Part shown: in pieces, positions 1 through 64,000 of the stretch
Numbering within the stretch: the stretch's first letter is position 1
Layout of the letters: the number at the start of each line of letters is the position of its first letter
Assembly: GCA_036172245.1 (NCBI GenBank)
Contig: JAYWIR010000073.1
Coordinates: 310,001 to 374,000 of the forward strand
DNA: 64,000 nucleotides
DNA from: Raillietiella orientalis
Lineage: Eukaryota
Direction of reading: 5' to 3'
Notes under the pieces: model-generated
Told to the model about the DNA's origin: nothing
Database searches by the model: none
Seen by the model: the letters and a program-made list of their open reading frames with translations, nothing else
Made by a program: the position numbers and the translations under genes

Positions 1-39
1 CTTGACGATCCCTTGCGGCATTTGATAATTTGGTTTCCA

Positions 40-760
40 AATGAAAAAGGGAAAAAAAATAGGTCGTATGAGCGATTTTCAAGGCCAACCAGCCTAAAGA
101 GCCAAGCAGTGTGGATGCTGGATGGGAGTCGGAAGAATCGCCATCCGATTCTTCGCCAACTTTGTAGCCCATGGAACCACACTTAGTTTGGTGTATGTCA
201 TCGTCTGTCTTCTTCAACTTGGTCCGCTTGCCATCCTGAAAGCGCCACACTGTAGGAGGATCCTCCAGACATGAGAGTGGTCGGGGGTCATCTTCTTGCT
301 CACCGTGGGGTACACTTCGATGCTAGGGAAGCACGAGCTGGAGGGAGAACCGAACAGATGTCATTCACCGTGTCCGGGAGAAGCCTCAGCCAAGGAAAGC
401 TTTTGGAAATACTTTCAACCATTATCCATGCAGCAGCCGTATCTCCATTTATATCCACGTAGAGAGCCAAAAGAAAATCCTCTGGAGACAGAATTCGCAA
501 ATCGAAGGAGTCTGCAAACTTTGAGCCACCGATTCTCATGCCATTTATTGATTCCAAAGTTGTAATTGGATTGATGGAAGTGCGATTTCGTAGGCAAAAG
601 TGCTGTGAGCCAGAGAGGAGAAAGGAGGAGAGGGCAGCCTCGAGAGGAACGTGTGCGGCGCTGAACCGAGATCGGGGGATTTCGATGTAATCTGTGACAT
701 GAAGGATATTCAAGAAGGCTGCCGACGTTACATTTCGGAAGTGAATTTTCCGCCTAGTCA
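40..760 (-). mobile_element. Possible decayed non-LTR retrotransposon 3' end
   Basis: Broken minus-strand frames give ...SKCTPR / HSHVWRILLQCGAF..., resembling the C-terminal zinc-knuckle region, followed by a T-rich tract like the other copies in this window. Weak. Confidence 0.25.
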
Positions 761-2168
761 AAAGAAATCCGCCCCTCGAACAGGATGGTTGGAAGGGGAG
801 GTGGGAGAAAAAAAAAAAAAAAAAACATGCAGGAATTGAAAATGGGATTGTTTATGTTTGCGCACATTCGTGGCTCAACTTGCTGGCTTGAAAGCAGCAG
901 CATTTCTTGCTCGCCTCGGTTCGAAGTTCTTACAAGTGGAGGTGCTTCCTAACATTTTCATCTTCTTCCACGCACGACCACAGCGTCTTCAGAATGTGCA
1001 AACAGTTTGTACCCTTCTCGTTTCCACCTTCCCCTCTCCCCTCCCTCCCCCCCAAAAAAAAGAAACGCTTTGCGTTTCATTTCGCAAAAGGTGATATGGC
1101 TGATAAAACTGCTACCTATTTCATTGGCTGACTTTTTACATGATTACATTCCCAAACATCATCGTCCCATCACCAGACAAGAGGATCAGCAATGTGCAGC
1201 AACTCCCTTATCTGTAAACAGACATCCGTCCTGTCAGGAAAGCATTTCCGGAAAGCTGCTGCTCGCGGCCGTCACATTTCAGCAGTGCGAATGCCATAAG
1301 GCGATGGGCGGTTCTGCTTTTTCAGAAGAGCGAAAGGCCGAGGGCATAACTGCCGTCTCGCGCGTGTGGAACGAAAAGTTTTTTCCCCTTTTCCCTTCCG
1401 GCAGAAGCAAACCGCTCGTTCGGTTCTCCATCCAGCCTCCAGAACGATTCCCGAAAGGGAGATTTCCGAGAAGCATCGCGGAAGCGGTTGTGCCGACCGG
1501 AAGGAGTTTCGCCGGAGTCGTCGCCCTTCCGAAAAAGAACCCATCGGTTCCGTTTCCGATGTGCATCCGCGGATTCCGAGTAACGGAGCGCCGCTTTTCG
1601 GATGCCGACTGCGGCGCCAGCGTAAAGCCCGACTGGCCGTCCTTGCTCCAGCGGAAGGGAATGTCACAGCTTGACCTGCAGCCGAGGATCGTGCGTCGCA
1701 AGAAAGCTCCGGCGAGATGGGTATTGGATTCGAAGAAGCAAACGCCCGGATTCGATCGCGGGTGCAGTGAATAGGCGGCCCTCCCGCGTACCTAAAACTC
1801 TGCCAGGCTGGAGCTCGAGTTGGGGGGCACCGACTTTTCCGGGGTGCGCTCACGCGAGTGCGTGCGCGTTCGGTACGCGACCAAGTCATGCCGAAAATGC
1901 CAAAGGGTTACAAGTCCACGAGCAAAGGAACAGATGTTTGATTTGCATTCCGTTCCACGCCTTCGCGGGCCTCTCGTTGCTTCGTGCACGCTTCCTGGTG
2001 AAGCTGGATAAGCTGCGTGAAGCGACCTCGGCGGCAAACCCGGCTCTCCCGTTCCCTTCACATCAAGAAAAGTTCTTCCCTTCAGTTCTGTTCGCTCAGT
2101 CGCGAGCGAAAGCATCGGTGGAAGGCGTCCCAAACGGATGTTATGAGCACCCCAGTTTTCCTTTTCAG

Positions 2169-5100
2169 GTGCCTGCGACAGCTTTCTGGGTGCCGGAAAG
2201 TGCCCTTGCCCCTCAAAGTGCTCCTCAGGATTTTGCGGTGAGCGAAGCCGTGTTTTTCTTCGCAAGTAACGCTTCATTCCTTTCGTAACACTTCACATTG
2301 CATGGCTGTGCCGAGCCACGCTCGAAAAAAAAAAAAAAAAATGCCTGAGAATCGCGCCAGCAAACCGACCATGGGGGTGGGGGGGAGGCCGACTGACTCC
2401 CATGGAACCGCCACCTGTCACCTGATTCTCGAGCAGACAGGATGAAAAAGTCATCTCTGCTTTCACAGAGAGAAGAGATCAGTGTGAAGAGAACGTCGGT
2501 CATGCGTTCTGCCCTTGCAATGAAAGGAAGATCTGTGCGTCAGGACTGAAATGTGTGGAAAACCTATGCGGTATAAGCGGCATCACCGAGAAATTCCGGA
2601 GACACACTCGGATGCGACAGGGATGTGTCCGCAATCCTGCTTCTTGCCTGACGAATGCAGAAGACCGCTTACATGCGACAGTGTGACACACATCTGCCGT
2701 AGGCTTTTGGGTGCACTTTTGCCTCATTTCTTTCTTTTTTTTTTTTTTCCTCCTCATCCCGTGCACCTTCGACTCCTGAAGGCACCTTTGCGCAAACTTA
2801 AAATAGCTCAAGTAGAATTGGGAGGACGGACCCTTCCGTCATTGGAAACTTTTAGCCATCTGAACGTTGTTGTGCTTTCCGTGCGGCCCCACGACTTTGT
2901 CTATTCTGCCGCCATCGTGAGTTGCGGTAATGTTGATGGATTTCTGCTAGTGGCATCGTGCATCACATCTCCGAAACCTTCCGGGTGCCCGTGTTCCTCG
3001 GATGACGAATGCGGCGACGGGAAGTGCACCGAAGAGATATGTGGTGAGAGTAAGGATCAACTGGGCGTACGTTTGCGTGGCCACACAAACGGCGTGTTGA
3101 AGAAGCTTTCTAGAAGGAAGCGACCTGGCTTTTGCTTTTGGTTTCGATGTCTGTATATCCCTATGCAGCATTGCCTATAAGTTGCTATTGTGACCACAGG
3201 AACCTCTGCGACCTGAGCGTAGATGTTGAAGTCTTTCCTGCAAGCAGACGTTTTTCTTTGAGCAGTGGGCTGTTTGCAAAACAGAGTAGGTTTCTATTTT
3301 TCCCTTGGATCATGTGGCAGACTTGCTTCTCGCAGCTCTGGGAACTGATGGCAGTACTCAGGTGTAAGCTCTTTGAAATCGGCGCATTTTCCAATTTCCT
3401 ACTGATTCTCTGTGGTCTTTTATTTAAGTAGGGTCTTTGTGCTACTTTTCTAAACCAAAAGGATTCCGGGTATGCATTTCCAGGTAGCAACTGTGCGAAG
3501 ATGCAGGGAAAAGACCATTTCCTCTTGGTGTTTACTTTTTTTTTTTTTTTTTTTAAGCACTGGTTTGAGTTTAGATCCATGCTGTCAGGATTTCTTTCTA
3601 AAAAAAGTGCTCCAGAAGTATTCGTATCTTCTTCGAAACTGACCTTAGCTGACGCTTTTATTCCCCCGTGAATGAATGAGTTCACGTCGACAGTCAGAGG
3701 CGGATCTGTCACCACTCCTTGCAGAATTTCAGCTGTTTTTCACAGGACCTCCTTCACTGCAGTCTGTAGAGGAAACGCAAAATTCTCTCGATGCGTTAAC
3801 GTAGCTGCCACGCCCCGCATGCAGGCAATGGCTTCCTATTTTCCGGTTCCTTTCGACTTTTCATTAATTTCTCCCAAACGCTGTGGTGCATAAACAGAAA
3901 AATAATGGTTCCTTAGTGATGCTGAATATCAAAGAATCTCCCTTTTTCAACGTGCTCCTTCCAAAGAGCTTTCATGGTTTCATGCAAGATGCATTACTTT
4001 TTCTTCGTGCAGTGTCTCAGACGGAAACACATTTTATCCCTGATCTGGACACAGGATCACGCTTTTTGGATCATCAGAAATCGATTGCTCATGCTCCAAA
4101 ACTTTGACTGCCATGTCTTCTTTTGCCACGGCAAATTCTATCGAAAAGGATTAGGTGTGAATGGATGACGGGAGATGTGCTCTCGATACGGTTCGTCGGA
4201 AGCTGCGCTCTCATTTCTGTATCCATTCCTGCTCGTCCTTAATGAAGCCCATGCATCTGATACATTTGCATCTTGGACATTTGTAGTACAAAGGAGGAAA
4301 GGAATCGTGCTTAAGGGCTCGTTCCGAAATGTACATAATGGGAACCCTATTTCAGCCTGGTGCTCATCTAAGGAGAACGACAGAGGCTGCCCTTGCAATA
4401 AATCCATGGAATGCAAAGTGGGTCTCACTTGCGAATGGGGAAGTTGAGGTGAGATTTCCTCACGCTGCCGGTGCAGCATATTCTGGAACCTTTCCTCATT
4501 TCTTCATTGCAAAGCATGTCTTAGCAAGGAACTGGTCCTGCCCGTTCTTCCTATCGAGATCACCAAAGCCATCTCGCTCAGCATTAAGAATTTTCAAAAG
4601 AGTAACACGCACGGTGTCTTTATGGCTTGTGGCGCCGCAAACCCCTGCGATGGTGGAGCACCTTTCCAGAAATCATGCTTTCCAGTTCCCGGTTGCCTGA
4701 AGAAGCCCCTTCTGTCTCTTTGCAGCTGCGAACGCCCTTCTGAGTGTGCAAGCGGCGTTTGCCATGTCTGTTCATTCTGTGGTGAGTAGGGACTTGGCCC
4801 CTTTCTATCAGTTCTATTCTGCAATAGACGAAAGCCAAAACTAATTATTCCGCATGCGCTTGAAAATTTTGGCACAGAAAATAAATGTCTTCAGACTGAT
4901 GCGCGATTCGGTAATCAAAGCCTGGGGTTCGAAAAAGTGTCTATGAAAAGATTTCGTCGGCTGGTGCATCCCAAGCTCGCAAAATTTGGTCCGGACTTTC
5001 CTCCGCCCACTCCCCAAGTCTGAAAATTCGAATCCGTTGCCTTCCTTCCTTGTTCCACTCATTCTCAGCGTGCATCATCATCAAAGTGCGCATTCGTGAA

Positions 5101-8100
5101 GACATTCGTGTCAAATTTCAGGAAGCCTTTTAAAAGGGTATCACCTCCACGCGAAGGAAGCGGTTTCCGTGTTCTTCACGAGTGTCCTTGATCCCTAAAA
5201 TGCCGCGCCTTTAGAAAGGCAAACACCTTTCCTATCTGCTGTACATGTCCGTTCTGCGTGCGGTAGAACTTTAGATTTCCTGACCCAATCGAGCAACGAA
5301 CTGATGGCGTGTGGTTGGTGTACTGTAGAAAGTCATGCTCAGAGGCAGAAAGGAAAACAGAAACAGCCACTAAGCGAAGGAAACATACAGTGGCGATCAG
5401 CATGGAATCGGTCTTCACTCTGCAAGCACTAAAGCTTAAGAAAAAGAGACAACAACCTACTTAGAATGCGCTCACCTATCACTGTCAATGAACAAGCAAT
5501 TCATAGACGTGGGGGAGGGGTGGGGTTCTGCTTTTCTTCTTCTCCTTTTTTTCTTTTTTGCTTCACAAACTTGTCTTTGCTTGTCAGTTCCCTGTGTCCT
5601 AACTCCTGGAGGGAGCAGCCGTGCATGTACTGTCCCTGATGACTGCCGCGGAAAATGCGATTCGAAAGCAGCGGCATGTGGTGAGATTTCTAAAGAATGT
5701 TTGCGACTCCTAGTCTGGGAATCTGCGTGCTGCAACTCGATCTATTTGCATTCTCGTACTCAAATGCATCCAGTCCAAGCAAGAGCGCACATCTCGATCA
5801 AAAGCGAAAAAGGGACAGTTTACGGAGGTTGTCGGAGGTGACTCCGACCTGCTGCTTTCACGCTTTCGTTTCTTTTCATCCCTCACCCTGGCTCTGCTCC
5901 CGAACGCCTTCCCTGGATCAGGAATTTGCCAGCAGATCATAAAGGCTCCCGGATGCCCCTGCACCCAAGACGAAGAGTGCGAGCAGCACTTCTGCAGCGG
6001 GAAAGCTTGCGGTGTGTCTTTGCTTTCGTGAATCGCTGAAGAAAGAGTGCGACGTCAGGTTGCCTTGCGCCTTCTCCCGACGGATGTCGCTGTTCTTTTC
6101 CCGAAGAATGCTTCAACGTCTGCACGAGGGACCCGGAAACAGGAGGGCTGACTTGCCGCGGCGGCGAAGGTACGTTGTGCGAACGCGGTTCAGACCTCTC
6201 CAGCAACAGTCGTGGAATTCCTGGGATGGGACCACCGGTCGATTTTTTCTCAGGAAACTCTCCTCATCCTCCTTTCTCCTCGTAGACTTGTGCTCCGGAG
6301 AGAAAGGCGACGGTTGTGCCTGCGTATCAAACGAGCACTGCAAGTCCAAGTTCTGCGTGAAGTCGGAGCCAGGAGCAACATTCGGAACGTGCTGTGAGTG
6401 CTTCAATGAGGAGCGCGATGCGCTCTTCTTTCTGGATGCTGCGGTCCAGACCGTTGAGGCAGAGCTGAGGAGACGAATGGCTCCTCCTCCCATCCTTCCG
6501 TCGCGGAGTTCGATCGTGCAAGAAAAATTGCCGTTCTTCGGCTCGGCGGGGCTCATTTGACTTGGTCGCCATTCCTCTTCCGTGTGTTCTTCGTAATCGA
6601 CTATTGGCGCTCCGGCGAGCGGCTGCATTCGCGCGCTGCGCACGCAGCGGTTCGCCGGTGCCTGCGGTCGGTTTCGCTTGCGGCGCACGCGCGAAACGCG
6701 AAAACGCTTTTTTTTTTTTCCGTACGACGGCGGCGAAGGCACCGAAACCTTCCAATCCAGCTGTGCCATTGTGTAGATTCTTCTTGCAATTTGAAACCAA
6801 AGGCTCCTTTCTGCCAGTGCAGCTCTCCAGGGGACTGCGAGCACGGCGTGTGCGGAAGGAAAGGGTGGAAGAAAATATGCGGTACGAACCTTTCTACACG
6901 GTTCAGTTGTCCTGGGAACACGGAACACTCCGCATCAATTTGCAAGAACGAGCTGTGCACACGTCCCCTCTTTATTTAACTGTAGTGAACCGCATGGCTG
7001 CTCCGCGACTGCCTGGCTGTTCGTGTTCGTCCAATCACCATTGCAGAGGTCATCGCCGAAAGCATCGCTGCACAGGTATGGTGGGAACTCGGATGCTTGT
7101 GTTGAGGGTGTGCTTTTGAACTTGCTGTTGTTTGCATCCAATGTGGTCCTAGCGTAAGAAGGATTCTTTTGGCTTCGTGGTGACCGGCGGCAGTCCCCAA
7201 GTAGGAAGGGGCCCCCGGTGCTTCTTGCGCTGCTATCACAACCCACGGAGTCGGCTGCTCTTTGTTCAAAGAGAACGTGCATTACATCCACTTCAACACA
7301 GCGCTTGCGACTATGAAGCGAAGCATTCCCTTGAAATGCTTCCCACCTCAGATTCCGGATGCTCGAAAACAAAGTGGCGTCCCAGCGGATGTTCCTGCTC
7401 GATACCGGAAGAATGCGTGGCTGAAAAATGCGTCCCTGGAGAATCTGGGAAAGGTCTGAATTGTGCAGGTAAAGTGTCATCTTTCTAGCAAGGCATCTCA
7501 GCCTTGCACCAAAGTTTCCGCGGACGCAAGAGTTGCATCGTCATTCGGTTTCCTATTCCAGCGTACTGCCTTACCGCTCTTTCTGCATTACTGTCTGAAG
7601 GGTGTCCATGTTCTCATGACAAGCGGTGCCTAGGGTGGATGAAGTGTCTGTAAACAACCGGGACTCGCGGTAGGACTCTCATTTTGCGTGAAAAGTGCTT
7701 GAGCATGGATGGAATGGGTGTCTTCTCAACGACTGCTCTTCTCGTAAGACGCAAAGGCTGCCTTCCGTTTCCGGTTTCCCGGTTCCCTCCCTTTCTTTCG
7801 GTAAAAGGGTACTCAAGGAGGAATAATCGCACTTTGAACCAAACCGAGTGGAAGATGCTGGAAGTTGTCTCTTTTCGCACCGATGCGCTGACCACTAGAA
7901 AGAAGAAACATGCTTATCGGATCAATTAATCACTAAGAGTATCATTAGTTTCGTGATAATCATTGGTCCTGCATATCATTCTTTTTTTGTCCATTATTTG
8001 TCAATTTTTCGGGCGTCGCGTTTTTCTGTGTGGGAACGTAATTGGTATGCGTCTTATTTGGTATCCACCTTGCTGAGCAATCTTGATCACAAGTACGATG

Positions 8101-11014
8101 AAAAACTCTGTCGGAAGGTCAGAAGTGGGGGCTAACATCACACTGCTACCCCACAAGGAACCTCAGGACAGAGGGTACTTGCTTCCGGTTCAGCCTGCGT
8201 CTTCAGAGTACGAAGCGCTTCTCATAGAAATAGGCGAAGGCACTTTGGACAATCCTAAAGGCTTTGGTTTCTCGTGGGCGCTTCCCACGTTTTCCACCTC
8301 TACTGGTCTCAACTAATGAGACACATGGCAGTGCATGAGGAAGGAGGACTGCAAGATCTTCCCAAGCATAATGAAATCCTAAATTTAATGCATATATTTC
8401 TGTCATATTAGTTTTAACTTATCCTGGGATGAACCTGGGCAAAATGATATGCAGAGCCGTAATGTTGAGAATCGCCATCTGTTCTGATCACCGTCAAACA
8501 GTCTCACCTCTTCCGGATACGACGTCACACTGCTCCAGTCGATTGGATCTGGAATCCCAAATGAAAATCTTCAACCTCACTCTCCACCTTTCAAAAGAGA
8601 GCATGGGCCAGTTGGCACAGCTCAATGCGGCAGCCCCCATGCGCACCCATTTTGTCTTCAAGTGACGTAGGCCGAGACGAAAAGCTTACTCGAGCGAACT
8701 CCCATTCCAGTCCGGAAAGTCTCGCGGCTGTGCGGTGGAACAAAAGACCATGTGGTGATCCCGTTTTATGCCTCCTTATGCTTTATCCCTTCTTTCGAAA
8801 ACTCGCTTGACCGCTTCCACTCTGCCGTGGTACGATCTAGTCGCTCGCATGTTGGCGCTCTTGGTTTCGACACGAATCCTGTTTCTGCCTCCACATGCTT
8901 TTGCGGCCCTCCGTCTGATGCTGATGGAATATACGTAAACGGTTCCCTTCTTGGTGGCGCACTTGCGCTCTGGAACATCAGACAGGAATACTATATGGAT
9001 TCCGAATGATGCGAGTGATGACCGGAGAACGATGTTTCCCGTGGAGGGGAGATTTCTTCCTTCGGGATTAAACAAACGCCCGCGGGCACGTGGTCATCTC
9101 GACACGAGTCAGCCGGTGGAGTTGTTTTCCTGAACGGGAGCCCTAGAATTTCGTCGCCGGCGTCCGAAATAACAGCATTATTAGAAAAAAAAAAAAAAAA
9201 AAACAATCTCATTAAAGAAAGGCTCTACGGTGACTTGTTTGATGACTTTTATACAAACTCACTCGCTCAAAGGTCTCAACTTGGTCTTTTCAAACTTTTG
9301 AAATTCAAGAATTGGGACAGCCATGAACTCAATGACCTATGATTTCTAGAGGATTGCACGGCCGCCCCGAAACCTACGGGATGTTCTTGCGAAACCGACA
9401 GTGACTGCTTCAACCACTGCACAAAAGGATTGTGTGCGGACGGTAAGTGCACTTATCTCGTTGACTTTTTACTTGAATTGGAAAAGGGGTGAATGTGCTT
9501 CCAACGTAAGCACTTTGCACACATTGTGCAAAGGGCACAATTCCCCACCTTATTTCGGTTGACCGTTTCAAACAGCGTTCTTCCCAGAAATTTTTCCTCT
9601 GAATTTGTCTCTACGAAATCTAGAGCGGTCTGGTACGACTCCGCCTCCCGGATGAACGATCCCAAAAAGAGGATCGGGTTTTCTCTTCAGGGTCATCCGA
9701 ACCCTTCTAACGAGCACCTTGAAATGCCAACGAAATGGCATGCGCTCTAAGCAGCCGTTCCCGAATTCCCGAGATCTGAATTTCGCGAATGGCATCCATC
9801 GACTTCTCAACTCACATCGGCGACGCCCAATTCGATCACCGAGCGAACCTCCGGATCGCGAACTTTCTGCTCTCCTTACGCGGGGGAAACGCGCGGGGCT
9901 GCTGAAAAATGAAAGTGGAACCCATGTTGGCACTATGGAATTCTAGCGCCAGTGCCAGTGAAAGCTTCTCGTACTGTTTGCACTCCTCCCTTTATTCAGA
10001 TTTGTGTCTCGGATCTCGGCGCCCTGATGGTTGCTCTTGCGATACGAGCGATCAGTGCGCCAGTCGAGCCTGGCTGATGGCGCATTCGGCAGGATTCAAG
10101 AAATGTGGCGAGCATCACCTTCTGCCGGTGCGCCACGTGCCATGTGGTGACGCTTGCGCTCAGTTCAGTGTCTCCGGAAACCGTATCCCGATGGCTGCGG
10201 ATGCAAGAGCGCAACGCATTGCAAGCACTATTGCTTGAAAGAGGCGAGCACCGGATTCCTTGTTTGCAGTAAGTTTCACTCCTGAAAGCTGGAGAAGGAC
10301 ACCGTGGTGACTAGCGAGAGCGGTCACATGGAGTGACTTGGGCCGCAGCATCTTGCGGTTGGAAATTCCGATCGCAAGCATCCCAGCTGCACTGTTGCCA
10401 AGCGACTTTTCCTGTACAGCGAAAGAGATGATTCCCAATGGATGCTCTCTTTACTAAATTTTGCTCATGATGAAAATTCATCGCAAGGAATAATCCTTCT
10501 GAATGTGACCAAAACTCCTATCGGTTTCCCTTAGAGTGCCCGTGTTTGAATGGCGGTAGATGCGAAGCCAAACTGAGAGACCTTGTGAATTGCACCTGTC
10601 CTGAAGCATATTTTGGCGACCTCTGCGAGCAGAGGAAATGGAGTAAGTGGGAAAAGGACATTCTTTCCGCACCTTTCTCTCTTCATCATCTCATCTTATC
10701 ACCCCCATTAATCTTTTTTTATTGATCCTGGATTGTCGGCTTTTCATCCAGGATTGGACACCTTCACCATCATCATCCTCACCTTTCTCGGGATCGTCTT
10801 CCTCCTTGTGTTGCTTGCCAGAGCACTCTTGTCTTTGTTTATGAAAGGTACGCTTGTCCGCTGCCGCCTTCCGCGTGAATGCCTGGCTCCGATTTGTGCT
10901 CCTTCCCCAAGGGCGTGAATGATGCTCCATGTTCTGTCATCCCGTCATGTAGAACCAACGCTCTGGAGCGCTTTGGCAGAACGGCATGCTCTGGCGTCAC
11001 CAAAGTCTGAGTAG
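2169..11014 (+). CDS. Multi-exon Cys-rich repeat + EGF + transmembrane protein (type I membrane architecture); partly disrupted, 5' end not found
   Basis: AG/GT-bounded exons, each a multiple of 3 in length and phase 1-1: 2169-2237, 2469-2570, 2621-2698, 2951-3043, 4356-4448, 4686-4781, 5588-5680, 5922-6011, 6286-6393, 6777-6881, 6986-7075, 7352-7468, 7562-7669, 9350-9442, 10000-10107 (GC donor), 10164-10268. Example products: CITSPKPSGCPCSSDDECGDGKCTEEIC and CTAAPKPTGCSCETDSDCFNHCTKGLC. Then EGF exon 10535-10642 (CPCLNGGRC...CTCPEAYFGDLCE), TM exon 10752-10847 (IIILTFLGIVFLLVLLA) and a possible tail exon 10953-11014. Confidence 0.8.
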
Positions 11015-14000
11015 GAAGTTCAGTGACGTTTCCGTATCAAGTCTGCTGAAAATCCTGCTTCAAGGGAATGGCTGCAGCTTCTTTCCGATTGCAGGAACAG
11101 GGACGATTCGAGTGCCAATGCGTGCGATGCACATCTCCTCGCTTCGCCATCACCGCGCCAGTCGCTCGCCATGGTACGAACCGCTTCGAGCCATCAGGGA
11201 TGCCCGCGTTTCTTTCTTTCACGCATCCTCCGAGCGAAGTGTGGGCAAGGGTGTTGTTGCATGCAGCCGGAGCGTTCGAGCTCGCAGCGTCTCCCTATTC
11301 ATTATGGGAGTTATTCTTGCGGTTACGGTGCCCTTTCCACGTTGCTTGGTGATCGATCCGGTATGCATTTTGTTCCAGGTTCGACCATGCTGCCCTTCGC
11401 CTCCCGAGAAGAATACGAGATGCTGCTGGAAGTCAAATGAATCATCCGGCAACCTGTCGTGGTCATGGCTGGACTGAGGTCCCTCTCTCGTTGCGGTGAC
11501 CTTCCTCGGAGGAGGCGTCGTTCCTTCCGATCTTCCACACCGCACGGAGCCAATGGACCCATTTGGAATAAAGGCGACCATTCGGTTTGACTTTCCGAAG
11601 ACGCACCGAGTGCCTCGCCTCCCGTTTGCGCGGGAGTGTTTCGTGCTGCCTTCGGAAAGGAGAGCACGAACAGCATCCGAGGGAAGAGAATGCTTCCATA
11701 AAGATGAGGCAAATGAATCGCACCTCGCCTTGCCCACGGTCCCTTTCTCAGAACGGCTCCTCTCTTGGAAGGCAGCCTTGGATGTGTGCGTCAGCGGCGC
11801 CATTTCGGCTGCACCCGCCCAATCCTTCGTTGCAGTCTGACAACGTCACAAAAGCTGCTCTGTGAGGATGCGTGCGCTGGGCTCCCGTCGCTCTTCTAAC
11901 GCACGTGGCTGAGCAAAGAATTCCAGCTGAGGATGGGCCCACCACGAGGTTTGCGGGGAATTTTCTGTCTTCGTTTCGCCGGAGGGCGCGACCGGCACTT
12001 CGGCTGGGGCGAGCAGCGGCTGCTGGTGCGACTTGCCAACGAAAAGTGTCACGAGCTGACCCAGGAGGGCTATCTCCGATGGCCACCTGTGCAGGATGGT
12101 GGGTACTACGGGCGTTGTCCACTATGTGTACATCCCTCCCATCACCCCATTGCTCTGTAGGGCTTCAGCACGTCTTCGGGTAGAACAAAACCAAATTCCA
12201 GAAATCGAATCCGTCTAAGATAATCAGCTCTAATGAACACCTTGTAAGCCGTGCAGAAACCCTCGCGCTCCATGGTAGGTGGGACGTTCCATCGTTTTCT
12301 CGGAGGCTGCTAGCGAATTTTTCCGATGTGAAATAGGGGCGTAGGAGACGAGGCCTTGATATGAAGATGTGAACCGATAGGCTTTCGAAGTTCATTCTGA
12401 CCAAAATCCCGGAACGGTCTTCCTTCCGGTCTCCCTTGGGCATGTCGAGAAAACAATCCTCCTCCACCAACTTGCTTCCTCGCCGCCCCTCATTGGCTTA
12501 TTAGTGATCCGCCTTCTGGAAACGAACACTTCGTTTTTTCCGCGGCCTCGGTTCTCGCGTTCCAGCAACTTCATCTTTCAAAGGGCATCTTCCAAGACAA
12601 GGATACTGGGCTGGCTCAGCAGAGGGGAGAGCGAAATACCTGCCGAAGGGCGTGCGAGGCACTTGCAGCAACCGTGGTGTAGTACGCCCCGAGCTCCACG
12701 GATGGATGCCAGGAAAAGGAGGTCATCCTCGTCCGTGGATCGGTGAGCGCACTTTACACGCTGCAGGAAACCACAAAGGGCACTTCGTTTGCCCTGAACT
12801 CACGCATTGCCCGTATGGATGTGCAAACGGATCACGCGTGAGCCGTCCAAACATTTCCAGGCGAACGTGCTCGGGAAGCACAGCCAGTGCACAGTTCGTT
12901 TCGCAGCCCACTCTCTTCCGACGTCAACGCAGCAGCACCAGAGACTTGCAAAGACCAGAACGGCTGCTGAGCGCATTCCATGTGGCATTCACGGAGCTGT
13001 CCCACTGTCGCCCACCTGCGAAACACGAACTCCCTCCCTCCCTATCACTCTCCGAGTTATCTCTCCGCTTTGCTTCCTGTTTCTCCCTCTGCTCCAATTC
13101 CTTCTCCAATGACCACCTGCGCATCCTTCTCGCTCCAGAGTCAGCATGGTGACGCTCGCCCTTTACACAATGCAACGCTCCGTCGACGTCCATCTTCCCC
13201 GAGGCTTGGAGATCTCCCCTACAACAGCAAAATGCCGATTTCCCTGTTCCGACCTGTAGAGGGGTGAATTTGGGAAGCAACTTTGAAACAAAGAGCGCAA
13301 TCACGCATCTTTCTGCAGACACTTTGTCGAGTATTCCTGCACGCAGCATCCCACAAGTCAACAAGTACCACTTTCTGCGTTCAATTTAAAAGAAAATCTT
13401 TTCCTATTGGTCGAGGGGCAATGGAGTCCGGTGAGCTGTCCACTCGCTTGGGGCCATCCGCCACCTTCTGCAACATGCAGCGGAAACTCAAGGGGGATCG
13501 TCTAACTGATCTCCGTTTCCCTGTCGATGACTGCTCGGACGATGGTCGTCGCGAGCTCTGCTGTGTTCCGCATCGGTATGCCCTTCTTATCACGTTGCTC
13601 GTAGCGAAGAGGGCAACGGTGGTCCGTCCCAAGAGATTGTATGGCGTTGCCCTTCCCTCCAGTCACTCCCGCCCGCACCTCCATCTTCGTTTTCGCTCTG
13701 CACGCGGGCCCCCCCGCCGGTCAATCCTGGCGCAGAGCCGGCCAACGCGAAGTCGGGATTCCCTGGCTGCGCATGCCTGGCAGTGCTCGTCCCGGCTGCC
13801 ACCTGTTCAACCGTTCAGTCTGGAGCCACCCGGCCTTCCCCCGTGGCCAATCCATCGGGAGGTCATCATCCCGAGCTAGTCCGCGGGTCGGTCTCCTCCT
13901 CCACCTCCTCGTTGTGCCCGCCGATAACAGGCCTTCATTTTCAGGACCCCGTGGCTACTGGCAGCCACCTCGAGTGCGTCACCTTCTCTCCGTTTACCCT

Positions 14001-14399
14001 TCATTTCATCGCGGATGTCAGCTCCGACGACCCTTCCAGAGCTCGTGGGTCCTGTGGCTGCATCTTCCCATCACTTCCGCACTCTGTGGCAACAACTACC
14101 ACTGTTCTCCGTTGCCAATCCTTATTTCCTGACCTCTGAATCATCCACTTTCAAGTCTCCCCCGCGACCCTCATGAAGTGAGGAATACCATGGTCAGTTG
14201 CCTTTTGCCACGATTCCTTGCTTGTAGGCACTATCTTCAGTTGGTGACCGCTCCACCAGTGCCTGTTTTCTTCTCCACGTTCTCCGAATCTCCACGTTTG
14301 CCAATTGGAGCTGACATCAGTTCTTTCGAATTGTTAATCAGCCTCGAGGGGACTCTGTGCACCGCGTACTGATCTTTGGAAGCCCCAGAGGCAACGCGA

Positions 14400-14740
14400 G
14401 AGACGTTTTCAAGCGCCAATTCCTGCGCGATGCCCTCACGCCGTCCGCGTCCGCAGCAACACCTTCCTGTCCACGTGGCTGGACCGCGGCTGCATGGAGC
14501 AGCGCCAGAAAAAACAGAACGACAGGGAAGCCATCTGTTTTGCTGTCCTTTCCTTTAAAACATCGTCAAGATGGACCCAATTGGAAGTCTCGGAACAAAA
14601 CTCTCCGACGACCTTACAAGGATGCAGAGGACGCCCTCCAGCACGCAGTGATCCCTCCCCGACCCCTCAGCCCCATCACTTTCTGACTGCATGTTTTTTG
14701 CCTTTTTTATTCTATTCTTTTTGTTTGTCTCCCCTGTCGT
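14400..14740 (+). mobile_element. Non-LTR retrotransposon 3' remnant
   Basis: aggatgcagagg...gtgatccctcccc (~14618-14660) matches aggatgcagagg...gtgactccctcccc (~25956-25999). Both follow an RW-x-[HQ]-L peptide and precede a T-rich tract. Confidence 0.5.
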
Positions 14741-16459
14741 GGCGACTCTCACCGGTCTGCGCACCAGTTCCCGGCAGGGTTTTTTGCGTGGTTTTAAGCC
14801 ACGTGGTGGGATCAAACGCCCTTCCACTTGCTCATTTTTGAGATGGCGGAGCGTTGCTGATCCGGCTGGAAGGGCTGCTCGTCCTCGCGGAAGAGCAGAA
14901 GGCAAAGAAGCCGCTGAAATTCCACACGCCCCGACTTGCTTGCGTTGCTGGTGCGTGGTCACCGAGGCGGTCGCCGGTGACGATCCTCAATCTCTCCCAG
15001 GGAAGGACAGGATTCGCGTCGTAATGAGCGAGAAAGGAGCGATGCGTCATTCTTTAATGCCGAACTCGGAGCTCGTCCAGCAGTGGCACCTTCCTCTCGT
15101 CCGATCGGAGTGCCACGCACGGCAATTCCGGGCCACCTCGCTCCCTGACCCTTTCGCGGTTTGATCTGAAAGCGGATGCGACTATTCGGGCAGAGAGTGA
15201 CCTCCACTGCAAAGAACGGGCCCGCGTTCCCTCGAGCCATCCTCGTTACATCCCGTGTAGTCTCTGCTTCCTGACGTCGGCTGCAACGGAACGGCAACTG
15301 CCTAGCCTGGAGGGCGAAGAGCGGGTGCACCCTCCCTCGAGCGATCGAAGAGCCAGCTGCGCAGGAGCGTCATTTTGGCCCTTGCGCGGTCATTCCGGCG
15401 TGCATCGTTACGGGCCGCTTGGCGATCGAGAACGGCCGGATCACTTTCGAGCCCCTCAACCGCGTTGCCTGGCTACGGGACGCAGCGCAAAATCGTACGC
15501 GGGCGAGGGGCAGACTACCGTCGTGGCCAGCCAGGGTGGGTACCCCACCCAGAGGGACGCAGCTCCTGGAGATGCACTAGGAAGTCTCTTTCGACGATCA
15601 CCGCAGGCAATGCGTTGCCCTCGAGTGCCTGTCGAGCCGGAAAAAGAAAGAACACCAAGGGAGTGGGGTGGGGAGTGATGCCAGCATTGACGACCTCTCC
15701 GCCTCTGGAGGTCAACACCGGTTTCCCGTGAAAAACAGAAAACGAAGGTCCCGTCGATGGAGCGAGGCGCAGCGCGTTGCCACTGACGACGGGGTTTGGC
15801 ACGGAGCGTCTTCAGCCACCGACGGAGACATCGCGCTGGTCGAAAGCAAAACCCAACCGTCGATTCGGGTAGCGAAGTGGCCGTAAGGACGGCATGTGCC
15901 TCGGGCGGCGCCAGCAGAGCCGCTTCCGAGGAATGGCACCAGCGCCTCCTCCGCGTGCCGGCGTGTGTGTCGCGCTGCGAAGGGAGGGTGCGCAGGGGCG
16001 ACCTTTGGAGAGACTGTGACAGAGGGCGGCTCGCGCGGACGCCTGCCTAACGTCAGTGCACGCTGGACCGCTTACCACCGCCCACTCAGAGCACGTCGGC
16101 GCCGAGCGGCCATGCGGCCGTAGATACCCTGTGCGCACCTGAACGTGGCAGTTAGGCGGAAGTGGATTCCTTTCTTTTCGCGACATTTTACTCCATCAAT
16201 CCATAGTAAAGCTTGCGTATTTGGTCACCACAGGATCACTGGTTGTGCACTGGGCGTGAAGACGTCCTCGGATGATGATAATGGGGTTCGGTGATGTGAC
16301 GGTCGAACACCTGGCTCTTCGGATTGCAGTATTTCTTTCGGTGACTTTGCGGTTCCAGAGCGCTTCCCGCGCGTTTACAAGTTCCCATCTTCAGCTACCG
16401 CCAAAAGTTTCCACAGGGCAGGCGACGGATAGAATCTTCGAGAACCGAGGCACCCGCAT

Positions 16460-17560
16460 CTGTGAGATCAGCCGCCGTCATCAGCCGCCAAAGGGGGGAA
16501 GTGGAATTCTTTCGCTTACTCGGCACACCGGAAGCGGAAGAGGCGGTCGACCAAATGAGACGTCACCTCTTGCGCTTTTTCGAATGCGACCCTGCCGGCA
16601 GTGAGTTGCCGTCTTCGAGTGCGTCCTTCGCTGGAACCCGAGGTCTCAGCGGTAGCGAGGAGGCGGCCTTCAGAGAGACTTCCATCACGAGTAGGGTTCA
16701 GCAACCATCTCGCTTAATGCGCAGCGGTATGCTCCCGGGTTCCTGCCGCAGCGGCTCCAGGATCGGGAGCTTCGAGCTGCGTGTACACTTTCCTTCGTCG
16801 ACCTTGACTGGTGGCATTCGTGATGGAAATCTCTTGGGTTCTTCTGCTTCCCTTTTTGCCTCCCAGCCTTTTTTTTTATTTCGATTTCCAGGGAGTGCCG
16901 AAGAACCGTTCGCCTCCTCAGGGGGGTTACGAAGCTCCTTGAACACTGTCCATGACTCCGAGGGTGCGTGCCAACTCTTCGAAACAGGGGGTACTCCGGG
17001 AGGGAACCACCCTACGTATCCAGGAAAGCTCCGGAGGAAGGACTTTATTTTCCTTACGGTTGGGAGGGAACCATCTCTTCGTTCCCTCTTCTCTCCCGGG
17101 GAGGGTCCCTGTTTCTTCCTTTGAAGAGAACCCTGAAGGGACGCTTCCCGATCTCCTCGGAAGCGAAGGGAGCAGCGCGTTTCTTGGCCCGCTTGAGAGG
17201 CAACCCCTGTGGGAGAGATCAATCAGCTCCATACGACGCAATGGAAGGTCTTCAGAGGGGAGGGACGTCTCCGTTTTCGCAGCCGAAGAGGAACTCCCAA
17301 GGGAACTGGCTCGCGATTTCCGGAAGAACCCTGAGGGTCAACTTCCAATCCCGGTGGCTGACCAAGGGGGGGGGGATTCTGGCTTCCCCGAGTGCCGCAC
17401 CCGGATAGGCCAACCAGCGCCATCTCGCGGAGGGAACTGGAAACTCACGATACGCGGTCCCCGTTCACGGAGTCGCCCGTTCCCCCCCCCCGGGCGGGAC
17501 TCGAACCCGTTGTGCCTGGTGCCACCCACCGCGGGCGGAGAAATATACCTTTCTGTGTTG
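16460..17560 (+). mobile_element. Non-LTR retrotransposon 3' remnant plus junction repeat copy
   Basis: HLLRFFECDPAGSELPSSSASFAGTRGL resembles DLMRRFFTPGGLSLGAVVATVCCTRAI of the 21.8 kb copy. A T-run follows at ~16868, then sequence homologous to 29.3-29.97 kb (inverted) and 58.3-58.9 kb. Confidence 0.55.
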
Positions 17561-18959
17561 CATTTTTTTCCCTCACGGCCGCAGCAGATTCACGGCTGAT
17601 CAGGTACGGAGCTCCCGCATCGTCTTCAGGAGAATTCTCGAGTCAGAGCGAAACGGAAGCTGCCTGCGCCCTGGAAGGATCTTTTTTGCCTTGTCCGTCA
17701 CCAGCGCCGAACGCTTTGTCGTCCCCATGGCTTCTCAGCTTCATGCAGGAATCCTTAGAGGAAGAAGGCGCACTGGTCCGCCAAACGAATCATTCGAATC
17801 GGAGCGCACTTCTTAGATCGGCCCTCGGTCTGTACGCGGATCCTTCCAGGGTCCTCCCCGCTCCGGGTCCCTGTCCCAGGTTCCTTCGTCATCCCTACCT
17901 CACCATCCCGAGCCATTCCATCGTCGTCTCCCAGCAGATGTTTTGCGAATGATGGGATGTGGCCTGATCTATTTGCCACAAATAAAGGGGGAAGATCTCC
18001 GGTGGCGACGATCGTAGCAACTTATCAGGAAGGATGGCCGGAAGGAAAAACTCCAAGAGTTGCTCATGATAGATTTTCGTGATATTCTCTTGAAGCTGCG
18101 AAGTCAGCTGACTTGTACGGCAGCGAGACTCAGTGGGGAGGTTAATTGCGTTTTCAAAGGTCAAGGGCCACGAAAAGCACTTTGGACGGTTCCTCTGATT
18201 AATTGATCGGCATATAATTGCATCACTTAAGTGAGGGATGCCTTTCCTGCAGCTCCTCCGTAGCAGCACATCGAAGGCGCTTAGGGATGCGGAAGGCGAA
18301 AATCTCCTGGAACAACTTTATGCGGCGTAAACGGCTAAGTGGGAGGACTGGAGGTATCCGCTGGTAGCTGCAAAAGTGGTATGCGAAGAATAAGGTGCCC
18401 TCAAAAAAATAGGAATAATCTAAGAGAGTCGTTTGCCCCTCGCGTCTTGGTGAATGCAAGCTGCATTTACGAAAAGTGTACGATCATGGACATAAATAGG
18501 CACAGACCTGCAGCCCGTAGGAAATGTCAGTACCATGGAAGGAATTCGGATCGATCAGGAAAAGTTAGTGGGAACTCGGTGGCGACGTGAACGAGCGCCA
18601 GAAACTGCACGGAGATCAGGGAGATCGGTGGAAAGAAGAGCAACGTAAAACGGAGGGTAGAATCTTATGTGCAGCATCCGAGTGCCAACGACTGAGCAGC
18701 CGTGAACACGGCGCCCATAATGACGGCGACTCGCACAAAAATCAGTAAAGGGAAAAACGCGATCTGAAGAAAATGGGTAGCTTTGCTGCCACTGCTGGAA
18801 AGCAATCCGGGAAGTCTGGAAAGAAGGGACGCGATTCCGAGACAGGAGTGAATCCTTCACCAGACTGAAAGAACGTCAAAGAAACCAAAATGACGGTAGA
18901 TCGACCACCGTTCCATGCCATTATGTCCAAGAGCGCGAAAGAAATGCGAAGAGATCTGA

Positions 18960-20760
18960 AAGAGCAACAACTGAGCATCGGCAGTTTGAAAAGTGTTTGT
19001 GACGGGAAGAATTCTTCAGTTCGGGCGATTTCTTCAAGTCTTCTGAGCTTCAGAGCACATTTCTACTCTCGGAACGTACAATCCAATGGCCAATCTTGAA
19101 GCTTGATTCTGTTCGTCGTTGGCATCGTTGCTCCCATGACGTCATTCTGTAACCGAAAAATCCGGTTCCTGCTTGCATTCATACTTGCGATACCTTTCAG
19201 CAGTGTGCAGCACCTCGTAAGCAGGGGATGAAAGTGTATTGGGAAACAATTCTGTCCGGGTGGACAGACGGCGTGTTTCCCTGTCGAAACCAGTCATTCC
19301 ACGAGCTGCTGCAATTCCTCCCGTTTCTGCACGGTCGGTTTCTTCCACTTCCGGGCTCTTGAATTTCCTTCTTTGCATCTCGCATGCTCCATCACGGTTC
19401 TTTCCTCTGTCACCCACGTTGCCCTTCCTCGACCAACGGATACTTCGCATTTGATAGTTCCAAGACCACGGTTATAGACTTCATTCGAGGTAGAATGGTG
19501 AGGCTCGCGAGAACTTGACAGCCGCTCTTCCTGAAGAGTCTGCCACGAATTCTAGGGCACCACACCGAGCTGCAAGGTGGGAGGAGATGTGCTTGCGGGT
19601 CTCCGCACTGAGTCTTCCTCCTCTTGCTTCAACGAGAGGAAAGGTAAGCCCGAATCGGTACCACCGCTGCCACCTTCACACGACCGGAAGCGTCGGCGTC
19701 AGCGGCTGTTCTTATTGCCCACAGGGTGATCACTGCAAGATCAAAACTTGCTGGCGGTATATCATCTTCCATTCCATGGGTCTGGAAGGAAAAGCATCCC
19801 CGCTTGACGTCGGCGTCGTGCCGCGAAGGAACCTGCACCGACGAGTCGTCCTCATTCTTCGCGGCCAAATGCAGCGCCGTCAATCCCAGGTGGCACACGG
19901 CATTCACGACGCCGTGGAACCTCAGGAGATCAACCATTTCGCTGGTGGGGAGCTCATCGTCCTCAACCGGCGCAACGCCACTCGTGCTCGCCGGGCTGAA
20001 GTCGCTACGGTCGCTCCGAAACAAATCCTCCAAGCAGTCCTCTCTGTAGTTCAAGGCAACGTGGAGTGAGGTCCTTCCGTTGTTGTCTCGCGCGTTGATA
20101 TCGCTCCCACGTCCCAGAAGTCTCAGAACACCCTCGTTCCTGTTCCTCGCGGCGATGTGGAGGGCTGTGATGCCCTTGGAAGTCCTGGAGTTGACGCAGG
20201 TCCCGTAACTCAGGAGCACCTCCGCGGTTCCCGAGTTCTCGTTCCACGACGAAAAGTGGAGCGGCGTGTAGTTCTTTATGAGCGACACGGGATCCATGCA
20301 GACTTCAGGAGCTCCTCGGTCACCGAGCTGAACCCGGACGCGGCCGCCACGTGGAGCGGCGTCGCTCCGTTCTTGTTTGCGGCGTCCACGCACGCTCCGC
20401 TGTCCAGCAGCGCCCTGACGACCTCCCTCGCGTTCCCCTGCGCCGCCAGGTGGAGCGGGGTGTTCCCGTCCCCGTTTCGGGCAGACACGTTGGTGTCTCC
20501 GCTGAGGAATATCATTACAGTCTCCACTTCCCCCATGTGGGCCACCTTGTGGAGCAGGCTGTCGGAAGGTCTTCTGGCGCTGCTGGGCTTGGCGAGGAGG
20601 AACTACGCCACTTCCGGGTAGTCCTTTCCGAGGGAGGCACTGACCATTTTGTTGAAATCGCTCTCGTCCTCCAAGCTCAACGGGTAGAGGTGGTCGATTT
20701 TTGCCAACGTTCCCCACCCGACCGCTTTCACCAATTCCTTGTAGGGGCTCTTACCTTTCA
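18960..20760 (-). pseudogene. Ankyrin-repeat (probably ANK-PRANC) pseudogene
   Basis: Clear ANK repeats (GNTPLHLAA, GATPLHVAA, YTPLHFSS, GITALHIAA, GLTALHLAA) are split across frames. In-frame TAG at 20605-20603 and a frameshift near 20300. The N-terminus YKELVKAV...YPEVA*FLL parallels LEELNVAI...YEVAELLL of the 804-aa gene. The C-terminal region is heavily degraded. Confidence 0.85.
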
Positions 20761-21749
20761 CCTTATCGGCAGAAGGAGGCGACCCTAATTCTGATTCATC
20801 ATGAGACCCCTGATGTCCCTTCACTTCATGCGTGTTCCTGTTCACACTGCACTGACGACTCCGATGGCCGATTCGCAGAATCGGGCAGCAAGCCCGTAGG
20901 CTCCAGGCTCCAGCAGTTCGAAGCATGGGGCGCGCGCGCATACGTCCGAATCTTCCTGGTTCGCCTCGTGCGATTTATTCGCGGTGCCCGCGCCGACACC
21001 AGACGATTTGCGGAATCAGGTAATGCGCCCGCGGGCTCCAGACATGCGCGCGCGCGCACACACAAACCCAAGGTGCGAAGCGAGTAGGGAACGGTGAGAA
21101 GGTCCGCCGGAAACTTCTCGAGGGGAAGGGGCAGCACGTGGGGGGAGGACGAGCTCCGCGCTCCGTGAGGGAGGAGACGATTGAAGCCGCCACTCCGTGC
21201 GTCAGGAACGACCGCACTGACGAGAGTGTCGCGGAGAACCGACGTCTCACGCATTGCAGAGAAACGCCTGGGCGTCTGCCAACCTCCTGCTGGGTTCCCG
21301 AAGCGTTAAAAGGGAAGAGGTTGGTCCAGGTTAGCGCTCGAGGCGATTTGGCTGAGGAACGCAAAGCACAGCAGAGCCGATGTCATTAGCATAATGACAT
21401 CGCTCCAAGCTGGCGGAAGTGACTCGAAGTGGATGGTGGCTCGTCGTTTCCCGGGCTGCGCCGGGAAAACAGCAAGCTAAAGGGGGGAAGAGGGGGGTCC
21501 CCAGTGCAAAGAGCGCCGGCACCTCGTTTCCGAAGGAACCGAATCCTCGGACTGCTGCAGACGAGAGACCCATGTGCTCTCAGGGACTGTTTATCACCCG
21601 GGTGCGCCAAAGCGTTTATTACAAACTATCCGGGAGCTCCGTTCCCGGACAAAGGATACAGAAAGACGAAGGGGGTGGGATCCCCGACACGCAGGTCGGT
21701 ATGCCGAAAGTCCGGAACAGGAGGGAGGGGACCACAAATACACTACTAT

Positions 21750-24000
21750 AAAAAATAAAAATAAAAATATGGTGGGCAGGGGACAGGGGCCTTTGGTACG
21801 GCCGTTCCTTCCTCTCAGAACCGGCGATGGATGCCGGCGATCTCTCTTCTCACGCCCTCTGGTAGGTGGGCCCACTCGGCAGCCGACGACATGCTCGCGC
21901 TGGCTATTCCGGTTGGCTGACGAAGGATGGCCAGCTTCTCCAACTCTCGGTGGGCCTTGTCGATGGCGCGAGTGCAACACACGGTTGCAACGACAGCACC
22001 TAAAGACAGGCCGCCTGGCGTGAAGAAGCGGCGCATCAAGTCTCTCGCGGTGTCCCCCTGGTGCAGGAGAGCTGAGGCCAGCCTCCGCCAAAGTCCTAGG
22101 AGGGCACCGCAGTCCAGGAGCAGGTGCGGGAGCGTTTCCACTTCCCCGCACCGCTTACAGCTTGGGGAGACAACTCCCCCGACCTCCGGGACTGTGGCAA
22201 AGGCTGGCAACCCGCGCTGCTGCGTCCGGCGGACGGGGCTGCGCACCATCTTGCTGCCCTGGAGCCACGCTCGCAGCGAGGGCAGATCATCCTCCTCGTG
22301 GGGATTGCAGTGGGGTGTCTCCTGGTCTATCCAAAGTACCGTTTAGTGATTCGCGTTCGCTCTGTCGCCGAGGCCGTCGCTGAAGGATGTTGCTGTAACT
22401 TCGGAAGCGCTCCTCAGAAGGTTTACTGAGGACGGTCGTTCGTGTCTTGAGCCTAAGGGCAGTGGAGTCCAGAAAGTTCTTCGCTAGATGCGCTCGGCGT
22501 CATTCCTGGGGATCTGGTGACAGGCAGATCTCTCCAGCCGCGGAGACTGCCTGCAGGCGCGGAATCATCGTGGCTGTAAACACTCAGCAGCTTTCATCTG
22601 AGACTTTCTGTCAGGTTCCCTTCAGAGACACCATTGGGAAAGGAGAACAGGGACCGTCGCAGGGTACGGTGAACGATAGTACCTCCCCCACCTGCCTGTG
22701 GACTGTGTTGCCTTCCGATTCTTATGGGACGTTTTGGGACGATCCTACGGACCCCGGTCGTCAACCCCAAGGACCTCGTGAAACTCCTCTTCTAATGGGA
22801 TGCCCTGCCGCCAGCTGCAGCCGCAACAGCTCTTCGATCCCCTTCCTGGATTGTGGTGTTCTGGAGCGATGCTGAAGCGGAACTGAACAAAGGGGACGCC
22901 GTCCATAAAAAAAAAGATAAAAAGGGGGAGGAAAAATATTCCTTGGGGAGAGGAGGGCAGAGAAAAGATCACTTTACACCGGAAGATGTCCTCTTTATCC
23001 CGTCCAGGATGCTAACAAGTATCGTTCTTCCATTGCCCAGGCGCGTCGGCGATTACCGCACTTCAGGAACGACCGCATCTTGAAGCGATTTTTAAAAAGA
23101 TCCGCCCCCAGTGGATGGAGTCCTTGTCCCATCTTCCCGCGTCCCAGGCTGCCACGATTCCTCAGATCCAGCAGGGAACAGCTAAGGATGCGAGCCACAG
23201 GAACTTGGGACAGTCCCCTGTCCCAAGTTCCTGTGGTTTTCAGTTTCAGTTCCAAGAAGGGTGGCTTTCAAAGTAGATGGGAAAATCTTTCCAAGTATGA
23301 CGCAAGAAATTCCTAAGAGCTGCCTCTGCAGAGCAGCGTGGCTGACTCGTGCAAGGAAAGATCTGTGAGTTTCTCCTTGCAGGAACAGATCCATCCCGTG
23401 GCAGTCGGAGAGTGGGGAACATGGCGTCACTTGTAGGGGATGGGAAGAGAACCGGTCGTCGAGTCCGCAATGATAGGATTACGAGAGACGTTGCAATGTT
23501 GGCCTCTATCTCTCCTCTCCGACGGTCCGTCTCGCAGGCACGGCGCTCTTTGCAATTCTCCGAGGCACGTGATTTGGGCTTCCTTTTCTTCTGGTCTCGC
23601 TAATCTCAGGAGAAGGAGGATGCTTTGCAACAGGAGGTTATTGACGCACTGGCCAGAGTCCTTCTCATCTTTTCCATCACGGCTGCTATCCTAACCATGA
23701 GGACGGACCCTAACATTACTCCTAACAGTATCCTAGTCTGAGCATCTTCAAAGCACCGGAAGTGGTTCTGTGGGAATACAGGAGTTCACGGAAAGAGAGC
23801 TAATTTTTCCAGTTCTCTGATCGGAGGCCAATGAAGAGCTGGACAGAAGCGATCAGACGCATAAGAAGCGCGCTGGGCGAGTCCTCGAGTGAGCACAGCT
23901 TCGTTTAGAAAGAGATGGATGGGTGGACCCTCGGAACTTCCTCTTTTGGGATGCCAGGTCCGCTTTGCGTCTCTCTGTTCAGTGACCAACTGATTTCCTT
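21750..24000 (-). mobile_element. Decayed L1/Tx1-like LINE ORF2 (APE, RT, zinc knuckle remnants)
   Basis: SCKRCGEVETLPHLLLDC zinc knuckle (ORF 21815-22249). HPIRRGVSRG (~22790) resembles the RT RGVRQG motif. RTWHPKRG...IHLFL...SDRFCP (~23830-23960) resembles the APE TW...RIDYFL...SDHCP motif. T-rich tract after the stop. Confidence 0.75.
23195..23236. repeat. Perfect 19-bp inverted repeat, 4-nt spacer
   Basis: ccacaggaacttgggacag-tccc-ctgtcccaagttcctgtgg. Confidence 0.95.
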
Positions 24001-24379
24001 CACTCGTTCGTTCTTCCTTCTGGTGATAACCAGGGAGAGGAACCGTTGCACGGAGCAGCGAAATCCTTGGAGCTTTTGAGAGCGCGGGGCAAAGACGAGT
24101 CTCGTGACCGAATGCTCCAGTCGCTGCTGACCTCGCTAATGAGACAGAACGCCTTTTCGCGTACCGCGCCCTCCCTCGAGGTACCGATCACATAAAGTGT
24201 TCATTTACACCACATGGAATGAAATACTTTCATCTTTCCCACACATGTGTTATTGATTCAAACATTAGACTTATAAAATCTGCAATTCATTTGGGCGTGG
24301 TACGCCTCAAAAAGAATTCATCCACGACACAACCGTAATTCTCTGCCGTTTTCGGTGTTTCAGAGGGGTGAGTCAGCCA

Positions 24380-24437
24380 CCGAGAATGGGCAGCCATTTA
24401 CATCGGCTGCCCATTCTCGGGCAGCCGATGTAAATGG
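24380..24437. repeat. Interlocked double inverted repeat (16-bp and 19-bp stems)
   Basis: 24380-24395 pairs with 24405-24420; 24394-24412 pairs with 24419-24437. Confidence 0.95.
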
Positions 24438-25299
24438 AATTTCCTTTACTGCCGTTGCTAAGGGAAGTGTGGGAGCGTGGGTGTCCAACTCGAAGATCGA
24501 TGGTGCGAACTTATGTCGCGAGCACAAGGTGAAAGAACACTTGCCAGACGCAAGTGTGCGTGTACATAGCGCTCAAAGGGTTACCAAAGGGTCCTTCATC
24601 GCTCTCAAAGGACCGCACCCGGAAGATCCTCCTGTCCTGTGTCGCTCCCAGGCAATTCCCCCGAGGCGACGCTCCCAGCCCACTCTTGCCAAATTCCCCA
24701 TCGCGTCCTTACCTTACTATTCCCTGACCTCCCCAACCCTCACCGCAAGATGAGCAGGAACGGTTGCATCGCTGGGAAACGTTCGTTCATTCCGATAAAT
24801 CACATGCATTCAGCGATTCGTTCCCCCCACCCTCCCCCCGTTTGAATGTAAAAACAAAATAAAAAGGAAGGAGAACTGATTTATAGGGCACATCTTTTTG
24901 CTTAGTGGATCGTTCTTTATAGGAAACGGCGTGAATTACTGTAATCAACGTCACGGCGAAAGTGCAAAGGGGGGAAGACGAGGGATAAATTGTCTCACAG
25001 CATCAGAATCGCGTTCGCCTTAGAACTTGATCTCGGCTCTGGTACAGAAGAACTTGATTTGGATAAAGGACAGGCAGGGATGATGCCAGCGGCAAGTGCA
25101 CCGTTTTCTCGAATTCTTGGTCGGTGCTGACGGTGCGAGCGGGGATGAAGCGGGGACGAAGCACCGACAGCATCCCGGACTGTTCCTGCCGCGGTGAATT
25201 CCGTTGACTGGGAATCTCCTGAACAGTTCCGAGCGCGTCCGAGGAAGTGCAAAGAGCTCCCCGAGTTTCACAGACCGACCCGCTACTTGAGGTTTTGTC

Positions 25300-26060
25300 T
25301 CCGTCGAGGTTTCCGCAGCAACCACTTGGAAACGGAATGGGCGCACTTTCCTTGGGAACTTCTCACCGCCGCAAGTTCATTCTCGGAGATGAGGTGTGGC
25401 TCGCGGGAAAAGGTCCCTTGCTTCCTCTTCCAGGGTGGTGTGATCGCGCCCGAAGGCAGGAGAACCCCAGCCGGGCTAGACGTTTCGGAATCGATCGGTG
25501 CGGGCAACACTGCCCTCACTTGCCCCTGAAGTGAGTGGCAGGAGTGGGCGATGCTCCTGCTGCATTGGGACCTCCCGTGTAATGCTCGCTGACACCTTCG
25601 GACCCGGGAGAGCGCGAGTCCCAACTGCAGCAGGTGCGGAGGAAGCACCCGCTCGTGGGTTGCGCTGCCCTCCGACCCATTTGAGATCGCCTCGCGACGA
25701 CCCTAGGAATCCCGGCGGACGTCCCCAGGGAGATTTTCAGACGCCCTTCCGTGCGCAGTGCCGCACTGCCGCCGGCCGCGTCGCTCGCAGTTTCTCTGCT
25801 GTCCCGTTAGCAGAATCACACCAACCTGGAACACGGGAAGAAGAGACCGAAATTGCAGGGACACCATCCACTGGGAGCGGATCTTCCTGAGGACCGCCTT
25901 GAGATGGCCCCACTTGGGCACTATATGGACGGAACTTGCCGGCGGCATCCTGAACAGGATGCAGAGGGCTCCGGGCAGAGTGCTGTGACTCCCTCCCCGT
26001 GTAAAATCCTTCTCCTTCACCCGTTTTGATTGTTTTTTGTTTGTTTTTGTTTTCCCCTCC
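25300..26060 (+). mobile_element. Non-LTR retrotransposon 3' remnant
   Basis: Frame ends ...LRWPHLGTIWTELAGGILNRMQRAPGRVL*, comparable to EWAHLPEGVRREIAGIHRRF* at 21815, followed by a T-rich tract. Confidence 0.55.
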
Positions 26061-27679
26061 CCCGCGCTGCCACTGCGGACGTCGCTGGTCTGCGCACCGC
26101 TCTTCAGCAGGTTCATCGCACGTGATAGAACTGACAGTCCTACCACAAAAATGTGGATTTTTATTCCTCTACGTAAGAAATGCCTCTGCATAACGGGTGA
26201 GGATCATCATCATCCAATGACGGCCGAATTCCCTCAGTCATTGTCAGTAGTGCAATAAAAAGTCCCTCATACCGGCATCCGTGGGAAATGAAATCCCCGG
26301 AACTCCCTAAAGGGCCATCACCCCGCCTCCCTCGCTAGACCGAGGACGCCATCGCCAGCCCGGCATGAAAAGTGTCCAGAGAGAGAGCATCGGGCAGCCA
26401 GAGTTCGCTGCAGAAAGTCCCAAGGGGTGCTCTGTCTCCAGGAGGCCTGGATAGGAGCACGGACATCCGCTTGCATCAGGAGAAGGTGGAAAGGTCATCC
26501 GGATCCCGAAGGGAGTCGACCAAACGGTCCGAGCAGCCGCGGACAATCGATCGAGGTCTCCGGGAGACCTTGGGATGGGCGGAGGGAAGCGGACCAGCCG
26601 CGTCGGGTCCGCGGCTCCGTGCACGAAGCCCCGGTTCATTTCGGATGCCCCCTCTCTTCTCGCCCGCGCTCGCCGGAGGGCTCTCCGGAGGCGTCGGCGA
26701 TCGGTCGCCCGTCTGCTGGCTGCGCCAACGGACCGCGAACAGCAAGCGGCACCCTCGCCACGCGCAGTGGGTATACCGCTGCCTGAGTCGCGGCGGTCGC
26801 AGCTCCGCGCCGAAAGGGACCATGGCAGCATGGACGCCGTCCCCGCTATTGCCTCCTTCCCAAGGATGACGGCAGGATGGCCACGGGGAGGAACCCGCCT
26901 GCGTCCCGGACAGGACGCTGCGACCCCTTCCCCTGTTCCCCATCCCACTCCATTCCCTCCCTTGTCTTCTCTGTGCGGACCTCTCCGCCCGAGAGCAGGA
27001 ATCGCCTCCGGAACGCTTACCGACGCAGTGGGATTCGGAATGCCGCTGCAAAGGAAGAATGACTTTTGTCCCTTTACGAGGAACGCCCTGGCGGAACACC
27101 CACCCAACTTGCCGATCAACGCTCCCGGCTTTCCATCACCCGGGTAACAAGGAGACAGTGTCCCAGCCACCCCGCCGCTCATGCTGCCACCAGCGGGGAC
27201 CGGTTTTCTAGAACCCATTTCTCTCCCTACGGCAGCGCGCTGTGGCCGCCATCCGGAAGCATGAGTCAGCTCTTCGTGATCACCCCGATGTCCTTTCGCG
27301 GGCCCACCGGCTTGTCGGGGACGCCGCGCCGGACCACCGCTCACGGCCCCTCGTCACCTGGACCAGGCCGACTCGTGGACACGTTCCGAGAGGAATACGC
27401 AGAGGGGGGGAAGGGGGAAAGGAGCTCGGCAGGCGCCTTCCGCGCCTCGACTTCTGGTTTCGGAAGACCGCCGTTTCGTCACCCGATCCCGGGAAGGTGG
27501 GGGGACTGCGCTCGGAACATTATCCCGGCCTGGTTACCCGAGGCAACCAGACTTGCTGCGACCATCGGGAGCTGTCAGTCCCGCGGACTCTAGCTGGCCA
27601 GAACCTCCTTCCACGTGGAGCGAAGACATCCCTGGCAAAGGACTACCAACGAGGTTCAGGACGAAGCCTCCGCTCATCC

Positions 27680-27900
27680 GTCCGAGAGTATCCTCCCCCC
27701 CTCGAGGCGAAGTTTCCAAGGGAGGTCGCTTCATCCTCTTCCCCCGCCTTTCTCCTCCGCAGCCGGCTCGTCAGGAACGTCGCGAACTCGGCATCACCCT
27801 GAAGACTCCCCCCCTCCTCCAACACCACCGACGATCTGCCGCGGCGCTGCCTCGCCATGTGGACTGCGGCTGACCGCTCCGAGTCGTGTGACCGGGTGAA
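27680..27900 (+). repeat. Interspersed repeat (LINE body fragment) homologous to ~44770-45000 (-)
   Basis: Shared blocks: gaagtttccaagg, ctccgcagccg, cgtcgcgaact.ggcatcac and tcgccatgtggactgc (RRELGIT peptide in both). Confidence 0.75.
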
Positions 27901-29269
27901 AACGGTCCAGAGGGTCGCGACGCCAACACAGCAGGATGGCGTGCGCGCTCGGTGCTTGCATTTGGCGGCCCAAGCCCTGGGCTCGCTGCCGCCCGTTCCG
28001 GCGCTTGCGCGCCAATAAGTCAGTGGCGTGCGACGGCCCGTGCGCTTTGCGCGGACCTCCCTCCCGTCAGTCGGAAAATTCTGGGGTTACCAAGCAACCT
28101 GTTCCCGGAAGGCACAGACTCTGACTTCCGGCCTGGAATCGATCCGGTCGCGCCCCCGCTGGCGGGCGAGGCACAGGGAGCTCGAGGACGGAGCGCCAGA
28201 GTGGCGCCTTTCGGGAACGCTCAGTCGGTATAAAGTGCGCGGTTCCGCCGCTTGAGAGCGCTCGGTTTCGGCGTCCGGGAAGGGGACACAGTGCCGTCCT
28301 CGATGCGGGAGTTACCATGGGGACGGAGACCGCCTTTCTTTCCGCACCGGATTGAGAGCCGCTCCAGGTTGCCTCCAGGAGACAACGCGCTGCTCGCGCG
28401 CCCGATGGCGTAGTCGCCTCTGGGACTGCGGTTGCCAATGCTCCGCGCACTCCGTCACGTGACCGCTGGTGAAACTCACTCGGGCACGGGGGGGGGAGTA
28501 ACGGCTTTTGGTTTCCGGGCTTTCGGTTTCCGGGCTCCCGGCGAGAAGCTGGAGAAATGAGTCCGGGGAGCCCCCTGACCTCGGTCCGGGCAATTCCATC
28601 CGCGTGCTTCTCGACGTCCGAGGTGCCTCCGCCACTTTGTCCGTTCGTGCAGTGCCACGGAACGCTGTGAGAACCTTCCTACGCAACCATCAGTTTGAGT
28701 CGCTGAAGCTCCAGCGCCTCTACTTTTGACCCGTCCCGTTCATCCCTCATGCAACGTCACGGGTGTCCTGACTCACCAGGGCGAGTGGCCATCGGCAAGG
28801 ATGGGTTGGACGTTGCATCCGCCACGCTCTCTCTCTCACTCTCCCTCTCGAGAGAGAAAGAAAACTATGCGCTATGAAAGCGTTGCCAGAGGGCGGGAGA
28901 GGTGCCGTTTGCTCTGCTGACTTGTGATGTTACTCTGAAACTTCGAGCAGGAGACGTGGAGTGCGGAGAGAGGGAGTCCCTCGAAAGCCCTGGAGATCCA
29001 AAGCGAAGGACTGCACCGAAAATGCCCTTCTTTCTTGCACGGGAGAACGTTCGGGGAACGCTCCCGTCGGCTATGGGGAAGGAGGGAAGGGGACCTTACT
29101 GTTCCATCCCGAAGACCATCCAGGTTCTCGAGGAAGGCGAACGAAGGCAGCACGACGAAGGAGGGGAGGGGGGACTTCGTGCCAAGGTCATGCCGCTGGC
29201 ATGTGGCCAGTGCAAGCTAGAATCCCTTCGCGTTTCCTCGAGTCTCCCCGAGGGGTGAGCCACGCCACA

Positions 29270-30480
29270 AGAAGGAATCAGAGTGGAAGGTTGCGTTGCG
29301 GGGCCCGCGTCGGAGCCCCTGTGGCTGCTGCGGTCTCCGAGCTCGGCACCACCAAGCGCACCCGTTTCGAATACTTCGAACGGAATCGCCGTGGATTCGT
29401 GCGGCTTCCGCAAGATGACGATGGTTGTCCCGCATGCATTCGGGTGCGGCGCTGGTAGCGGTTGATACCGGATGCCCCCGATGAGGGCAGGGACACTGAA
29501 AGTCCACTTCCGGGACCTTACAGGACTCAGGGAGCTGGAGTTCTTCCCTTCCGGTTATGCAAAGGAGAACGGACCCCTTAGCGTGGGGGGACCTTTCCGG
29601 TTCATTCAGATGGAAGAGGTGCGTCACCACCTCTCCAGAGAGTGCAGAGAGTGAACCGATCTCTTCGGAGGAGCAGCGCCCTCCTGAATTGTGGAAACGT
29701 CCCTTCGGGGTGCTCTTCAGAGGAGGAGTAAACAGGAGCGGGTTCCCTCCGGAGAAGAAATGCCAGGAGCGGGCATCTTCGGGGATCCCTGCTGAGAGAA
29801 TAAGGAAGGAGATTTTCCTTTGGGGTTGCCTTCGGAGACAAGCAGGGTGGAGAGGAACGGGGCGCCCTCATCTTGAAGAATTCCACGCATCCTTGAGTGG
29901 CGTAGAACAGCGTTAAAGGTCTGCGTGAGCCGCCGCCAGAAGTGCGACGGTTCTTGAGGCACTCAGCGAACCCCCAAAAATAAAAACCCGAAAGAAAAAA
30001 CAAGAAAAAAAAGCTTTAAGCAAGAAAAACAGAGAAGACAGAAAAGAACCCCGGAAGGATCTCCATCATCTCTTCTGTCAGATTTCACTACCTTACATAT
30101 GCTATATTCAGGGTGATTTTCTTCTGAAGACGCATCCGAGGAGGAAACGGTTCCTCGACCAAGGCGTATCGAGAAATCTCCTGGATGACCCGCACACACG
30201 AGCGTGCATTCGTTTTTGCATATGGCTCTTCTCTTTGACCCGCAGAGGTCCTCACGGTGGAGACTAGTCAACACCTCGGTAAGCACTGGTTGGCGTGGAA
30301 CCATCGAAATAGGGTCCGAAAGGCCGATGCAATTCCGGGCAGAACCTCGCCCTGCCAGGTTTCGGCGACTTGTTCCAGTTGACTTCAGGCCAGCAGCATT
30401 CTTCCTCGGACTCTTGGATGGTGTTTCCTCTTTCCTTCCTGTTTGGATCGAAATTTCTTGATCCAGTCACCATTTGCTCG
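29270..30480 (-). mobile_element. LINE 3' remnant plus junction repeat copy
   Basis: WPEVNWNK and Cys-containing remnants at 30.1-30.4 kb, then a T-rich tract on the minus strand at ~30000. 29437-29525 (cattcgggtgcggcgctggtagcgg...) closely matches the reverse complement of ~58670-58757. Confidence 0.65.
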
Positions 30481-31137
30481 TGCAAAATTAGGAAACGTCA
30501 GGAAAATTGGGAAGCACCCTAGAAAATGGATGCATTTCGTCCCTCGGATAATCAGACCATGGTGCTTCCCAAATTCGCTAGTTTCACTCCCCACCCCCTC
30601 CCCAGTGACCTCCGGAAACGGAAAATTTTATGCTTCCTGTTGGCTCTTTGGAAGTTCTGCTAAGCACATAATGAAGAGCCCTTCCGATGTGCTTTGACGG
30701 ATGCGCGCTCCGAGGTTTTTGCCATCTTCCCGCAGTGCATCGGGTGGCAGACCTTTTCTGCCTGAGGTTTTCGGAGACTGCGCTCAGCCCTCAACGAGGA
30801 AATACCACCGCCAGACTGCACGGAAACCGTCGCAGCGGAGACCCTGGCAAATTCGGATTTTGGCTCTTGGCTAACGACCGACTCTACGAGCCTCGTGCGC
30901 GCAACCCTCTGTGTCCCAAGGCTGTGTGGGTTTCTTCAAGCCTGACCACCATTTCGTTGGTTCGGAGCTTTAAATTCACGGGGCGAGGTAGGGGGTACCA
31001 GATCTCGTTTGCAGCGTGTACCGTCCTCCAGCACGCTGTGGAGAAGGAGGAAGGAGAGACCGATATTTAGAACCAGAAAATTCTTCTAATCGTTTGCGCG
31101 GTGTGAAGGAAGCACCTGTGTCGGAGTGCATAAGGAA

Positions 31138-33117
31138 ATGATGGAAAGGAACAGAAATCTGAGAAGTGTAGCAGAAGAAATTGGAAATATCCCGGAATTT
31201 TATTGGCTGAACTCACGGAGACTGCCCAGAGAAGACACAGAGAGGCCCTCTTTTGGAACTGGTGGCACATTCTTCAGCACGCTGCCCAGAGAACACAGAG
31301 AGAGGCCCTCTTTTGGAACTGGTGGCACATTCTTCAGCACGCTGCCCAGAGAACACACAGAGAGGCCCTCTTTTGGAACTGGTGGCACATTCTTCAACAT
31401 GCATCTTCCGTCGCTTCAGGAACATCTCCGTTCCTTCAATTCCATACCCTTAGGAACGTGGTTTCACGATGAGCTAGACGATATGTTTCCCATTCCAAGT
31501 GCGGCTTTACCTCCTCGAAGGACTCTGAACGGATCTAGCAATGCACAGATCCGGGACGCTGCTGCTCAGAAGAAGGTTCCGTCAAAACGCGCAGGGAGTT
31601 CCGTCAAAACGCACCTGCAGACTGCGCACAGTCTGCAGGTGGTTGTGCCTCATGAGGTTTCTCTGCAAGGAAATGGGTTGGCGAGGGCCCTCCTCGGCAT
31701 CGAAGATTGTGATTCCCTCGCAGCAACGTTGTACCGCGTGACACCGCTGCATCTGGCAGTGTTGAATGATAACAAACCTCTTGCCGAAGTCCTCTTGGAG
31801 CACAACGCTGACGTCAACGCTGCTATGAGCACCGGGAAAACTGCCCTCCACCTCGCTGCGTCCATCGAAAGCATCAGTATGGCTCAGCTGCTCCTAAGCC
31901 ACAACGCCTATGCCGATGCACAGGATGAGAATGGAGAGAACTGCCTTCACTATTCGTTGAGGAATCTGAATCAGGAGATGATGAATCTTTTTTTGCAGCA
32001 CATTGACAACATCGACGCTCAAAACTACTGTGGATTGACCGCTCTCCACTTGGCTTCAATGAGTCCCAGCAGAGCAACGGTGAAGAGCATCCTGGATCGC
32101 AAAGCTAATCTTAATTTGAAAAACAAAGAAGGAACAACCGTGCTCCACATTGCTGTGCAGAACTCAGACAAAAATCTGACGACCTTGCTTCTTAACTACA
32201 AAGCCGACCCCAACGTACAAGATGTGAAAGGAGAAACCGCGCTCCACTCTGCTGTTAAGAACAAGGATGAGGAGCTAGTGGATCTCCTCCTGGATTACAG
32301 CGCTGATGTGAACGTCGAGGATGAGCATGGCAACACTGCGCTACACATGGTTCCCCCCCGTGCACTTGATATCCTCATGAATCTCCTGGAAAATGGTGGC
32401 GACTTCAACCGCACGAACAAGGAAGGGAGAACGCCGCTGGAGAATGCCATCGAAGCTTGTAAGGTCTCATCTAAGGAGATCAGTCTGCACTACTTCTACT
32501 GCCACAACAATTCCACCGAAATTGGATTCGGGGCCTGTGCTCAGCTCTACACGAAATTTGTAGCAAAGTGGAAATCCCTGGGGCTCCATGTGAGCGAGGA
32601 GAACTTACGTGCCCTCAGGACATGTGAATCTTTGGGCTTGCAAGATCTGCTATGTGAATGTGAGAGACAAATTGAGAAAATGAGGAGGAGCAAAGCTGTT
32701 TATAAGATTCCGTATTACGATGTTTTGATGAAAAGAAGGAACCAGTTGGCTGAGTGCATCTGCAATAGAGTCCTCGAGAAGCTCTTCGAAATGGAAGACC
32801 ACAAGTTTGAGTACGACGAAATGGCCGAGATTCTGGAGGACCAGTTTGAACGAGGGAAGAAGAGGGGGGCGTTGCTAGAAGAATTCAATGAGGCTTTTGG
32901 GTCTCCTCACGCAAGCTGTTCCATTTTGCCAGGCAACTGTAGGGATCAGATATCTGATTATTTAACTGATAGGCAGCTAGCAAAGTTTGTGGATGCTTTC
33001 AGATCCGAGTGCCCTCAGTCCCGACCTCCCTACAGCTATGAAAAACGTTTTTTTAGAAAATCCGTATCGTTTGGATGTTACTGTTCTGATCAGTGGAATA
33101 CCGTCAAACTTTGGTGA
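31138..33117 (+). CDS. Intronless ankyrin-repeat protein with C-terminal PRANC/F-box-like domain (~659 aa)
   Basis: Uninterrupted ORF with about 8 ANK repeats (TPLHLAV, GKTALHLAA, GLTALHLAS, GETALHSAV...). The C-terminus KFVAKWKSLGLHVSEENL...CERQIEKM...YYDVL...LPGNCRDQISDYLTDRQL fits the PRANC pattern. First ATG at 31138. Confidence 0.9.
   Translation: MMERNRNLRSVAEEIGNIPEFYWLNSRRLPREDTERPSFGTGGTFFSTLPREHRERPSFGTGGTFFSTLPREHTERPSFGTGGTFFNMHLPSLQEHLRSFNSIPLGTWFHDELDDMFPIPSAALPPRRTLNGSSNAQIRDAAAQKKVPSKRAGSSVKTHLQTAHSLQVVVPHEVSLQGNGLARALLGIEDCDSLAATLYRVTPLHLAVLNDNKPLAEVLLEHNADVNAAMSTGKTALHLAASIESISMAQLLLSHNAYADAQDENGENCLHYSLRNLNQEMMNLFLQHIDNIDAQNYCGLTALHLASMSPSRATVKSILDRKANLNLKNKEGTTVLHIAVQNSDKNLTTLLLNYKADPNVQDVKGETALHSAVKNKDEELVDLLLDYSADVNVEDEHGNTALHMVPPRALDILMNLLENGGDFNRTNKEGRTPLENAIEACKVSSKEISLHYFYCHNNSTEIGFGACAQLYTKFVAKWKSLGLHVSEENLRALRTCESLGLQDLLCECERQIEKMRRSKAVYKIPYYDVLMKRRNQLAECICNRVLEKLFEMEDHKFEYDEMAEILEDQFERGKKRGALLEEFNEAFGSPHASCSILPGNCRDQISDYLTDRQLAKFVDAFRSECPQSRPPYSYEKRFFRKSVSFGCYCSDQWNTVKLW
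31222..31396 (+). repeat. In-frame 60-bp tandem repeat, ~2.9 copies
   Basis: Near-identical units encoding LPRE(D/H)(T/R)ERPSFGTGGTFFST. Confidence 0.97.
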
Positions 33118-33191
33118 ACGAATTCTCCCTCCTGGAGGCTGTGAGTTTCCTTTTTTTTTTTTTTACTTTCGACAAACTTGGTAGAAGGCAC

Positions 33192-33255
33192 CATTTGCTC
33201 AAGGAACGTTTCTTACTTTCCTTGAGCAAATGACCTTTCCGCAAGAAACGTTCCT
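33192..33255. repeat. Interlocked double inverted repeat (15-bp and 13-bp stems)
   Basis: catttgctcaaggaa 33192-33206 pairs with 33218-33232; aggaacgtttctt 33202-33214 pairs with 33243-33255. Confidence 0.95.
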
Positions 33256-34439
33256 AGTGGTGGCCCTGTTCCTCCCGAAGTCATTCCTCAGCTTTGCATA
33301 CGCGTTCCATCCACGCTGCACCAAAGGCAAGCCCGAAGACTCTGCAAGCAGGGAGGCTCGCTAGCTGAGGCGGGTCCGGCAGCGTCCCAACCGCCTACTT
33401 TTCACCCGGCAGAAGACCGGACGCGCTTGGGCGCAGGGAAGAAACTAGACATGGACGAAGATGGACGTGCCGGCGGAAGCGGATTCGTGGACCCGGCGTC
33501 CATACCCAGTGGGCGCCAGTAGCCCGTTCCTCGTTCCGCGCTACCCTCACTGTGGGCAACCGTGCCTCGACTCCACGTAGAAGTGGACGTTGATCACGGC
33601 GTACGTGCCTGCGCCGATTTGGGGCCTGGTGCGCGCACCCGGTCGCGCCCTACACGTTACGCTGGCGGAGAGCACAGCGCAGCCGCCGCAACGTGGAGCG
33701 CCCTTCGTGCAGGACCTGAGCGGCGCCAGCGGCGCCGCAGGCACTTTGGCTGCGGTGGGCGGCGGCTGAGGGATGGCGGCCCGCAGCGGCGGCTTCCACT
33801 CGTCGGCCAGCGTTTACGACTACAGCAGCGCGGTGGGCGGCTCTGCTGTTCGTCGCAGCGCCCTACGCTCCCGGATGACCTCCGCCAGGAGCAGGCCAGC
33901 TTCTTCCGAACGCTGCTCCTCTGCTGCTTGCCTCCGTTGGAGGAAGAAAAGTCTTCCGACGAGTTCCCATGGAACAAATACACGTAGCGTGAAGAAAAGT
34001 TCAATTACGGTGGATTCTTTTTTGTTTTGCGATGCTTGGATGAAAAGGGAATGGGTCGGCTGCCGATTCAAAATGTCGAAGCAGCATCTCCACAATCCTT
34101 TTGTTATTCATTTATATTTGGGATCAACTGAAAGCAAAACACATCTTCCGGCATGGGGTCGCTCGAAGTGGTCACATTCGAACGAGAAAAATGATGGTTC
34201 GTCAGCTTCGCAAAGTTGACATGAGAATTCGCATCGGAAAATTGTCAGCAGGATTGCGATGGGATGACAAAGGATGTCTCCCGTATCTCAGTGGGAAATG
34301 CAGTGAATTCTTGTGAAATGTCTTCTGAGGCTTGCCAACTTCTGGTGGGCATCAGCCAGCCAGTCAGGACATGGCTATGGTTGCCATATAGGGGTAAGAA
34401 AGAACCCTTTCTAGAGTCGACTTTGGCAGCAGCACAGCT

Positions 34440-35760
34440 AAGCTTGCAAACCTGCGCAACCATGACCAACATGGAGGACAGTCTTCCTAATTCCCGGGTT
34501 TCCAGTGACCGCTCGTGGGTCGCCCTGCTTGCTTCGCGTGGGTCGACTCCGGAGGCGGCGGAGTAGCCCGCCAGCGGGTTGACGTGCGACCCAGGCACCT
34601 TGGAAGGGCAGCTGCCGCGCTCCTTGCACGTGCGTCTGCCAAAGGAGGTCACCGTGATGGCAGCCTCCTGCATGAGAGCAAGATGACCTCACCTGGAAGA
34701 AGTGAAAGAGGAGATCGCCGGCATCCAGCTCCGGGTTTGAAATGAAGGAACGGTGGACACCGGTGACCCTTGTTTCCTGCCACCCCCTTTTTTATTTTTT
34801 CCTCATTTCCCAGTTTCTTTCGCTTCAGACATTCCCCTTTTTTTTTGCACATTTTTCCCGGCGTGCGCAGAGTAAGGTCTTGCCCCATCCTCCCGGATTT
34901 CCGCATGTTTTTTTTTTTGAGTTGTGCTCCTACCCCTTCTCCTATCCCGTTCCTGATTTTTCGATATTTTGGCCTTCCCTCAGCTTCCGTTTCCGATTGG
35001 GAACTGCATCTTCCCGTCTGATTCATTTTCGATTCAAGAAACGGAAAACTTCGCAGCTAACGACACCGAGGAATGAGAGCATCATTAAGAAGCATAAGTC
35101 GAAGCAGAGTGTGCACCGACACGCAGGTCGGGATCCCCAAAATTATTGAACGGAACGAAGGGGACAGTAAACAGATGAATGAATAAAGGGAGGGTGGAGA
35201 CGGGGGTCACGGGTGATGGCCTCTCCTTTCTAGAACCGACGCTGGATGCCGGCGACCTCTCCCGGGAGAAGCAGCGACGGGGTCATCGAATCGCTCTCAC
35301 ACGTGCCGACGAACCGCGGCGTCTTCCGCCCATTGCAAGAACCCCAGCTCTCCTGCATCCTGAGGACATCCGCTGGCCCGGCTGCGTCGATTCTTCCCGC
35401 GGGAACGCCTCACGCCTGCCTCAGCGATCGCGACCTTGTGTTGCGTTCGCGGTATCCTCACTGCCCTGGAGGCAACGATCCCTGTGCATCCACCCCCGCA
35501 CACCTATATTATTAATTTGTTCACCCTGCTCTCCTCTCAGTGCGGCGGAGAATTCCTCCTCTTTGCCGGGAGCATCGGCGACTCCCTCCCAGCGGAACTT
35601 CTTTTTGGTTCCTCCTTTCCTTTGAGAGACACCAGGAGCCGCGCTCCCTGCTTGACGTGGTCTCATCTTTTTGTCAGAATAAGCGCCCCGGCTCACTCGG
35701 GTTGCCCAACCCTCTAAAGGAAGTTCGAAGAGGACTTCGCCGCCATCCAGGAGGAGTCTC
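34440..35760 (+). mobile_element. LINE 3' remnant with downstream junction-repeat fragment
   Basis: Frame ends ...EVTVMAASCMRAR*PHLEEVKEEIAGIQLRV* at ~34740, then a T-rich tract. ~35590-35640 resembles ~58388-58435. Confidence 0.55.
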
Positions 35761-38080
35761 CTCGATGGCACCCCTATGTGCTCAAAGTACCTGACTGAGG
35801 CGATCTCCGGGATGATCCAGAGAGACTGTCCCTCCCTCGTCGCACGCAGGAGGGGACGACCACGCTCTTGCTCCTGTTGACATCCACGCTCACCCGCCTG
35901 AGAATCGGCCTGAAGAAGTGGTGGAGCCCAGCTGCCTGAGTGGATGCAGGAAACAGGAGAGGCAGGACGTCCGCGCGAGCGTTCCCGGTCGACAAGCCCG
36001 GGCGGGAGCGGGGAAGGCTGGCCAGCCGCAGTCTGAGCGCCTTCGACAACAACTGGAGGGAGATACTGAAGGGCAGGGGGCTTGAGGTGTCGCCCTGCGT
36101 GATGGCATCTGGGCGCAGGAAGTGGGGGAACGTGGCATCAGCCGAAATGAACGCTGGCGCGTGCGTAGCACCAGCAGGAGCGCAGGGAAGCGAGCACGTG
36201 TGCTGACAGGTCGAGACCTTCCAAGAGATGCGCGAGATGGTTGACGCAGTCGACCGTCAAGGCGCTCAGTGTTGCTCCTGCTATCCAGAGCAGCGGGATG
36301 CTGTATCCGGAGACATATCCGTCCGAAAAAGAGGTTTGCATCCATGCGTCGACCTGGAAGAGCAGATGTCGCCTCCAGTGACTCGAGGAATTCATGAACA
36401 TAAATTTTATAATGATAAAAAATTACATTCCAACATCATTATGTTACATATATATATGTGTGAACATACATTATTTATTTATTGTATATTTATATTAAAT
36501 TTATACCTGATTTTAAGTATAACATTTATAATAAATTCGCGAGAGTAAGTAAACATATGCTTTGATTTATACAAAACACCAAATATTTCATACAATAATA
36601 ATTTATTAATACTCTATAATATATTACATCTTAATAAATATGTTAAATATTGATGGAGGATGTAAGTGTAATGTTCTTGAAAATATTTTCTTGTTAATGA
36701 GATGAGTTTCTTTTTAGTATATTGTAAAAGGACGACTCCTCGATCCTCCCCAGCCGCGCGACCCACGGCTTCCACAACAACCTGATGTGCGAGTTCACCA
36801 GAGTGATCGGACGCCAGCTGTTGAAAAGGCGGAGGGGGCGCACCTTCTCCGAGCGGGAGGAGGCAGGCACACCGCCTGCCTCCCCCCCTTTCCCCAGCGG
36901 CAAGAAGCTCCGCATTAGGGGGGGCCAGCAAGCAACCGAAGCAGCTGAGAAGGCAGACCTCCTCGCCTGGTGCACGACCGCTGCAGAGGTGAGTGGACAG
37001 ACTCTCTCGGCGCTTCTTACCATTGCCAAGGAGAAGTCTCCCTGCGGCTTCCGTCGCGTAAGCTACACGGTGACCAAGCTCTCGGGCGGCTGTCGACGGG
37101 GAATTCCAGTGGGTAAGTTTCACGGCCTGGAATGGTGCCGAAGGAAACCGCCTGCGGGAAGTCCTTGGTGCAACTGACAGCGCCATCAGAACACCGGAAC
37201 GTGAAACCTAGCGTCGAGACGCGCGCATCACTTCCCATCCCATCCCGGAACGGGGAAACCAAGCAGATGGCACTTTATTGACCGGTAGCTTGCGGCTGGC
37301 GACGTCGAGGAGCACCCTCCGGAGGAACCTGCCGATCCTCCTCCTAGCGGCGGTCATCCGGGAGGGGAGGGTGCTGTGACGAATAGCAGAACCACCGCCC
37401 GCGCTGTTGCGGCCGTCGACGCTGGCGGACGGGTCGGAGCTGTTGCGGGCCGCCGTCCCGCTACTGCTGCTCGCGACAGCCAAAACGCCGCAGTCGAATC
37501 CTCCTCCATTGCCGGCTGTTCTGTGTCCGTCGCCAGGGGAACGTCTTTGGGGCGACAGGGATCGCACACCATGCCCCAATCTGCTCAGGAGCAGCCACCG
37601 TTACTCGTGCCCACTCGTGGAACCCATCATATGGAGTGCGGCTGATAGAGCTCCTTTGATTAATTTCTTATGGAGAAACGTCTGCAAAATGCTTGAGCAA
37701 TTCATCAACGGTCCTTCTTTTGATTAGATGACGAATGGCCATAGCAAACGTCATACTTTAACTTGTGAGCACGTTCCATCACAGTAGGAGTCAATTTTCA
37801 TTGGGCCTATTATTCCCCACTTGAGAGAAACGGAGCAGCTCACGTGAAATCATGGAATTGGTTTTCCGTGTGCCCAGGGAGCTTCTGTTCCCCAATGCGT
37901 GCTGGCAAGCGTGGAAACGCCTTTCATGCGGATGGCGCGGAGGTGCTCGTGGTTGCTCGAGTGTGCAGCACCAGTCGAATGGGCCTTTAAAATGAAAAAT
38001 CCCAGCGAAGGTTGCGTAAGGTTCGTTTGTAGTTGCAGCCAGCGGAACTTAACGTTCCATCCCAAGCCGACGTTAAAAGG

Positions 38081-40093
38081 ATGAGTTGCTCATCGGAAAA
38101 CCTCGAAATCCCTTCTCTCACGAGTTACTTGAAGACGTTTCCGCACTCGACGCTCCAGAAAATTTATTCTCACCCAACCTCGTGTGTTGTAGTGTTTCGG
38201 TACGAAAATGAATGAAATGTTGGCGCTGCACATTCGTCGTTGCTTCTTTGGAGTGTCGAGCTCGCAGTGATGTGCTTTATTTTCAGGGAGTTGTCCAGCC
38301 TTGCGCACGTGTACATTTATAGGTTGCTGTGCTTTGAGCAGTGTGTTTCTCAGGCGCTGATCGAGTCGTGGGCCGCCCACACATACATCCAGTCAGTCTT
38401 GCAATTCTGTGAATTTTTTTATGATGACCTCATTCAGGGAACACCACGAAGTGGTGAAAGAATTATTCGATCTCTCGATATGGCAGCATGTAATGATGCC
38501 TGGTGGACTACCCGGATTGGTTCTTAATCATACGTTCCGCCATAATTTCAAGGTTTTTCTGTTTGGAGGGTAAACTTGACTTACTAATTTGGCTTTTCAA
38601 ACTTTGCATCTGCAGTCATCCTAAATGAATGTAATTTGAATCGTAAACCTGCCAGATTCTGTGTGTATCAAGATACACACAGAATCTGCCTCTCTTGCTC
38701 TCCCTGTAAGGGGTGTTTTTCCGTACGTGCAATCGGATGAATACGAGATAACCAGTGTACTTTTCACAGGCAAGAAGCATGGAATCTTCAAGTACCTTTC
38801 ACAGTGGATCCCCATGCAAAAAGTGTGGAGTTCCTGAATAATTATGCACAAGAACGCTGGGAGTGCATTTTGCATTACATGGTGGGATCAATGCTTCAAG
38901 AAGGTGTATCTGCAGATGCAGTTGCCATTCTCTTGCATGCAGGATTAATGACAAGGTAAGAGTCAACCTCAGTTGATTGACCAGGAACTTTCAAAATCTT
39001 GCACCCTCTTCTTGGATTGATCAAAGTGCATGTTCTGTAAAAGACCATGAAAAAGGCAGGTTGCATTCCCTTTAGCTGTGAAGATGACAATCCACCCAAG
39101 ATCACAGAGAAAGGGTTTAAGTTTGTCATGATGGACATAACTTCTCAATTGTGGTACTTCATTCTGCAGTACTTGGACACCAAAAGCGAGGAGGTTTTCA
39201 TAGAGTGCCTTATTTTCCTGCTTCAGCTTAGTCTGTGTACACTGGGTAAAGTATGTTGTACATAATTTCAACTTAGTTTTCTATATTCTTACCATGTGGT
39301 AGGACTATAGTACAGAAGGGCTGTCAGAAGTGTTACAATCCTTTCTGCAACATTTGAGGGAATTTGGATTAGTCTATCAACGTAAAGTGAGGTCTGCATC
39401 TGTTGAAGTAAATTTTCAAACTTCATTGATAGAGACGATGTGGGAGATTTTACCCTACACAGCTGGTCATCAACCTGACATCCTCCAAGCGAATAATAGA
39501 GCTGCATAACAAGAAAAGTGGTCAGCTGATTGTAGAAACCAACTACCGAGTGTATGCTTACAATCCTAGCCTTTTACAAGTTGCCTTGTTGAGTCTGTTT
39601 TGTGAACTACTTTACAAGTAAGTAATTTTGTGACCCATGCATAACTCTTAAGGGAAAAAAAAAAAAAGATTCCCCAACATGACAGTTGCTCTGCTTACCC
39701 GAGACTCTGTTCAAAATGCATTCAGTAATGGCATTACAGCTGCCCAGATTTTGAAATTTTTACAAATCCATGCCCATCCAGTATGCTTGAAATCAGATTG
39801 TGTCATCCCAACAACTATTAGTGACCAGATCCAACTGTGGCAGTTGGAAAGAGAGAGGTAAGCAAGTGCAAGACTGTATGTAGATTCTTAACCACTCTTT
39901 TAGAATTGTGTGGCAGGAGGGTGTCCTGTATAATCAGTTCTTGTCACAAGATGACTTTGAATTGCTTTGTGGTTACAGTAGAGATGCTGGTTTGCTCATC
40001 TGGAGTAACAGTCAGAAACGAACCATGGTTGTAACGAAAAATGGTCACGACACTGTTAGAAAGTTCTGGAAAAAGCATTCCAAGCCTATCTAA
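38081..40093 (+). CDS. GTF2H4: General transcription factor IIH subunit 4 (p52/Tfb2), 9 exons
   Basis: Exons 38081-38199, 38287-38391, 38438-38569, 38770-38955, 39076-39250, 39303-39386, 39433-39617, 39669-39857 and 39904-40093 join in frame with GT-AG introns. Hallmark peptides: [78 protein letters not shown]. Confidence 0.96.
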
Positions 40094-40348
40094 CTATGGC
40101 AATCGTTTATTAGATTGCTTTACATACTGTTGAACAATCCATGCTACCATACGAGTCATCACCTTAGCTGAGCTTTTACCTATCCTCATGTGCATCATCC
40201 CCTCCTAGGATACTGTCAGCGTTCATAAAAAATTGAATTTTGCAACAAGCATGTGCTGGACTGCCAGTCCAAGCTTATGCTCCAAGAATTCCCTAAAAGC
40301 ATGCAACATGAAGGCGTTTTGTTTTTGCAAAAACCGGAAATTACGTCT

Positions 40349-41627
40349 CTAGCATTTGCTAGCTGCTGTTTCTGGAAAATACTTATGATAGTTCATAGAT
40401 TCTAGATAGATGGAACATAGATGCTGCAAAAAACCGTCCGCAGCGAACGAAGACATCCCACTTCTGGGATAAAAGAGGTGTGTACATGTGACTGTCAAGG
40501 TTCTTAGAGAGAAAAAGAACGAGTACGCATTTGACAAGATTGCTGATTCATGTCTTCTCTGTCACAACACTTTCAAACAGTGTCCAATAAAGCTGACTCG
40601 ATTCATTTTCGGCTTCGAACGTTGTGTTTTTACTATATGTTTTCTAGCATCCAAAGGTTTCAAACTGCACAGATTCAGAAATCTCTTCACCATGGTTGTT
40701 TTCCACTGCATCAGCTGACTTTTGCGGACCTTCCCAGACCACTGCAAATTCCTCCTGATGGTTTGACTCTGATAGTCACAAAACATGCTAACACATTCTA
40801 CCAGTTGCTGTAAGAAGGTCTCAGGAATCTCATGCTTTTGAAACACTGGACAATGCAATTTGTGGATAGTTGCACCATTCTTCCAAGGGGAACATTCTTT
40901 TACTTGTAATAATTTCAACACGGAGTGCCGACATTGCAACAGTTTATCAGGGGGCTGAAAGTGTTCACACACAACATAAACTTCCGAATTTCCTGGTTTA
41001 CTGCTTGCTGGTTTAAACACTTGCACTTTGTGGAAAGAGCAAACCAACAAATACATTAAGCATATTGTTTGACACTCGAATGTAGTAAATATTTTCAGAA
41101 CAAAACATCCTCCCACTTTAAGTGAATGTATTGCCAAAAGGATTTTGCAGAATTGTAGCTCAGATGTCATTGATTCTTGACTCCCAGGATTTGAACTGCA
41201 GTCAATGCTCCCATCTGCAGTAACCTAGGAAAGCCACACACAATACGTAACAGGTGATTCAAGCAAAGTATACCAAGTTTATCTCGCCTATTTCGGAGAG
41301 CTGTCCCATGAGGTTGGACGGAATTGTAATGTCACCTGTTTCATCTGCTCCAAACAACCGGCTATGGCATGTTTTCTCCATAAACCAGCTATCTGATGCA
41401 ATGCAACTCTCAGTACCTCCTTGGCAGAAGGGATTCAAGCTGGAAGCTCCCCAGATCCACTTGTAGGGAAAAAAATTGCAAAATTATTTTGGAAGAAGCA
41501 ATTCTGCCTTTACATCCAGTTCTAAACAGATATCTGCAAAGTTTGTTGTGTGTGTGTGCATTGTGATGAGCTTCAAGCTATTTGAATTCTGGATACTTGC
41601 CAGGAGAGCGTGTTTTGAAAAATTAAC
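40349..41627 (-). CDS. CMTR2: Cap2 mRNA 2'-O-methyltransferase-like (CMTR2/FTSJD1); both ends uncertain, possibly a pseudogene
   Basis: Exon 41459-41274 (WIWGASSLNPF...FGADETGDI) and an exon from 41224 (VTADGSIDC...GGCFVLKIFTTFE...FKPASSKPGNSEVYVVC) match the FtsJ-type CMTR2 core. Introns are 54 and 49 bp. Confidence 0.85.
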
Positions 41628-42399
41628 CTGATGCTGTTGACTAATCAAGTTTCATACGAACCGATTAATCAGCAATTTATCAACCAATCTGATTATTTTC
41701 AATCAAAAAGACAACTTTCCTGTTTCCCTTAATGCTATCAACATCAAAGTTCCAATTTTCATATTTTCAAAACTTTGCATCAAGCAAGGAAGAAACAACT
41801 ACATTCCTTGGTGCATAAAACACCTCTAAACCCCTTTCTGTCTGTTAGTTTTTTGACTCCCAAGGAACACACTGACTGTGGGTCGTGCACGCGACGCGAA
41901 AATCGTGGGTGCGGGTTCAAATCCATTGCCTTTGACCGATACACACCTTTGTAGTATCGATGACCCATAGGGTATTACTCTGAGTTTAAGGTTCAGCCAT
42001 CAGAATTGACATTATACAAAGCGTTCAGAGCTCTATCTCCAATTGTCAAGACGAGTAGGCCCACCATCCCTCGTCCGATACGACCTGAGTATTCACCGCC
42101 TGCGAATCATACTCGAGCAGGTACTAGGAGAAATCCCAGAGTATCTTCCATTAGACCCCCATTAGCCCCTGTTGAGCCTCCATTAGCTACGGATAGGATT
42201 GTAGAGTGGCGCAATCCAAATGACAATATCTCGCAAATACAGCATCACCTTAGCAGCGGGTCCATACTACAGAATATAATAGGTATTAATCTTAACATGG
42301 GCCCAGTTGTTAACGACCGTCGTGATGATAACTTATTTGCTCATCTATTTATCAGGAGCTGGGCAGCTTGGACTTCCCATGAAACCAGCCGAAACCGCC

Positions 42400-45300
42400 C
42401 AGAAATAAGGATCCCGAATTATCCACCGTCGTGGGAATGATTTCTCCGGGAGCTGTGCAGAAGGTGCGCACCGGTTGGCTGCAGTGCCGTCTCGGCGGGC
42501 AATCCTTTAAACACGACAGGGGTGCGGGCAAACGCTCCGTCCATCTCGGAGTTTCTACCGTGGGGCCCTTAGGGCAGCACACATGCCCATCTGCTCGGGT
42601 CCGCACAGTCATTCTGCTGCTGCAAAGATGCATCAAAGACCCCGGATGGCACGGAATGCGTTCCCCCTCGAGAAGAGAGGCTGCCGCCTGCTGTACTGCC
42701 TCTGTTCGAACGGGTTGCACCGAGACCGCAAGACCGGCGAAAGTTCCTCCATGTTCGTGCGAACCATTGCTCCTTTTTTCTCCTTGATGGAATGAGAGGC
42801 TCTCAGAGGGCAGGTTCGGTAGGGTTGACCTCCACATTTTCCAGCAAGGGCATGGACTCTTGATGACGGAGCAACCAACTGTTCACCCTCACTACCACCT
42901 TGGACTGCAATTATGGGAGCCAACAACAAACGTGAACCTTCCTCCCTGCTTCACCAAGCCTGATCCGACATGAAAGGCCACCTCCCACGAGATTCCTGTT
43001 GGGTGGAACACGCTCCCTCAGGGCTCAAAGAGAACGCTTCCTGAACACGTGTGCGAACAGGCCTCGGAAGATTAGCCGCAATGCGGACCCTCAGAGGAGG
43101 ACTCTCCGCTCGGACGGTAGAGCGCGACATGGGCCAATGAGCCCGTTGCTATCCTACAGCATTCGAACCACACCGTGGCATCCGCAGCAGCCTCCTCATT
43201 CCCGGAGGACAAAAATCTTCTCAGCGCCGCCATTTCCTGATCGATAGGCGACCACGGAAGCCTCCCTCTGGATTCGCGAAGGCAAGGACTCGCTCTGTAG
43301 AGAATCCCGGTGCATAAACTATGACAGCGATTGCCACCGTTCCTTTTTGTTTCCTCCCGTGGACTCCCTCTTGACGTTTCTTCGCCGTCGGGTTCCCAAC
43401 CACCAAGCAGGATGTCTATGACGACGGGCTCGCCCTCCTGGATGGTTAGCTCTCCCGCACGGGTTCAAAGTGATGAGCAGAAGCTGCCAGAAGGCTTTAA
43501 CGTCTTGCACTGCTCCGGTGGACCGATAGCGGTGGAGAAATTTGGCAACTCCGGATTGGGTTGCTCTGGGTTTCCCACAAATCAGCCTAGTTGTCTGAGT
43601 TATGACAGAGCGAGGGGACAGGTGGGAGTCGTTTCTGACTTTTTATCAACACTCCGTGGTTGTCGATACGCAGAAAATTGTCGTTTCGAGAGAACATATC
43701 CCACATTGCAGCACCAGGGACATTGCAGAACCTCTCTGATCTTGCCTTGGTAGCCTTAAAAAAAGAGAAAGTGGAAAAATCCCGACTGCGGCCATCTCCA
43801 TCGGTAGGGAAGAACTTGCAGGCATGAACGGACAAAGGCTATTACTATGGGGGCTGGAAGCAGCTGTAGCTGCAGTCTAGATCTACAGGGATGAGGTGAG
43901 TCGAGCGGGTGATCCGACGCCGTCGCCCTGGCAGTTACTTGCGGACGCTTTCGCTTGCCTTTCGCCAGCATCGAGCAGCATAGGAGCCGACGTTCAGGCG
44001 GACGCGATGCTCTTTCGCTTCCCTTGTCGCCTCTTTTCTTTCCTGTCTCACTCATCTTCTATTATTAGATTTAAAGAACATCTGAGCACCATCATGCGTT
44101 GAGGAGGAGCAATAGGATTCCTTCGATCCTCAGTATTCGCTGTCGGGGGCAGCGGACATTCAATCTCCAGGATGGAGGTGATGCGGCCCGTCACGTAAGT
44201 GAGCCACACTCCCGCTTCTTTCTAAGAGTTCACTCTCTTCCAAGAGACGAGTCCCTGTATGACGCCCTGCACCACGATAGCCGCTGTCAGGAAGCCGACC
44301 GAGAGAACAAGAGAGGTGCCTTAACGAAATACCTTAATAAAACTCTTTTCTCTGGAAAACGGCGATCCGATGGGGATACACACTCGGACTGGAGTCTCTC
44401 CATGGTGTAAGAAGTGCTCTGCTCCCTTCAAGGAGCGCCCTTGAGAGGAATTTGGAAGCGTTCCTTCGGAATTGTCTTCAGAGGAGTAACAAGGAGTGGC
44501 CCCTTTGCAGATTCCCTCCGGAGAAACAATTTCCGGAACGAATCCTTTCTGGATTCCTTTTGGAGAAGACATGGGTCTCTCTCTAAAAGTATCTTCTGTT
44601 TGGTTTTGTTTTTTTAAAAAAGGGAAACCACAAAGGAGGAAGAGAGGGAGCTGGTCATCGATTGGGCCCCCTAAGAGTTAGCGGGGTCGCCACCAGACTA
44701 CTCTTTTGCTCCCAGCTGCACGTGCCGCCACAGCTTGGCCCATCGCCAAACACGAGAGTGACTGCCAGCTATGCGGGAGCGTCTGCGACTCGGAGTGGGA
44801 AGTTGCAGTCCACATGGCGATGCCGCACAGAGTTGCGGAGGACATCGGCCGTGCCAGGTCGTTGGGAGTCGTCTTCGAAGTGATGCCCAGTTCGCGACGC
44901 GTTGTCTGCTGTCCTGACGAGTCCGAAGCACGGCTGCGGAGAAGAAAGGATGCAGATCGAGCGCTCCTCCTTGGAAACTTCTCTTCGCAGACGAGAGGAT
45001 GCATTTGAGGGATTCGTGTTGCAGCTCTTGGGCGGTCCTTTTCTCGGAAAGGTTACTTCACGCGGAAGAAGGCCCGTCGCTTATCCGATGGTGTTTGCAC
45101 CATTGGAGTATAGGGACATATTTGAAGGATGGTGTGACTGTATGGTCGCCTGGAGTTTCAAGCTGGGAATGAAGAGCAGCAAGGTGAGGGAACTGACCGC
45201 TTGTTGGCAGATTAAGAAGCGATCAGTTCTGCAGTTTTGTTGCGTGACCTTTGTGAGGTCTCAGACTCAATAATCCCAGCTGGCGCATTTGCAATGACCA

Positions 45301-46000
45301 GACCAGCCTGGTCATCTGCCGTAGGAGCAGACATCTCGGTACTCCGAGACGGCGCGACCCCAGGGCGACTAATCCCCGGCGGCCGGCCACTCTCCCGACA
45401 ACCAGACTTGTCGAACGTTTGGCGCAAACCGGATGGGCGCTGAAGCTCTTTCGTCTCCAGTGTCCGTAGGTGCATCCAGTCCCCTTTGCGAAGTGGCGAA
45501 GCGTTACTTCTCGATATTGTACAGTGGTCACATCAGTTGTTAGAATTCCATGCATGAGGTAAGAATCAAGCACGGCACGGTTTCCGATCGTGTCATGCAC
45601 AAAGTGGGCGGAAGAAATGTTTTCCATTGCAGAACTTTTCACCGATGCTTTCATCTTGGCCACAGATTGCTAAAAGTGCTCCTTCTTTTCTTCTAGCAGA
45701 TCCGTTCTCCGTTGAAGGGCTTTCACTGGAGTGACCATGCCTGTGACCTACGGATCAAGGTGCTGCTTCAGCCGAGAGCTATCGGATGCACACGACCGCG
45801 TTCGAATAATGGCAAGCACTGCGTCGCTGAAGAACGCACAAGAGGCTCTTCGACGATCCGTCCACACCTAGGCATCTGAAACCTGCTGCTTCGTCTGTAC
45901 AGGAGAGTCCAGCCCCAAGGACGAACACCGAAATCCAGTGTGCATGGCCAGTCGCACAATCGGAGCGGATTCATCCCAAGGACCAATGATGCGACAGCGG
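42400..46000 (-). mobile_element. Cluster of decayed LINE fragments
   Basis: CCPKGPTVET knuckle-like remnant (~42560), LITLNPCG APE-start-like (~43470), junction repeat core at 44430-44570, RRELGIT block at 44770-45000, and PTADDQAGLVI resembling the RT YADD motif (~45310). Confidence 0.55.
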
Positions 46001-47986
46001 CACTCGAACTGTATGGAATAGCAATGTCACTGAAGTGAACACGTAGGACGTGGAAGAACGCAAATGGTCTCGTGGTTTTTCACGTTGGCAACGCCTGCTG
46101 CACCATCCATCAGAAACCACAGAAGTGTAGGAGTATTTCAAGAATTCAAGCCGTCATCTGGGGAAGCTCCCTGGAGTTTCACACCCACTTGCTATCAGGA
46201 TGAGAAGCGTCCAGTTTAGCACTTTTATCGCGTAACCTTCTCGTGGTGCATTCGAAAAGATAAATATGTATGCCCATTATGTATATTTATGTCCACATTT
46301 ATTTATAGATTACTACGCAAATGCACATTTCATGCAGGTGGATTCGTACGACATTCGCAACATGAGCTGCAGAGTGTTGGCAAAAGAGACTTCGGGAACA
46401 CCTAGTCAGAGAAGAAGGAATGGAAAATCCTCTACAGATGGGAAGATTGAAATCAAGCCCCAAATGAGACAAGAAAAACAAATGTGTTGGGCGGCTGAAG
46501 AACCATTTTTCTGGAGCCTCTTGAACCTATTTTTGGTTTGATCCAAGACCCAAGCAGCGATTTCCGAGATGTGATCTCGGCGCCGCTCGGTTCACAACAC
46601 GCTGGTGGTCCTCGGTGGTCTCAGGAAAAGAGGAATCGCTCCCACGGACGCACGTGGATCCTCACCTTCTCTCACTGGAATGGACCAGCCTGTGGTCCAA
46701 AGCAAGTGGTCAACTTGCGAGGCGATCCATTCGTTCTGACAATACGTAACTCGCTCTGTCTCTGTTATCCTCCCGAGTGGGCAGCTGGACGAAGACCCTC
46801 GAAAAGCGAATCTCATTTTAAGACATCACGATTGTCTTCCGATGCTGTTGCACCAACACTAATGTTTGCGGAACGATTAACCATTCAAATGAAGTAAGAA
46901 TCAAAAGTTTTGCCATTTTGAAATGTACATGTGCATTCTACTGCAGATCGCCTGCTGTGCTGGGTATACGAAGGTACAAGGAGCCATGTATGGTGATGAC
47001 TAGAACTTTGATAGTTCTATTTACATGCATGAATTTGGTTCAGCTACAAACGACTTGTCGGCTGCACAGAATTGCATTTGGTACCTCGAGCCATGATGCC
47101 AGAAATCACTTGCACATTTCTTTTTGGCTTCAAAGAAGCCCCGCGCTAATCAGAAGCCATGAAAATGCAATTCATTCTCAACTATGCTGATGTTTCGGTG
47201 ACTATCGACGCATCTGGAATTTTCTAGGTAAGAGATTCAACCAATTCACAATTCCCATTTCTGAATTTCCAGCCGATGCCTGAAGACACAGAGATCACGC
47301 CGATGGTTCGGAAAGGCCAAAAAAAGGAAAAAAATGCATGCATTCATATTAAAATGTGCTTCCGAATCTTGTGTCCTACGGATTACTTTTTCGAGAAGAT
47401 CCCTGTGGAGGCCTTGTGGACCATCCTATCGTCAATCTCTAACTAACCAAAAACAATTTTCCCCATCAGAGAGCTGCCTGGAGATCGTTGGGCAAGCGTG
47501 GTTTCAACATGCGGCCACATAGGAACAAAAGGACTGATTGCAAGTACCCGCAAGGAATTTGAAAATCCAGGCTGGAACCAATCTAAAGATGAGCGGTCAG
47601 CAGCACCTGCTACATTTGCCAATTTCACTTTGAAATGTGTTGCATGTGAATGTGTTGCGTGGAATTAAGGCAATTGCAAATTTTTATATATCGAGGGGGC
47701 AACTTCACGTCTTGATTTTCCACGTTGTTTCAGTGTATTATTTTCATAATGCTGCGCTGTTTACATCCCTGGACGCAAAAGTCATTTCATCTTGAGAGTC
47801 AAGTGCTGCTTCAGAACTCAATCTTCGAGCACAGACGGTGCATCCGAAATTACTTATGTCTCTTGAAGAAACGAATATTGGGAATAAACGAACGTATCCA
47901 AGCATCACAAAGGAAAATGCAATGGCCAAATGAGTGGTACTTTATGAAAATCATTGAATTCTTATAATTTGAATACCAGATATGTT

Positions 47987-49134
47987 TCACTTGCAAAATT
48001 TACAAAAGCCCAAGTGATCCTTCGTAAATACACGATGTACAACTCCTGACCACCCGCTTAGCTGCTGGCAAGAACTATGAAACTCCATCCATGAGGACTT
48101 TCCTGAGTCAACCGTGATTAAAAGACGAAAGGTGCAACCTGTTTTTTTCTTTTTCAGACTTTGAACACTTGGTCTCATTCTATTGAAGGACTTTAACTTT
48201 GTTTTTGGCACTTCAGCGGAAACTTTCGTATGAAGCTCACGGGCTGATTGAGCCGCGCGCGTGATGACTATTTGTAATAGCTGTGAATGGGTTCCTTGCT
48301 GGTACGATGAATGGCCCTATTTCTCCGCAGTCAATGGCGAGACCTATCGCGGTAGTCCATCCTCGCTGCCCCGTGCTTTTTCCCGTACAAATGCCCCGGG
48401 AAAACACTCCTTCCACTGCACGCCAAAGCGCGGGGGTGGGGGAGGGGGCGCGCGCCATCGACGGCTGCAGGGGCAGATCGAGAAGCTTCGGTCTTGTTGC
48501 TAACGGCAACGGGATCGAAAGGATTCTGCCAAGCGGGAATTCCGATGCGCAGGGTCCATCTCCCTCTCTTATGTATGTATTTTACACGAATGCCTAATGA
48601 AATCGACTGGAAACCGAAATATGCATCACTTTTTTTTTCTTTTCTTTGCAAAACACTGAGTGCTTGCGATTCGGAGTTTCGGTGGTTCATGCAATGATCA
48701 TTCCCTATTTCCATTTCTTTTTCACCCCCATTCACACAGCATGGAAGCAAGCGGGTCGAACGCAAAAGTGAGGTGGTCAACTTACTTTTAGGCCATTTCA
48801 AAAAGGTGTAGTCGCCATACATCATTACCAGAACTGGATAAAATGACGCATCGTAAATCTTATTCAGGTTTCTCTGAATTTCGTGCGTGGATCCGATCAC
48901 GTACTTGCGGTAGTCGTAGAGGGCATACGAGGCGTCAATTAAGATGCCGAATGTTCTGTACCCTCTCCTTTGGTTTTCGAAAGTTTTGTCCAATTCTTTA
49001 TCCATCATGTCCGTAGAGTAATCTATGGTACACTGCGCTGACGACAGCCGTGCTGACGACAAGACCAGCACCAAGAGTGCCAGGGACCCCCGGAAAACAC
49101 GGTGGGTGGCCTGGTACAGTCGCCGCGTACACAT
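47987..49134 (-). CDS. Putative secreted protein with a von Willebrand A-like domain, multi-exon (3' structure unresolved)
   Basis: ATG at 49134 and a signal-like SLALLVLVLSSARLSSA. Then TFGILIDASYAL...PVLVMMYGD (VWA beta1/beta2-like). Downstream segments GWTTAIGLAID and LLITVDSG resemble later VWA motifs. Confidence 0.45.
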
Positions 49135-52100
49135 TGTACCAGATGCACTGGAGAATCCCTGTCCCACCCCACCGCAAACGGGAACGGCACGGCACGCAAG
49201 CTGAGAAAGCGGCGAGGCGGCAGCTTGGCAACAATGCAGCGAAAGGGATCCCCAAGAATGGATCGCGACAATGGAACGCGGCTCTCCAGCAGCAGCCAAC
49301 GGATCCCGGAAACGAAGTCCCTATTGCGAAGAGGAAGAACCGGAAGAAAACGCGCCCCTTTCGAAGAGTCCAGGCGTTCTCCTCGGCTTTCGAAAAACCG
49401 GGAGAAGGGGGTGCCGCCCACACTGCCGCATGCAAACGCGGGTGAACGGAGCCCTCCGGGAACCCTTTGGCGGCCCCAATCGTTCCGAATGCGGTTTCCC
49501 GCTCTCATTTTTCCGCTTGGCATCTCCTTCAGTGTTGCCAAGTGTGTCGATCCGTCCACTTATTAGGAAGAAAGAAAGCTACATTTGCAGAGTTCTTGAG
49601 AGGCGCGTCGTCGCAAAGTAATCCGCGCCCATGTGAAAACGGTTCGAAATGAATTTCAATAGTTGAAAAGTCAGCAGCTCGGAATAAACTCGGAAATCGG
49701 AGTTGAATATTGAAACATTTCTTATTGAAAACTTCAGGAATCAAGTGATCAAGTGCATTTCTGCCATGTAAATGCAGATGCGTCCCACTCTCTATGTCCT
49801 ACCCCGTTGTTATATCAAACTTTCCAAACATTTACGTATTCTTCCAAACTTTTCAGAATGAATCTATATCTGTTCTCTGCGTCTATGGAAATAAAACCTT
49901 GCTTTGATGAACGTAATGAATGTAAAGCCTCTCAATTCGTAACGAATTCCTTCAGCATCTCGTCATGTTCAGGATAAATTAGTACAAATGTAATCCCTGC
50001 ACTGTGTGGCTCGAGGGAATCGTCAGAATCGCTCGATTCCCATGGAAGATTGGAAAAATACAACTGTTTTCCTTCATTTGGAAATGGCTTGCTGTTTTGT
50101 CCAGACTCAAAACTTGCACTTCATTATTCGACGGCAGTCATCCCACTCATTTCGGAGTCACACGTTGGAAATGACACCAAATGTTGAAATGACTGTTAGC
50201 CTGATCCTGGAAAAGCGAACTTGGCTGCATCCGCCTGAATCCCACGTAATTCTGAGCGATCCAGAATTCCTGAGAACATGCTTTATAAAAAAGTAAAACG
50301 GAGATCACAAATGGCCGTGGAGTAACACTTTTCCTGCAGGTACTTCCTCTCCTGGTTGATTTCACTGAAAAATTATGGGGTGCAGCTACTACTCTACTGC
50401 AGATGTGCACGATCGTCATTCCTGATCACTGATATGCTGGTGCTCTTGGCGTACCAAAGATACCATTGAATGCAAAAAATATCCCAAAAATACGTGGGAA
50501 TGCGATCTTTTGTGGGATCGCCACATGACGTGCTGTCTGGAAGGGTGCCGCTCGATGTGGACACAGCGGTTTCGCACCCCAGGAAAAAGACATCCGAAAT
50601 CTCAGTCAAGTTCGTGAAGGCATCACTCCTGGTGCAGCAGCGGATGAATTCGAAACTGCAAGAGCCGCGATGAAAGGCGCGTAAGAGAGCTTTTCTTCGG
50701 TTGGGACTTTTAAGCGGGGATGTCAACCGGTCCATAGGATAAAGACCGCATCCTTACATCTCAAAACAAAAGAAAAAAAGCACCCCACAGCGAAGTTGCA
50801 TTGAAAAGGTGTCGTGAATTCGAGGTCGAACGTGATTATCTTCTTGTGCTCACGTGCAAACTTTCGTAGAGTGACATGGGCATCACTCTGTGGAGAGAGA
50901 GTTGATGCACTTGCTCCAAGCTTCCGACCTTGTTTTTCCTTCATACGTTCTTCTGCTGGCAAAAAACCAGCCAAATCATGATGGCTGGACCGCAGCGAGC
51001 GTCGATGACGGATACCAAAAAGGCGGCGCCGTGTTCTTCACGTGCTTCGCTCTTTTGGCTTCGTGAGGCGAATCCATGATTTATCAAAAGGATTCCATCC
51101 AAGGCGTCTAAGAACCGCAACACGTCGCATCCTTCGATGCGACAACCAGCCTGCCGTTGCACGTCGCCGGAATTTGCCCACGAAAGTCCTTTTGCCTCAG
51201 GCGCTGAAGAAGGTCGGCAACGACCTTCTTCAGCGCAGTGGGAAAATTTGCCTTCGACGCGCCACCAAGTTTACTTGGACTTGCTCTGCCCTCGGTGAAT
51301 CATGGCGTTCTTGACATTTCAGCACACTGCAGCTGGCACCGAGGAAAAATGCGCTGAAGACAGGAACAGTTTTTCTTCCATTTGCTGACTGGTTGTCGAG
51401 AAAGGCAAGAAGGGACTGAGGACGAGCAAGAGAGGAAGGCATCAACAGGTAAACAGTCGTTGACAGCACTCTGAAGGGCCTCTTACCGAACTGGACAAAA
51501 GACGGGTTCTTCGTTCTACGTCGACATACCGTTGGGAAACTTGTGCAGAGCGGATGTCTAGCGAATCTATGTCTTTTCATTCTTTCATGCCGGAGCAGTT
51601 GTTTATAAAGAATGCACACATAAATGATAAGGTCCGTATGAATCAACACAAACAAATGAAAAAGGAAACACAACAAAAAGTTCAAAGTTCAAACGGAATC
51701 ACTCGCCGACTATCAGATCAGCTGAAGACATTGTTTCGGGCATTGGTGGGACTGAGAGGATAAACAAATAAATAATTGATGAATGGTGCATAGGCAACCC
51801 CGTGGTTTGCGCTCCTATTCTGAACCTTCCGCAAGATGGTGGCACATCATGATTGAAGGCCTCCCATCCCAGGAGGCGGCAGCTTGAGCTCGAGCCTGGG
51901 ATAGTCAGAGAGGACCAACGCCACTCCTCCTCGACTACTCCACTCGACAATACAAATGTCGACAATCTGAGATGCAGGAGGTCGATGGCCTCCTGCATCT
52001 CAGATTCGTCGGCCAGCAAGTTGCATGCATTCACGGGCGCACACAGCTGTTGACCTGCACCTGCGCCCACTTTTCACCCGACAGCAGGCAGGCAGACGTT

Positions 52101-52149
52101 GAAGTTTTTCATCCGGTAACGCCGGGGCATTTGTTGAAAGGAAACCAGT

Positions 52150-55100
52150 TGGGAACAAGAGTGCACAACCTAAAGGCAGCAAGAAATAAGAGGAAAGGGC
52201 CAAAGGCACGCAGTCCGGGAAAACGGAAAGTCCGCAACGGGGGAGGGACGAGGAGAAAACCACAAGAAAAAGCAAAGTGGGTGGAACGGGGATATTTTGG
52301 TGTCGCTCCGTATACACAGGGACAACAACAAAAAAAAGGAAGCATCAAGGAAGTTGCGGAGCAAATAGGAACGGAGGACAAAAGAAAAAATTATAAAGGG
52401 TGGGAGGCGACAAGAATCACCGAGTACGCTGTTGCAAACCGTCCATCAACTGGCGGTCATCATCTCCGCCTTCGTGTCTTCGTCCAGGTAATGCCACCTC
52501 ACAGTCGCGCTGCTAGGCGGCTGCCATCGTGGTGACATCCCTTAGCTGCATGGTGATCTCCAGCACATTTCGGTCCGTGACGATGGCGCGAATGCAACCC
52601 ATGGTGGCGATTGCGCCATCGTCACGGTACCGAGTCCTCTCAGTGCGGAGAACCGCCGCAGCACGTCTCGGGAGGTGTCCTCCTGGAACAGAAGTGCTGC
52701 TGTCCGCCTGTTTCACAGTTCTTGCAGGGCACAACAGTCCAAGTGCCTGTGCGGGATCGACTCCATCGACCCGCACTTGACACAGTTGGGACATGCAACC
52801 CCTCCGGAAACTCGATACCGTCGCTCGTTGTACTGAAATGGATAAAGAGCAGTGCGGTCTACTTCCAAGAGAGGGGGAACAGCGAACCGTCTACATAATG
52901 GGGAAGGACCACAAGTTCTTCCGGGCCAACACTCAAGAGTTCTTCACACCCTTCTCCATAGCGCTAGGAATGGCAGCATCCGCCAGCTCGCGCGTCTTCC
53001 AGCCGCCAAAGAGTTTTCTTCTTCCCACGATGGTGCAGGAAACCTCCCACTTCACCGGTAGGCTGATGTCATCTGTTGCTCTGAGGGCGGACAGCGCTGC
53101 GGCGAGGGACTTGGCGGTCAGGGTTTAAAACTTCACCGCGTCCTGCATTAGCTCTCCTAGCAGTCGTGGTGGCAGATGTCGCAAGGGGCAAAGATATTAA
53201 GGGCACATTCTCTGGAACATGACTCAGGACTAAAGAGCCTCCTGCCGCCAAGCAGATCCACGAGTGACTTCCAGAAGTGAGGCGAGTTGCCTCAAGGAGA
53301 AGCTGAATCTCCGCATCAAGTAGTGGGTGTCCGGAACCAGAGAGAGCAGTCCCTCTCTGCCGGCGCATCGCCGTAGGATGATGCGTGCAGGTGCCCACAT
53401 CGGGGATGTCCACAGCTTGGCACACAGTACCGGAACTGCACTTGCAGCCCGATTCGCTCCAGCGGCCGGATGCCTAAGCCGGCATCCCGACGCGGAGCCG
53501 CCACGTCTTTGAGGAGGATCCTGGACGTTGCAACTCCCCAGAGAGCGTTCCTTTGCAGGCATCGAGTCCGCTGCTCCTTTTCGTAGGGAAAGCGCAAGCA
53601 AAATACGGGGGGAAGAGGAAGGGAGCCATATAAGTGTTCCAGATTACAGACCATTTAGGTAAGCCCTCTGCTTCGCCTCGTAATTGAGCGCACAAACAAA
53701 AAGCAGGTGGCAGAGGAGAGGGACCACAAAGATGCTTCGAATCGCAGACCGTTCCGGCAAGACGAACTTGCCGTGGAGGAACAGGCTGAGAACTAAGTCA
53801 GCCTTCTGAAGGCAGTTCGACCACCCTTCGGCAGCGCCGAAGACACCTCAACGGAACACATGGTACTTAAAGTACTTGTCCGTGAGAATCCCCAGGCGGA
53901 TCCAGTCGGACTGCCCCTCCCACTTCACACCCGCACCTTTTTTTGTTGACTCCCGCTTCCCGACGAATCAGCTCGAAGAAATCCTCGGGGCTGGAAGTCG
54001 GGGTGGACTTGGGCAACAGGAGAAGCAGGTCGTCGGCATAAGCGATTACGGCCGGCGTTCCCGGGCTGGAGTTTGTGATGTGGAATTTTTGTGAAGAATG
54101 AGGGGATCATGCCAGGAACAATGTTTCGAGGGGGATGGAACGGAGGATGGAGAAAGATGTTGTTTGTCTGTATTTTCATTTTTTTTTTGGTAATGCTGAA
54201 TAGTGTGGGAGTGGATACGAGATGTACATTTGGAATTGCAAGGATCATTCTCAATACGAGAGTGATGTGAAGGTCCTCAAGAGTTGATTCTTTTTTCGCT
54301 TTCTGCATTTTTCAATAACGATTCCTATTTTCCCCAAGTCTCACAGGGGTGGGGTGAATTTATTTTTCTTTTTGCATTCACACTACAATATCATTCATAC
54401 AAATTTCACAATAGCTGCACTTCACTTCACTATTGTTCACTTGAAGTCTACTTCTTTGGGTCTCTGAAAAGTTCACTGCACTTGATTGCCTGGGCGTCGT
54501 TGAGCCTAGATGCTGCCTTCAATCCTTCTCAGGATGTGACGGTAATTCGAGGCCTGGACTCTTCCGCAGTTATTGATGCCGATCTCCTTCTGGATCAGCC
54601 CTTTCAGGATTTCCATTGGAAATACGGTATTCCTGGTGGTCTTCATCTTCCACCACCTCACAAGGATGGAGGTGATGAAGAGGGCGATGGTCACTCTTAC
54701 CATAGGATTATAGCAGGTACAGTTCCATTTCCTTGGAACATCCCTGACAAGATCGCCATGGTTGAGGTGTTGGGCAGCCCGATGACCAAGGAATGGAGGA
54801 AGGAGGGAAGAAGGAAGGGAAGAGAAACAAGGAAAAGGGAGGAAGAGGGGGGAGGAAGAATGGAAAGGAAGGGGAAGATGAAGGGATGAGACAGGAAGGG
54901 GGAAAAAGGTAGAGAGGAGCAGAGAATCAGATAGAAGAAGTTCCCTGCATCCGGGACCGTCTTTGCTGCAGGATTTCCGGGAAGATCCTCTTGGCTGGGA
55001 AGGAACGAGTCGGTTCGAAAAGGCGAGAGGGAATCCTTGCATGAGTCATTCACCTGAGGTGCGTCTGTCGCCGATGCGCAGGCCTACCACGCAGCTGGAG

Positions 55101-56390
55101 ACCAGGATAGCCGCCATGAGCACCCCACCAGCCATCTCTGCAGGCATCAAGGAGGACGACCGGGCGGTACCCACGGGAGTCGGAGAGGTCGGTTCTGAGG
55201 ACGTCCAGCCTGTCCAGGTAGCAGCCGTCGGGGACCCGGAAGTAGCAGAGTCCCCCCCGCTGAGGTTGCGGGAGCGGTACTTGCCAGAGGAGCTCCCGAC
55301 TTCCAGGACGAAGGCCTCCCAGACCCAGGACGCGCGCTCGGGAGCGGGGTTACTGCAGAAGTCACCTCCACAAGCGCGTCGTTGCTCCCGAGGGCCTCGA
55401 ACCTCATGAGGGCGGGTACCGCCGAGATGATCGGCTTCCCTGCAAGGAGCGAAGAAAGGGGATGGTCCAGGAATACCAGGAAGGAAGGAGGAAAGGAGCA
55501 GAGCGGGGAGAGGCGGAGACGGAAGGGGAAGTCGATCTCTGAGGGCCACTGGCTCCCCGCTCTCTTCCCAGATGCCCTTGCCCGACGGTCGGAGAGGGCG
55601 GAGTCACTGCCGTGGGGAGGAGGAGCGGTTACGATCCCCGAGATAGCCGCACCGAGCCCCCCGCCGTCCACCCCCCGGTGCTTGCGGTCGAAGAGGAAGA
55701 GGGGCACAGAAGCGACCCAGAATGGGAGCTCAAGCTCCTGGACCGGCCGCTTGAGAGCGGACGGACGCTCGAGGGAAGGCAAAGAGGGGTCACGCGGGGG
55801 AGTTTCCCTTCAGCGCCGTTGCCCAGGTGCGCCCGCCAAATGCGTCGGATCCTACCTCGTGACTCCGCCCATGAGAAAATGGAGACCTGGATAGGGAAAG
55901 GGAATGTCTAAGGCTGCTCCTACCGACGATGGACATGGACACGGGTCAGTTCCGCGAGTGGACATCCACTTCTCTGATGCGGCTGCTGGCCTTGCGAACG
56001 AAACTTTCCTGGTCCTCGTAGGTGACGTTCCCGATTTCTAGCAGGGAGCAGTTGCTTTGGAAGGGGTGAGTAGAGCCGTCGGCCACTCCTGGAGGAGTTT
56101 GCAGCTGCTGCAGTCATGCAAACACCGGAGGGGGTTGCCCTCTGCATGGCAGCGCAGGCGCACGGCGCTGAAGAGCCGTGCAGCCAGCTGCCCGCTGCTG
56201 GGCTCCACCCCGGTAATCCTCGGAGTAACTGCAATAACACCAGCACTTTGACCATCCCTTTGCACCCCCAGCCACGCCTCCAGGAGAGGCCCGACCAACC
56301 CTGCAGACGCATCACTCCACTCGTTTCAAACACGCTTCCAGGAGGTGTCCCACCGATATCGCACAGTCGCGCTGGAGGCTTTGTGGTTAA
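52150..56390 (-). mobile_element. Large decayed L1/Tx1-like LINE, possibly with a nested fragment at ~54.1-54.8 kb
   Basis: GAIATMGCIRAI...RWHYL is homologous to the 21.8 kb C-terminus. KYFKY...WSNCLQKA...FVVPLLCHL resembles the post-RT region (~53700-53880). A low-complexity ORF1-like region lies at 55-56.3 kb, with a pyrimidine spacer at ~54.8-54.9 kb. Confidence 0.6.
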
Positions 56391-56394
56391 GGCC

Positions 56395-56670
56395 TCCGCG
56401 CGTGGCACCATGCGTCGCGGGTTCGAATACTCCGGCAGAAACTGACGTCACTACGTCGTTGGGTTCCGAGTTTCTCCTGCAATAACGCTGGGTGGCCGAG
56501 ACATTCGGGCGTGGCACCGGTGGTGGTTTGATCAAGAGGCCCCTGATGAAGGCCGCAACAATAGGAGCGGGGAGCCGCACCTTCGGGTCCTTCCAGGAAT
56601 AAAGGAGTGGAGAGTTCTCCCTTCGATTTTGCAACGAAGAGCGAACTCTCCATCTTGGGGAACCCCTTCG
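56395..56670. repeat. Junction repeat copy
   Basis: cgtggcacc...gcgtcgcgggttcgaatactc and cgggtccttccaggaat..aggagtgg match the reverse complement of ~58600-58890. Confidence 0.8.
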
Positions 56671-58299
56671 GTTCGTTCAGATAGAGTAGGTGCGTAATGG
56701 CACCTCTCCAGATGTTGTTAAAGTAATTCAGAAGTGAATGTAATTTAGAAAGTAATTCAGAAGTTGAATTTTAGAAGGGAATCTGTTAAAGCAGCTCTTG
56801 GATGAAGAGGAAGACGTCGTTGAAGTGCAGCCTACCGCACATCCCGATGAGCGAAAGCAATCGCGGCATCCCTCGTAGCACAGCTTCAACCACCCGGAAC
56901 AAACATTGTAAGGTGAGGAAAAGTCACACATTTTATTTATAGCACCGTAGCTGTTAATTTTGAAAATAAACAGGGATGGGCAGCAACATGGAAGTAGTCC
57001 ATAAGATTTGCCCGACTAGCATGATCATCAGCTCTATTTTGAAGCTTTACTCCTCGATGAATGTTAAATGCCATGATCCCGAAAAGTTGAAAAAAAGACT
57101 ACAAAGAAGCGATGGGAATTCGAATTTGTAATTTTTTATAATCTGTATAATATATATGTATATATCTGTATATAAATACATATTAATTATGTTGATATGT
57201 GTTAATAGTATATAACATATTGATGTACATAATGGATGGATCACTCAGCGAGGTGTGCAAACATTTGTGCGTGAGAGATGGAAACTTCGCGACCAAATGG
57301 AAAACAAAAGGCAAAAGTGGCATTAAGGAAAAGGATTGTTCGTGTCATGTTATCGCCCCATGCACTTTGTATCCTGCTTCTGCTAACCCCGCTGCTTTGC
57401 GGTGATCGGTGACGTGCCCGAAGCCTGGCGGGAAACAGTGAAAGAACTCGAGAAGCAGCGAAAATCCCACCTCTTCCTACTGCTTTGCTCGGATTCCAAT
57501 CGGAATGGAATGCGGCTTGGAAGCTGATATGACTCTGGAAGGGTAGGGACAGTTCGTCATGGGTCCCAGTGGGGGTGCCGTCAGGTGCTCGTGAACTCTA
57601 CCGCCCTCAGCGTTCCAGCTCACACCTGTTGGGTGATGTGTTCGCACAAATGCGTGCTGGTCCGATAAGATCTCATCCACGAATCGACCCACGCCACATC
57701 CCTGAGAACAACAAGCAGCATTTTCGTTTCCCCTCTGTCCCAAACAGTTACTCTGCTTTGGATTCCTCGAGGACGCGAACAGCAAGCAACTGCGCCACGT
57801 CCATCGTATGCTTGCCAGTTGTTGCAGGATCCGCGCTCCAGGCAAAGGATACTTTCCACTTCCGCGCCCTTCAACTTACCCTCGTCAGCAAGGCGAGGTC
57901 CGCAACGCTCTCGCTGACGACGCAAAGATGAGCGTAGGTCGCACATGCAGTGTTGCACTCTTTGAATGCCTCGATCTGTCGAAGATATTCCGAGAGGGGC
58001 TCCGGTAGTGTGAGCACCGTACGGTGGTCAGGTTTCTTGCAACCACATGGAGAAATTCTAGCTGGATTCTGGAAAGGAGAAGAAAGTTGCTCCTAAGCAC
58101 TTGTTCTAACCTTTTTGGAAACTCCCAGAAGTCAACGCCGAACGATGGTTCTTACAAAATACCGAGCTCTTACCGAATGCTTTCACCACCAGCAGCGCCT
58201 GCAGCCGAACTTACTCCGAGATGCTCCTCGACCGGATGTGGAACACTGCCAAAGACCCCAACGAATTTGGTCAAAGTCCAGCAGCCAATCCGCGTCCAT

Positions 58300-58895
58300 C
58301 TCCTGGAGGGAACCATCCTATGAAATCAGGAAAGGACTCCGGAGAAGGGAATCCGTTCCTTTCACTCCTGGAGAGAAATCCCTGAGGGGAACTTCCTCCC
58401 TGGTTTCCTCCAGAGAGACCCCAAAGATGCCGGCTCTTGGAATTCTTCGAAGGGACCCTCTCGCAAGGGAATCGCTCCTGTTCCTCCTCTTAAGAAAACC
58501 CCGAAAAAACGCTTCCGAAATGTTTCTAAAGGGTGGAGCTCTCCGATAGAAGCGGCACGCTTCTCTGAACTCTAGAGAGGTGGCGACACACCTACTCCAC
58601 GATGGTTCCCCCCAGAATGAGGAGTACTCTCCTTTGCACAACCGGAGGGGAACTCCCACTCCTCGATTCCTGGAAGGACCCGGAGGGTCGACTTCCATTG
58701 TCCCGGTCACTCATCGAGGCAACCGGTTTGAACCGCTACTAGCGCCGCACCCGAATGAATAGAGCCCAACCAGAGTCATCTCCCAAAAGTAACTCGAACC
58801 CGCGACGCAACCTTCCCCCTCTTCCTTTCATCTCTCGGCCTCAATTCTTTCCGAGTGTTCGAGCCCGCGACGCTTCGCGGGTGCCACGCGCGGCG
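58300..58895. repeat. Junction repeat copy (longest)
   Basis: Multiple blocks shared with the 17.0-17.5, 29.3-29.9, 44.4-44.6 and 56.4-56.7 kb copies. Confidence 0.8.
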
Positions 58896-59119
58896 ACTTC
58901 AGCAGCCACGCGGTCCCCGTTGTAAGGACCTCAGCGAAACTCGAGACTCAAAGCGAGCACTCGCGCTGGTTCCTCTCTGTACAAGATGAAGAACCAGGAG
59001 AAAAGCAGATGAAATTTCCAAAGCAAACATCAGCTCGGCATGCTCGGACTTTTTTTTTTTTTTCTAGTGATTCGCATGACGAAGCGCTTTGTGCATTCAA
59101 ATCATTATCGTACATTCTG

Positions 59120-61534
59120 TTATGAATCTTCGGAGCTGGACTTATGCAGATCGATGGATTCCAAAGCATTCACGAAATGCTTCAAATCTTCTTCATCCAG
59201 GAAGCTCGATATCTTGTTGGTACAGACGCGCGGCAAGATGGGGCAGTCCCTGAAACAGTGATCGAAAACGGGGAAGAACGCTTCGAGCAGCTCTCTCCTC
59301 TCCGTTCCTTTTACAAACTGAGCTTCTACCAGAGCGCCGTATATTGGAAATCTGTCTGTGAGGGTCAAGTGCTCCTCTCGGAAGAACCGGATGATGCTCG
59401 CGTTCCCGGTGCAGAACGCGAGCTCGTTGCCGTGCTTAACCAATATGTCCGAGAAGGAGACGTTGTCGCCGATCTTCGTCGACTTCATCCTCTGAAGTTC
59501 TTTTTCGCACTCAGACGTGTAGCTCCGCAGGAGACAGACCTCGTTGAGGATCTCAAAAGCCTCCATGTTCCTCCTGCTCACGTAGATGCCGCAGAAACGC
59601 ATTCTCACGATGAAGCGTGTGAGGATCGTGATGATGCACTCTAGAGCGGACAGCGCTTTCTCGCGTCCCACAGCCTGCGCCTGCGAATAGTGCTCCCAGA
59701 GCCTGTTGGCCAAGGCGAGGATAGTCTCTCCGGTGTTGTTGACGGCGTTGAATTCGGCGCCCTCCTGCAGCAGGATCATGACCATTTCCGGGTTCATCTT
59801 CCAGACCGCGTTGTAGAGGGCAGTCGATCCGACGTTGTCCTTCGCGTCGATTTCGGCGCCGGAATCCAGGAGAATCCGAAGCAGAGCCGACACGCTGGGC
59901 ATGGAAGACATTACGCCCGCGTTGGCGAGGATATGGAGCGGGGTCGACCCGTTGATGTTCCTGCTGTTGACGTCGGCCTTGTAATCCAGCAGGAGCTTCA
60001 CCGCCTCGTGGTTGTACATCTGGGTGGCCATGTGGAGCGCGGTCATGTTTCTGTAATTCGTGGCATTGACGTCGATCCCGTGGTCCAGGAAGAGCTTCGC
60101 CATCTTGAGGTTCCTGAAGTTGATGGCGAAGTGGAGGGCGTTTCCGTCCCCGAACCCCTCGTTCACGTCGGCGTGGAACTCCAGCAGGTGTTTCGTTATT
60201 TCAAAGTTCTTGGACTGGACGGCGATGCGGAACGACGTCATCCCGTTTGGATTCCGGATTTGGACGTCAGCGCCGTGCTCCAGGAGCAGCCGGACCAGGT
60301 TCGGGTTCCTCTGCCTGACCGCGATGTGGAGCGCGGTGAGCCCGTCGCCCTCGATCGCATTCACGTCGGCCTTGTGCTCCAGCAGGACGCTGGCCACCAC
60401 CAGGTTGCCGGTTTCGCTGGCGATGTGGAGCGCGGTCGTCCCGCACCTTCCCCTGCGGCTCTCTGTGGCACCGCCGCGGCGCATGAGGAGAGCCCCCAGG
60501 TGGTAATCTTCGTACTTCTTGATGAGGCGGAGCAGGATCCTCTCGCTCTTGTACCCGTTCTTGATATCGGCCTTGAACTCCGACAGGTGTTTCTCGAGGT
60601 CGTAACTTTCGCTGGGGTCGGCGCTGTGGGTCTCCGCGCTGTGCTTCGAGAGGAGGTCCACAAACATCTCGTATTCCGGCTTGTCGACCATCGGGACGGC
60701 AGGCCTGCCGATCGGGCACCTGGCGTTCACGTCGGCGCCGTGCTCCAGCAGATAGAGCGCGACATCCTTGTTCGAGTTGGTGGCCGCGCAGTGGAGCGCC
60801 GTCGTCCCGTAATTGCACGTGGCGTCGACCTCGGCCCCGTTCTCCAGCAGCAGCCTCGAGATCTGCTCGTTCCTCTTCAGGGCGGCCAGGTGGAGGGAGG
60901 TCGCTCCGCTCGCGGCCCTGGAGCCGACGGGAGCACCGTAGCTAAGCAGCAGCCCCATCGTCCTTGCGCTCCCCTTTAGGGTGGCAAAGTGGAGCGGGGT
61001 GTACCCCGGCCGCTTCTCCGACGTGCAGCTGAAGTCGGGGCTCGCCCCGTACTTCAGCAGGAGTTCCACGAGCAGGGAGGATCTCTTCTGAGAGGAGATG
61101 TGGATCGGCGCCATCCCGTTGTCGTTTACGCAGTTTGCCGACGCTCCGGCCTCCAAAAGCATCTTGGCAATCTTCCGTTCCGAATTCCCCACGGCCAGGT
61201 GCAGGGGGCTCGCCAACCTCTCGTTCAGGACGTCCACGCGGGCGCCCCTCTTCAAGAGCATCTCCGTCATTGAGGCGTTCCCGGAACGAACAGCAAAGTG
61301 GAGCGGCGTGCCGGAAAACCCGGGGGTGTCGCTGTTGACCGCACACCCGTATTCCAGAAGCAACTCGGCAACCTCGTAGCTGTGGTGCTGGAGAGCATCG
61401 CAGAGCAGCGTGTAGCCTTCGCACCACGATTCCGAGTAGCGGAGACCAACGGAGTGGATGATTTCCCTTACTTTCCCGACGATTCCCTCGCGTATGGCTA
61501 CGTTTAATTCTTCCAGTAGCTCCAGGTTTTCCAT
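59120..61534 (-). CDS. Intronless ankyrin-repeat protein with C-terminal PRANC/F-box-like domain (804 aa)
   Basis: Uninterrupted ORF with roughly 15 recognisable ANK repeats plus a degenerate central block. The C-terminus reads RFIVRMRFCGIYVSRRN...ECEKELQRMKSTKI...FSDIL...FPIYG...KG..RRELL...LPRVCTNKISSFLDEEDL. Confidence 0.93.
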   Translation of the reverse strand: MENLELLEELNVAIREGIVGKVREIIHSVGLRYSESWCEGYTLLCDALQHHSYEVAELLLEYGCAVNSDTPGFSGTPLHFAVRSGNASMTEMLLKRGARVDVLNERLASPLHLAVGNSERKIAKMLLEAGASANCVNDNGMAPIHISSQKRSSLLVELLLKYGASPDFSCTSEKRPGYTPLHFATLKGSARTMGLLLSYGAPVGSRAASGATSLHLAALKRNEQISRLLLENGAEVDATCNYGTTALHCAATNSNKDVALYLLEHGADVNARCPIGRPAVPMVDKPEYEMFVDLLSKHSAETHSADPSESYDLEKHLSEFKADIKNGYKSERILLRLIKKYEDYHLGALLMRRGGATESRRGRCGTTALHIASETGNLVVASVLLEHKADVNAIEGDGLTALHIAVRQRNPNLVRLLLEHGADVQIRNPNGMTSFRIAVQSKNFEITKHLLEFHADVNEGFGDGNALHFAINFRNLKMAKLFLDHGIDVNATNYRNMTALHMATQMYNHEAVKLLLDYKADVNSRNINGSTPLHILANAGVMSSMPSVSALLRILLDSGAEIDAKDNVGSTALYNAVWKMNPEMVMILLQEGAEFNAVNNTGETILALANRLWEHYSQAQAVGREKALSALECIITILTRFIVRMRFCGIYVSRRNMEAFEILNEVCLLRSYTSECEKELQRMKSTKIGDNVSFSDILVKHGNELAFCTGNASIIRFFREEHLTLTDRFPIYGALVEAQFVKGTERRELLEAFFPVFDHCFRDCPILPRVCTNKISSFLDEEDLKHFVNALESIDLHKSSSEDS

Positions 61535-64000
61535 GTTGCTTGCGTCACTGGCATTTCGATCTCACGGCAGATTAGAAAAACAAGGAAAAAAAGGAAACAC
61601 GCGGCAGCCCAGCTCGTGTAGCTGGATGCAGTTTCCCTCGAGTAGTGTAGATGTATCTCGTGGGAAGACAGACCAGAAAGCGATGACGGACTTTACATTC
61701 CCTTTACGGTGACCGCCGTATGAAGCATCTTGCGGAACAAAAAAGAAGGCCACCCTCTTTCTCGCTGCCTCACAAGAAGTTGCGGTGTTGGCTTCTCGGT
61801 CGGTTCGTGGGTCGGTAACGGGTGTCAAGGAAACGCCTCTTCGCTAGGACAACTGAAGACCTTTCCCGCCATTCCACGGCGGCGAAATTTCAAGCGCACG
61901 CTCTCTGCATCCCACACTTACTGGCCATCGTGATAGGACACACTTTCCTTTTCTTCGCTCAAGGTCACAGGACGAACTGCCGCCAACTTTCCGGAAGGCT
62001 AAGAGGAATTTGCATGCAAAAGAACTGCAGCTGCAGGAACCGGATTTAGGAAACAATTTTTCGACCCCAGCGGATTCGCGGGACTTCCGTGCGAACGGTC
62101 TTTTTATCGATCGCGAAGGGCACTTTCTCGGGTCACGTGCTCAGCGCTCCAGCGAACTCGGAACGCGTGCCCGCGAGGGCCTTCACGCGGCGCGCAATGC
62201 GGCGCATCTCCGTTTCCCTTCCAGACTTGCAAAAGATACGAGCAGAATCTTCGTTTGGGTGCAACCTGCGCAGTCAAAGGTGCTCTTCGAGCGAGCAAAG
62301 AACCTTTTTCGGACTGCCACAGAATTTCTCCCGAGGAAGGCAAGGAGATTCCCGCAAAGACCAACTGCGGCGATGGAAACGGAGCAGTCAGCGCCCCATT
62401 CCAACTGTGCTGGCGCGAGCCAGCACCAGAGAGGACCCTGCTGCTCGCACGTGCGCTCATGGGATCGTGCTGGACAGCAGTCATTCGAGGTGCGTGTTTT
62501 CCCCTCAGGACTCGCATCTTCCTGAATAAGGGAACATGGGAAATCCGGGAAGACTGACGTGAGTTTGCAAGAGGTTTACCCGAGAAACGCCTGCAAACAA
62601 CCCAAGGGTGCCATGGTTCTCTTGCCGTCGTGTTGTTTACGGCCACACGAGTTTCCTCTTCTTATTCAGGATGATTTTCCTGATCCCAATGTCTGCTGGC
62701 TTCAGCAACTGTATCATTTTATGTTTGACACCTTCCGTGTTCGAGGCCAAGCACAAGCAATCGGATTCGCCCGTTTTTCTCAATGGCTCCTCTGGAAGCA
62801 TCATGTTCGGAAGAGTCTTTGAGGTTCTTCTATTTAAAATAGGAAAGAAAGTTCGTCTGAAGGTTGCACGATATCAGCCCTATAATTCCTTAAGGACCTG
62901 ACTCTGTTTTAGGAAAACAGCGAGGTGACCCGTCCTTATTTAGCGGCTATAAGAGAGCCGCAGGCTCCATTCGCTTTCATCATCCGCTATTATCCTTCAA
63001 GCACTCCATGAGTCTTGAAAAGACAAAAAAAAGGAGAGAGAATTTGGTTGCACACACCCCATGGCAATGAGAATGATTTAAGGAGTTCATCTCGGATGAA
63101 TAAGGATTCATCCAGGGATTCACTTCATTCTGGAGGCTTCAGAAAGTCTTACACACCCAGAGCACCATGCACTCTGACCACAGGCAGACTATGGTCCACG
63201 GGCAAAGCAAGATGCGCCAACAGCCGCTTTAGGTGATCACCAGTGCTGTCAATCAACTTTCGGTTGCAGCGACAAAAAATAAGGCGCAAAGAGGATACTC
63301 AGCAGCTGGAAGCAGCGCTTGTGCTTCATGTCTTCATCATGCTTCATGTCTTCGCATCTTGTGGAATCCTCAAGATGAGGCAATGCGATTCCCTCCTTTC
63401 GTCCTTCTTGATCTCTCCCTTCAAAACAAACTAGGACGCAGCTCTAGGTTTCTTGCAGCACCTTTGGCACGGAGGAGATGCGCTTCCAGGCGCCAAGATT
63501 CACCACAGTTTTCGAAGAAGCCAAGGAACATTTGGCGAAAGACAGGAAGCGAGAGTTGCTCCGATCATATCACAGAAAAGGGTGATGCCTGTAGCTAAAG
63601 TGTCATGCCAACAAACATTGAGACACAGCAGGCAACTTAGATATGTGACAAGCGAGTACATGTGGTACGTTGGTATTCTCCCGAGATATCAGTGAAGATC
63701 CAGAATGAAGGAGTGGGCATTTCCCTGGAAACGAATATTCTCTGGCCGCACAATACGACTGATAAATTCACGAGTTCGAAGTAAACCACTACGGTTCCGT
63801 CTCCGACAAGAATGGCATCTTCCTCTTCTCTCCAGAACGCCTTCCGCTTCCCTAAGAGCACAGAAAAAGAGATCGCAGCACATCAGCTTTCCTCGGAGCG
63901 CCGGTCTTCGGTTGACATCCACAGTGAAAGCTCCGTTTCTCTGAAGAGGGTCCATCACTGAAAATAAAGGTCACTCCAGGAAGTCAAAATCTCCTCGTCT

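Follow-up and report, generated by a model that had tools for sequence, protein, structure and literature searches.

Repeat-built surface proteins in animals

NimC1 and Eater, receptors of the Nimrod family of Drosophila, are type I membrane proteins whose extracellular part is made of small cysteine-rich repeats (10 NIM repeats in NimC1); after the repeats come a single transmembrane (TM) helix and a short cytosolic tail, the function of which is unknown (PMC6852320). A gene of the same layout lies in the first 12 kb of the window, the 64-kb stretch of Raillietiella orientalis DNA that was analysed, to which all positions below refer. The NIM repeats are EGF-like, whereas the modules of the window gene match no EGF family, and alignment of the module profile with the gene's own EGF exon by hhalign returned a probability of 0.8%, that is, no resemblance.

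A second analogue is provided by MUA-3 and MUP-4 of Caenorhabditis elegans, transmembrane proteins of epithelial attachment, for which both papers mention von Willebrand factor A, EGF and cysteine-rich repeats (PMC2150771, PMC2150763). They serve as an analogue for a protein in which a VWA (von Willebrand factor A) head, an extended cysteine-rich ectodomain and a TM anchor occur together. Their repeats are EGF modules, unlike those of the window gene, and no VWA domain occurs in the upstream ORFs that were scanned in the window.

In Dscam clusters, the exons are alternatives for one position, of near-equal length, chosen by pairing of docking and selector RNA sequences, and arrays of alternative exons usually differ from rows of exons of uneven length and low identity. 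The feature common to the window gene and Dscam1-type arrays is the large number of similar exons lined up in a single surface-protein gene. Unlike those of Dscam1, its exons range from 69 to 117 nt, and no docking/selector pairing was found. A single chain with the modules as its tandem segments is a better reading than a set of Dscam1-type alternatives.

Organization of the locus

A scan for exons bounded by an AG acceptor and a GT donor, in phase 1-1, with at least five Cys and a CxC present, together with checks of single exons, identified 17 splice-flanked module exons on the plus strand between 2169 and 11014. All of them are in phase 1-1 with a length that is a multiple of 3, and each encodes one module of the pattern C-x6-8-G-C-x-C-x5-C-x4-C-x4-12-C. 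The initial annotation, which had claimed at least 16 such exons of 69-117 bp, thus agrees with the scan in size range as well as in phase. The features are listed below; bit scores are leave-one-out scores of the module HMM, except for those of psi0 and psiB, which are plain HMM scores.

1607..1694, plus strand: psi0, dead module copy, -1.3 bits
2169..2237, plus strand: E1, 69 nt, phase 1-1, 5 Cys (C6 absent), -0.0 bits
2469..2570, plus strand: E2, 102 nt, 6 Cys, donor gtataa, 1.0 bits
2621..2698, plus strand: E3, 78 nt, 5 Cys, intron of 50 nt on its 5' side, 5.4 bits
2951..3043, plus strand: E4, 93 nt, canonical 6 Cys, 33.1 bits
4356..4448, plus strand: psiA, 93 nt, good splice sites, TGA at the position of the last Cys codon
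4686..4781, plus strand: E6, 96 nt, 7 Cys, 20.3 bits
5588..5680, plus strand: E7, 93 nt, 5 Cys (C2 lost), 12.5 bits
5922..6011, plus strand: E8, 90 nt, 6 Cys, 19.9 bits
6059..6169, plus strand: E9, 111 nt, 6 Cys, intron of 47 nt on its 5' side, 21.7 bits
6286..6393, plus strand: E10, 108 nt, 6 Cys, 20.8 bits
6777..6881, plus strand: E11, 105 nt, 6 Cys, 23.6 bits
6986..7075, plus strand: E12, 90 nt, 4 Cys (C1 and C5 lost), 21.3 bits
7352..7468, plus strand: E13, 117 nt, 6 Cys, 17.7 bits
7601..7669, plus strand: psiB, 69 nt, internal TAA, 1.0 bits
9350..9442, plus strand: E15, 93 nt, 6 Cys, 29.2 bits
10000..10107, plus strand: E16, 108 nt, 5 Cys (C5 replaced by W), GC donor, 15.2 bits
10164..10268, plus strand: E17, 105 nt, 6 Cys, intron of 56 nt on its 5' side, 20.4 bits
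10535..10642, plus strand: EGF exon, 108 nt, phase 1-1, 6 Cys, Pfam match
10752..10847, plus strand: TM exon, 96 nt, phase 1-1
10953..11014, plus strand: last coding exon, 20-residue cytoplasmic tail, stop TAG at 11012-11014
11567..11572, plus strand: candidate polyadenylation signal, the only AATAAA/ATTAAA within 11015-12500

Downstream of the modules come a single EGF exon, a single TM exon and the 20-residue tail, which carries no signalling domain. The EGF exon matches the Pfam EGF family (PF00008) with an E-value of 7.2e-06 and 26.6 bits (cut-off 21.5), as well as EGF_2 with 22.2 bits (cut-off 22.1), and the best 19-residue Kyte-Doolittle mean of the TM exon is 3.03. The initial proposal of cysteine-module exons leading to a single EGF exon and a single TM exon was borne out by the exon scan, the Pfam EGF match and hydrophobicity. 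Its suggestion of a surface protein is supported by the combination of cysteine-rich modules with an EGF domain, a single helix of strong hydrophobicity and the short tail. When the 15 open module exons are joined to the EGF, TM and tail exons, they form one frame of 573 residues with a single terminal stop, in which 91 residues (15.9%) are Cys.

The array stands out clearly from the rest of the window. The strict motif C-x-C-x5-C-x3-5-C has 12 matches in the six frames of the 64 kb, all on the plus strand within 2169-10268, and in 200 mononucleotide shuffles of that stretch it occurred 0.02 times on average and once at most. A profile HMM built on the 15 open modules gives positive bit scores only on the plus strand, from 2174 to 10267, and -1.4 bits is the highest score elsewhere. 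In leave-one-out tests, 12 of the 15 modules scored 12.5-33.1 bits, and the first three (at 2171, 2471 and 2623) reached only -0.0, 1.0 and 5.4 bits. Introns of 47-56 nt separate three exon pairs, and the largest introns within the array measure 1312 and 1680 nt.

Many copies depart from the module pattern. The canonical six Cys survive in only nine of the 15 modules that are open; the Cys count is odd in five, and a sixth lacks two. In-frame stops interrupt two of the 17 exons, psiA and psiB. Despite its stop, the former has kept a good acceptor site and the donor gtgaga; splicing at 4443, where there is a weak GT donor, would instead give an open exon of 87 nt with 5 Cys. In psiB, the C1 part is absent and the last Cys codon has become CGC. 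Further upstream, psi0 (1607-1694) reads D-C-GASVKPD, then, after a 1-nt frameshift, G-R-P-C-SSGRE-C-HSLT-C-SRGS-C, with C2 replaced by R and with neither an AG acceptor nor a GT donor. The donor of E16 is gcgagc, GC instead of GT, and the next in-phase GT donor, after 10146, would leave an intron of 17 nt ahead of E17.

The 5' end of the gene falls outside this model. E1 starts in phase 1, which requires at least one exon upstream. The window therefore lacks part of the 5' end of the gene, and the dead module psi0 indicates that the array formerly extended further in that direction. The module-free 1.6 kb at the left edge of the window is no longer than the largest introns of the array. Upstream phase-1 ATG exons with a hydrophobic stretch were found only at 122-251 and 538-652, neither of them convincing, and four ORFs of the 2.1 kb upstream have no Pfam match, so that no VWA domain was seen there.

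Relationships and age of the modules

No module matches Pfam or NCBIfam. The guess of the initial annotation that they might be EB-like or knottin-like is fair as a statement of resemblance, given that eight of the 13 distant profile matches scanned weakly match at least one of EB (PF01683), DUF7107 (PF23416) and Dickkopf_N (PF04706), but it does not extend to the window modules, none of which (0 of 15) reaches these families even at E-values up to 10. Like the window modules, the three families are small and disulfide-rich with a core of C-x5-C-x4-C-x4-6-C, in which the x5 loop is acidic or Ser-rich; judging from the alignments, the N-terminal C ... G-C-x-C half of the window modules would lie outside their cores. 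DUF7107 is not mentioned in the literature searched.

A search of 1.84 billion representative proteins with the module profile returned no multi-module animal relative, so that no orthologue is at hand to show constraint, and a word-indexed search likewise gave no multi-module relative among proteins of 75-2000 residues. Within the former library, the profile matched P0002, a 2219-residue bacterial MAG protein named by its source 'FecR domain-containing protein', with an E-value of 9.9e-10 over 11 stretches. Ten stretches of P0002 have the spacing of the window modules, C-x6-8-(P)-D-G-C-x-C-x5-C-x4-C-x4-6-C, including the P-x-P-D-G-C-x-C core also present in E9, E16 and E17. Unlike the window gene, P0002 contains FecR, Big_6 and bacterial TSP3 repeats, and it lacks an EGF domain, class 1-1 exons and a TM anchor at the C terminus. 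The likeness, which pairwise hhalign puts at only 53% probability over 23 columns, is compatible both with common descent and with convergence of a simple disulfide motif.

In the module alignment, where E4 served as the reference row, identity to the reference is only 29-46%. No direct DNA repeats of at least 30 nt are present in 1-12000 of the window, and no tandem repeats in 1-20000. Together, the low identities and the absence of direct repeats indicate that the module duplications are old, and they lend no support to the earlier suggestion of a rapidly diversifying protein.

Interpretation

On balance, the locus probably represents the 3' part, comprising stalk, EGF domain, anchor and short tail, of a gene encoding an animal type I membrane protein whose modules are probably spliced constitutively. 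The module decay, with nine of 15 modules canonical, five of 15 with odd Cys counts and a GC donor at E16, fits a decaying copy and a working gene equally, and the stalk-and-anchor gene is possibly decaying.

The locus might instead be a decaying or truncated paralogue of a module-stalk family, which lost its head or 5' part after duplication and has accumulated defects since, a reading that we regard as doubtful though worth serious consideration. Three of 18 module copies are disabled, by a frameshift in psi0, a TGA in psiA and a TAA in psiB, E16 combines its GC donor with the loss of one Cys, five open modules have odd Cys counts, and the three modules nearest the 5' end are the most diverged. 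Added to this are the lack of a convincing first exon and of Pfam matches in the four upstream ORFs, although the 5' end may simply fall beyond the window. On the other hand, 15 module exons and the EGF, TM and tail exons are open and have usable splice sites, they join into a single frame whose only stop is the terminal one, and all six Cys persist in nine modules. Because the symmetric exons of such an array are redundant and skipping them costs nothing, dead exons among them do not prove a dead gene.

That the modules are cassette exons, combined by alternative splicing into a repertoire of stalks or binding surfaces, appears improbable. Every exon is symmetric and a multiple of 3, so that skipping leaves the frame intact and any subset remains readable, and frame-preserving exon skipping is abundant in animals (PMC8001218). 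The same source presents class 1-1 exons as what is usual for extracellular modules of metazoans, also where splicing is constitutive, and phase symmetry therefore carries no weight as to the mode of splicing (PMC8001218). Also in favour of the cassette reading are psiA, with its stop between good splice sites, and the competing donors of E16 and E17, GC at 10108 versus GT at 10147 (17 nt before the E17 acceptor); stop-bearing exons such as psiA could be poison exons or yield truncated secreted forms. Against this, the exons have low identities and uneven lengths (69-117 nt), unlike in most arrays of alternative exons, and the very short introns within three exon pairs suggest that these are spliced as units. 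Nor was docking/selector complementarity found, all 25 inverted repeats listed, of 36 found, being poly-A/poly-T pairings.

The idea that the region is not a gene and that Cys patterns and splice-like flanks coincide by chance, in favour of which the 5'-incompleteness in the window can be cited, has a negligible probability and is refuted as far as sequence statistics allow by the motif shuffles (12 of 12 matches on one strand within 8.1 kb versus 0.02 per shuffle), the leave-one-out HMM (12 of 15 modules recognised by a profile built without them), the EGF exon above the Pfam threshold and the single joined frame.

For the stalk-and-anchor gene, the ectodomain would be a chain of small, unclassified six-Cys modules, each encoded by one class 1-1 exon, and the array would have arisen by old tandem exon duplications. 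Intact exons would probably be spliced constitutively and dead exons skipped. We infer an upstream-encoded head, the stalk function, constitutive splicing and expression. Since the structure model of a single module is of moderate confidence (mean pLDDT 69, pTM 0.24), the rod or stalk is likewise a picture that we infer. The chain of modules would act as a rod-like spacer stapled by disulfides, keeping away from the membrane either a binding head whose exons lie upstream of the window or binding surfaces on the modules themselves. Nimrod receptors offer the best model for how the window protein may work, as a repeat-built receptor for adhesion or recognition.

Organization of the module gene

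On the + strand of the window, a row of exons encoding six-cysteine modules, followed by exons for an EGF domain, a transmembrane (TM) segment and a tail, extends from 2169 to 11014. Both these limits and the description of the row in the initial annotation proved correct. Module exons were searched for as phase 1-1 segments preceded by AG and followed by GT that encode at least five cysteines and a CxC motif, and exons missed by this filter were checked singly. The scan gives 17 module exons, named E1 to E17 except for the two stop-bearing ones, psiA and psiB, together with the EGF, TM, and last exons.

Exons of the module gene
2169-2237, + strand: module exon E1, 69 nt, 5 Cys, begins in phase 1
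2469-2570, + strand: module exon E2, 102 nt, 6 Cys
2621-2698, + strand: module exon E3, 78 nt, 5 Cys
2951-3043, + strand: module exon E4, 93 nt, 6 Cys
4356-4448, + strand: stop-bearing module exon psiA, 93 nt, in-frame TGA
4686-4781, + strand: module exon E6, 96 nt, 7 Cys
5588-5680, + strand: module exon E7, 93 nt, 5 Cys
5922-6011, + strand: module exon E8, 90 nt, 6 Cys
6059-6169, + strand: module exon E9, 111 nt, 6 Cys
6286-6393, + strand: module exon E10, 108 nt, 6 Cys
6777-6881, + strand: module exon E11, 105 nt, 6 Cys
6986-7075, + strand: module exon E12, 90 nt, 4 Cys
7352-7468, + strand: module exon E13, 117 nt, 6 Cys
7601-7669, + strand: stop-bearing module exon psiB, 69 nt, in-frame TAA
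9350-9442, + strand: module exon E15, 93 nt, 6 Cys
10000-10107, + strand: module exon E16, 108 nt, 5 Cys, GC donor
10164-10268, + strand: module exon E17, 105 nt, 6 Cys
10535-10642, + strand: EGF exon, 108 nt, phase 1-1
10752-10847, + strand: TM exon, 96 nt, phase 1-1
10953-11014, + strand: last exon, ends with TAG, 20-residue tail

The layout is that of six-cysteine modules, one per exon, followed by EGF and then TM. All 17 splice-flanked module exons have lengths that are multiples of three, and all 17 are of phase 1-1. Class 1-1 modules are described as bounded on both sides by phase-1 introns (Patthy; PMC8001218), and this is what is found for the EGF and TM exons as well as for the module exons. 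When the 15 open module exons are joined to the EGF, TM, and tail exons, one reading frame results; it encodes 573 residues, with 91 cysteines (15.9%) and one N-x-S/T sequon, and its only stop is terminal. The EGF exon scores 26.6 bits with PF00008 (gathering threshold 21.5, E 7.2e-06) and 22.2 bits with PF07974 (cut-off 22.1), and its six cysteines have EGF spacing. The mean Kyte-Doolittle value of the TM segment is 3.03, and no recognizable domain was found in the 20-residue tail. The topology of the gene model is type I, with a cysteine-rich modular ectodomain, a membrane-adjacent EGF domain, one strongly hydrophobic helix and a short tail.

The 5' end

The phase-1 start of E1 implies one or more coding exons upstream. 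A crude scan of 1-2168 for ATG-started phase-1 exons with a hydrophobic stretch returned two segments alone, 122-251 and 538-652; both pass the hydrophobicity filter as candidate signal-peptide exons, and neither is convincing. A VWA domain was not seen in four ORFs of 303-2285, which match no Pfam family, and no distinct, promoter-like CpG island was found across 1-13000, where the observed/expected ratio ranges from 0.71 to 1.38. At 1.6 kb, the module-free left edge does not exceed the largest introns of the array (1312 and 1680 nt). Quite possibly, the gene runs on past the left edge of the window.

The segment 950-2300 holds five overlapping stop-free frames of 166-273 codons on both strands. 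They sit in a stop-poor patch (GC 0.60 and CpG observed/expected 1.3 at 1501-2000), and the four frames scanned have no Pfam match. These frames look like a composition effect rather than coding sequence.

Erosion of the array and splicing of its exons

The canonical set of six cysteines is complete in only nine of the 15 open modules (E2, E4, E8, E9, E10, E11, E13, E15, and E17), while the others have five (E1, E3, E7, and E16), seven (E6), or four (E12). In psiA, the TGA falls exactly at the codon expected for the last cysteine; a good acceptor and a gtgaga donor have been retained, and use of a weak GT donor located six bases further 5' would bypass the stop. The first half of psiB is missing, and in addition to its TAA the codon for the last cysteine has become CGC. 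E16 has a GC donor, and the GT donor that follows in phase leaves only 17 nt before the E17 acceptor, too short a distance for an intron. Upstream of E1, a further copy at 1607-1694 (psi0) has a 1-nt frameshift and an arginine in place of the second cysteine, and lacks AG or GT at its edges. This copy indicates that the array formerly extended further 5' and is now eroding.

On balance, the array is probably the stalk-and-anchor portion of a working paralogue whose exons are mostly spliced constitutively. That it belongs instead to a decaying or truncated paralogue is a serious but less probable alternative. A working gene and a young pseudogene would be expected to look nearly identical in sequence, with about three of 18 module copies disabled and the rest open.

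Combinatorial use of the module exons as cassettes, as suggested in the initial annotation from the symmetry of the exons, appears unlikely. Among metazoan extracellular modules, symmetric 1-1 exons are the usual arrangement and mark an origin by exon duplication and shuffling, and exon skipping is common in animals (PMC8001218). Because this symmetry is normal for such modules, it does not constitute evidence for combinatorial use. The stop-bearing psiA and the donor conflict between E16 and E17 do mark sites where skipping could occur. On the other hand, no docking/selector complementarity was found, the 25 inverted repeats listed of 36 being all poly-A/poly-T pairings, and no near-identical alternative exons were found either, direct repeats of at least 30 nt being absent from 1-12000. 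The variation in exon length, from 69 to 117 nt, argues against an array of alternative exons, and introns of just 47-56 nt separate the members of three exon pairs. Slightly less probable still is the fuller proposal that the 15-17 symmetric exons are combined variously into a large surface-receptor repertoire of differing six-cysteine chains, with psiA directing the product towards a short secreted version or towards decay; if true, an undescribed domain would here generate diversity in a Dscam-like way.

Homopolymers are found in the introns of the module gene (A17 at 2325-2341, T14 at 2735-2748, T19 at 3536-3554, T12 at 6708-6719, and A19 at 9185-9203). Such runs account for all 25 of the inverted repeats listed, and they may be the tails of old retroposed elements.

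The idea of rapid diversification by recent duplication is likewise unsupported. No tandem repeats were detected in 1-20000, and identity to the reference module, E4, is 29-46%, which, together with the absence of long direct repeats, indicates that the exon duplications are old.

Significance of the cysteine pattern

A six-frame search of the 64-kb window for the strict pattern C-x-C-x5-C-x3-5-C gives 12 matches, all of them on the + strand inside 2169-10268; in 200 shuffles of that segment, the mean number of matches was 0.02 and the maximum 1. An HMM built from an alignment of the 15 open modules (A1), whose consensus is x-C-x3-P-x3-G-C-x-C-x5-C-x4-C-x6-C, scores above 0 bits solely on the + strand between 2174 and 10267, with a best score of -1.4 bits elsewhere. 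In two rows of A1, M is displayed where the standard code gives L, from a table 11 start reading, with no effect on the result. Since the 15 training rows had served to build the profile, the whole-window test is circular for them and was redone as leave-one-out, in which 12 of the 15 modules scored 12.5-33.1 bits and the three most 5' ones -0.0, 1.0, and 5.4 bits. Given these low scores, the assignment of E1-E3 is based solely on cysteine spacing and exon structure. That the region is not a gene and the cysteine patterns arose by chance can be dismissed with near certainty.

Identity of the module

In line with the initial annotation, the module could not be assigned to a named family. A Pfam search with the 15 modules at E up to 10 gave noise alone, including LEAP-2 (E 0.14), and NCBIfam returned no match for the four of 15 modules tried there; the NCBIfam scan also covered seven of 21 distant profile matches (see below). 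As for the accompanying guess of an EB-like or knottin-like module, none of the 15 modules matches the EB module (PF01683) at E up to 10, although distant proteins matched by the module profile weakly resemble EB, and no knottin family was reached. Toxin_29 (E 0.83) and Squash (E 4.4), the candidates for a knottin-type toxin or inhibitor, both fall far under the Pfam cut-offs. Dickkopf_N (PF04706) and DUF7107 (PF23416) are matched by none of the 15 modules either.

A sequence profile search of the PDB with the modules gave a best E of 0.88, and the ESM Atlas returned knottin-like toxin clusters at no more than 0.86, under the 0.9 level for a lead. In the structure prediction proposed in the initial annotation, the AlphaFold model of a single module of some 30 residues, computed from the 15-row alignment, is weak (mean pLDDT 69, pTM 0.24), and with this model no match at Z of at least 2 was found among 48,161 solved chains. 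The module profile does not resemble the EGF exon of the same gene (hhalign probability 0.8%). Literature searches returned nothing on DUF7107 or on phase 1-1 cysteine-rich symmetric exons, and Rfam had no match in the whole window.

Distant proteins with similar cysteine spacing

A profile search of 1.84 billion representatives returned 21 proteins at E of 0.001 or less, with no multi-module animal protein of this type among them. A word-indexed search with a second alignment (A2), covering proteins of 75-2000 residues, gave none at that threshold among 1748 candidates. Most of the 21 share the four-cysteine core alone. The full six-cysteine spacing is found in ten stretches of P0002, a 2219-residue bacterial MAG protein with FecR, Big_6, and bacterial TSP3 repeats, in three stretches of P0019, and in one stretch of P0007, a marine-protist transcript. 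The P0002 stretches include the P-D-G-C-x-C core, and pairwise hhalign of A1 with this protein gives a probability of 53%. Neither Pfam nor NCBIfam names the six-cysteine modules of P0002. Interspersed among the ten copies, in residues 1319-2219 of that protein, are a second repeated Cys-Trp motif and the bacterial TSP3 repeats.

Eight of the 13 profile matches scanned weakly match EB, DUF7107, or Dickkopf_N. The module is an unnamed relative or look-alike of simple disulfide-rich motifs of the EB/DUF7107/Dickkopf_N type, homology and convergence being indistinguishable here. Because a bacterial MAG protein and a protist transcript share this cysteine spacing, the module is a candidate new domain family; more speculatively, it might be a class 1-1 mobile family common to an arthropod gene, or gene family, marine protists, and bacteria.

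Other genes in the window

The window is eukaryotic and also holds spliced genes and an FtsJ/CMTR2-like ORF. Three apparently intronless ORFs encode ankyrin repeats, at 31090-33117 (+ strand), 59120-61561 (- strand), and 19629-20750 (- strand), with 675, 813, and 373 codons from stop to stop and Pfam Ank_2 E values of 1.4e-37, 3.4e-84, and 2.8e-21, respectively; together they make up a local ankyrin gene cluster. A PRANC-like C-terminus was considered for these ORFs and discarded, as Pfam lists none. The 220-codon ORF at 40562-41224 (- strand) has an FtsJ methyltransferase domain (Pfam E 6.7e-15), and its best named relatives are animal CMTR2 proteins, with 33-48% identity, which indicates an animal lacking any close annotated relative. 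The window is at its most AT-rich around this ORF (GC 0.40-0.42 at 38-42 kb). In a 329-codon ORF at 48331-49320 (- strand), an internal Met is followed by a hydrophobic stretch resembling a signal peptide; this ORF matches no Pfam family and might represent an exon for an unknown secreted protein.

Possible function and implications

If the array belongs to a working paralogue, its modules would probably form a disulfide-stapled spacer, which would either support an upstream-encoded head or bind ligands itself, in the manner of the repeat-built receptors of arthropods. Dead exons could be skipped without cost, since every exon is symmetric. One such repeat-built arthropod receptor is NimC1, which has 10 NIM repeats and, besides a single TM helix, a short tail whose function is unknown (PMC6852320).

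Animal genes for mosaic type I membrane proteins assembled from cysteine-rich class 1-1 exons are well known, and no new principle is involved. A six-cysteine module absent from Pfam and, for the four of 15 modules tried there, from NCBIfam builds long predicted stalks in at least one animal genome. ORF-based views hardly reveal such genes, a search of a very large protein library found no multi-module relative, and gene finders may overlook them.

Follow-up and report, generated by a model that had tools for sequence, protein, structure and literature searches.

Proteins that carry ankyrin repeats and a PRANC domain (ANK-PRANC) are known from Wolbachia with its phage WO and from other Rickettsiales, as well as from poxviruses and several lineages of insects. 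In poxviruses and intracellular bacteria they are tools for turning the host ubiquitin ligase on host proteins. In the experiments described in PMC4148323, SKP1 and CUL1 were pulled down by Orientia Ank proteins that have a PRANC/F-box-like tail, and the myxoma ANK/PRANC protein MNF is presented in PMC2842262 as a component of the cellular SCF complex. Insect ANK-PRANC genes comprise the CLANKs of Nasonia and other Chalcidoidea together with families in Pseudomyrmex, Bemisia, Ceratina as well as Microplitis; the account given in Pers and Lynch 2018 (PMC6161386) considers Wolbachia-like donors to be their source. The closest described relative of the genes reported here is gwv_1092 of Wolbachia phage WO (KX522565), annotated as 'ankyrin repeat with PRANC domain protein', of which near-copies occur in two Rickettsiales genomes (L002 and G237).

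Here we analyse a 64-kb stretch of DNA, hereafter the window, that encodes two highly divergent proteins of this kind. We favour, with moderate confidence, the interpretation that the first of them (copy 1) is a protein-coding gene of a non-vertebrate animal genome, of the laterally shared ANK-PRANC-like kind, serving as an SCF adaptor and descending from an old Wolbachia/phage-WO-like source.

Gene content and genomic setting

A preliminary description of this DNA had proposed an intact, single-exon open reading frame of about 2 kb, and 659 codons are indeed open at exactly the position of copy 1. The stop-to-stop frame starts at 31090, and under the base composition of the window a frame of 659 codons would remain open by chance with a probability of ~1.5e-13. 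Among the open frames of the window, only that of copy 2 is longer than that of copy 1. Immediately past the TGA of copy 1 come a GTGAGT and a T-run. The encoded protein has a disordered N-terminus, followed by ankyrin repeats and a helical C-terminal tail, and its translation shows neither a signal peptide nor a hydrophobic N-terminal stretch, in line with the earlier statement that no signal peptide is evident. The features of copy 1 are as follows:

31138..33117, plus strand: ANK-PRANC-like gene, copy 1; uninterrupted coding sequence (CDS) from ATG to TGA, 659 codons plus the TGA stop
31138..31731, plus strand: N-terminal region of ~198 residues, without domain match, containing a 20-residue repeat
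31222..31396, plus strand: in-frame tandem repeat, 60 nt x 2.9 copies, 97% matching, encoding the 20-residue peptide repeat
31732..32472, plus strand: ankyrin-repeat region, about residues 199-445, made up of about seven helix pairs and one capping helix
32533..33012, plus strand: PRANC-like helical tail, about residues 466-625 (~160 residues), supported by tblastn, blastp, hhalign, AF2 and BFVD comparisons
32926..32997, plus strand: F-box-like end of the tail, its last two helices, with the motif LP..C...I...YL....L...V.A recognised in alignments

The suggestion that copy 1 belongs to an amplified family is borne out to the extent of two intact genes and one remnant within the 64 kb:

59120..61534, minus strand: ANK-PRANC-like gene, copy 2; CDS open throughout, 804 codons followed by a stop; Pfam marks 14 ankyrin stretches
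59147..59623, minus strand: PRANC-like tail of copy 2, with the FPIY motif and the LP motif kept
19632..20750, minus strand: ankyrin-coding remnant near 20 kb, frameshifted, in two frames (19632-20750 and 20279-20602)

Copies 1 and 2 share 29-31% identity in an alignment that runs through both the repeats and the tail, and the fact that both have been kept open at ~30% identity points to purifying selection. The remnant is probably a decayed paralogue; tblastn with both window tails found no PRANC-like tail in it.

Copy 1 had also been placed about 5 kb from a nine-exon housekeeping gene, which our analysis confirmed:

38081..40093, plus strand: GTF2H4 (TFIIH p52/Tfb2), nine colinear exon pieces separated by short introns

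Nine ORF pieces on the plus strand at 38033..40090 map colinearly to positions 1-358 of the Pfam Tfb2 profile and then to Tfb2_C, and the ATG at 38081 lies 4.96 kb past the copy 1 stop codon. Identity to human p52 in the last two exons is 39/63 and 33/56 positions (~60%); a word-indexed protein search with one GTF2H4 exon returned no match. Having a complete nine-exon GTF2H4 ~5 kb downstream indicates that the setting is an animal genome, and, judged by identity to human p52, a non-vertebrate one. Scanning 299 further ORFs of the window revealed no bacterial or viral gene, and across the 64 kb only the ANK genes, GTF2H4 and a fragment of an FtsJ-type gene are recognisable. The FtsJ fragment finds its best sequence matches in animal CMTR2 (36-48% identity, across many bilaterians) and is AT-rich and CpG-poor, like GTF2H4. 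Separately, in the ESM Atlas its nearest feature clusters are giant-virus methyltransferases (score 0.94), which we record as a lead only. The window contains no Rfam families and no tRNAs (ARAGORN), and telomere-type repeats were not found in it.

Base composition changes sharply at ~38 and 42 kb: the block between, which holds GTF2H4, has a GC content of 0.41 and a CpG observed/expected ratio of 0.51, as against a GC content of 0.53-0.60 outside it and CpG ratios of 0.92 for the whole window and 0.96 for 12-30 kb. The window has no N and no bacterial-style gene packing. Dispersed repeats flanking the ANK genes recur elsewhere in the window, and diverged pairs of them join 33745-33921 with 37307-37484 and 27690-27886 with 44786-45000.

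Family membership of the C-terminal tails

The architecture had been read from the letters as ankyrin repeats plus a PRANC/F-box tail. Its ankyrin part is secure, with copy 1 matching the Pfam families Ank_2 (E 1.3e-37) and Ank (E 7.7e-36, five scored stretches), and profile and hhalign comparisons uphold a PRANC-like tail; the F-box part calls for qualification, the canonical models (PF00646 / PF12937) giving no match to either tail at E<=10. A search with PF09372, put forward earlier as a check, gave 13.4 bits (E 0.1) for the copy 1 tail and 14.2 bits (E 0.058) for that of copy 2, both below the Pfam gathering cut-off of 25.8 bits that we took as the threshold for PRANC membership, and PRANC was not listed at E<=1 when the whole of copy 1 was compared with Pfam. 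Because these scores lie under the cut-off, we call the tails PRANC-like, meaning divergent homologues that are not Pfam-annotatable. Two other family readings were rejected: that of a canonical F-box protein, for want of any F-box profile match, even if the protein may function in a similar manner, and that of an ASB protein (ankyrin repeats plus SOCS box), as no SOCS-box family appeared in Pfam at E<=1 or E<=10.

Several further comparisons reveal that the tails are homologous to PRANC domains. A profile of the window tails aligned by hhalign with 11 PRANC-positive tails at 99.8% and E 4.8e-29 over 159 columns; these partners had been found with the window profile, and their PRANC scores, 27-41 bits each on PF09372, are independent of it. 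When both tails were compared by tblastn with 50,697 phage records, three matched, all of them ANK/PRANC genes of Wolbachia phage WO. Against gwv_1092 the copy 1 tail scored E 2e-11 (E 4e-19 by blastp) and the copy 2 tail E 1e-25 at 36.9% identity. The gwv_1092 tail itself reaches 33.2 bits on PF09372, thus passing the cut-off that the window proteins do not, and matches F-box models only at E 0.013-0.019.

An exhaustive search with a profile of the two window tails recovered 725 proteins at E<=1e-3, of which 158 remained at E<=1e-10; none of the 1.84 billion representatives reached E<=1e-30, and the match is C-terminal in most of the 150 proteins listed. Among the best 70 matches, 69 were scanned, and PF09372 was detected at E<=0.01 in 57/69 and at the gathering score in 39/69. 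An alignment of 24 tails has six columns conserved in 90% or more of the sequences; copy 2 retains all six of them, copy 1 four. The copy 1 tail has lost the near-invariant FP dipeptide, present in >90% of the aligned tails, which makes its predicted docking on SKP1 less certain than that of copy 2. Other resources had less to offer: a word-indexed protein search with copy 1 residues 440-659, a tblastn comparison of the copy 2 tail with plasmids, and PHROGs for either tail all returned no match or family; in NCBIfam the sole similarity was of a generic ankyrin kind, to Legionella Ank effector models and far under their cut-offs, and the best ESM Atlas score for the tail was 0.86. Taken together, profile comparisons and structural models make a strong case that the tails are homologous to the PRANC family.

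Predicted structure

The AF2 model of copy 1 residues 185-659 has a mean pLDDT of 82 and a pTM of 0.74, and the ~198-residue N-terminal region lies outside both predicted folds. About seven ankyrin helix pairs are modelled at a pLDDT of ~97, and within the tail the F-box-like end is the most confidently folded segment (pLDDT 91-95). At this end the LP, I, L and L positions are identical in both copies, despite an overall identity of ~30%. The tail follows the ankyrin repeats at the C-terminus, at about residues 466-625 of 659 in copy 1, and the order in copy 2 is the same.

Among the best 50 matches of Foldseek against predicted viral structures (BFVD), 32 carry a name and 31 of these are poxvirus proteins, mostly labelled ankyrin or PRANC, with probabilities up to 1.00 and TM-scores of 0.4-0.6, at weak E-values (best 2.3e-3, none <=1e-3). 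Against the PDB, Foldseek gave nothing at E<=1e-3, and VIA-align over 48,161 chains reached a best Z of 5.4 through helical hairpins only, so that no solved fold was assignable.

Relatives, phylogeny and composition

The highest identity of a window tail to any relative is ~38%. Organism names were available for 12 of 30 relatives looked up, and all 12 are insects, from 10 species. A phylogeny of the C-terminal region had been suggested earlier, and its outcome is mixed: the nearest sequences are of the Wolbachia/phage WO type, but the trees of the tails, which include a quick mixture-model tree and no poxvirus sequences, are star-like and unrooted, and no starred branch contains either window copy. 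Such trees point to no donor, direction of transfer or number of acquisitions. The group that takes in copy 1 (SH-aLRT 84, unstarred) also contains a Copidosoma protein, and the weak pairing (81-87) of copy 2 with a protein of Microplitis is on a branch that is likewise unstarred. In the free trees the window copies stay apart; a tree constrained to join them lies 16.5 log-likelihood units above the free quick tree (AU p 0.84), although long-branch attraction may have helped this monophyly. The centre of the star is occupied by WO-type bacterial tails on very short branches, whereas all eukaryotic copies are on long ones, a pattern that fits a bacterial or phage hub.

PF09372 was detected in 6 of the 301 genomes sampled from the order to which the Wolbachia genome (G002) belongs, once above the cut-off, and the window profile in 10 of 401. 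The GC content at third codon positions (GC3) is 0.555 in copy 1 and 0.82 in copy 2, far from the 0.21 of the Wolbachia phage gene gwv_1092, which argues against recent transfer or contamination. The gap between the copies themselves, 0.56 against 0.82, is unexplained. As far as sequence comparison goes, a horizontal origin of the ANK-PRANC-like genes is plausible.

Function, history and competing explanations

By analogy with the SCF-adaptor mechanism shown for poxvirus and Orientia ANK-PRANC proteins, the ankyrin stack would bind a target protein and the tail would dock on the SKP1 subunit of the SCF ubiquitin ligase (SKP1-CUL1-RBX1) of the host itself, the ANK-PRANC-like protein acting as an exchangeable substrate receptor. 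The two genes probably steer the cell's own ubiquitin ligase to chosen targets in this way. Their history may have begun with one ancestral gene, acquired long ago and most likely from a Wolbachia/phage-WO-like source, which would then have been duplicated within the host genome, the copies diverging to ~30% identity and both staying open under purifying selection.

The function is where a competing reading comes closest. The genes may be real and the adaptor role lost, with the tail decayed to a structural cap and the proteins working simply as scaffolds or regulators of the ankyrin type. Both tails do fall under the Pfam threshold and match no F-box model, the FP dipeptide is gone from copy 1, and PMC6161386, in its treatment of Nasonia, has CLANKs with cryptic tails acting in embryonic patterning; a lost adaptor role has been proposed for some Nasonia CLANKs whose PRANC now escapes detection. 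We nevertheless hold this reading to be possible but doubtful, given the LP, I, L and L positions that stay identical in copies otherwise ~30% identical and the confident fold of the very segment that carries them. As to origin, the family could instead be native to the animal lineage, or the transfer reversed, with phage WO, Rickettsiales and poxviruses having taken the module from arthropod-like hosts. That history would accommodate the rarity of the module in bacteria, the host-like rather than Wolbachia-like composition of the window genes and the rootless tree without a supported donor; the discussion of phage WO in PMC5062602 places its PRANC domain closer to invertebrate than to bacterial sequences and considers both directions of transfer. 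It appears unlikely all the same, as the named eukaryotic relatives come from scattered insect lineages, a patchiness that has been interpreted in PMC6161386 as repeated transfer; the short-branched WO-type tails at the centre of the star also speak against it, as do two intronless CDSs beside a GTF2H4 with eight introns.

Two further readings concern the DNA around the genes. We judge it very unlikely that a large integrated DNA virus (of a poxvirus-like or giant-virus-like kind), and not a bacterium or phage, left these genes behind: poxvirus ANK/PRANC models are the tail's structural neighbours, and the giant-virus clusters near the FtsJ fragment offer a lead in the same direction, but the nearest sequences to both tails are Wolbachia/phage WO-type proteins, the 299 other ORFs include no other viral gene family, and the FtsJ fragment is best matched by animal CMTR2 and shares its composition with GTF2H4. 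An assembly chimera or contaminant, in which the GC-rich ANK DNA and the AT-rich GTF2H4 block stem from different organisms or loci, would explain the abrupt shifts at the block's edges. Diverged dispersed repeats are, however, common to both sides of these supposed boundaries, and neither the absence of N and of bacterial-style gene packing nor the short list of recognisable genes suits a junction, which leaves a chimera highly improbable. In invertebrate genomes with gene-body methylation, CpG depletion limited to the housekeeping gene block is the usual pattern, which the depleted block around GTF2H4 would fit. An old acquisition from a Wolbachia/phage-WO-like source, maintained as a pair of SCF adaptors, remains our preferred explanation.

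Comparison with known ANK-PRANC systems

Like gwv_1092 of phage WO, the window proteins have ankyrin repeats followed by the same ~160-residue helical tail, ending in LP..C..KI..YL...DL in the phage protein, whose tail is 29% identical to that of copy 1 and 37-38% to that of copy 2; the match covers Pfam's 97 PRANC positions plus ~60 residues upstream. Unlike the window genes, gwv_1092 is bacterial or phage-borne, AT-rich in the GC3 terms given above and 946 residues long, and the repeat-bearing N-terminal extension of ~198 residues sets copy 1 apart from it.

With the insect ANK-PRANC genes the pair shares a nuclear, animal location, ankyrin repeats with a PRANC or cryptic PRANC tail, multiple copies and fast divergence. 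Almost all Nasonia CLANK sequences described in PMC6161386 have introns, whereas both window CDSs are uninterrupted; identity to insect proteins is at most ~32% for copy 1 and ~38% for copy 2, and the tail trees gave no supported grouping of the window copies with any family of insects. The poxvirus ANK/PRANC (ANK/F-box) host-range proteins and the Ank effectors of Orientia tsutsugamushi follow the same two-part plan, and poxvirus models match the predicted fold of the window tail, but the sequence similarity of either group is far below that of the WO type. They also act on the ligase of a foreign host, whereas the ligase that the window gene would use belongs to the genome in which it resides. 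Modular substrate receptors of cullin-RING ligases also include the cellular F-box and ASB proteins, and the ASB docking box also follows ankyrin repeats; in cellular F-box proteins, however, the box is usually N-terminal and full length, and the window proteins match neither an F-box nor a SOCS box.

Animal-acquired ANK-PRANC genes, such as those of Nasonia, became wired into development, and the very divergent pair in the window would be a further case of a pathogen-type adaptor domesticated in an animal genome. Since both copies score under threshold, Pfam-based screens are expected to undercount the family. Were the host to lie outside the insects, the known reach of this exchange network would be widened, and the pair would be the first ANK-PRANC-like family in a non-insect animal, either an old acquisition, fully ameliorated, duplicated independently and retained by selection next to housekeeping genes, or a remaining branch of a eukaryotic stock that supplied the module to phage WO and poxviruses, an outcome we rate as rather unlikely. 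For now, the pair is a divergent addition to a phenomenon already known, that of laterally shared ANK-PRANC adaptors, and does not open a new one.

Two intact ankyrin genes and a probable remnant

Copy 1, an ANK-PRANC-like gene, opens with an ATG at 31138 and runs uninterrupted for 659 codons to a TGA at 33115-33117, exactly as the single-exon ORF of the preliminary description. Its stop-to-stop frame begins at 31090, and the chance of a frame this long staying open at the base composition of the window is about 1.5e-13. Across the 64 kb, only the frame of its paralogue, copy 2, is longer. The features recovered around it are as follows.

31138..33117, forward strand: copy 1
31222-31396, forward strand: tandem repeat in the N-terminus of copy 1, 60-nt unit x 2.9, 97% identity
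59120..61534, reverse strand: copy 2, intact, 804 codons, 14 Pfam ankyrin stretches, same plan as copy 1
19632-20750 and 20279-20602, reverse strand: ankyrin remnant in two frames, the repeats continuing across the frame change
38033-40090, forward strand: GTF2H4 (TFIIH p52/Tfb2), complete, nine colinear ORF pieces, 5 kb downstream of copy 1
40565-41477, reverse strand: FtsJ/CMTR2-like fragment in two frames, its match limited to about residues 170-450 of animal CMTR2

Copies 1 and 2 align through both repeats and tail (the PRANC-like C-terminal helical region) at 29-31% identity. The ankyrin frames near 20 kb share 28-48% identity with them, and no PRANC-like tail was detected there; most simply, this locus is a third family member that has decayed, or else its two frames are exons separated by a very short intron. 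The proposal of a multi-copy family is borne out by two intact genes and one probable remnant within 64 kb. Opposite the GC-rich copy 2 lie long spurious frames, such as 59645-60979 (444 aa). A segment upstream of copy 1 (29413-29748, forward) also resembles one downstream of copy 2 (58466-58781, reverse) over 343 nt at 72% identity; together with further diverged pairs (33745-33921 with 37307-37484; 21757-21853 with 34702-34799), it probably represents pieces of dispersed repeats.

Against Pfam, the whole of copy 1 matched ankyrin families only (Ank_2, E 1.3e-37; Ank, E 7.7e-36; five scored stretches), and its first ~198 residues matched none. This N-terminal part includes the tandem repeat at 31222-31396, which lies in frame and yields a 20-residue peptide repeat, a very recent expansion; as previously noted, the translation lacks the N-terminal hydrophobic stretch of a signal peptide. 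An AlphaFold2 model of residues 185-659 (26 aligned sequences; mean pLDDT 82, pTM 0.74) comprises about seven ankyrin helix pairs and a cap at residues ~203-445 (pLDDT ~97), a low-confidence loop, a helical tail at residues ~466-624 (pLDDT 72-90), and ~30 disordered final residues. Folded in isolation (24 aligned sequences), the tail forms ten helices with a mean pLDDT of 76, the last two reaching 91-95. Beyond the stop, a GTGAGT at ~25 nt followed by a T-run of ~17 and an AG (33118-33200, forward) resembles a short 3' UTR intron, and no AATAAA was seen by eye in 33118-33800.

Relationship of the tails to PRANC

The tail had been described as a PRANC/F-box domain, with HMMER and PF09372 as the proposed check. 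On that profile both copies are sub-threshold (copy 1, 13.4 bits, E 0.1; copy 2, 14.2 bits, E 0.058; cut-off 25.8 bits), and no Pfam F-box family matched the window tails even at E<=10. The PRANC part of the description nevertheless stands on phage WO matches and profile comparisons. Searching 50,697 phage records by tblastn, the tails matched three, all genes of Wolbachia phage WO annotated as ankyrin or 'ankyrin repeat with PRANC domain' proteins (copy 1: E 2e-11, 29% identity over 155 residues; copy 2: E 1e-25, 36.9% over 159). The tail of one WO ankyrin and PRANC protein, gwv_1092 (KX522565), scores 33.2 bits on PF09372 and matches copy 1 by blastp at E 4e-19.

A profile built from the two tails and searched against 1.84 billion representative proteins recovered 725 at E<=1e-3, of which 158 reached E<=1e-10 and none E<=1e-30; in most of the 150 listed, the matching segment is C-terminal. 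PF09372 was scanned on 69 of the best 70 (P0036 was left out for its length): it was found at E<=0.01 in 57 and reached the gathering score in 39, and most of the 69 also carry many ankyrin repeats. Aligned by hhalign with 11 short PRANC-passing matches, the window-tail profile gave 99.8%, E 4.8e-29, over 159 columns. By such indirect sequence comparison, the tails are clearly homologous to PRANC. The conserved region exceeds the 97 positions of the Pfam model, starting ~60 residues earlier at a '...KMK.ANL.VSE.N' helix, and ends in a truncated F-box-like pattern in which copies 1 and 2 share the L-P, I, L and L residues. Across 24 aligned tails, copy 2 keeps all six columns conserved at 90% or more and copy 1 four of six; its loss of the F-P dipeptide partly accounts for its low Pfam score.

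Fold comparison against predicted viral structures gave no Foldseek row at E<=1e-3 (best 2.3e-3); among the best 50 rows, 32 were named and 31 of these were poxvirus proteins, most of them bearing an ankyrin or PRANC label, with 150-185 aligned columns, probabilities up to 1.00 and TM 0.4-0.6. Among solved structures, Foldseek returned nothing from the PDB at E<=1e-3, and the best VIA-align Z was 5.4, to helical hairpins.

Genomic setting and base composition

The nearby nine-exon housekeeping gene of the preliminary description is GTF2H4, whose pieces fall colinearly on Tfb2 (1-26, 21-59, 57-105, 105-170, 171-230, 231-263, 262-321, 319-358) and then Tfb2_C. Its last two exons are identical to human p52 at 39/63 and 33/56 positions; vertebrate p52 proteins are expected to be far closer, so the host is an animal and most likely not a vertebrate. 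The FtsJ/CMTR2-like fragment lies tail to tail with it, ending ~470 nt from its end, and its frame stops ~12 codons past the last match; this could be a gene that was truncated or broken, or a short form particular to the lineage. In the ESM Atlas, the clusters closest to it are giant-virus FtsJ proteins, which serves only as a lead. Nothing else was recognised in the 299 other ORFs scanned, which comprised 150 in 35.4-58 kb with a minimum length of 70 aa and 149 in 1-30.7 kb with a minimum of 95 aa. Three forward frames (2524-3177, 5943-6557, 6469-7116) share a C.C.S...C pattern with a further C 5-7 residues on, recalling small cysteine-rich extracellular modules, and a 329-codon reverse frame at 48334-49320 has a signal-peptide-like start (an internal Met, then a hydrophobic run); neither the three nor the latter matched Pfam at E<=0.1.

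Copy 1 has a GC of 0.49 and a GC3 of 0.555, and copy 2 0.59 and 0.82, a GC3 gap (0.82 vs 0.56) that exists despite a separation of only 26 kb; the GC3 of GTF2H4 exons ranges from 0.35 to 0.48. Both copies are far in GC3 from WO gwv_1092 (GC 0.34, GC3 0.21), and thus bear no compositional trace of recent Wolbachia origin. The 38-42 kb island holding GTF2H4 and the FtsJ fragment has sharp edges, a GC of ~0.41 and a CpG o/e of 0.51, against a GC of 0.51-0.63 in the surrounding 12-37 kb and a CpG o/e of 0.96 for 12-30 kb and 0.92 for the whole window. Gene-body (germline) methylation of a housekeeping block could account for it; an assembly join is less likely. Diverged dispersed repeats common to both sides of the boundaries mildly favour one genome.

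Relatives and history of the family

Among 30 relatives looked up, 12 had organism names, all insects (Chrysoperla, Pseudomyrmex, Lasius x2, Microplitis, Copidosoma, Leptopilina x2, Bemisia, Macrosteles, Eretmocerus and Ceutorhynchus), and one a generic name. In the bacterial order holding a Wolbachia genome, PF09372 was found in 6 of 301 sampled genomes, one above cut-off, and the window-only profile matched 10 of 401; within this sample, the ANK-PRANC module is rare in bacteria. The best bacterial match, a 948-residue frame in a 1.3-Mb genome, scored 126 bits, slightly above the top score of the global protein search (120.1 bits).

The proposed C-terminal phylogeny did set phage, bacterial and insect tails side by side, but gave the window copies no supported placement. 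We built three trees, all without poxvirus sequences: a FastTree of 135 rows (132 of 151 matched proteins, retained when the match spanned 130 or more profile positions, alongside WO and both window tails), a quick mixture-model tree whose 51 rows were hand-picked to span the clades, and the latter with 11 bacterial tails added. All were star-like, with neither copy inside a branch marked as supported. By path and identity, the nearest rows were WO-type bacterial tails (copy 2, 38%; copy 1, at best 32%), which occupy the star hub on very short branches, whereas every animal copy has a long branch. Left free, the trees keep copies 1 and 2 apart, yet the best tree pairing them gains 16.5 log-likelihood units and is not rejected (AU p 0.84), a result to which long-branch attraction could contribute. 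Most simply, the family would go back to a single old acquisition from a Wolbachia- or phage-WO-like source, the gene having then duplicated within this genome. The data also allow ANK-PRANC genes to be native to the animal or to have moved in reverse, a direction the phage WO authors likewise consider (PMC5062602).

Comparison with known ANK-PRANC proteins

Both copies have stayed open after diverging to ~30% identity, the third copy having probably decayed, and the LP...I...L...L end is conserved between otherwise ~30% identical proteins. Orientia Ank proteins with a PRANC-type tail are reported to pull down SKP1 and CUL1, whereas those without it do not (PMC4148323), and a myxoma ANK/PRANC protein is described as part of a native SCF complex (PMC2842262). 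By analogy, the window proteins would be substrate receptors that deliver proteins bound by their ankyrin repeats to the SCF ligase of the host itself, a role to which we give slightly better than even chances for copy 2 and lower ones for copy 1. ANK-PRANC genes are already known from insect genomes, where several independent transfers have been proposed, and those of Nasonia are reported to act in embryonic patterning (PMC6161386). Among 34 papers that mention the PRANC domain, those on animal genomes concern, judged by title and opening of the abstract, insects only (Nasonia, Halyomorpha, Lasioglossum), and supplementary files may bear on this. Relative to these, copies 1 and 2 are a very divergent new ANK-PRANC-like pair, which would be more notable if the host is not an insect.

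Follow-up and report, generated by a model that had tools for sequence, protein, structure and literature searches.

A divergent intact ANK-PRANC gene of Raillietiella orientalis with a candidate ubiquitin-ligase adaptor role

A 64,000-nucleotide stretch of the Raillietiella orientalis assembly GCA_036172245.1 (contig JAYWIR010000073.1, positions 310,001 to 374,000; hereafter the window) carries an uninterrupted minus-strand gene, here called the 59-kb gene, which is a divergent further member of the known ANK-PRANC family and not a new class of protein. The reading that best accounts for the evidence, and which is considered somewhat probable as a whole, is that of an intact single-exon animal nuclear gene whose product would act as an SCF adaptor, and which would have arisen through an old transfer, been duplicated locally and been kept by purifying selection. 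The coordinates of the gene, of its segments and of the two related loci in the window are given in Table 1.

Table 1. Features of the 59-kb gene and related loci (positions within the window).
Feature	Position	Strand	Details
59-kb gene, complete intronless CDS	59120..61534	minus	804 codons plus TAA stop, ATG start
ANK block 1 (~7 repeats)	60686..61417	minus	residues ~40-283; Pfam Ank/Ank_2
Degenerate stretch between ANK blocks	60449..60685	minus	residues ~284-362; aligns with ANK-bearing part of bacterial relative
ANK block 2 (~7 repeats)	59699..60448	minus	residues ~363-612; Pfam, repeat motifs
Helical linker of conserved tail	59471..59677	minus	residues ~620-688; long helical hairpin, C..E...MK motif
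PRANC-homologous segment	59171..59470	minus	residues ~689-788; sub-threshold Pfam PRANC and aligned relatives
F-box-like two-helix end	59165..59239	minus	residues ~766-790 (ILPRVCTNKISSFLDEEDLKHFVNA)
A14 run on the sense strand	59050..59063	minus	57 nt past the stop of the 59-kb gene
31-kb gene, paralogous ANK-PRANC-type	31138..33117	plus	659 aa; sole other tail copy in the window
Third ANK locus	19632..20750	minus	373-codon stop-to-stop frame, ANK repeats, no family tail

The 59-kb protein displays the PRANC architecture, namely N-terminal ANK repeats followed by a domain at the extreme C-terminus. Its 14 Pfam Ank stretches fall into two blocks, the first with repeat-end motifs at residues 58, 93, 126, 158, 195, 228, and 262; the DNA copies of the repeats in the second are only 60-74% alike, so no internal duplication has happened there recently. 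The PRANC-homologous segment carries the motifs SF.DIL, N711, FPIY, F.KG..R..LLE, and LP..C..I..FL..EDL, and aligns with the cutoff-passing PRANC segments of a Wolbachia protein (P0280) and of a protein from a Rickettsiales MAG (L001, 777 aa). At family positions the tail is far better conserved than the remainder of the protein, with 32 of the 38 family-conserved columns kept; among these, LP, C, I, L, and DL belong to the F-box-like end. An adaptor of the ASB (ankyrin repeat and SOCS box) type was considered and rejected, as Pfam finds no C-terminal SOCS box: none of its 11 rows at E≤1 is a SOCS-box family.

The PRANC label that the earlier note had attached to the tail holds by homology and predicted fold and not by the Pfam score. 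The match of the 59-kb protein to Pfam PRANC (PF09372), covering residues 708-786 and profile positions 12-94 of 97, scored 14.2 bits (E 0.057) and did not reach the gathering cutoff of 25.8, while the 31-kb protein gave no PRANC row at E≤1. The tail is nonetheless a true homologue of PRANC-bearing tails, as both the sequences related to it and the fold predicted for it demonstrate. A profile built from the two window tails retrieved 734 representative proteins at E≤0.001, of which 153 reached E≤1e-10; PRANC was matched at E≤0.01 by 38 of 47 scanned sequences (45 relatives and both window genes, the latter two missing), and the cutoff was reached by all five relatives checked singly. A profile of 28 relatives only, when applied to the 59-kb gene, scored 131.7 bits (E 1.1e-42). 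The tail lies within 40 residues of the C-terminus in 150 of 155 family sequences, the 59-kb gene included. Other searches added little: a word-index search with the tail yielded 334 candidates with none at E≤0.001, the best score of an ESM Atlas look-up (0.86) was too low for a lead, PDB sequence-profile searches with two profiles gave 0 rows and 7 rows at E≤10 (best 0.063, unrelated), and no confirmed relative was obtained from a viral-contig scan with a profile or a metagenome-contig scan with a window tail. Of six loci in a genome-contig scan, one was a genuine relative; the other five, from Lachnospiraceae, match over just 17-35 residues and are taken as chance.

The fold of the whole tail was modelled at a pLDDT of 90.9, and the model is similar to the C-terminal part of ANK proteins from poxviruses. 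Of the 50 best rows in a viral structure search (BFVD), 32 carry names, and every one of these is a poxvirus protein, in nearly all cases with an ankyrin-repeat or PRANC annotation; the matches have a best E of 1.8e-3 (none ≤0.001), a probability of 1.00, TMq up to 0.68, and an overlap of ~120-185 columns with avipox, parapox, and orthopox ANK proteins. The last 66 residues were modelled as three helices (pLDDT 80.3), a unit too small for a fold search to be decisive. No F-box protein was listed in PDB structure searches with the whole tail or the 66-residue end, the best structural Z values (6.4 and 6.9, respectively) being to unrelated helical chains, and Foldseek against the PDB returned no match at E≤0.001 for either. 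The Pfam F-box families (PF00646 / PF12937) gave no row at E≤1 for the 59-kb protein; at E≤0.01 the 47 scanned sequences included five with F-box and three with F-box-like, and the F-box or F-box-like rows of two relatives (P0001 and P0283) were under the Pfam cutoffs.

By analogy with characterised members of the family, the array of ~14 ANK repeats would bind a target protein and the last two helices (LP..C..I..FL..EDL) may constitute a truncated F-box docking on SKP1/CUL1, making the product a putative substrate adaptor of an SCF ubiquitin ligase. In a 2022 review (PMC9414399), poxviral ANK-PRANC proteins are described as binding Skp1/Cul1 via a truncated two-helix F-box, and share with the 59-kb protein an ANK array followed by a helical C-terminal region with such an end; however, no significant direct sequence match to them was obtained, the Foldseek E values run from 1.8e-3 upwards, and they are encoded by viruses and act on a host, whereas the 59-kb gene belongs to a host genome. 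The Ank-PRANC proteins of Orientia tsutsugamushi, according to PMC4148323, have the same bipartite order of ANK repeats and F-box-like PRANC and likewise bind Skp1/Cul1 via a truncated two-helix F-box; Cullin1/Skp1 were pulled down only by those members with an F-box-like domain, on which the adaptor role suggested here for the 59-kb protein is modelled. Unlike the host-genome 59-kb gene, the Orientia genes encode secreted bacterial effectors, and no Orientia protein was present among the named relatives examined.

It is rather unlikely, though the likeliest of the alternatives, that a true family member is involved whose tail no longer recruits, or never recruited, SCF; the protein would then work independently of an F-box, as an ANK scaffold or as an inhibitor that, for example, sequesters a signalling protein. 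F-box-independent action is described for several poxviral ANK/F-box proteins in PMC9414399, and the sub-cutoff PRANC score, the lack of an F-box row in Pfam, and the lack of an F-box protein in the PDB fold searches would all fit; against this, no part of the protein is better preserved than the F-box-like end, whose place at the very C-terminus is also that of the end in members that bind SKP1.

The 31-kb gene is a paralogue of the 59-kb gene. The two proteins share 31% identity over 437 columns that include the tails (BLASTP E 9e-52), and at this level of protein identity the synonymous sites between the paralogues are saturated. The tails alone (the last ~170 residues) share 31% over 158 aa with an E of 1.5e-20, bearing out the earlier note's alignment of the two; the motifs it listed are all present in both genes, save that the spacing it wrote as CE....M is of five residues rather than four. 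Its further remark that ANK number and N-terminus differ was also correct, as 14 Ank stretches stand against 5 Ank and 7 Ank_4 stretches (Pfam) in the 31-kb protein, which has a non-ANK N-terminus of ~190 residues containing a 60-nt tandem repeat in 2.9 copies. The suggestion of a diversified repertoire amid decayed DNA stood in part: ANK arrays of different length do sit on a shared tail and two neighbouring loci look as decayed or incomplete copies might, but the window holds only two intact genes and one fragment. That fragment, the third ANK locus, lacks a codon-position GC pattern and is probably a decayed copy; a six-frame search of the window for further decayed tails found only the two tails already known.

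Whether the 59-kb frame is a living gene bears on a second, distinctly improbable alternative, in which it would be an unexpressed relic that fell into disuse recently, either a processed retrocopy or a stranded transfer. The gene has no introns, the A14 run follows its stop on the sense strand and may be a poly(A)-tail relic or else a piece of a 3' end signal, and the window also contains the probably decayed ANK fragment. However, a target-site duplication of at least 8 nt, the signature of a retrocopy, was sought around the gene and none was found; across the window, A/T runs of at least 12 are present at 9 sites, and the stop of the 31-kb gene is followed by a T-run and no A-run. The frame itself also argues against a relic: its 804 codons have stayed open, with the 32 conserved positions retained, despite a divergence of >60% from every relative. 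It is the longest open frame of the whole window, starts with an ATG in A(-3)/G(+4) context, and, at a stop frequency of 0.028 per codon position (window outside the ANK loci), 804 open codons have a chance of P = 1.1e-10 per start, or ~1.4e-5 window-wide. When substitutions alone were simulated to 10% divergence, 17 of 2000 runs preserved the frame, bearing in mind that a recent loss of function, under ~1-2% divergence, would leave no stop yet. Selection on the 59-kb gene is suggested by two features of the sequence, the open frame and the retention of motifs, and purifying selection would have kept the gene for most of its history.

The relic reading is likewise opposed by the strong codon-position GC pattern, with GC1/2/3 of 0.559/0.393/0.822 at an overall GC of 0.59. 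The GC3 of 0.82 exceeds the GC of the flanks (0.50-0.53) and the GC3 of a neighbouring host exon (0.41), and the gene of the bacterial relative (L001) has a GC of 0.34 and a GC3 of 0.22. Simple amelioration to local composition thus fails as an explanation because GC3 is above that of flanks, host exon, and bacterial relative alike. A single collinear BLASTP segment (residues 77-796) with the 777-aa bacterial relative indicates that the coding region has no intron. The description of the gene in the earlier note, 804 aa without introns and with GC-rich third positions, is therefore accurate.

The genomic surroundings are those of an animal. At a distance of 18 kb from the 59-kb gene there is a CMTR2-like gene that is spliced, with a GT..AG intron of 49 nt; only two of its exons were detected, consistent with decay or incompleteness, and the best identities of the CMTR2-like exon used for searching (37-48%) are scattered over chordates, insects, and a brachiopod. 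An Rfam search of the window found nothing. Since the 59-kb gene lies in gene-poor animal DNA beside this spliced gene, it is taken to be neither contamination nor newly inserted bacterial DNA. An origin as a contaminant, or as bacterial or viral DNA of very recent arrival, be it a Wolbachia insert or a symbiont contig, is very improbable even though Wolbachia and a Rickettsiales MAG are among the closest named relatives and the gene is intronless and collinear with a bacterial protein, for identity to bacterial proteins is only 31-40%, the composition contrasts with that of the bacterial gene as given above (the ground on which a recent Wolbachia insert was rejected), gene density is far under bacterial or viral levels with a Pfam family in just 2 of 192 other window ORFs of at least 110 aa, a spliced metazoan gene shares the contig, and no remnant of the bacterial neighbour genes was found.

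The named relatives of the window tail comprise insects of five orders, Wolbachia, and one Rickettsiales genome. The 59-kb tail is 36% identical to the Wolbachia protein P0280 over 177 aa (E 5e-34; PRANC score of P0280, 33.5 bits), and the L001 protein (PRANC score 33.1 bits) aligns collinearly over its full length at 31% across 768 columns (E 4e-92). The gene resembles the ANK-PRANC genes of Wolbachia, phage WO, and Rickettsiales (gwv_1092, PMC5062602; P0280; L001) in end-to-end collinearity at 804 versus 777 aa, and the bacterial tails share the motif order at 34-40% identity, their PRANC segment aligning to residues ~689-788. It differs from them in lying in gene-poor animal DNA, in its GC3, and in scoring under the Pfam PRANC cutoff that P0280 and the L001 protein pass. 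The branch of the 59-kb gene measures 0.76, as against 0.02-0.09 for named insect copies that cluster tightly with a Wolbachia protein. The two window tails are sisters in a tree of 71 rows (SH-aLRT 84), a grouping missing from a tree of 154 rows, and both branches are long, so that the sister relation is weakly suggested; neither tree placed the window genes in a supported clade with any named insect group. On the preferred reading, the gene would go back to an old transfer in which the host lineage and a bacterium of Rickettsiales type, or a phage of that bacterium, took part, and a later local duplication would have given rise to the 59-kb and 31-kb genes.

Among nuclear genes, the closest parallel is with the PRANC genes or CLANKs of Nasonia, described in Pers and Lynch 2018 (PMC6161386) as having N-terminal ANK repeats and a C-terminal PRANC-like region of 100-200 residues; insect ANK-PRANC genes are there characterised as lineage-specific, duplicated, and rapidly diverging, with the PRANC-like region often missed by Pfam, and some in Nasonia are wired into embryonic patterning. 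The nuclear location, the N-terminal ANK repeats, and a PRANC-like end under the Pfam radar are all shared by the 59-kb gene, and no named chalcid sequence was found among the named relatives examined for this comparison.

A tentative proposal, with well under an even prospect of being right, is that both genes survive from an independent event long ago in which the animal lineage captured an ANK-PRANC effector of Rickettsiales or phage type, since recoded and now serving as a host SCF adaptor. If true, it would involve an animal lineage without previously described ANK-PRANC genes and a full recoding (from a GC3 of the 0.22 type to 0.82) with end-to-end collinearity to the bacterial protein kept, and the overshoot of GC3 over the local background would point to strong codon selection, high expression, and a domesticated foreign gene. 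ANK-PRANC genes are a classic example of genes that move among arthropod genomes, large DNA viruses, and intracellular bacteria with their phages. Such genes are held to be extremely rare in eukaryotes in the 2022 review (PMC9414399), against which can be set the named species from five orders of insects that have relatives with the tail and, beside those insects, a very divergent, GC3-rich gene pair in an animal genome. As it stands, the pair adds a member to the family and no new principle; if expressed and SKP1-binding, it would be another foreign ubiquitin-ligase adaptor kept by its host.

An intact ANK array is joined to a conserved C-terminal PRANC-type tail in the gene located at 59 kb of the window (hereafter the 59 kb gene), by which the observation of the earlier note is confirmed. 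The gene constitutes the longest open frame of the window, the runners-up outside the ANK genes reaching 348 and 329 codons, and its 804 open codons would rarely arise by chance (P = 1.1e-10 per start, or ~1.4e-5 for the window on both strands) because stops occur outside the ANK loci at a frequency of 0.028 per codon position. The length of 804 aa and the GC-rich third positions reported previously were both reproduced, with GC1/2/3 of 0.559/0.393/0.822 revealing strong coding periodicity. Flanking the start codon are A at -3 and G at +4. Upstream of it lie another ATG, out of frame, at 20 nt and, at ~25 nt, a pyrimidine-rich stretch ending in AG that could be the acceptor of a 5'-UTR intron. 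A stop-free frame on the strand opposite the ANK repeats is most simply a by-product of their GC3-rich codons. Ankyrin families are very strong in Pfam (Ank_2, E 4.1e-91), with 14 Ank stretches; a degenerate stretch divides the repeats into two blocks (residues ~40-283 and 363-612). The repeat copies are only 60-74% alike in DNA, so the array has undergone no recent internal duplication.

Coordinates of the features discussed (window positions unless L001, a stretch of a Rickettsiales MAG, is named)
Feature	Location	Strand	Description
59 kb gene	59120..61534	-	ATG start, 804 codons, TAA stop
Pyrimidine-rich stretch	61560-61600	-	ends in AG
Antisense frame	59645-60976	+	444 codons
A14 run	59050-59063		sense strand of 59 kb gene
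31 kb gene	31138..33117	+	659 aa
Tandem repeat	31222-31396	+	60-nt unit x 2.9, 97% matches
14-T run	33151-33164		sense strand of 31 kb gene
Inverted pair	29387-29476 and 58718-58807		90 nt, 74% complementary
Third ANK locus	19632-20750	-	373-codon stop-to-stop frame, first ATG at codon 152; ANK repeats
CMTR2-like gene (FtsJ-type cap methyltransferase)	40562-41459	-	two adjacent exons
FtsJ-methyltransferase exon	40565-41224		
CMTR2-like intron	41225-41273		49 nt, GT..AG
Signal-peptide-like frame	48331-49134	-	267 aa, ATG start
Rickettsiales ANK-PRANC homologue	L001 75-2405		777 aa
Hsp20 family gene	L001 2851-3303		

The Pfam search proposed for the tail (the C-terminal ~170 residues) did list a PRANC segment (PF09372; E 0.057; residues 708-786 against profile positions 12-94 of 97), but its 14.2 bits missed the cutoff of 25.8. 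No match was returned by a word-index search with the tail. A profile built from the two tails of the window and searched against 1.84 billion representatives recovered 734 proteins at E<=0.001, of which 153 also pass E<=1e-10 (best 1.8e-28). Of 155 sequences (both window genes and 153 database proteins), 150 have the matched domain ending no more than 40 residues from the C-terminus. When 45 relatives and both window genes were scanned with Pfam, ANK families were present in 45/47 sequences, PRANC at E<=0.01 in 38 (best 4.3e-11; neither window gene among them), F-box in five and F-box-like in three; all five relatives checked singly reached the PRANC cutoff, with 25.8 to 37.4 bits. A profile made from 28 relatives, excluding the window sequences, gave 131.7 bits (E 1.1e-42) for the 59 kb gene and 101.9 bits for its paralogue in the window, the 31 kb gene. 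Conservation in at least 70% of these 28 relatives marks 38 columns, of which 32 are retained in the 59 kb gene and 25 in the 31 kb gene, including SF.DIL, N711, FPIY, F.KG..R..LLE, and the terminal LP..C..I..(F/Y)L..DL. Given this score, the retained columns, and the PRANC matches of the relatives, the tail is a genuine, if divergent, representative of the PRANC-bearing family, and its sub-threshold Pfam score is due to divergence rather than to absence of the domain.

A model of the 185-residue tail, predicted from a 30-row alignment, is all-helical, with nine helices and a mean pLDDT of 90.9. Among the best 50 matches to predicted viral structures, all 32 named were poxvirus proteins (avipox, parapox, orthopox, and others), nearly all annotated as ankyrin-repeat or PRANC. 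Their alignments span ~120-185 columns, with TMq values as high as 0.68, a probability of 1.00, and E values from 1.8e-3, none reaching 0.001. The last 66 residues modelled alone gave three helices (pLDDT 80.3). Searches of PDB structures with either model were uninformative and sequence profiles matched no PDB chain, so that the putative F-box-like end, lacking a direct structural match, draws on membership of the family, published work, and the conserved motif. The poxvirus PRANC domain is described as ending in a truncated F-box, of which the first two helices remain and suffice for Skp1/Cul1 binding (PMC9414399), and in Orientia, Cullin1/Skp1 were reported to be pulled down only by Ank proteins with the domain (PMC4148323). 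By analogy with these proteins, the ANK surface of the 59 kb protein would hold a substrate that the tail would dock onto the host SCF ligase. The main rival to this adaptor model is that the protein may act as a scaffold or inhibitor independently of the F-box, as activities of this sort are also described in the family (PMC9414399).

Both differences from the 31 kb gene claimed previously were upheld: the latter has fewer ankyrin stretches (5 Ank and 7 Ank_4 in Pfam against 14 Ank) and a ~190-residue non-ANK N-terminus, within which a tandem repeat encodes the 20-residue unit RPSFGTGGTFFSTLPREH. No Pfam PRANC match at E<=1 was found in it. The two proteins share 31% identity over 437 columns running through both tails (E 9e-52), and the tails alone 31% over 158 residues (E 1.5e-20). 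Every tail motif previously listed was found in both genes, but the gap in CE....M should be five residues long. No third copy of the tail emerged from a six-frame profile scan of the window. The two arms of a 90-nt inverted pair, which may be a dispersed short repeat, lie 1.7 kb upstream of the 31 kb gene and ~300 nt downstream of the stop of the 59 kb gene, respectively.

Names recovered among the relatives belong exclusively to insects, namely Neuroptera (Chrysoperla), Hymenoptera (Lasius, Pseudomyrmex, Temnothorax, Leptopilina, Halictus, Osmia, Microplitis), Coleoptera (Photinus, Ceutorhynchus), Siphonaptera (Ctenocephalides), and Diptera (Eurosta), or to Rickettsiales bacteria (group-A Wolbachia and, from a genome scan, one MAG); many further relatives come from metagenomes or read assemblies. 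The tail of the 59 kb gene is nearer to a Wolbachia protein (36% over 177 residues, E 5e-34) than to the 31 kb gene. The protein from the MAG (PRANC, 33.1 bits) aligned with the whole 59 kb protein in a single collinear segment, residues 12-755 against 77-796, with 31% identity over 768 columns (E 4e-92). Downstream of its gene is one of the Hsp20 family, and no phage gene was recognised within the 4.3 kb of L001. As for the phylogeny called for earlier, the window genes were sisters in a 71-row tail tree (SH-aLRT 84; long branches of 0.76 and 1.48), but fell in no supported group in a 154-row tree; a local duplication is thus suggested, if weakly, by these sequences.

The intronless 59 kb gene fits a bacterial origin, and retroposition would fit equally. 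An A14 run stands 57 nt past its stop, whereas no target-site duplication of at least 8 nt was found, the window has A/T runs of at least 12 at nine places, and what follows the 31 kb gene is a T-run, both homopolymers lying within 70 nt of the stop. Bacterial contamination (a contaminant origin was raised earlier) and a fresh insert were both rejected on GC and GC3 (0.59/0.82 against 0.34/0.22 in the Rickettsiales homologue), on an identity to bacterial proteins of only 31-40%, and on the lack of any remnant of the bacterial neighbour genes. The GC3 of the 59 kb gene also stands above the flanks (GC 0.50-0.53), its paralogue (GC3 0.555), and the host CMTR2-like exon (GC3 0.41), an excess that amelioration to local composition would not produce; candidate causes are codon selection, gene-restricted biased gene conversion, and a GC-rich donor.

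The window is gene-poor: it has 203 stop-to-stop frames that reach 110 codons, and 192 of them were scanned (set aside were both ANK-PRANC genes, which had a scan of their own, and nine frames that overlap these). A Pfam family was found in only two of the 192, the third ANK locus and the FtsJ exon. The latter is part of a CMTR2-like gene lying in an AT-rich patch with a GC of about 0.40. Only the part of this gene that matches residues ~170-450 of its ~700-800-aa relatives was detected, with best identities of 37-48% across chordates, insects, and a brachiopod. CpG observed/expected is 0.92 over the whole window, which is animal nuclear DNA from a lineage without a close annotated relative in the databases searched. 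A further frame with an N-terminal hydrophobic stretch resembling a signal peptide matched no Pfam family. The third ANK locus is probably a decayed copy, as it lacks both the family tail and the codon-position GC pattern (0.69/0.52/0.60). In simulations with substitutions only (2000 runs per divergence level), the 59 kb frame stayed open in 1179, 177, and 17 runs at 1%, 5%, and 10% divergence, respectively. Since the frame is open and keeps its conserved positions despite being more than 60% different from every known relative, purifying selection must have acted on the gene through most of its past, though it may have lost its function very recently.

The interpretation offered earlier is supported in part: homology and architecture stand, while the adaptor role would follow by analogy. 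Because ANK-PRANC genes of insect genomes, Wolbachia, and phage WO are described in print (PMC6161386, PMC5062602), the kind of gene is already known, and the 59 kb gene joins it as a divergent newcomer.
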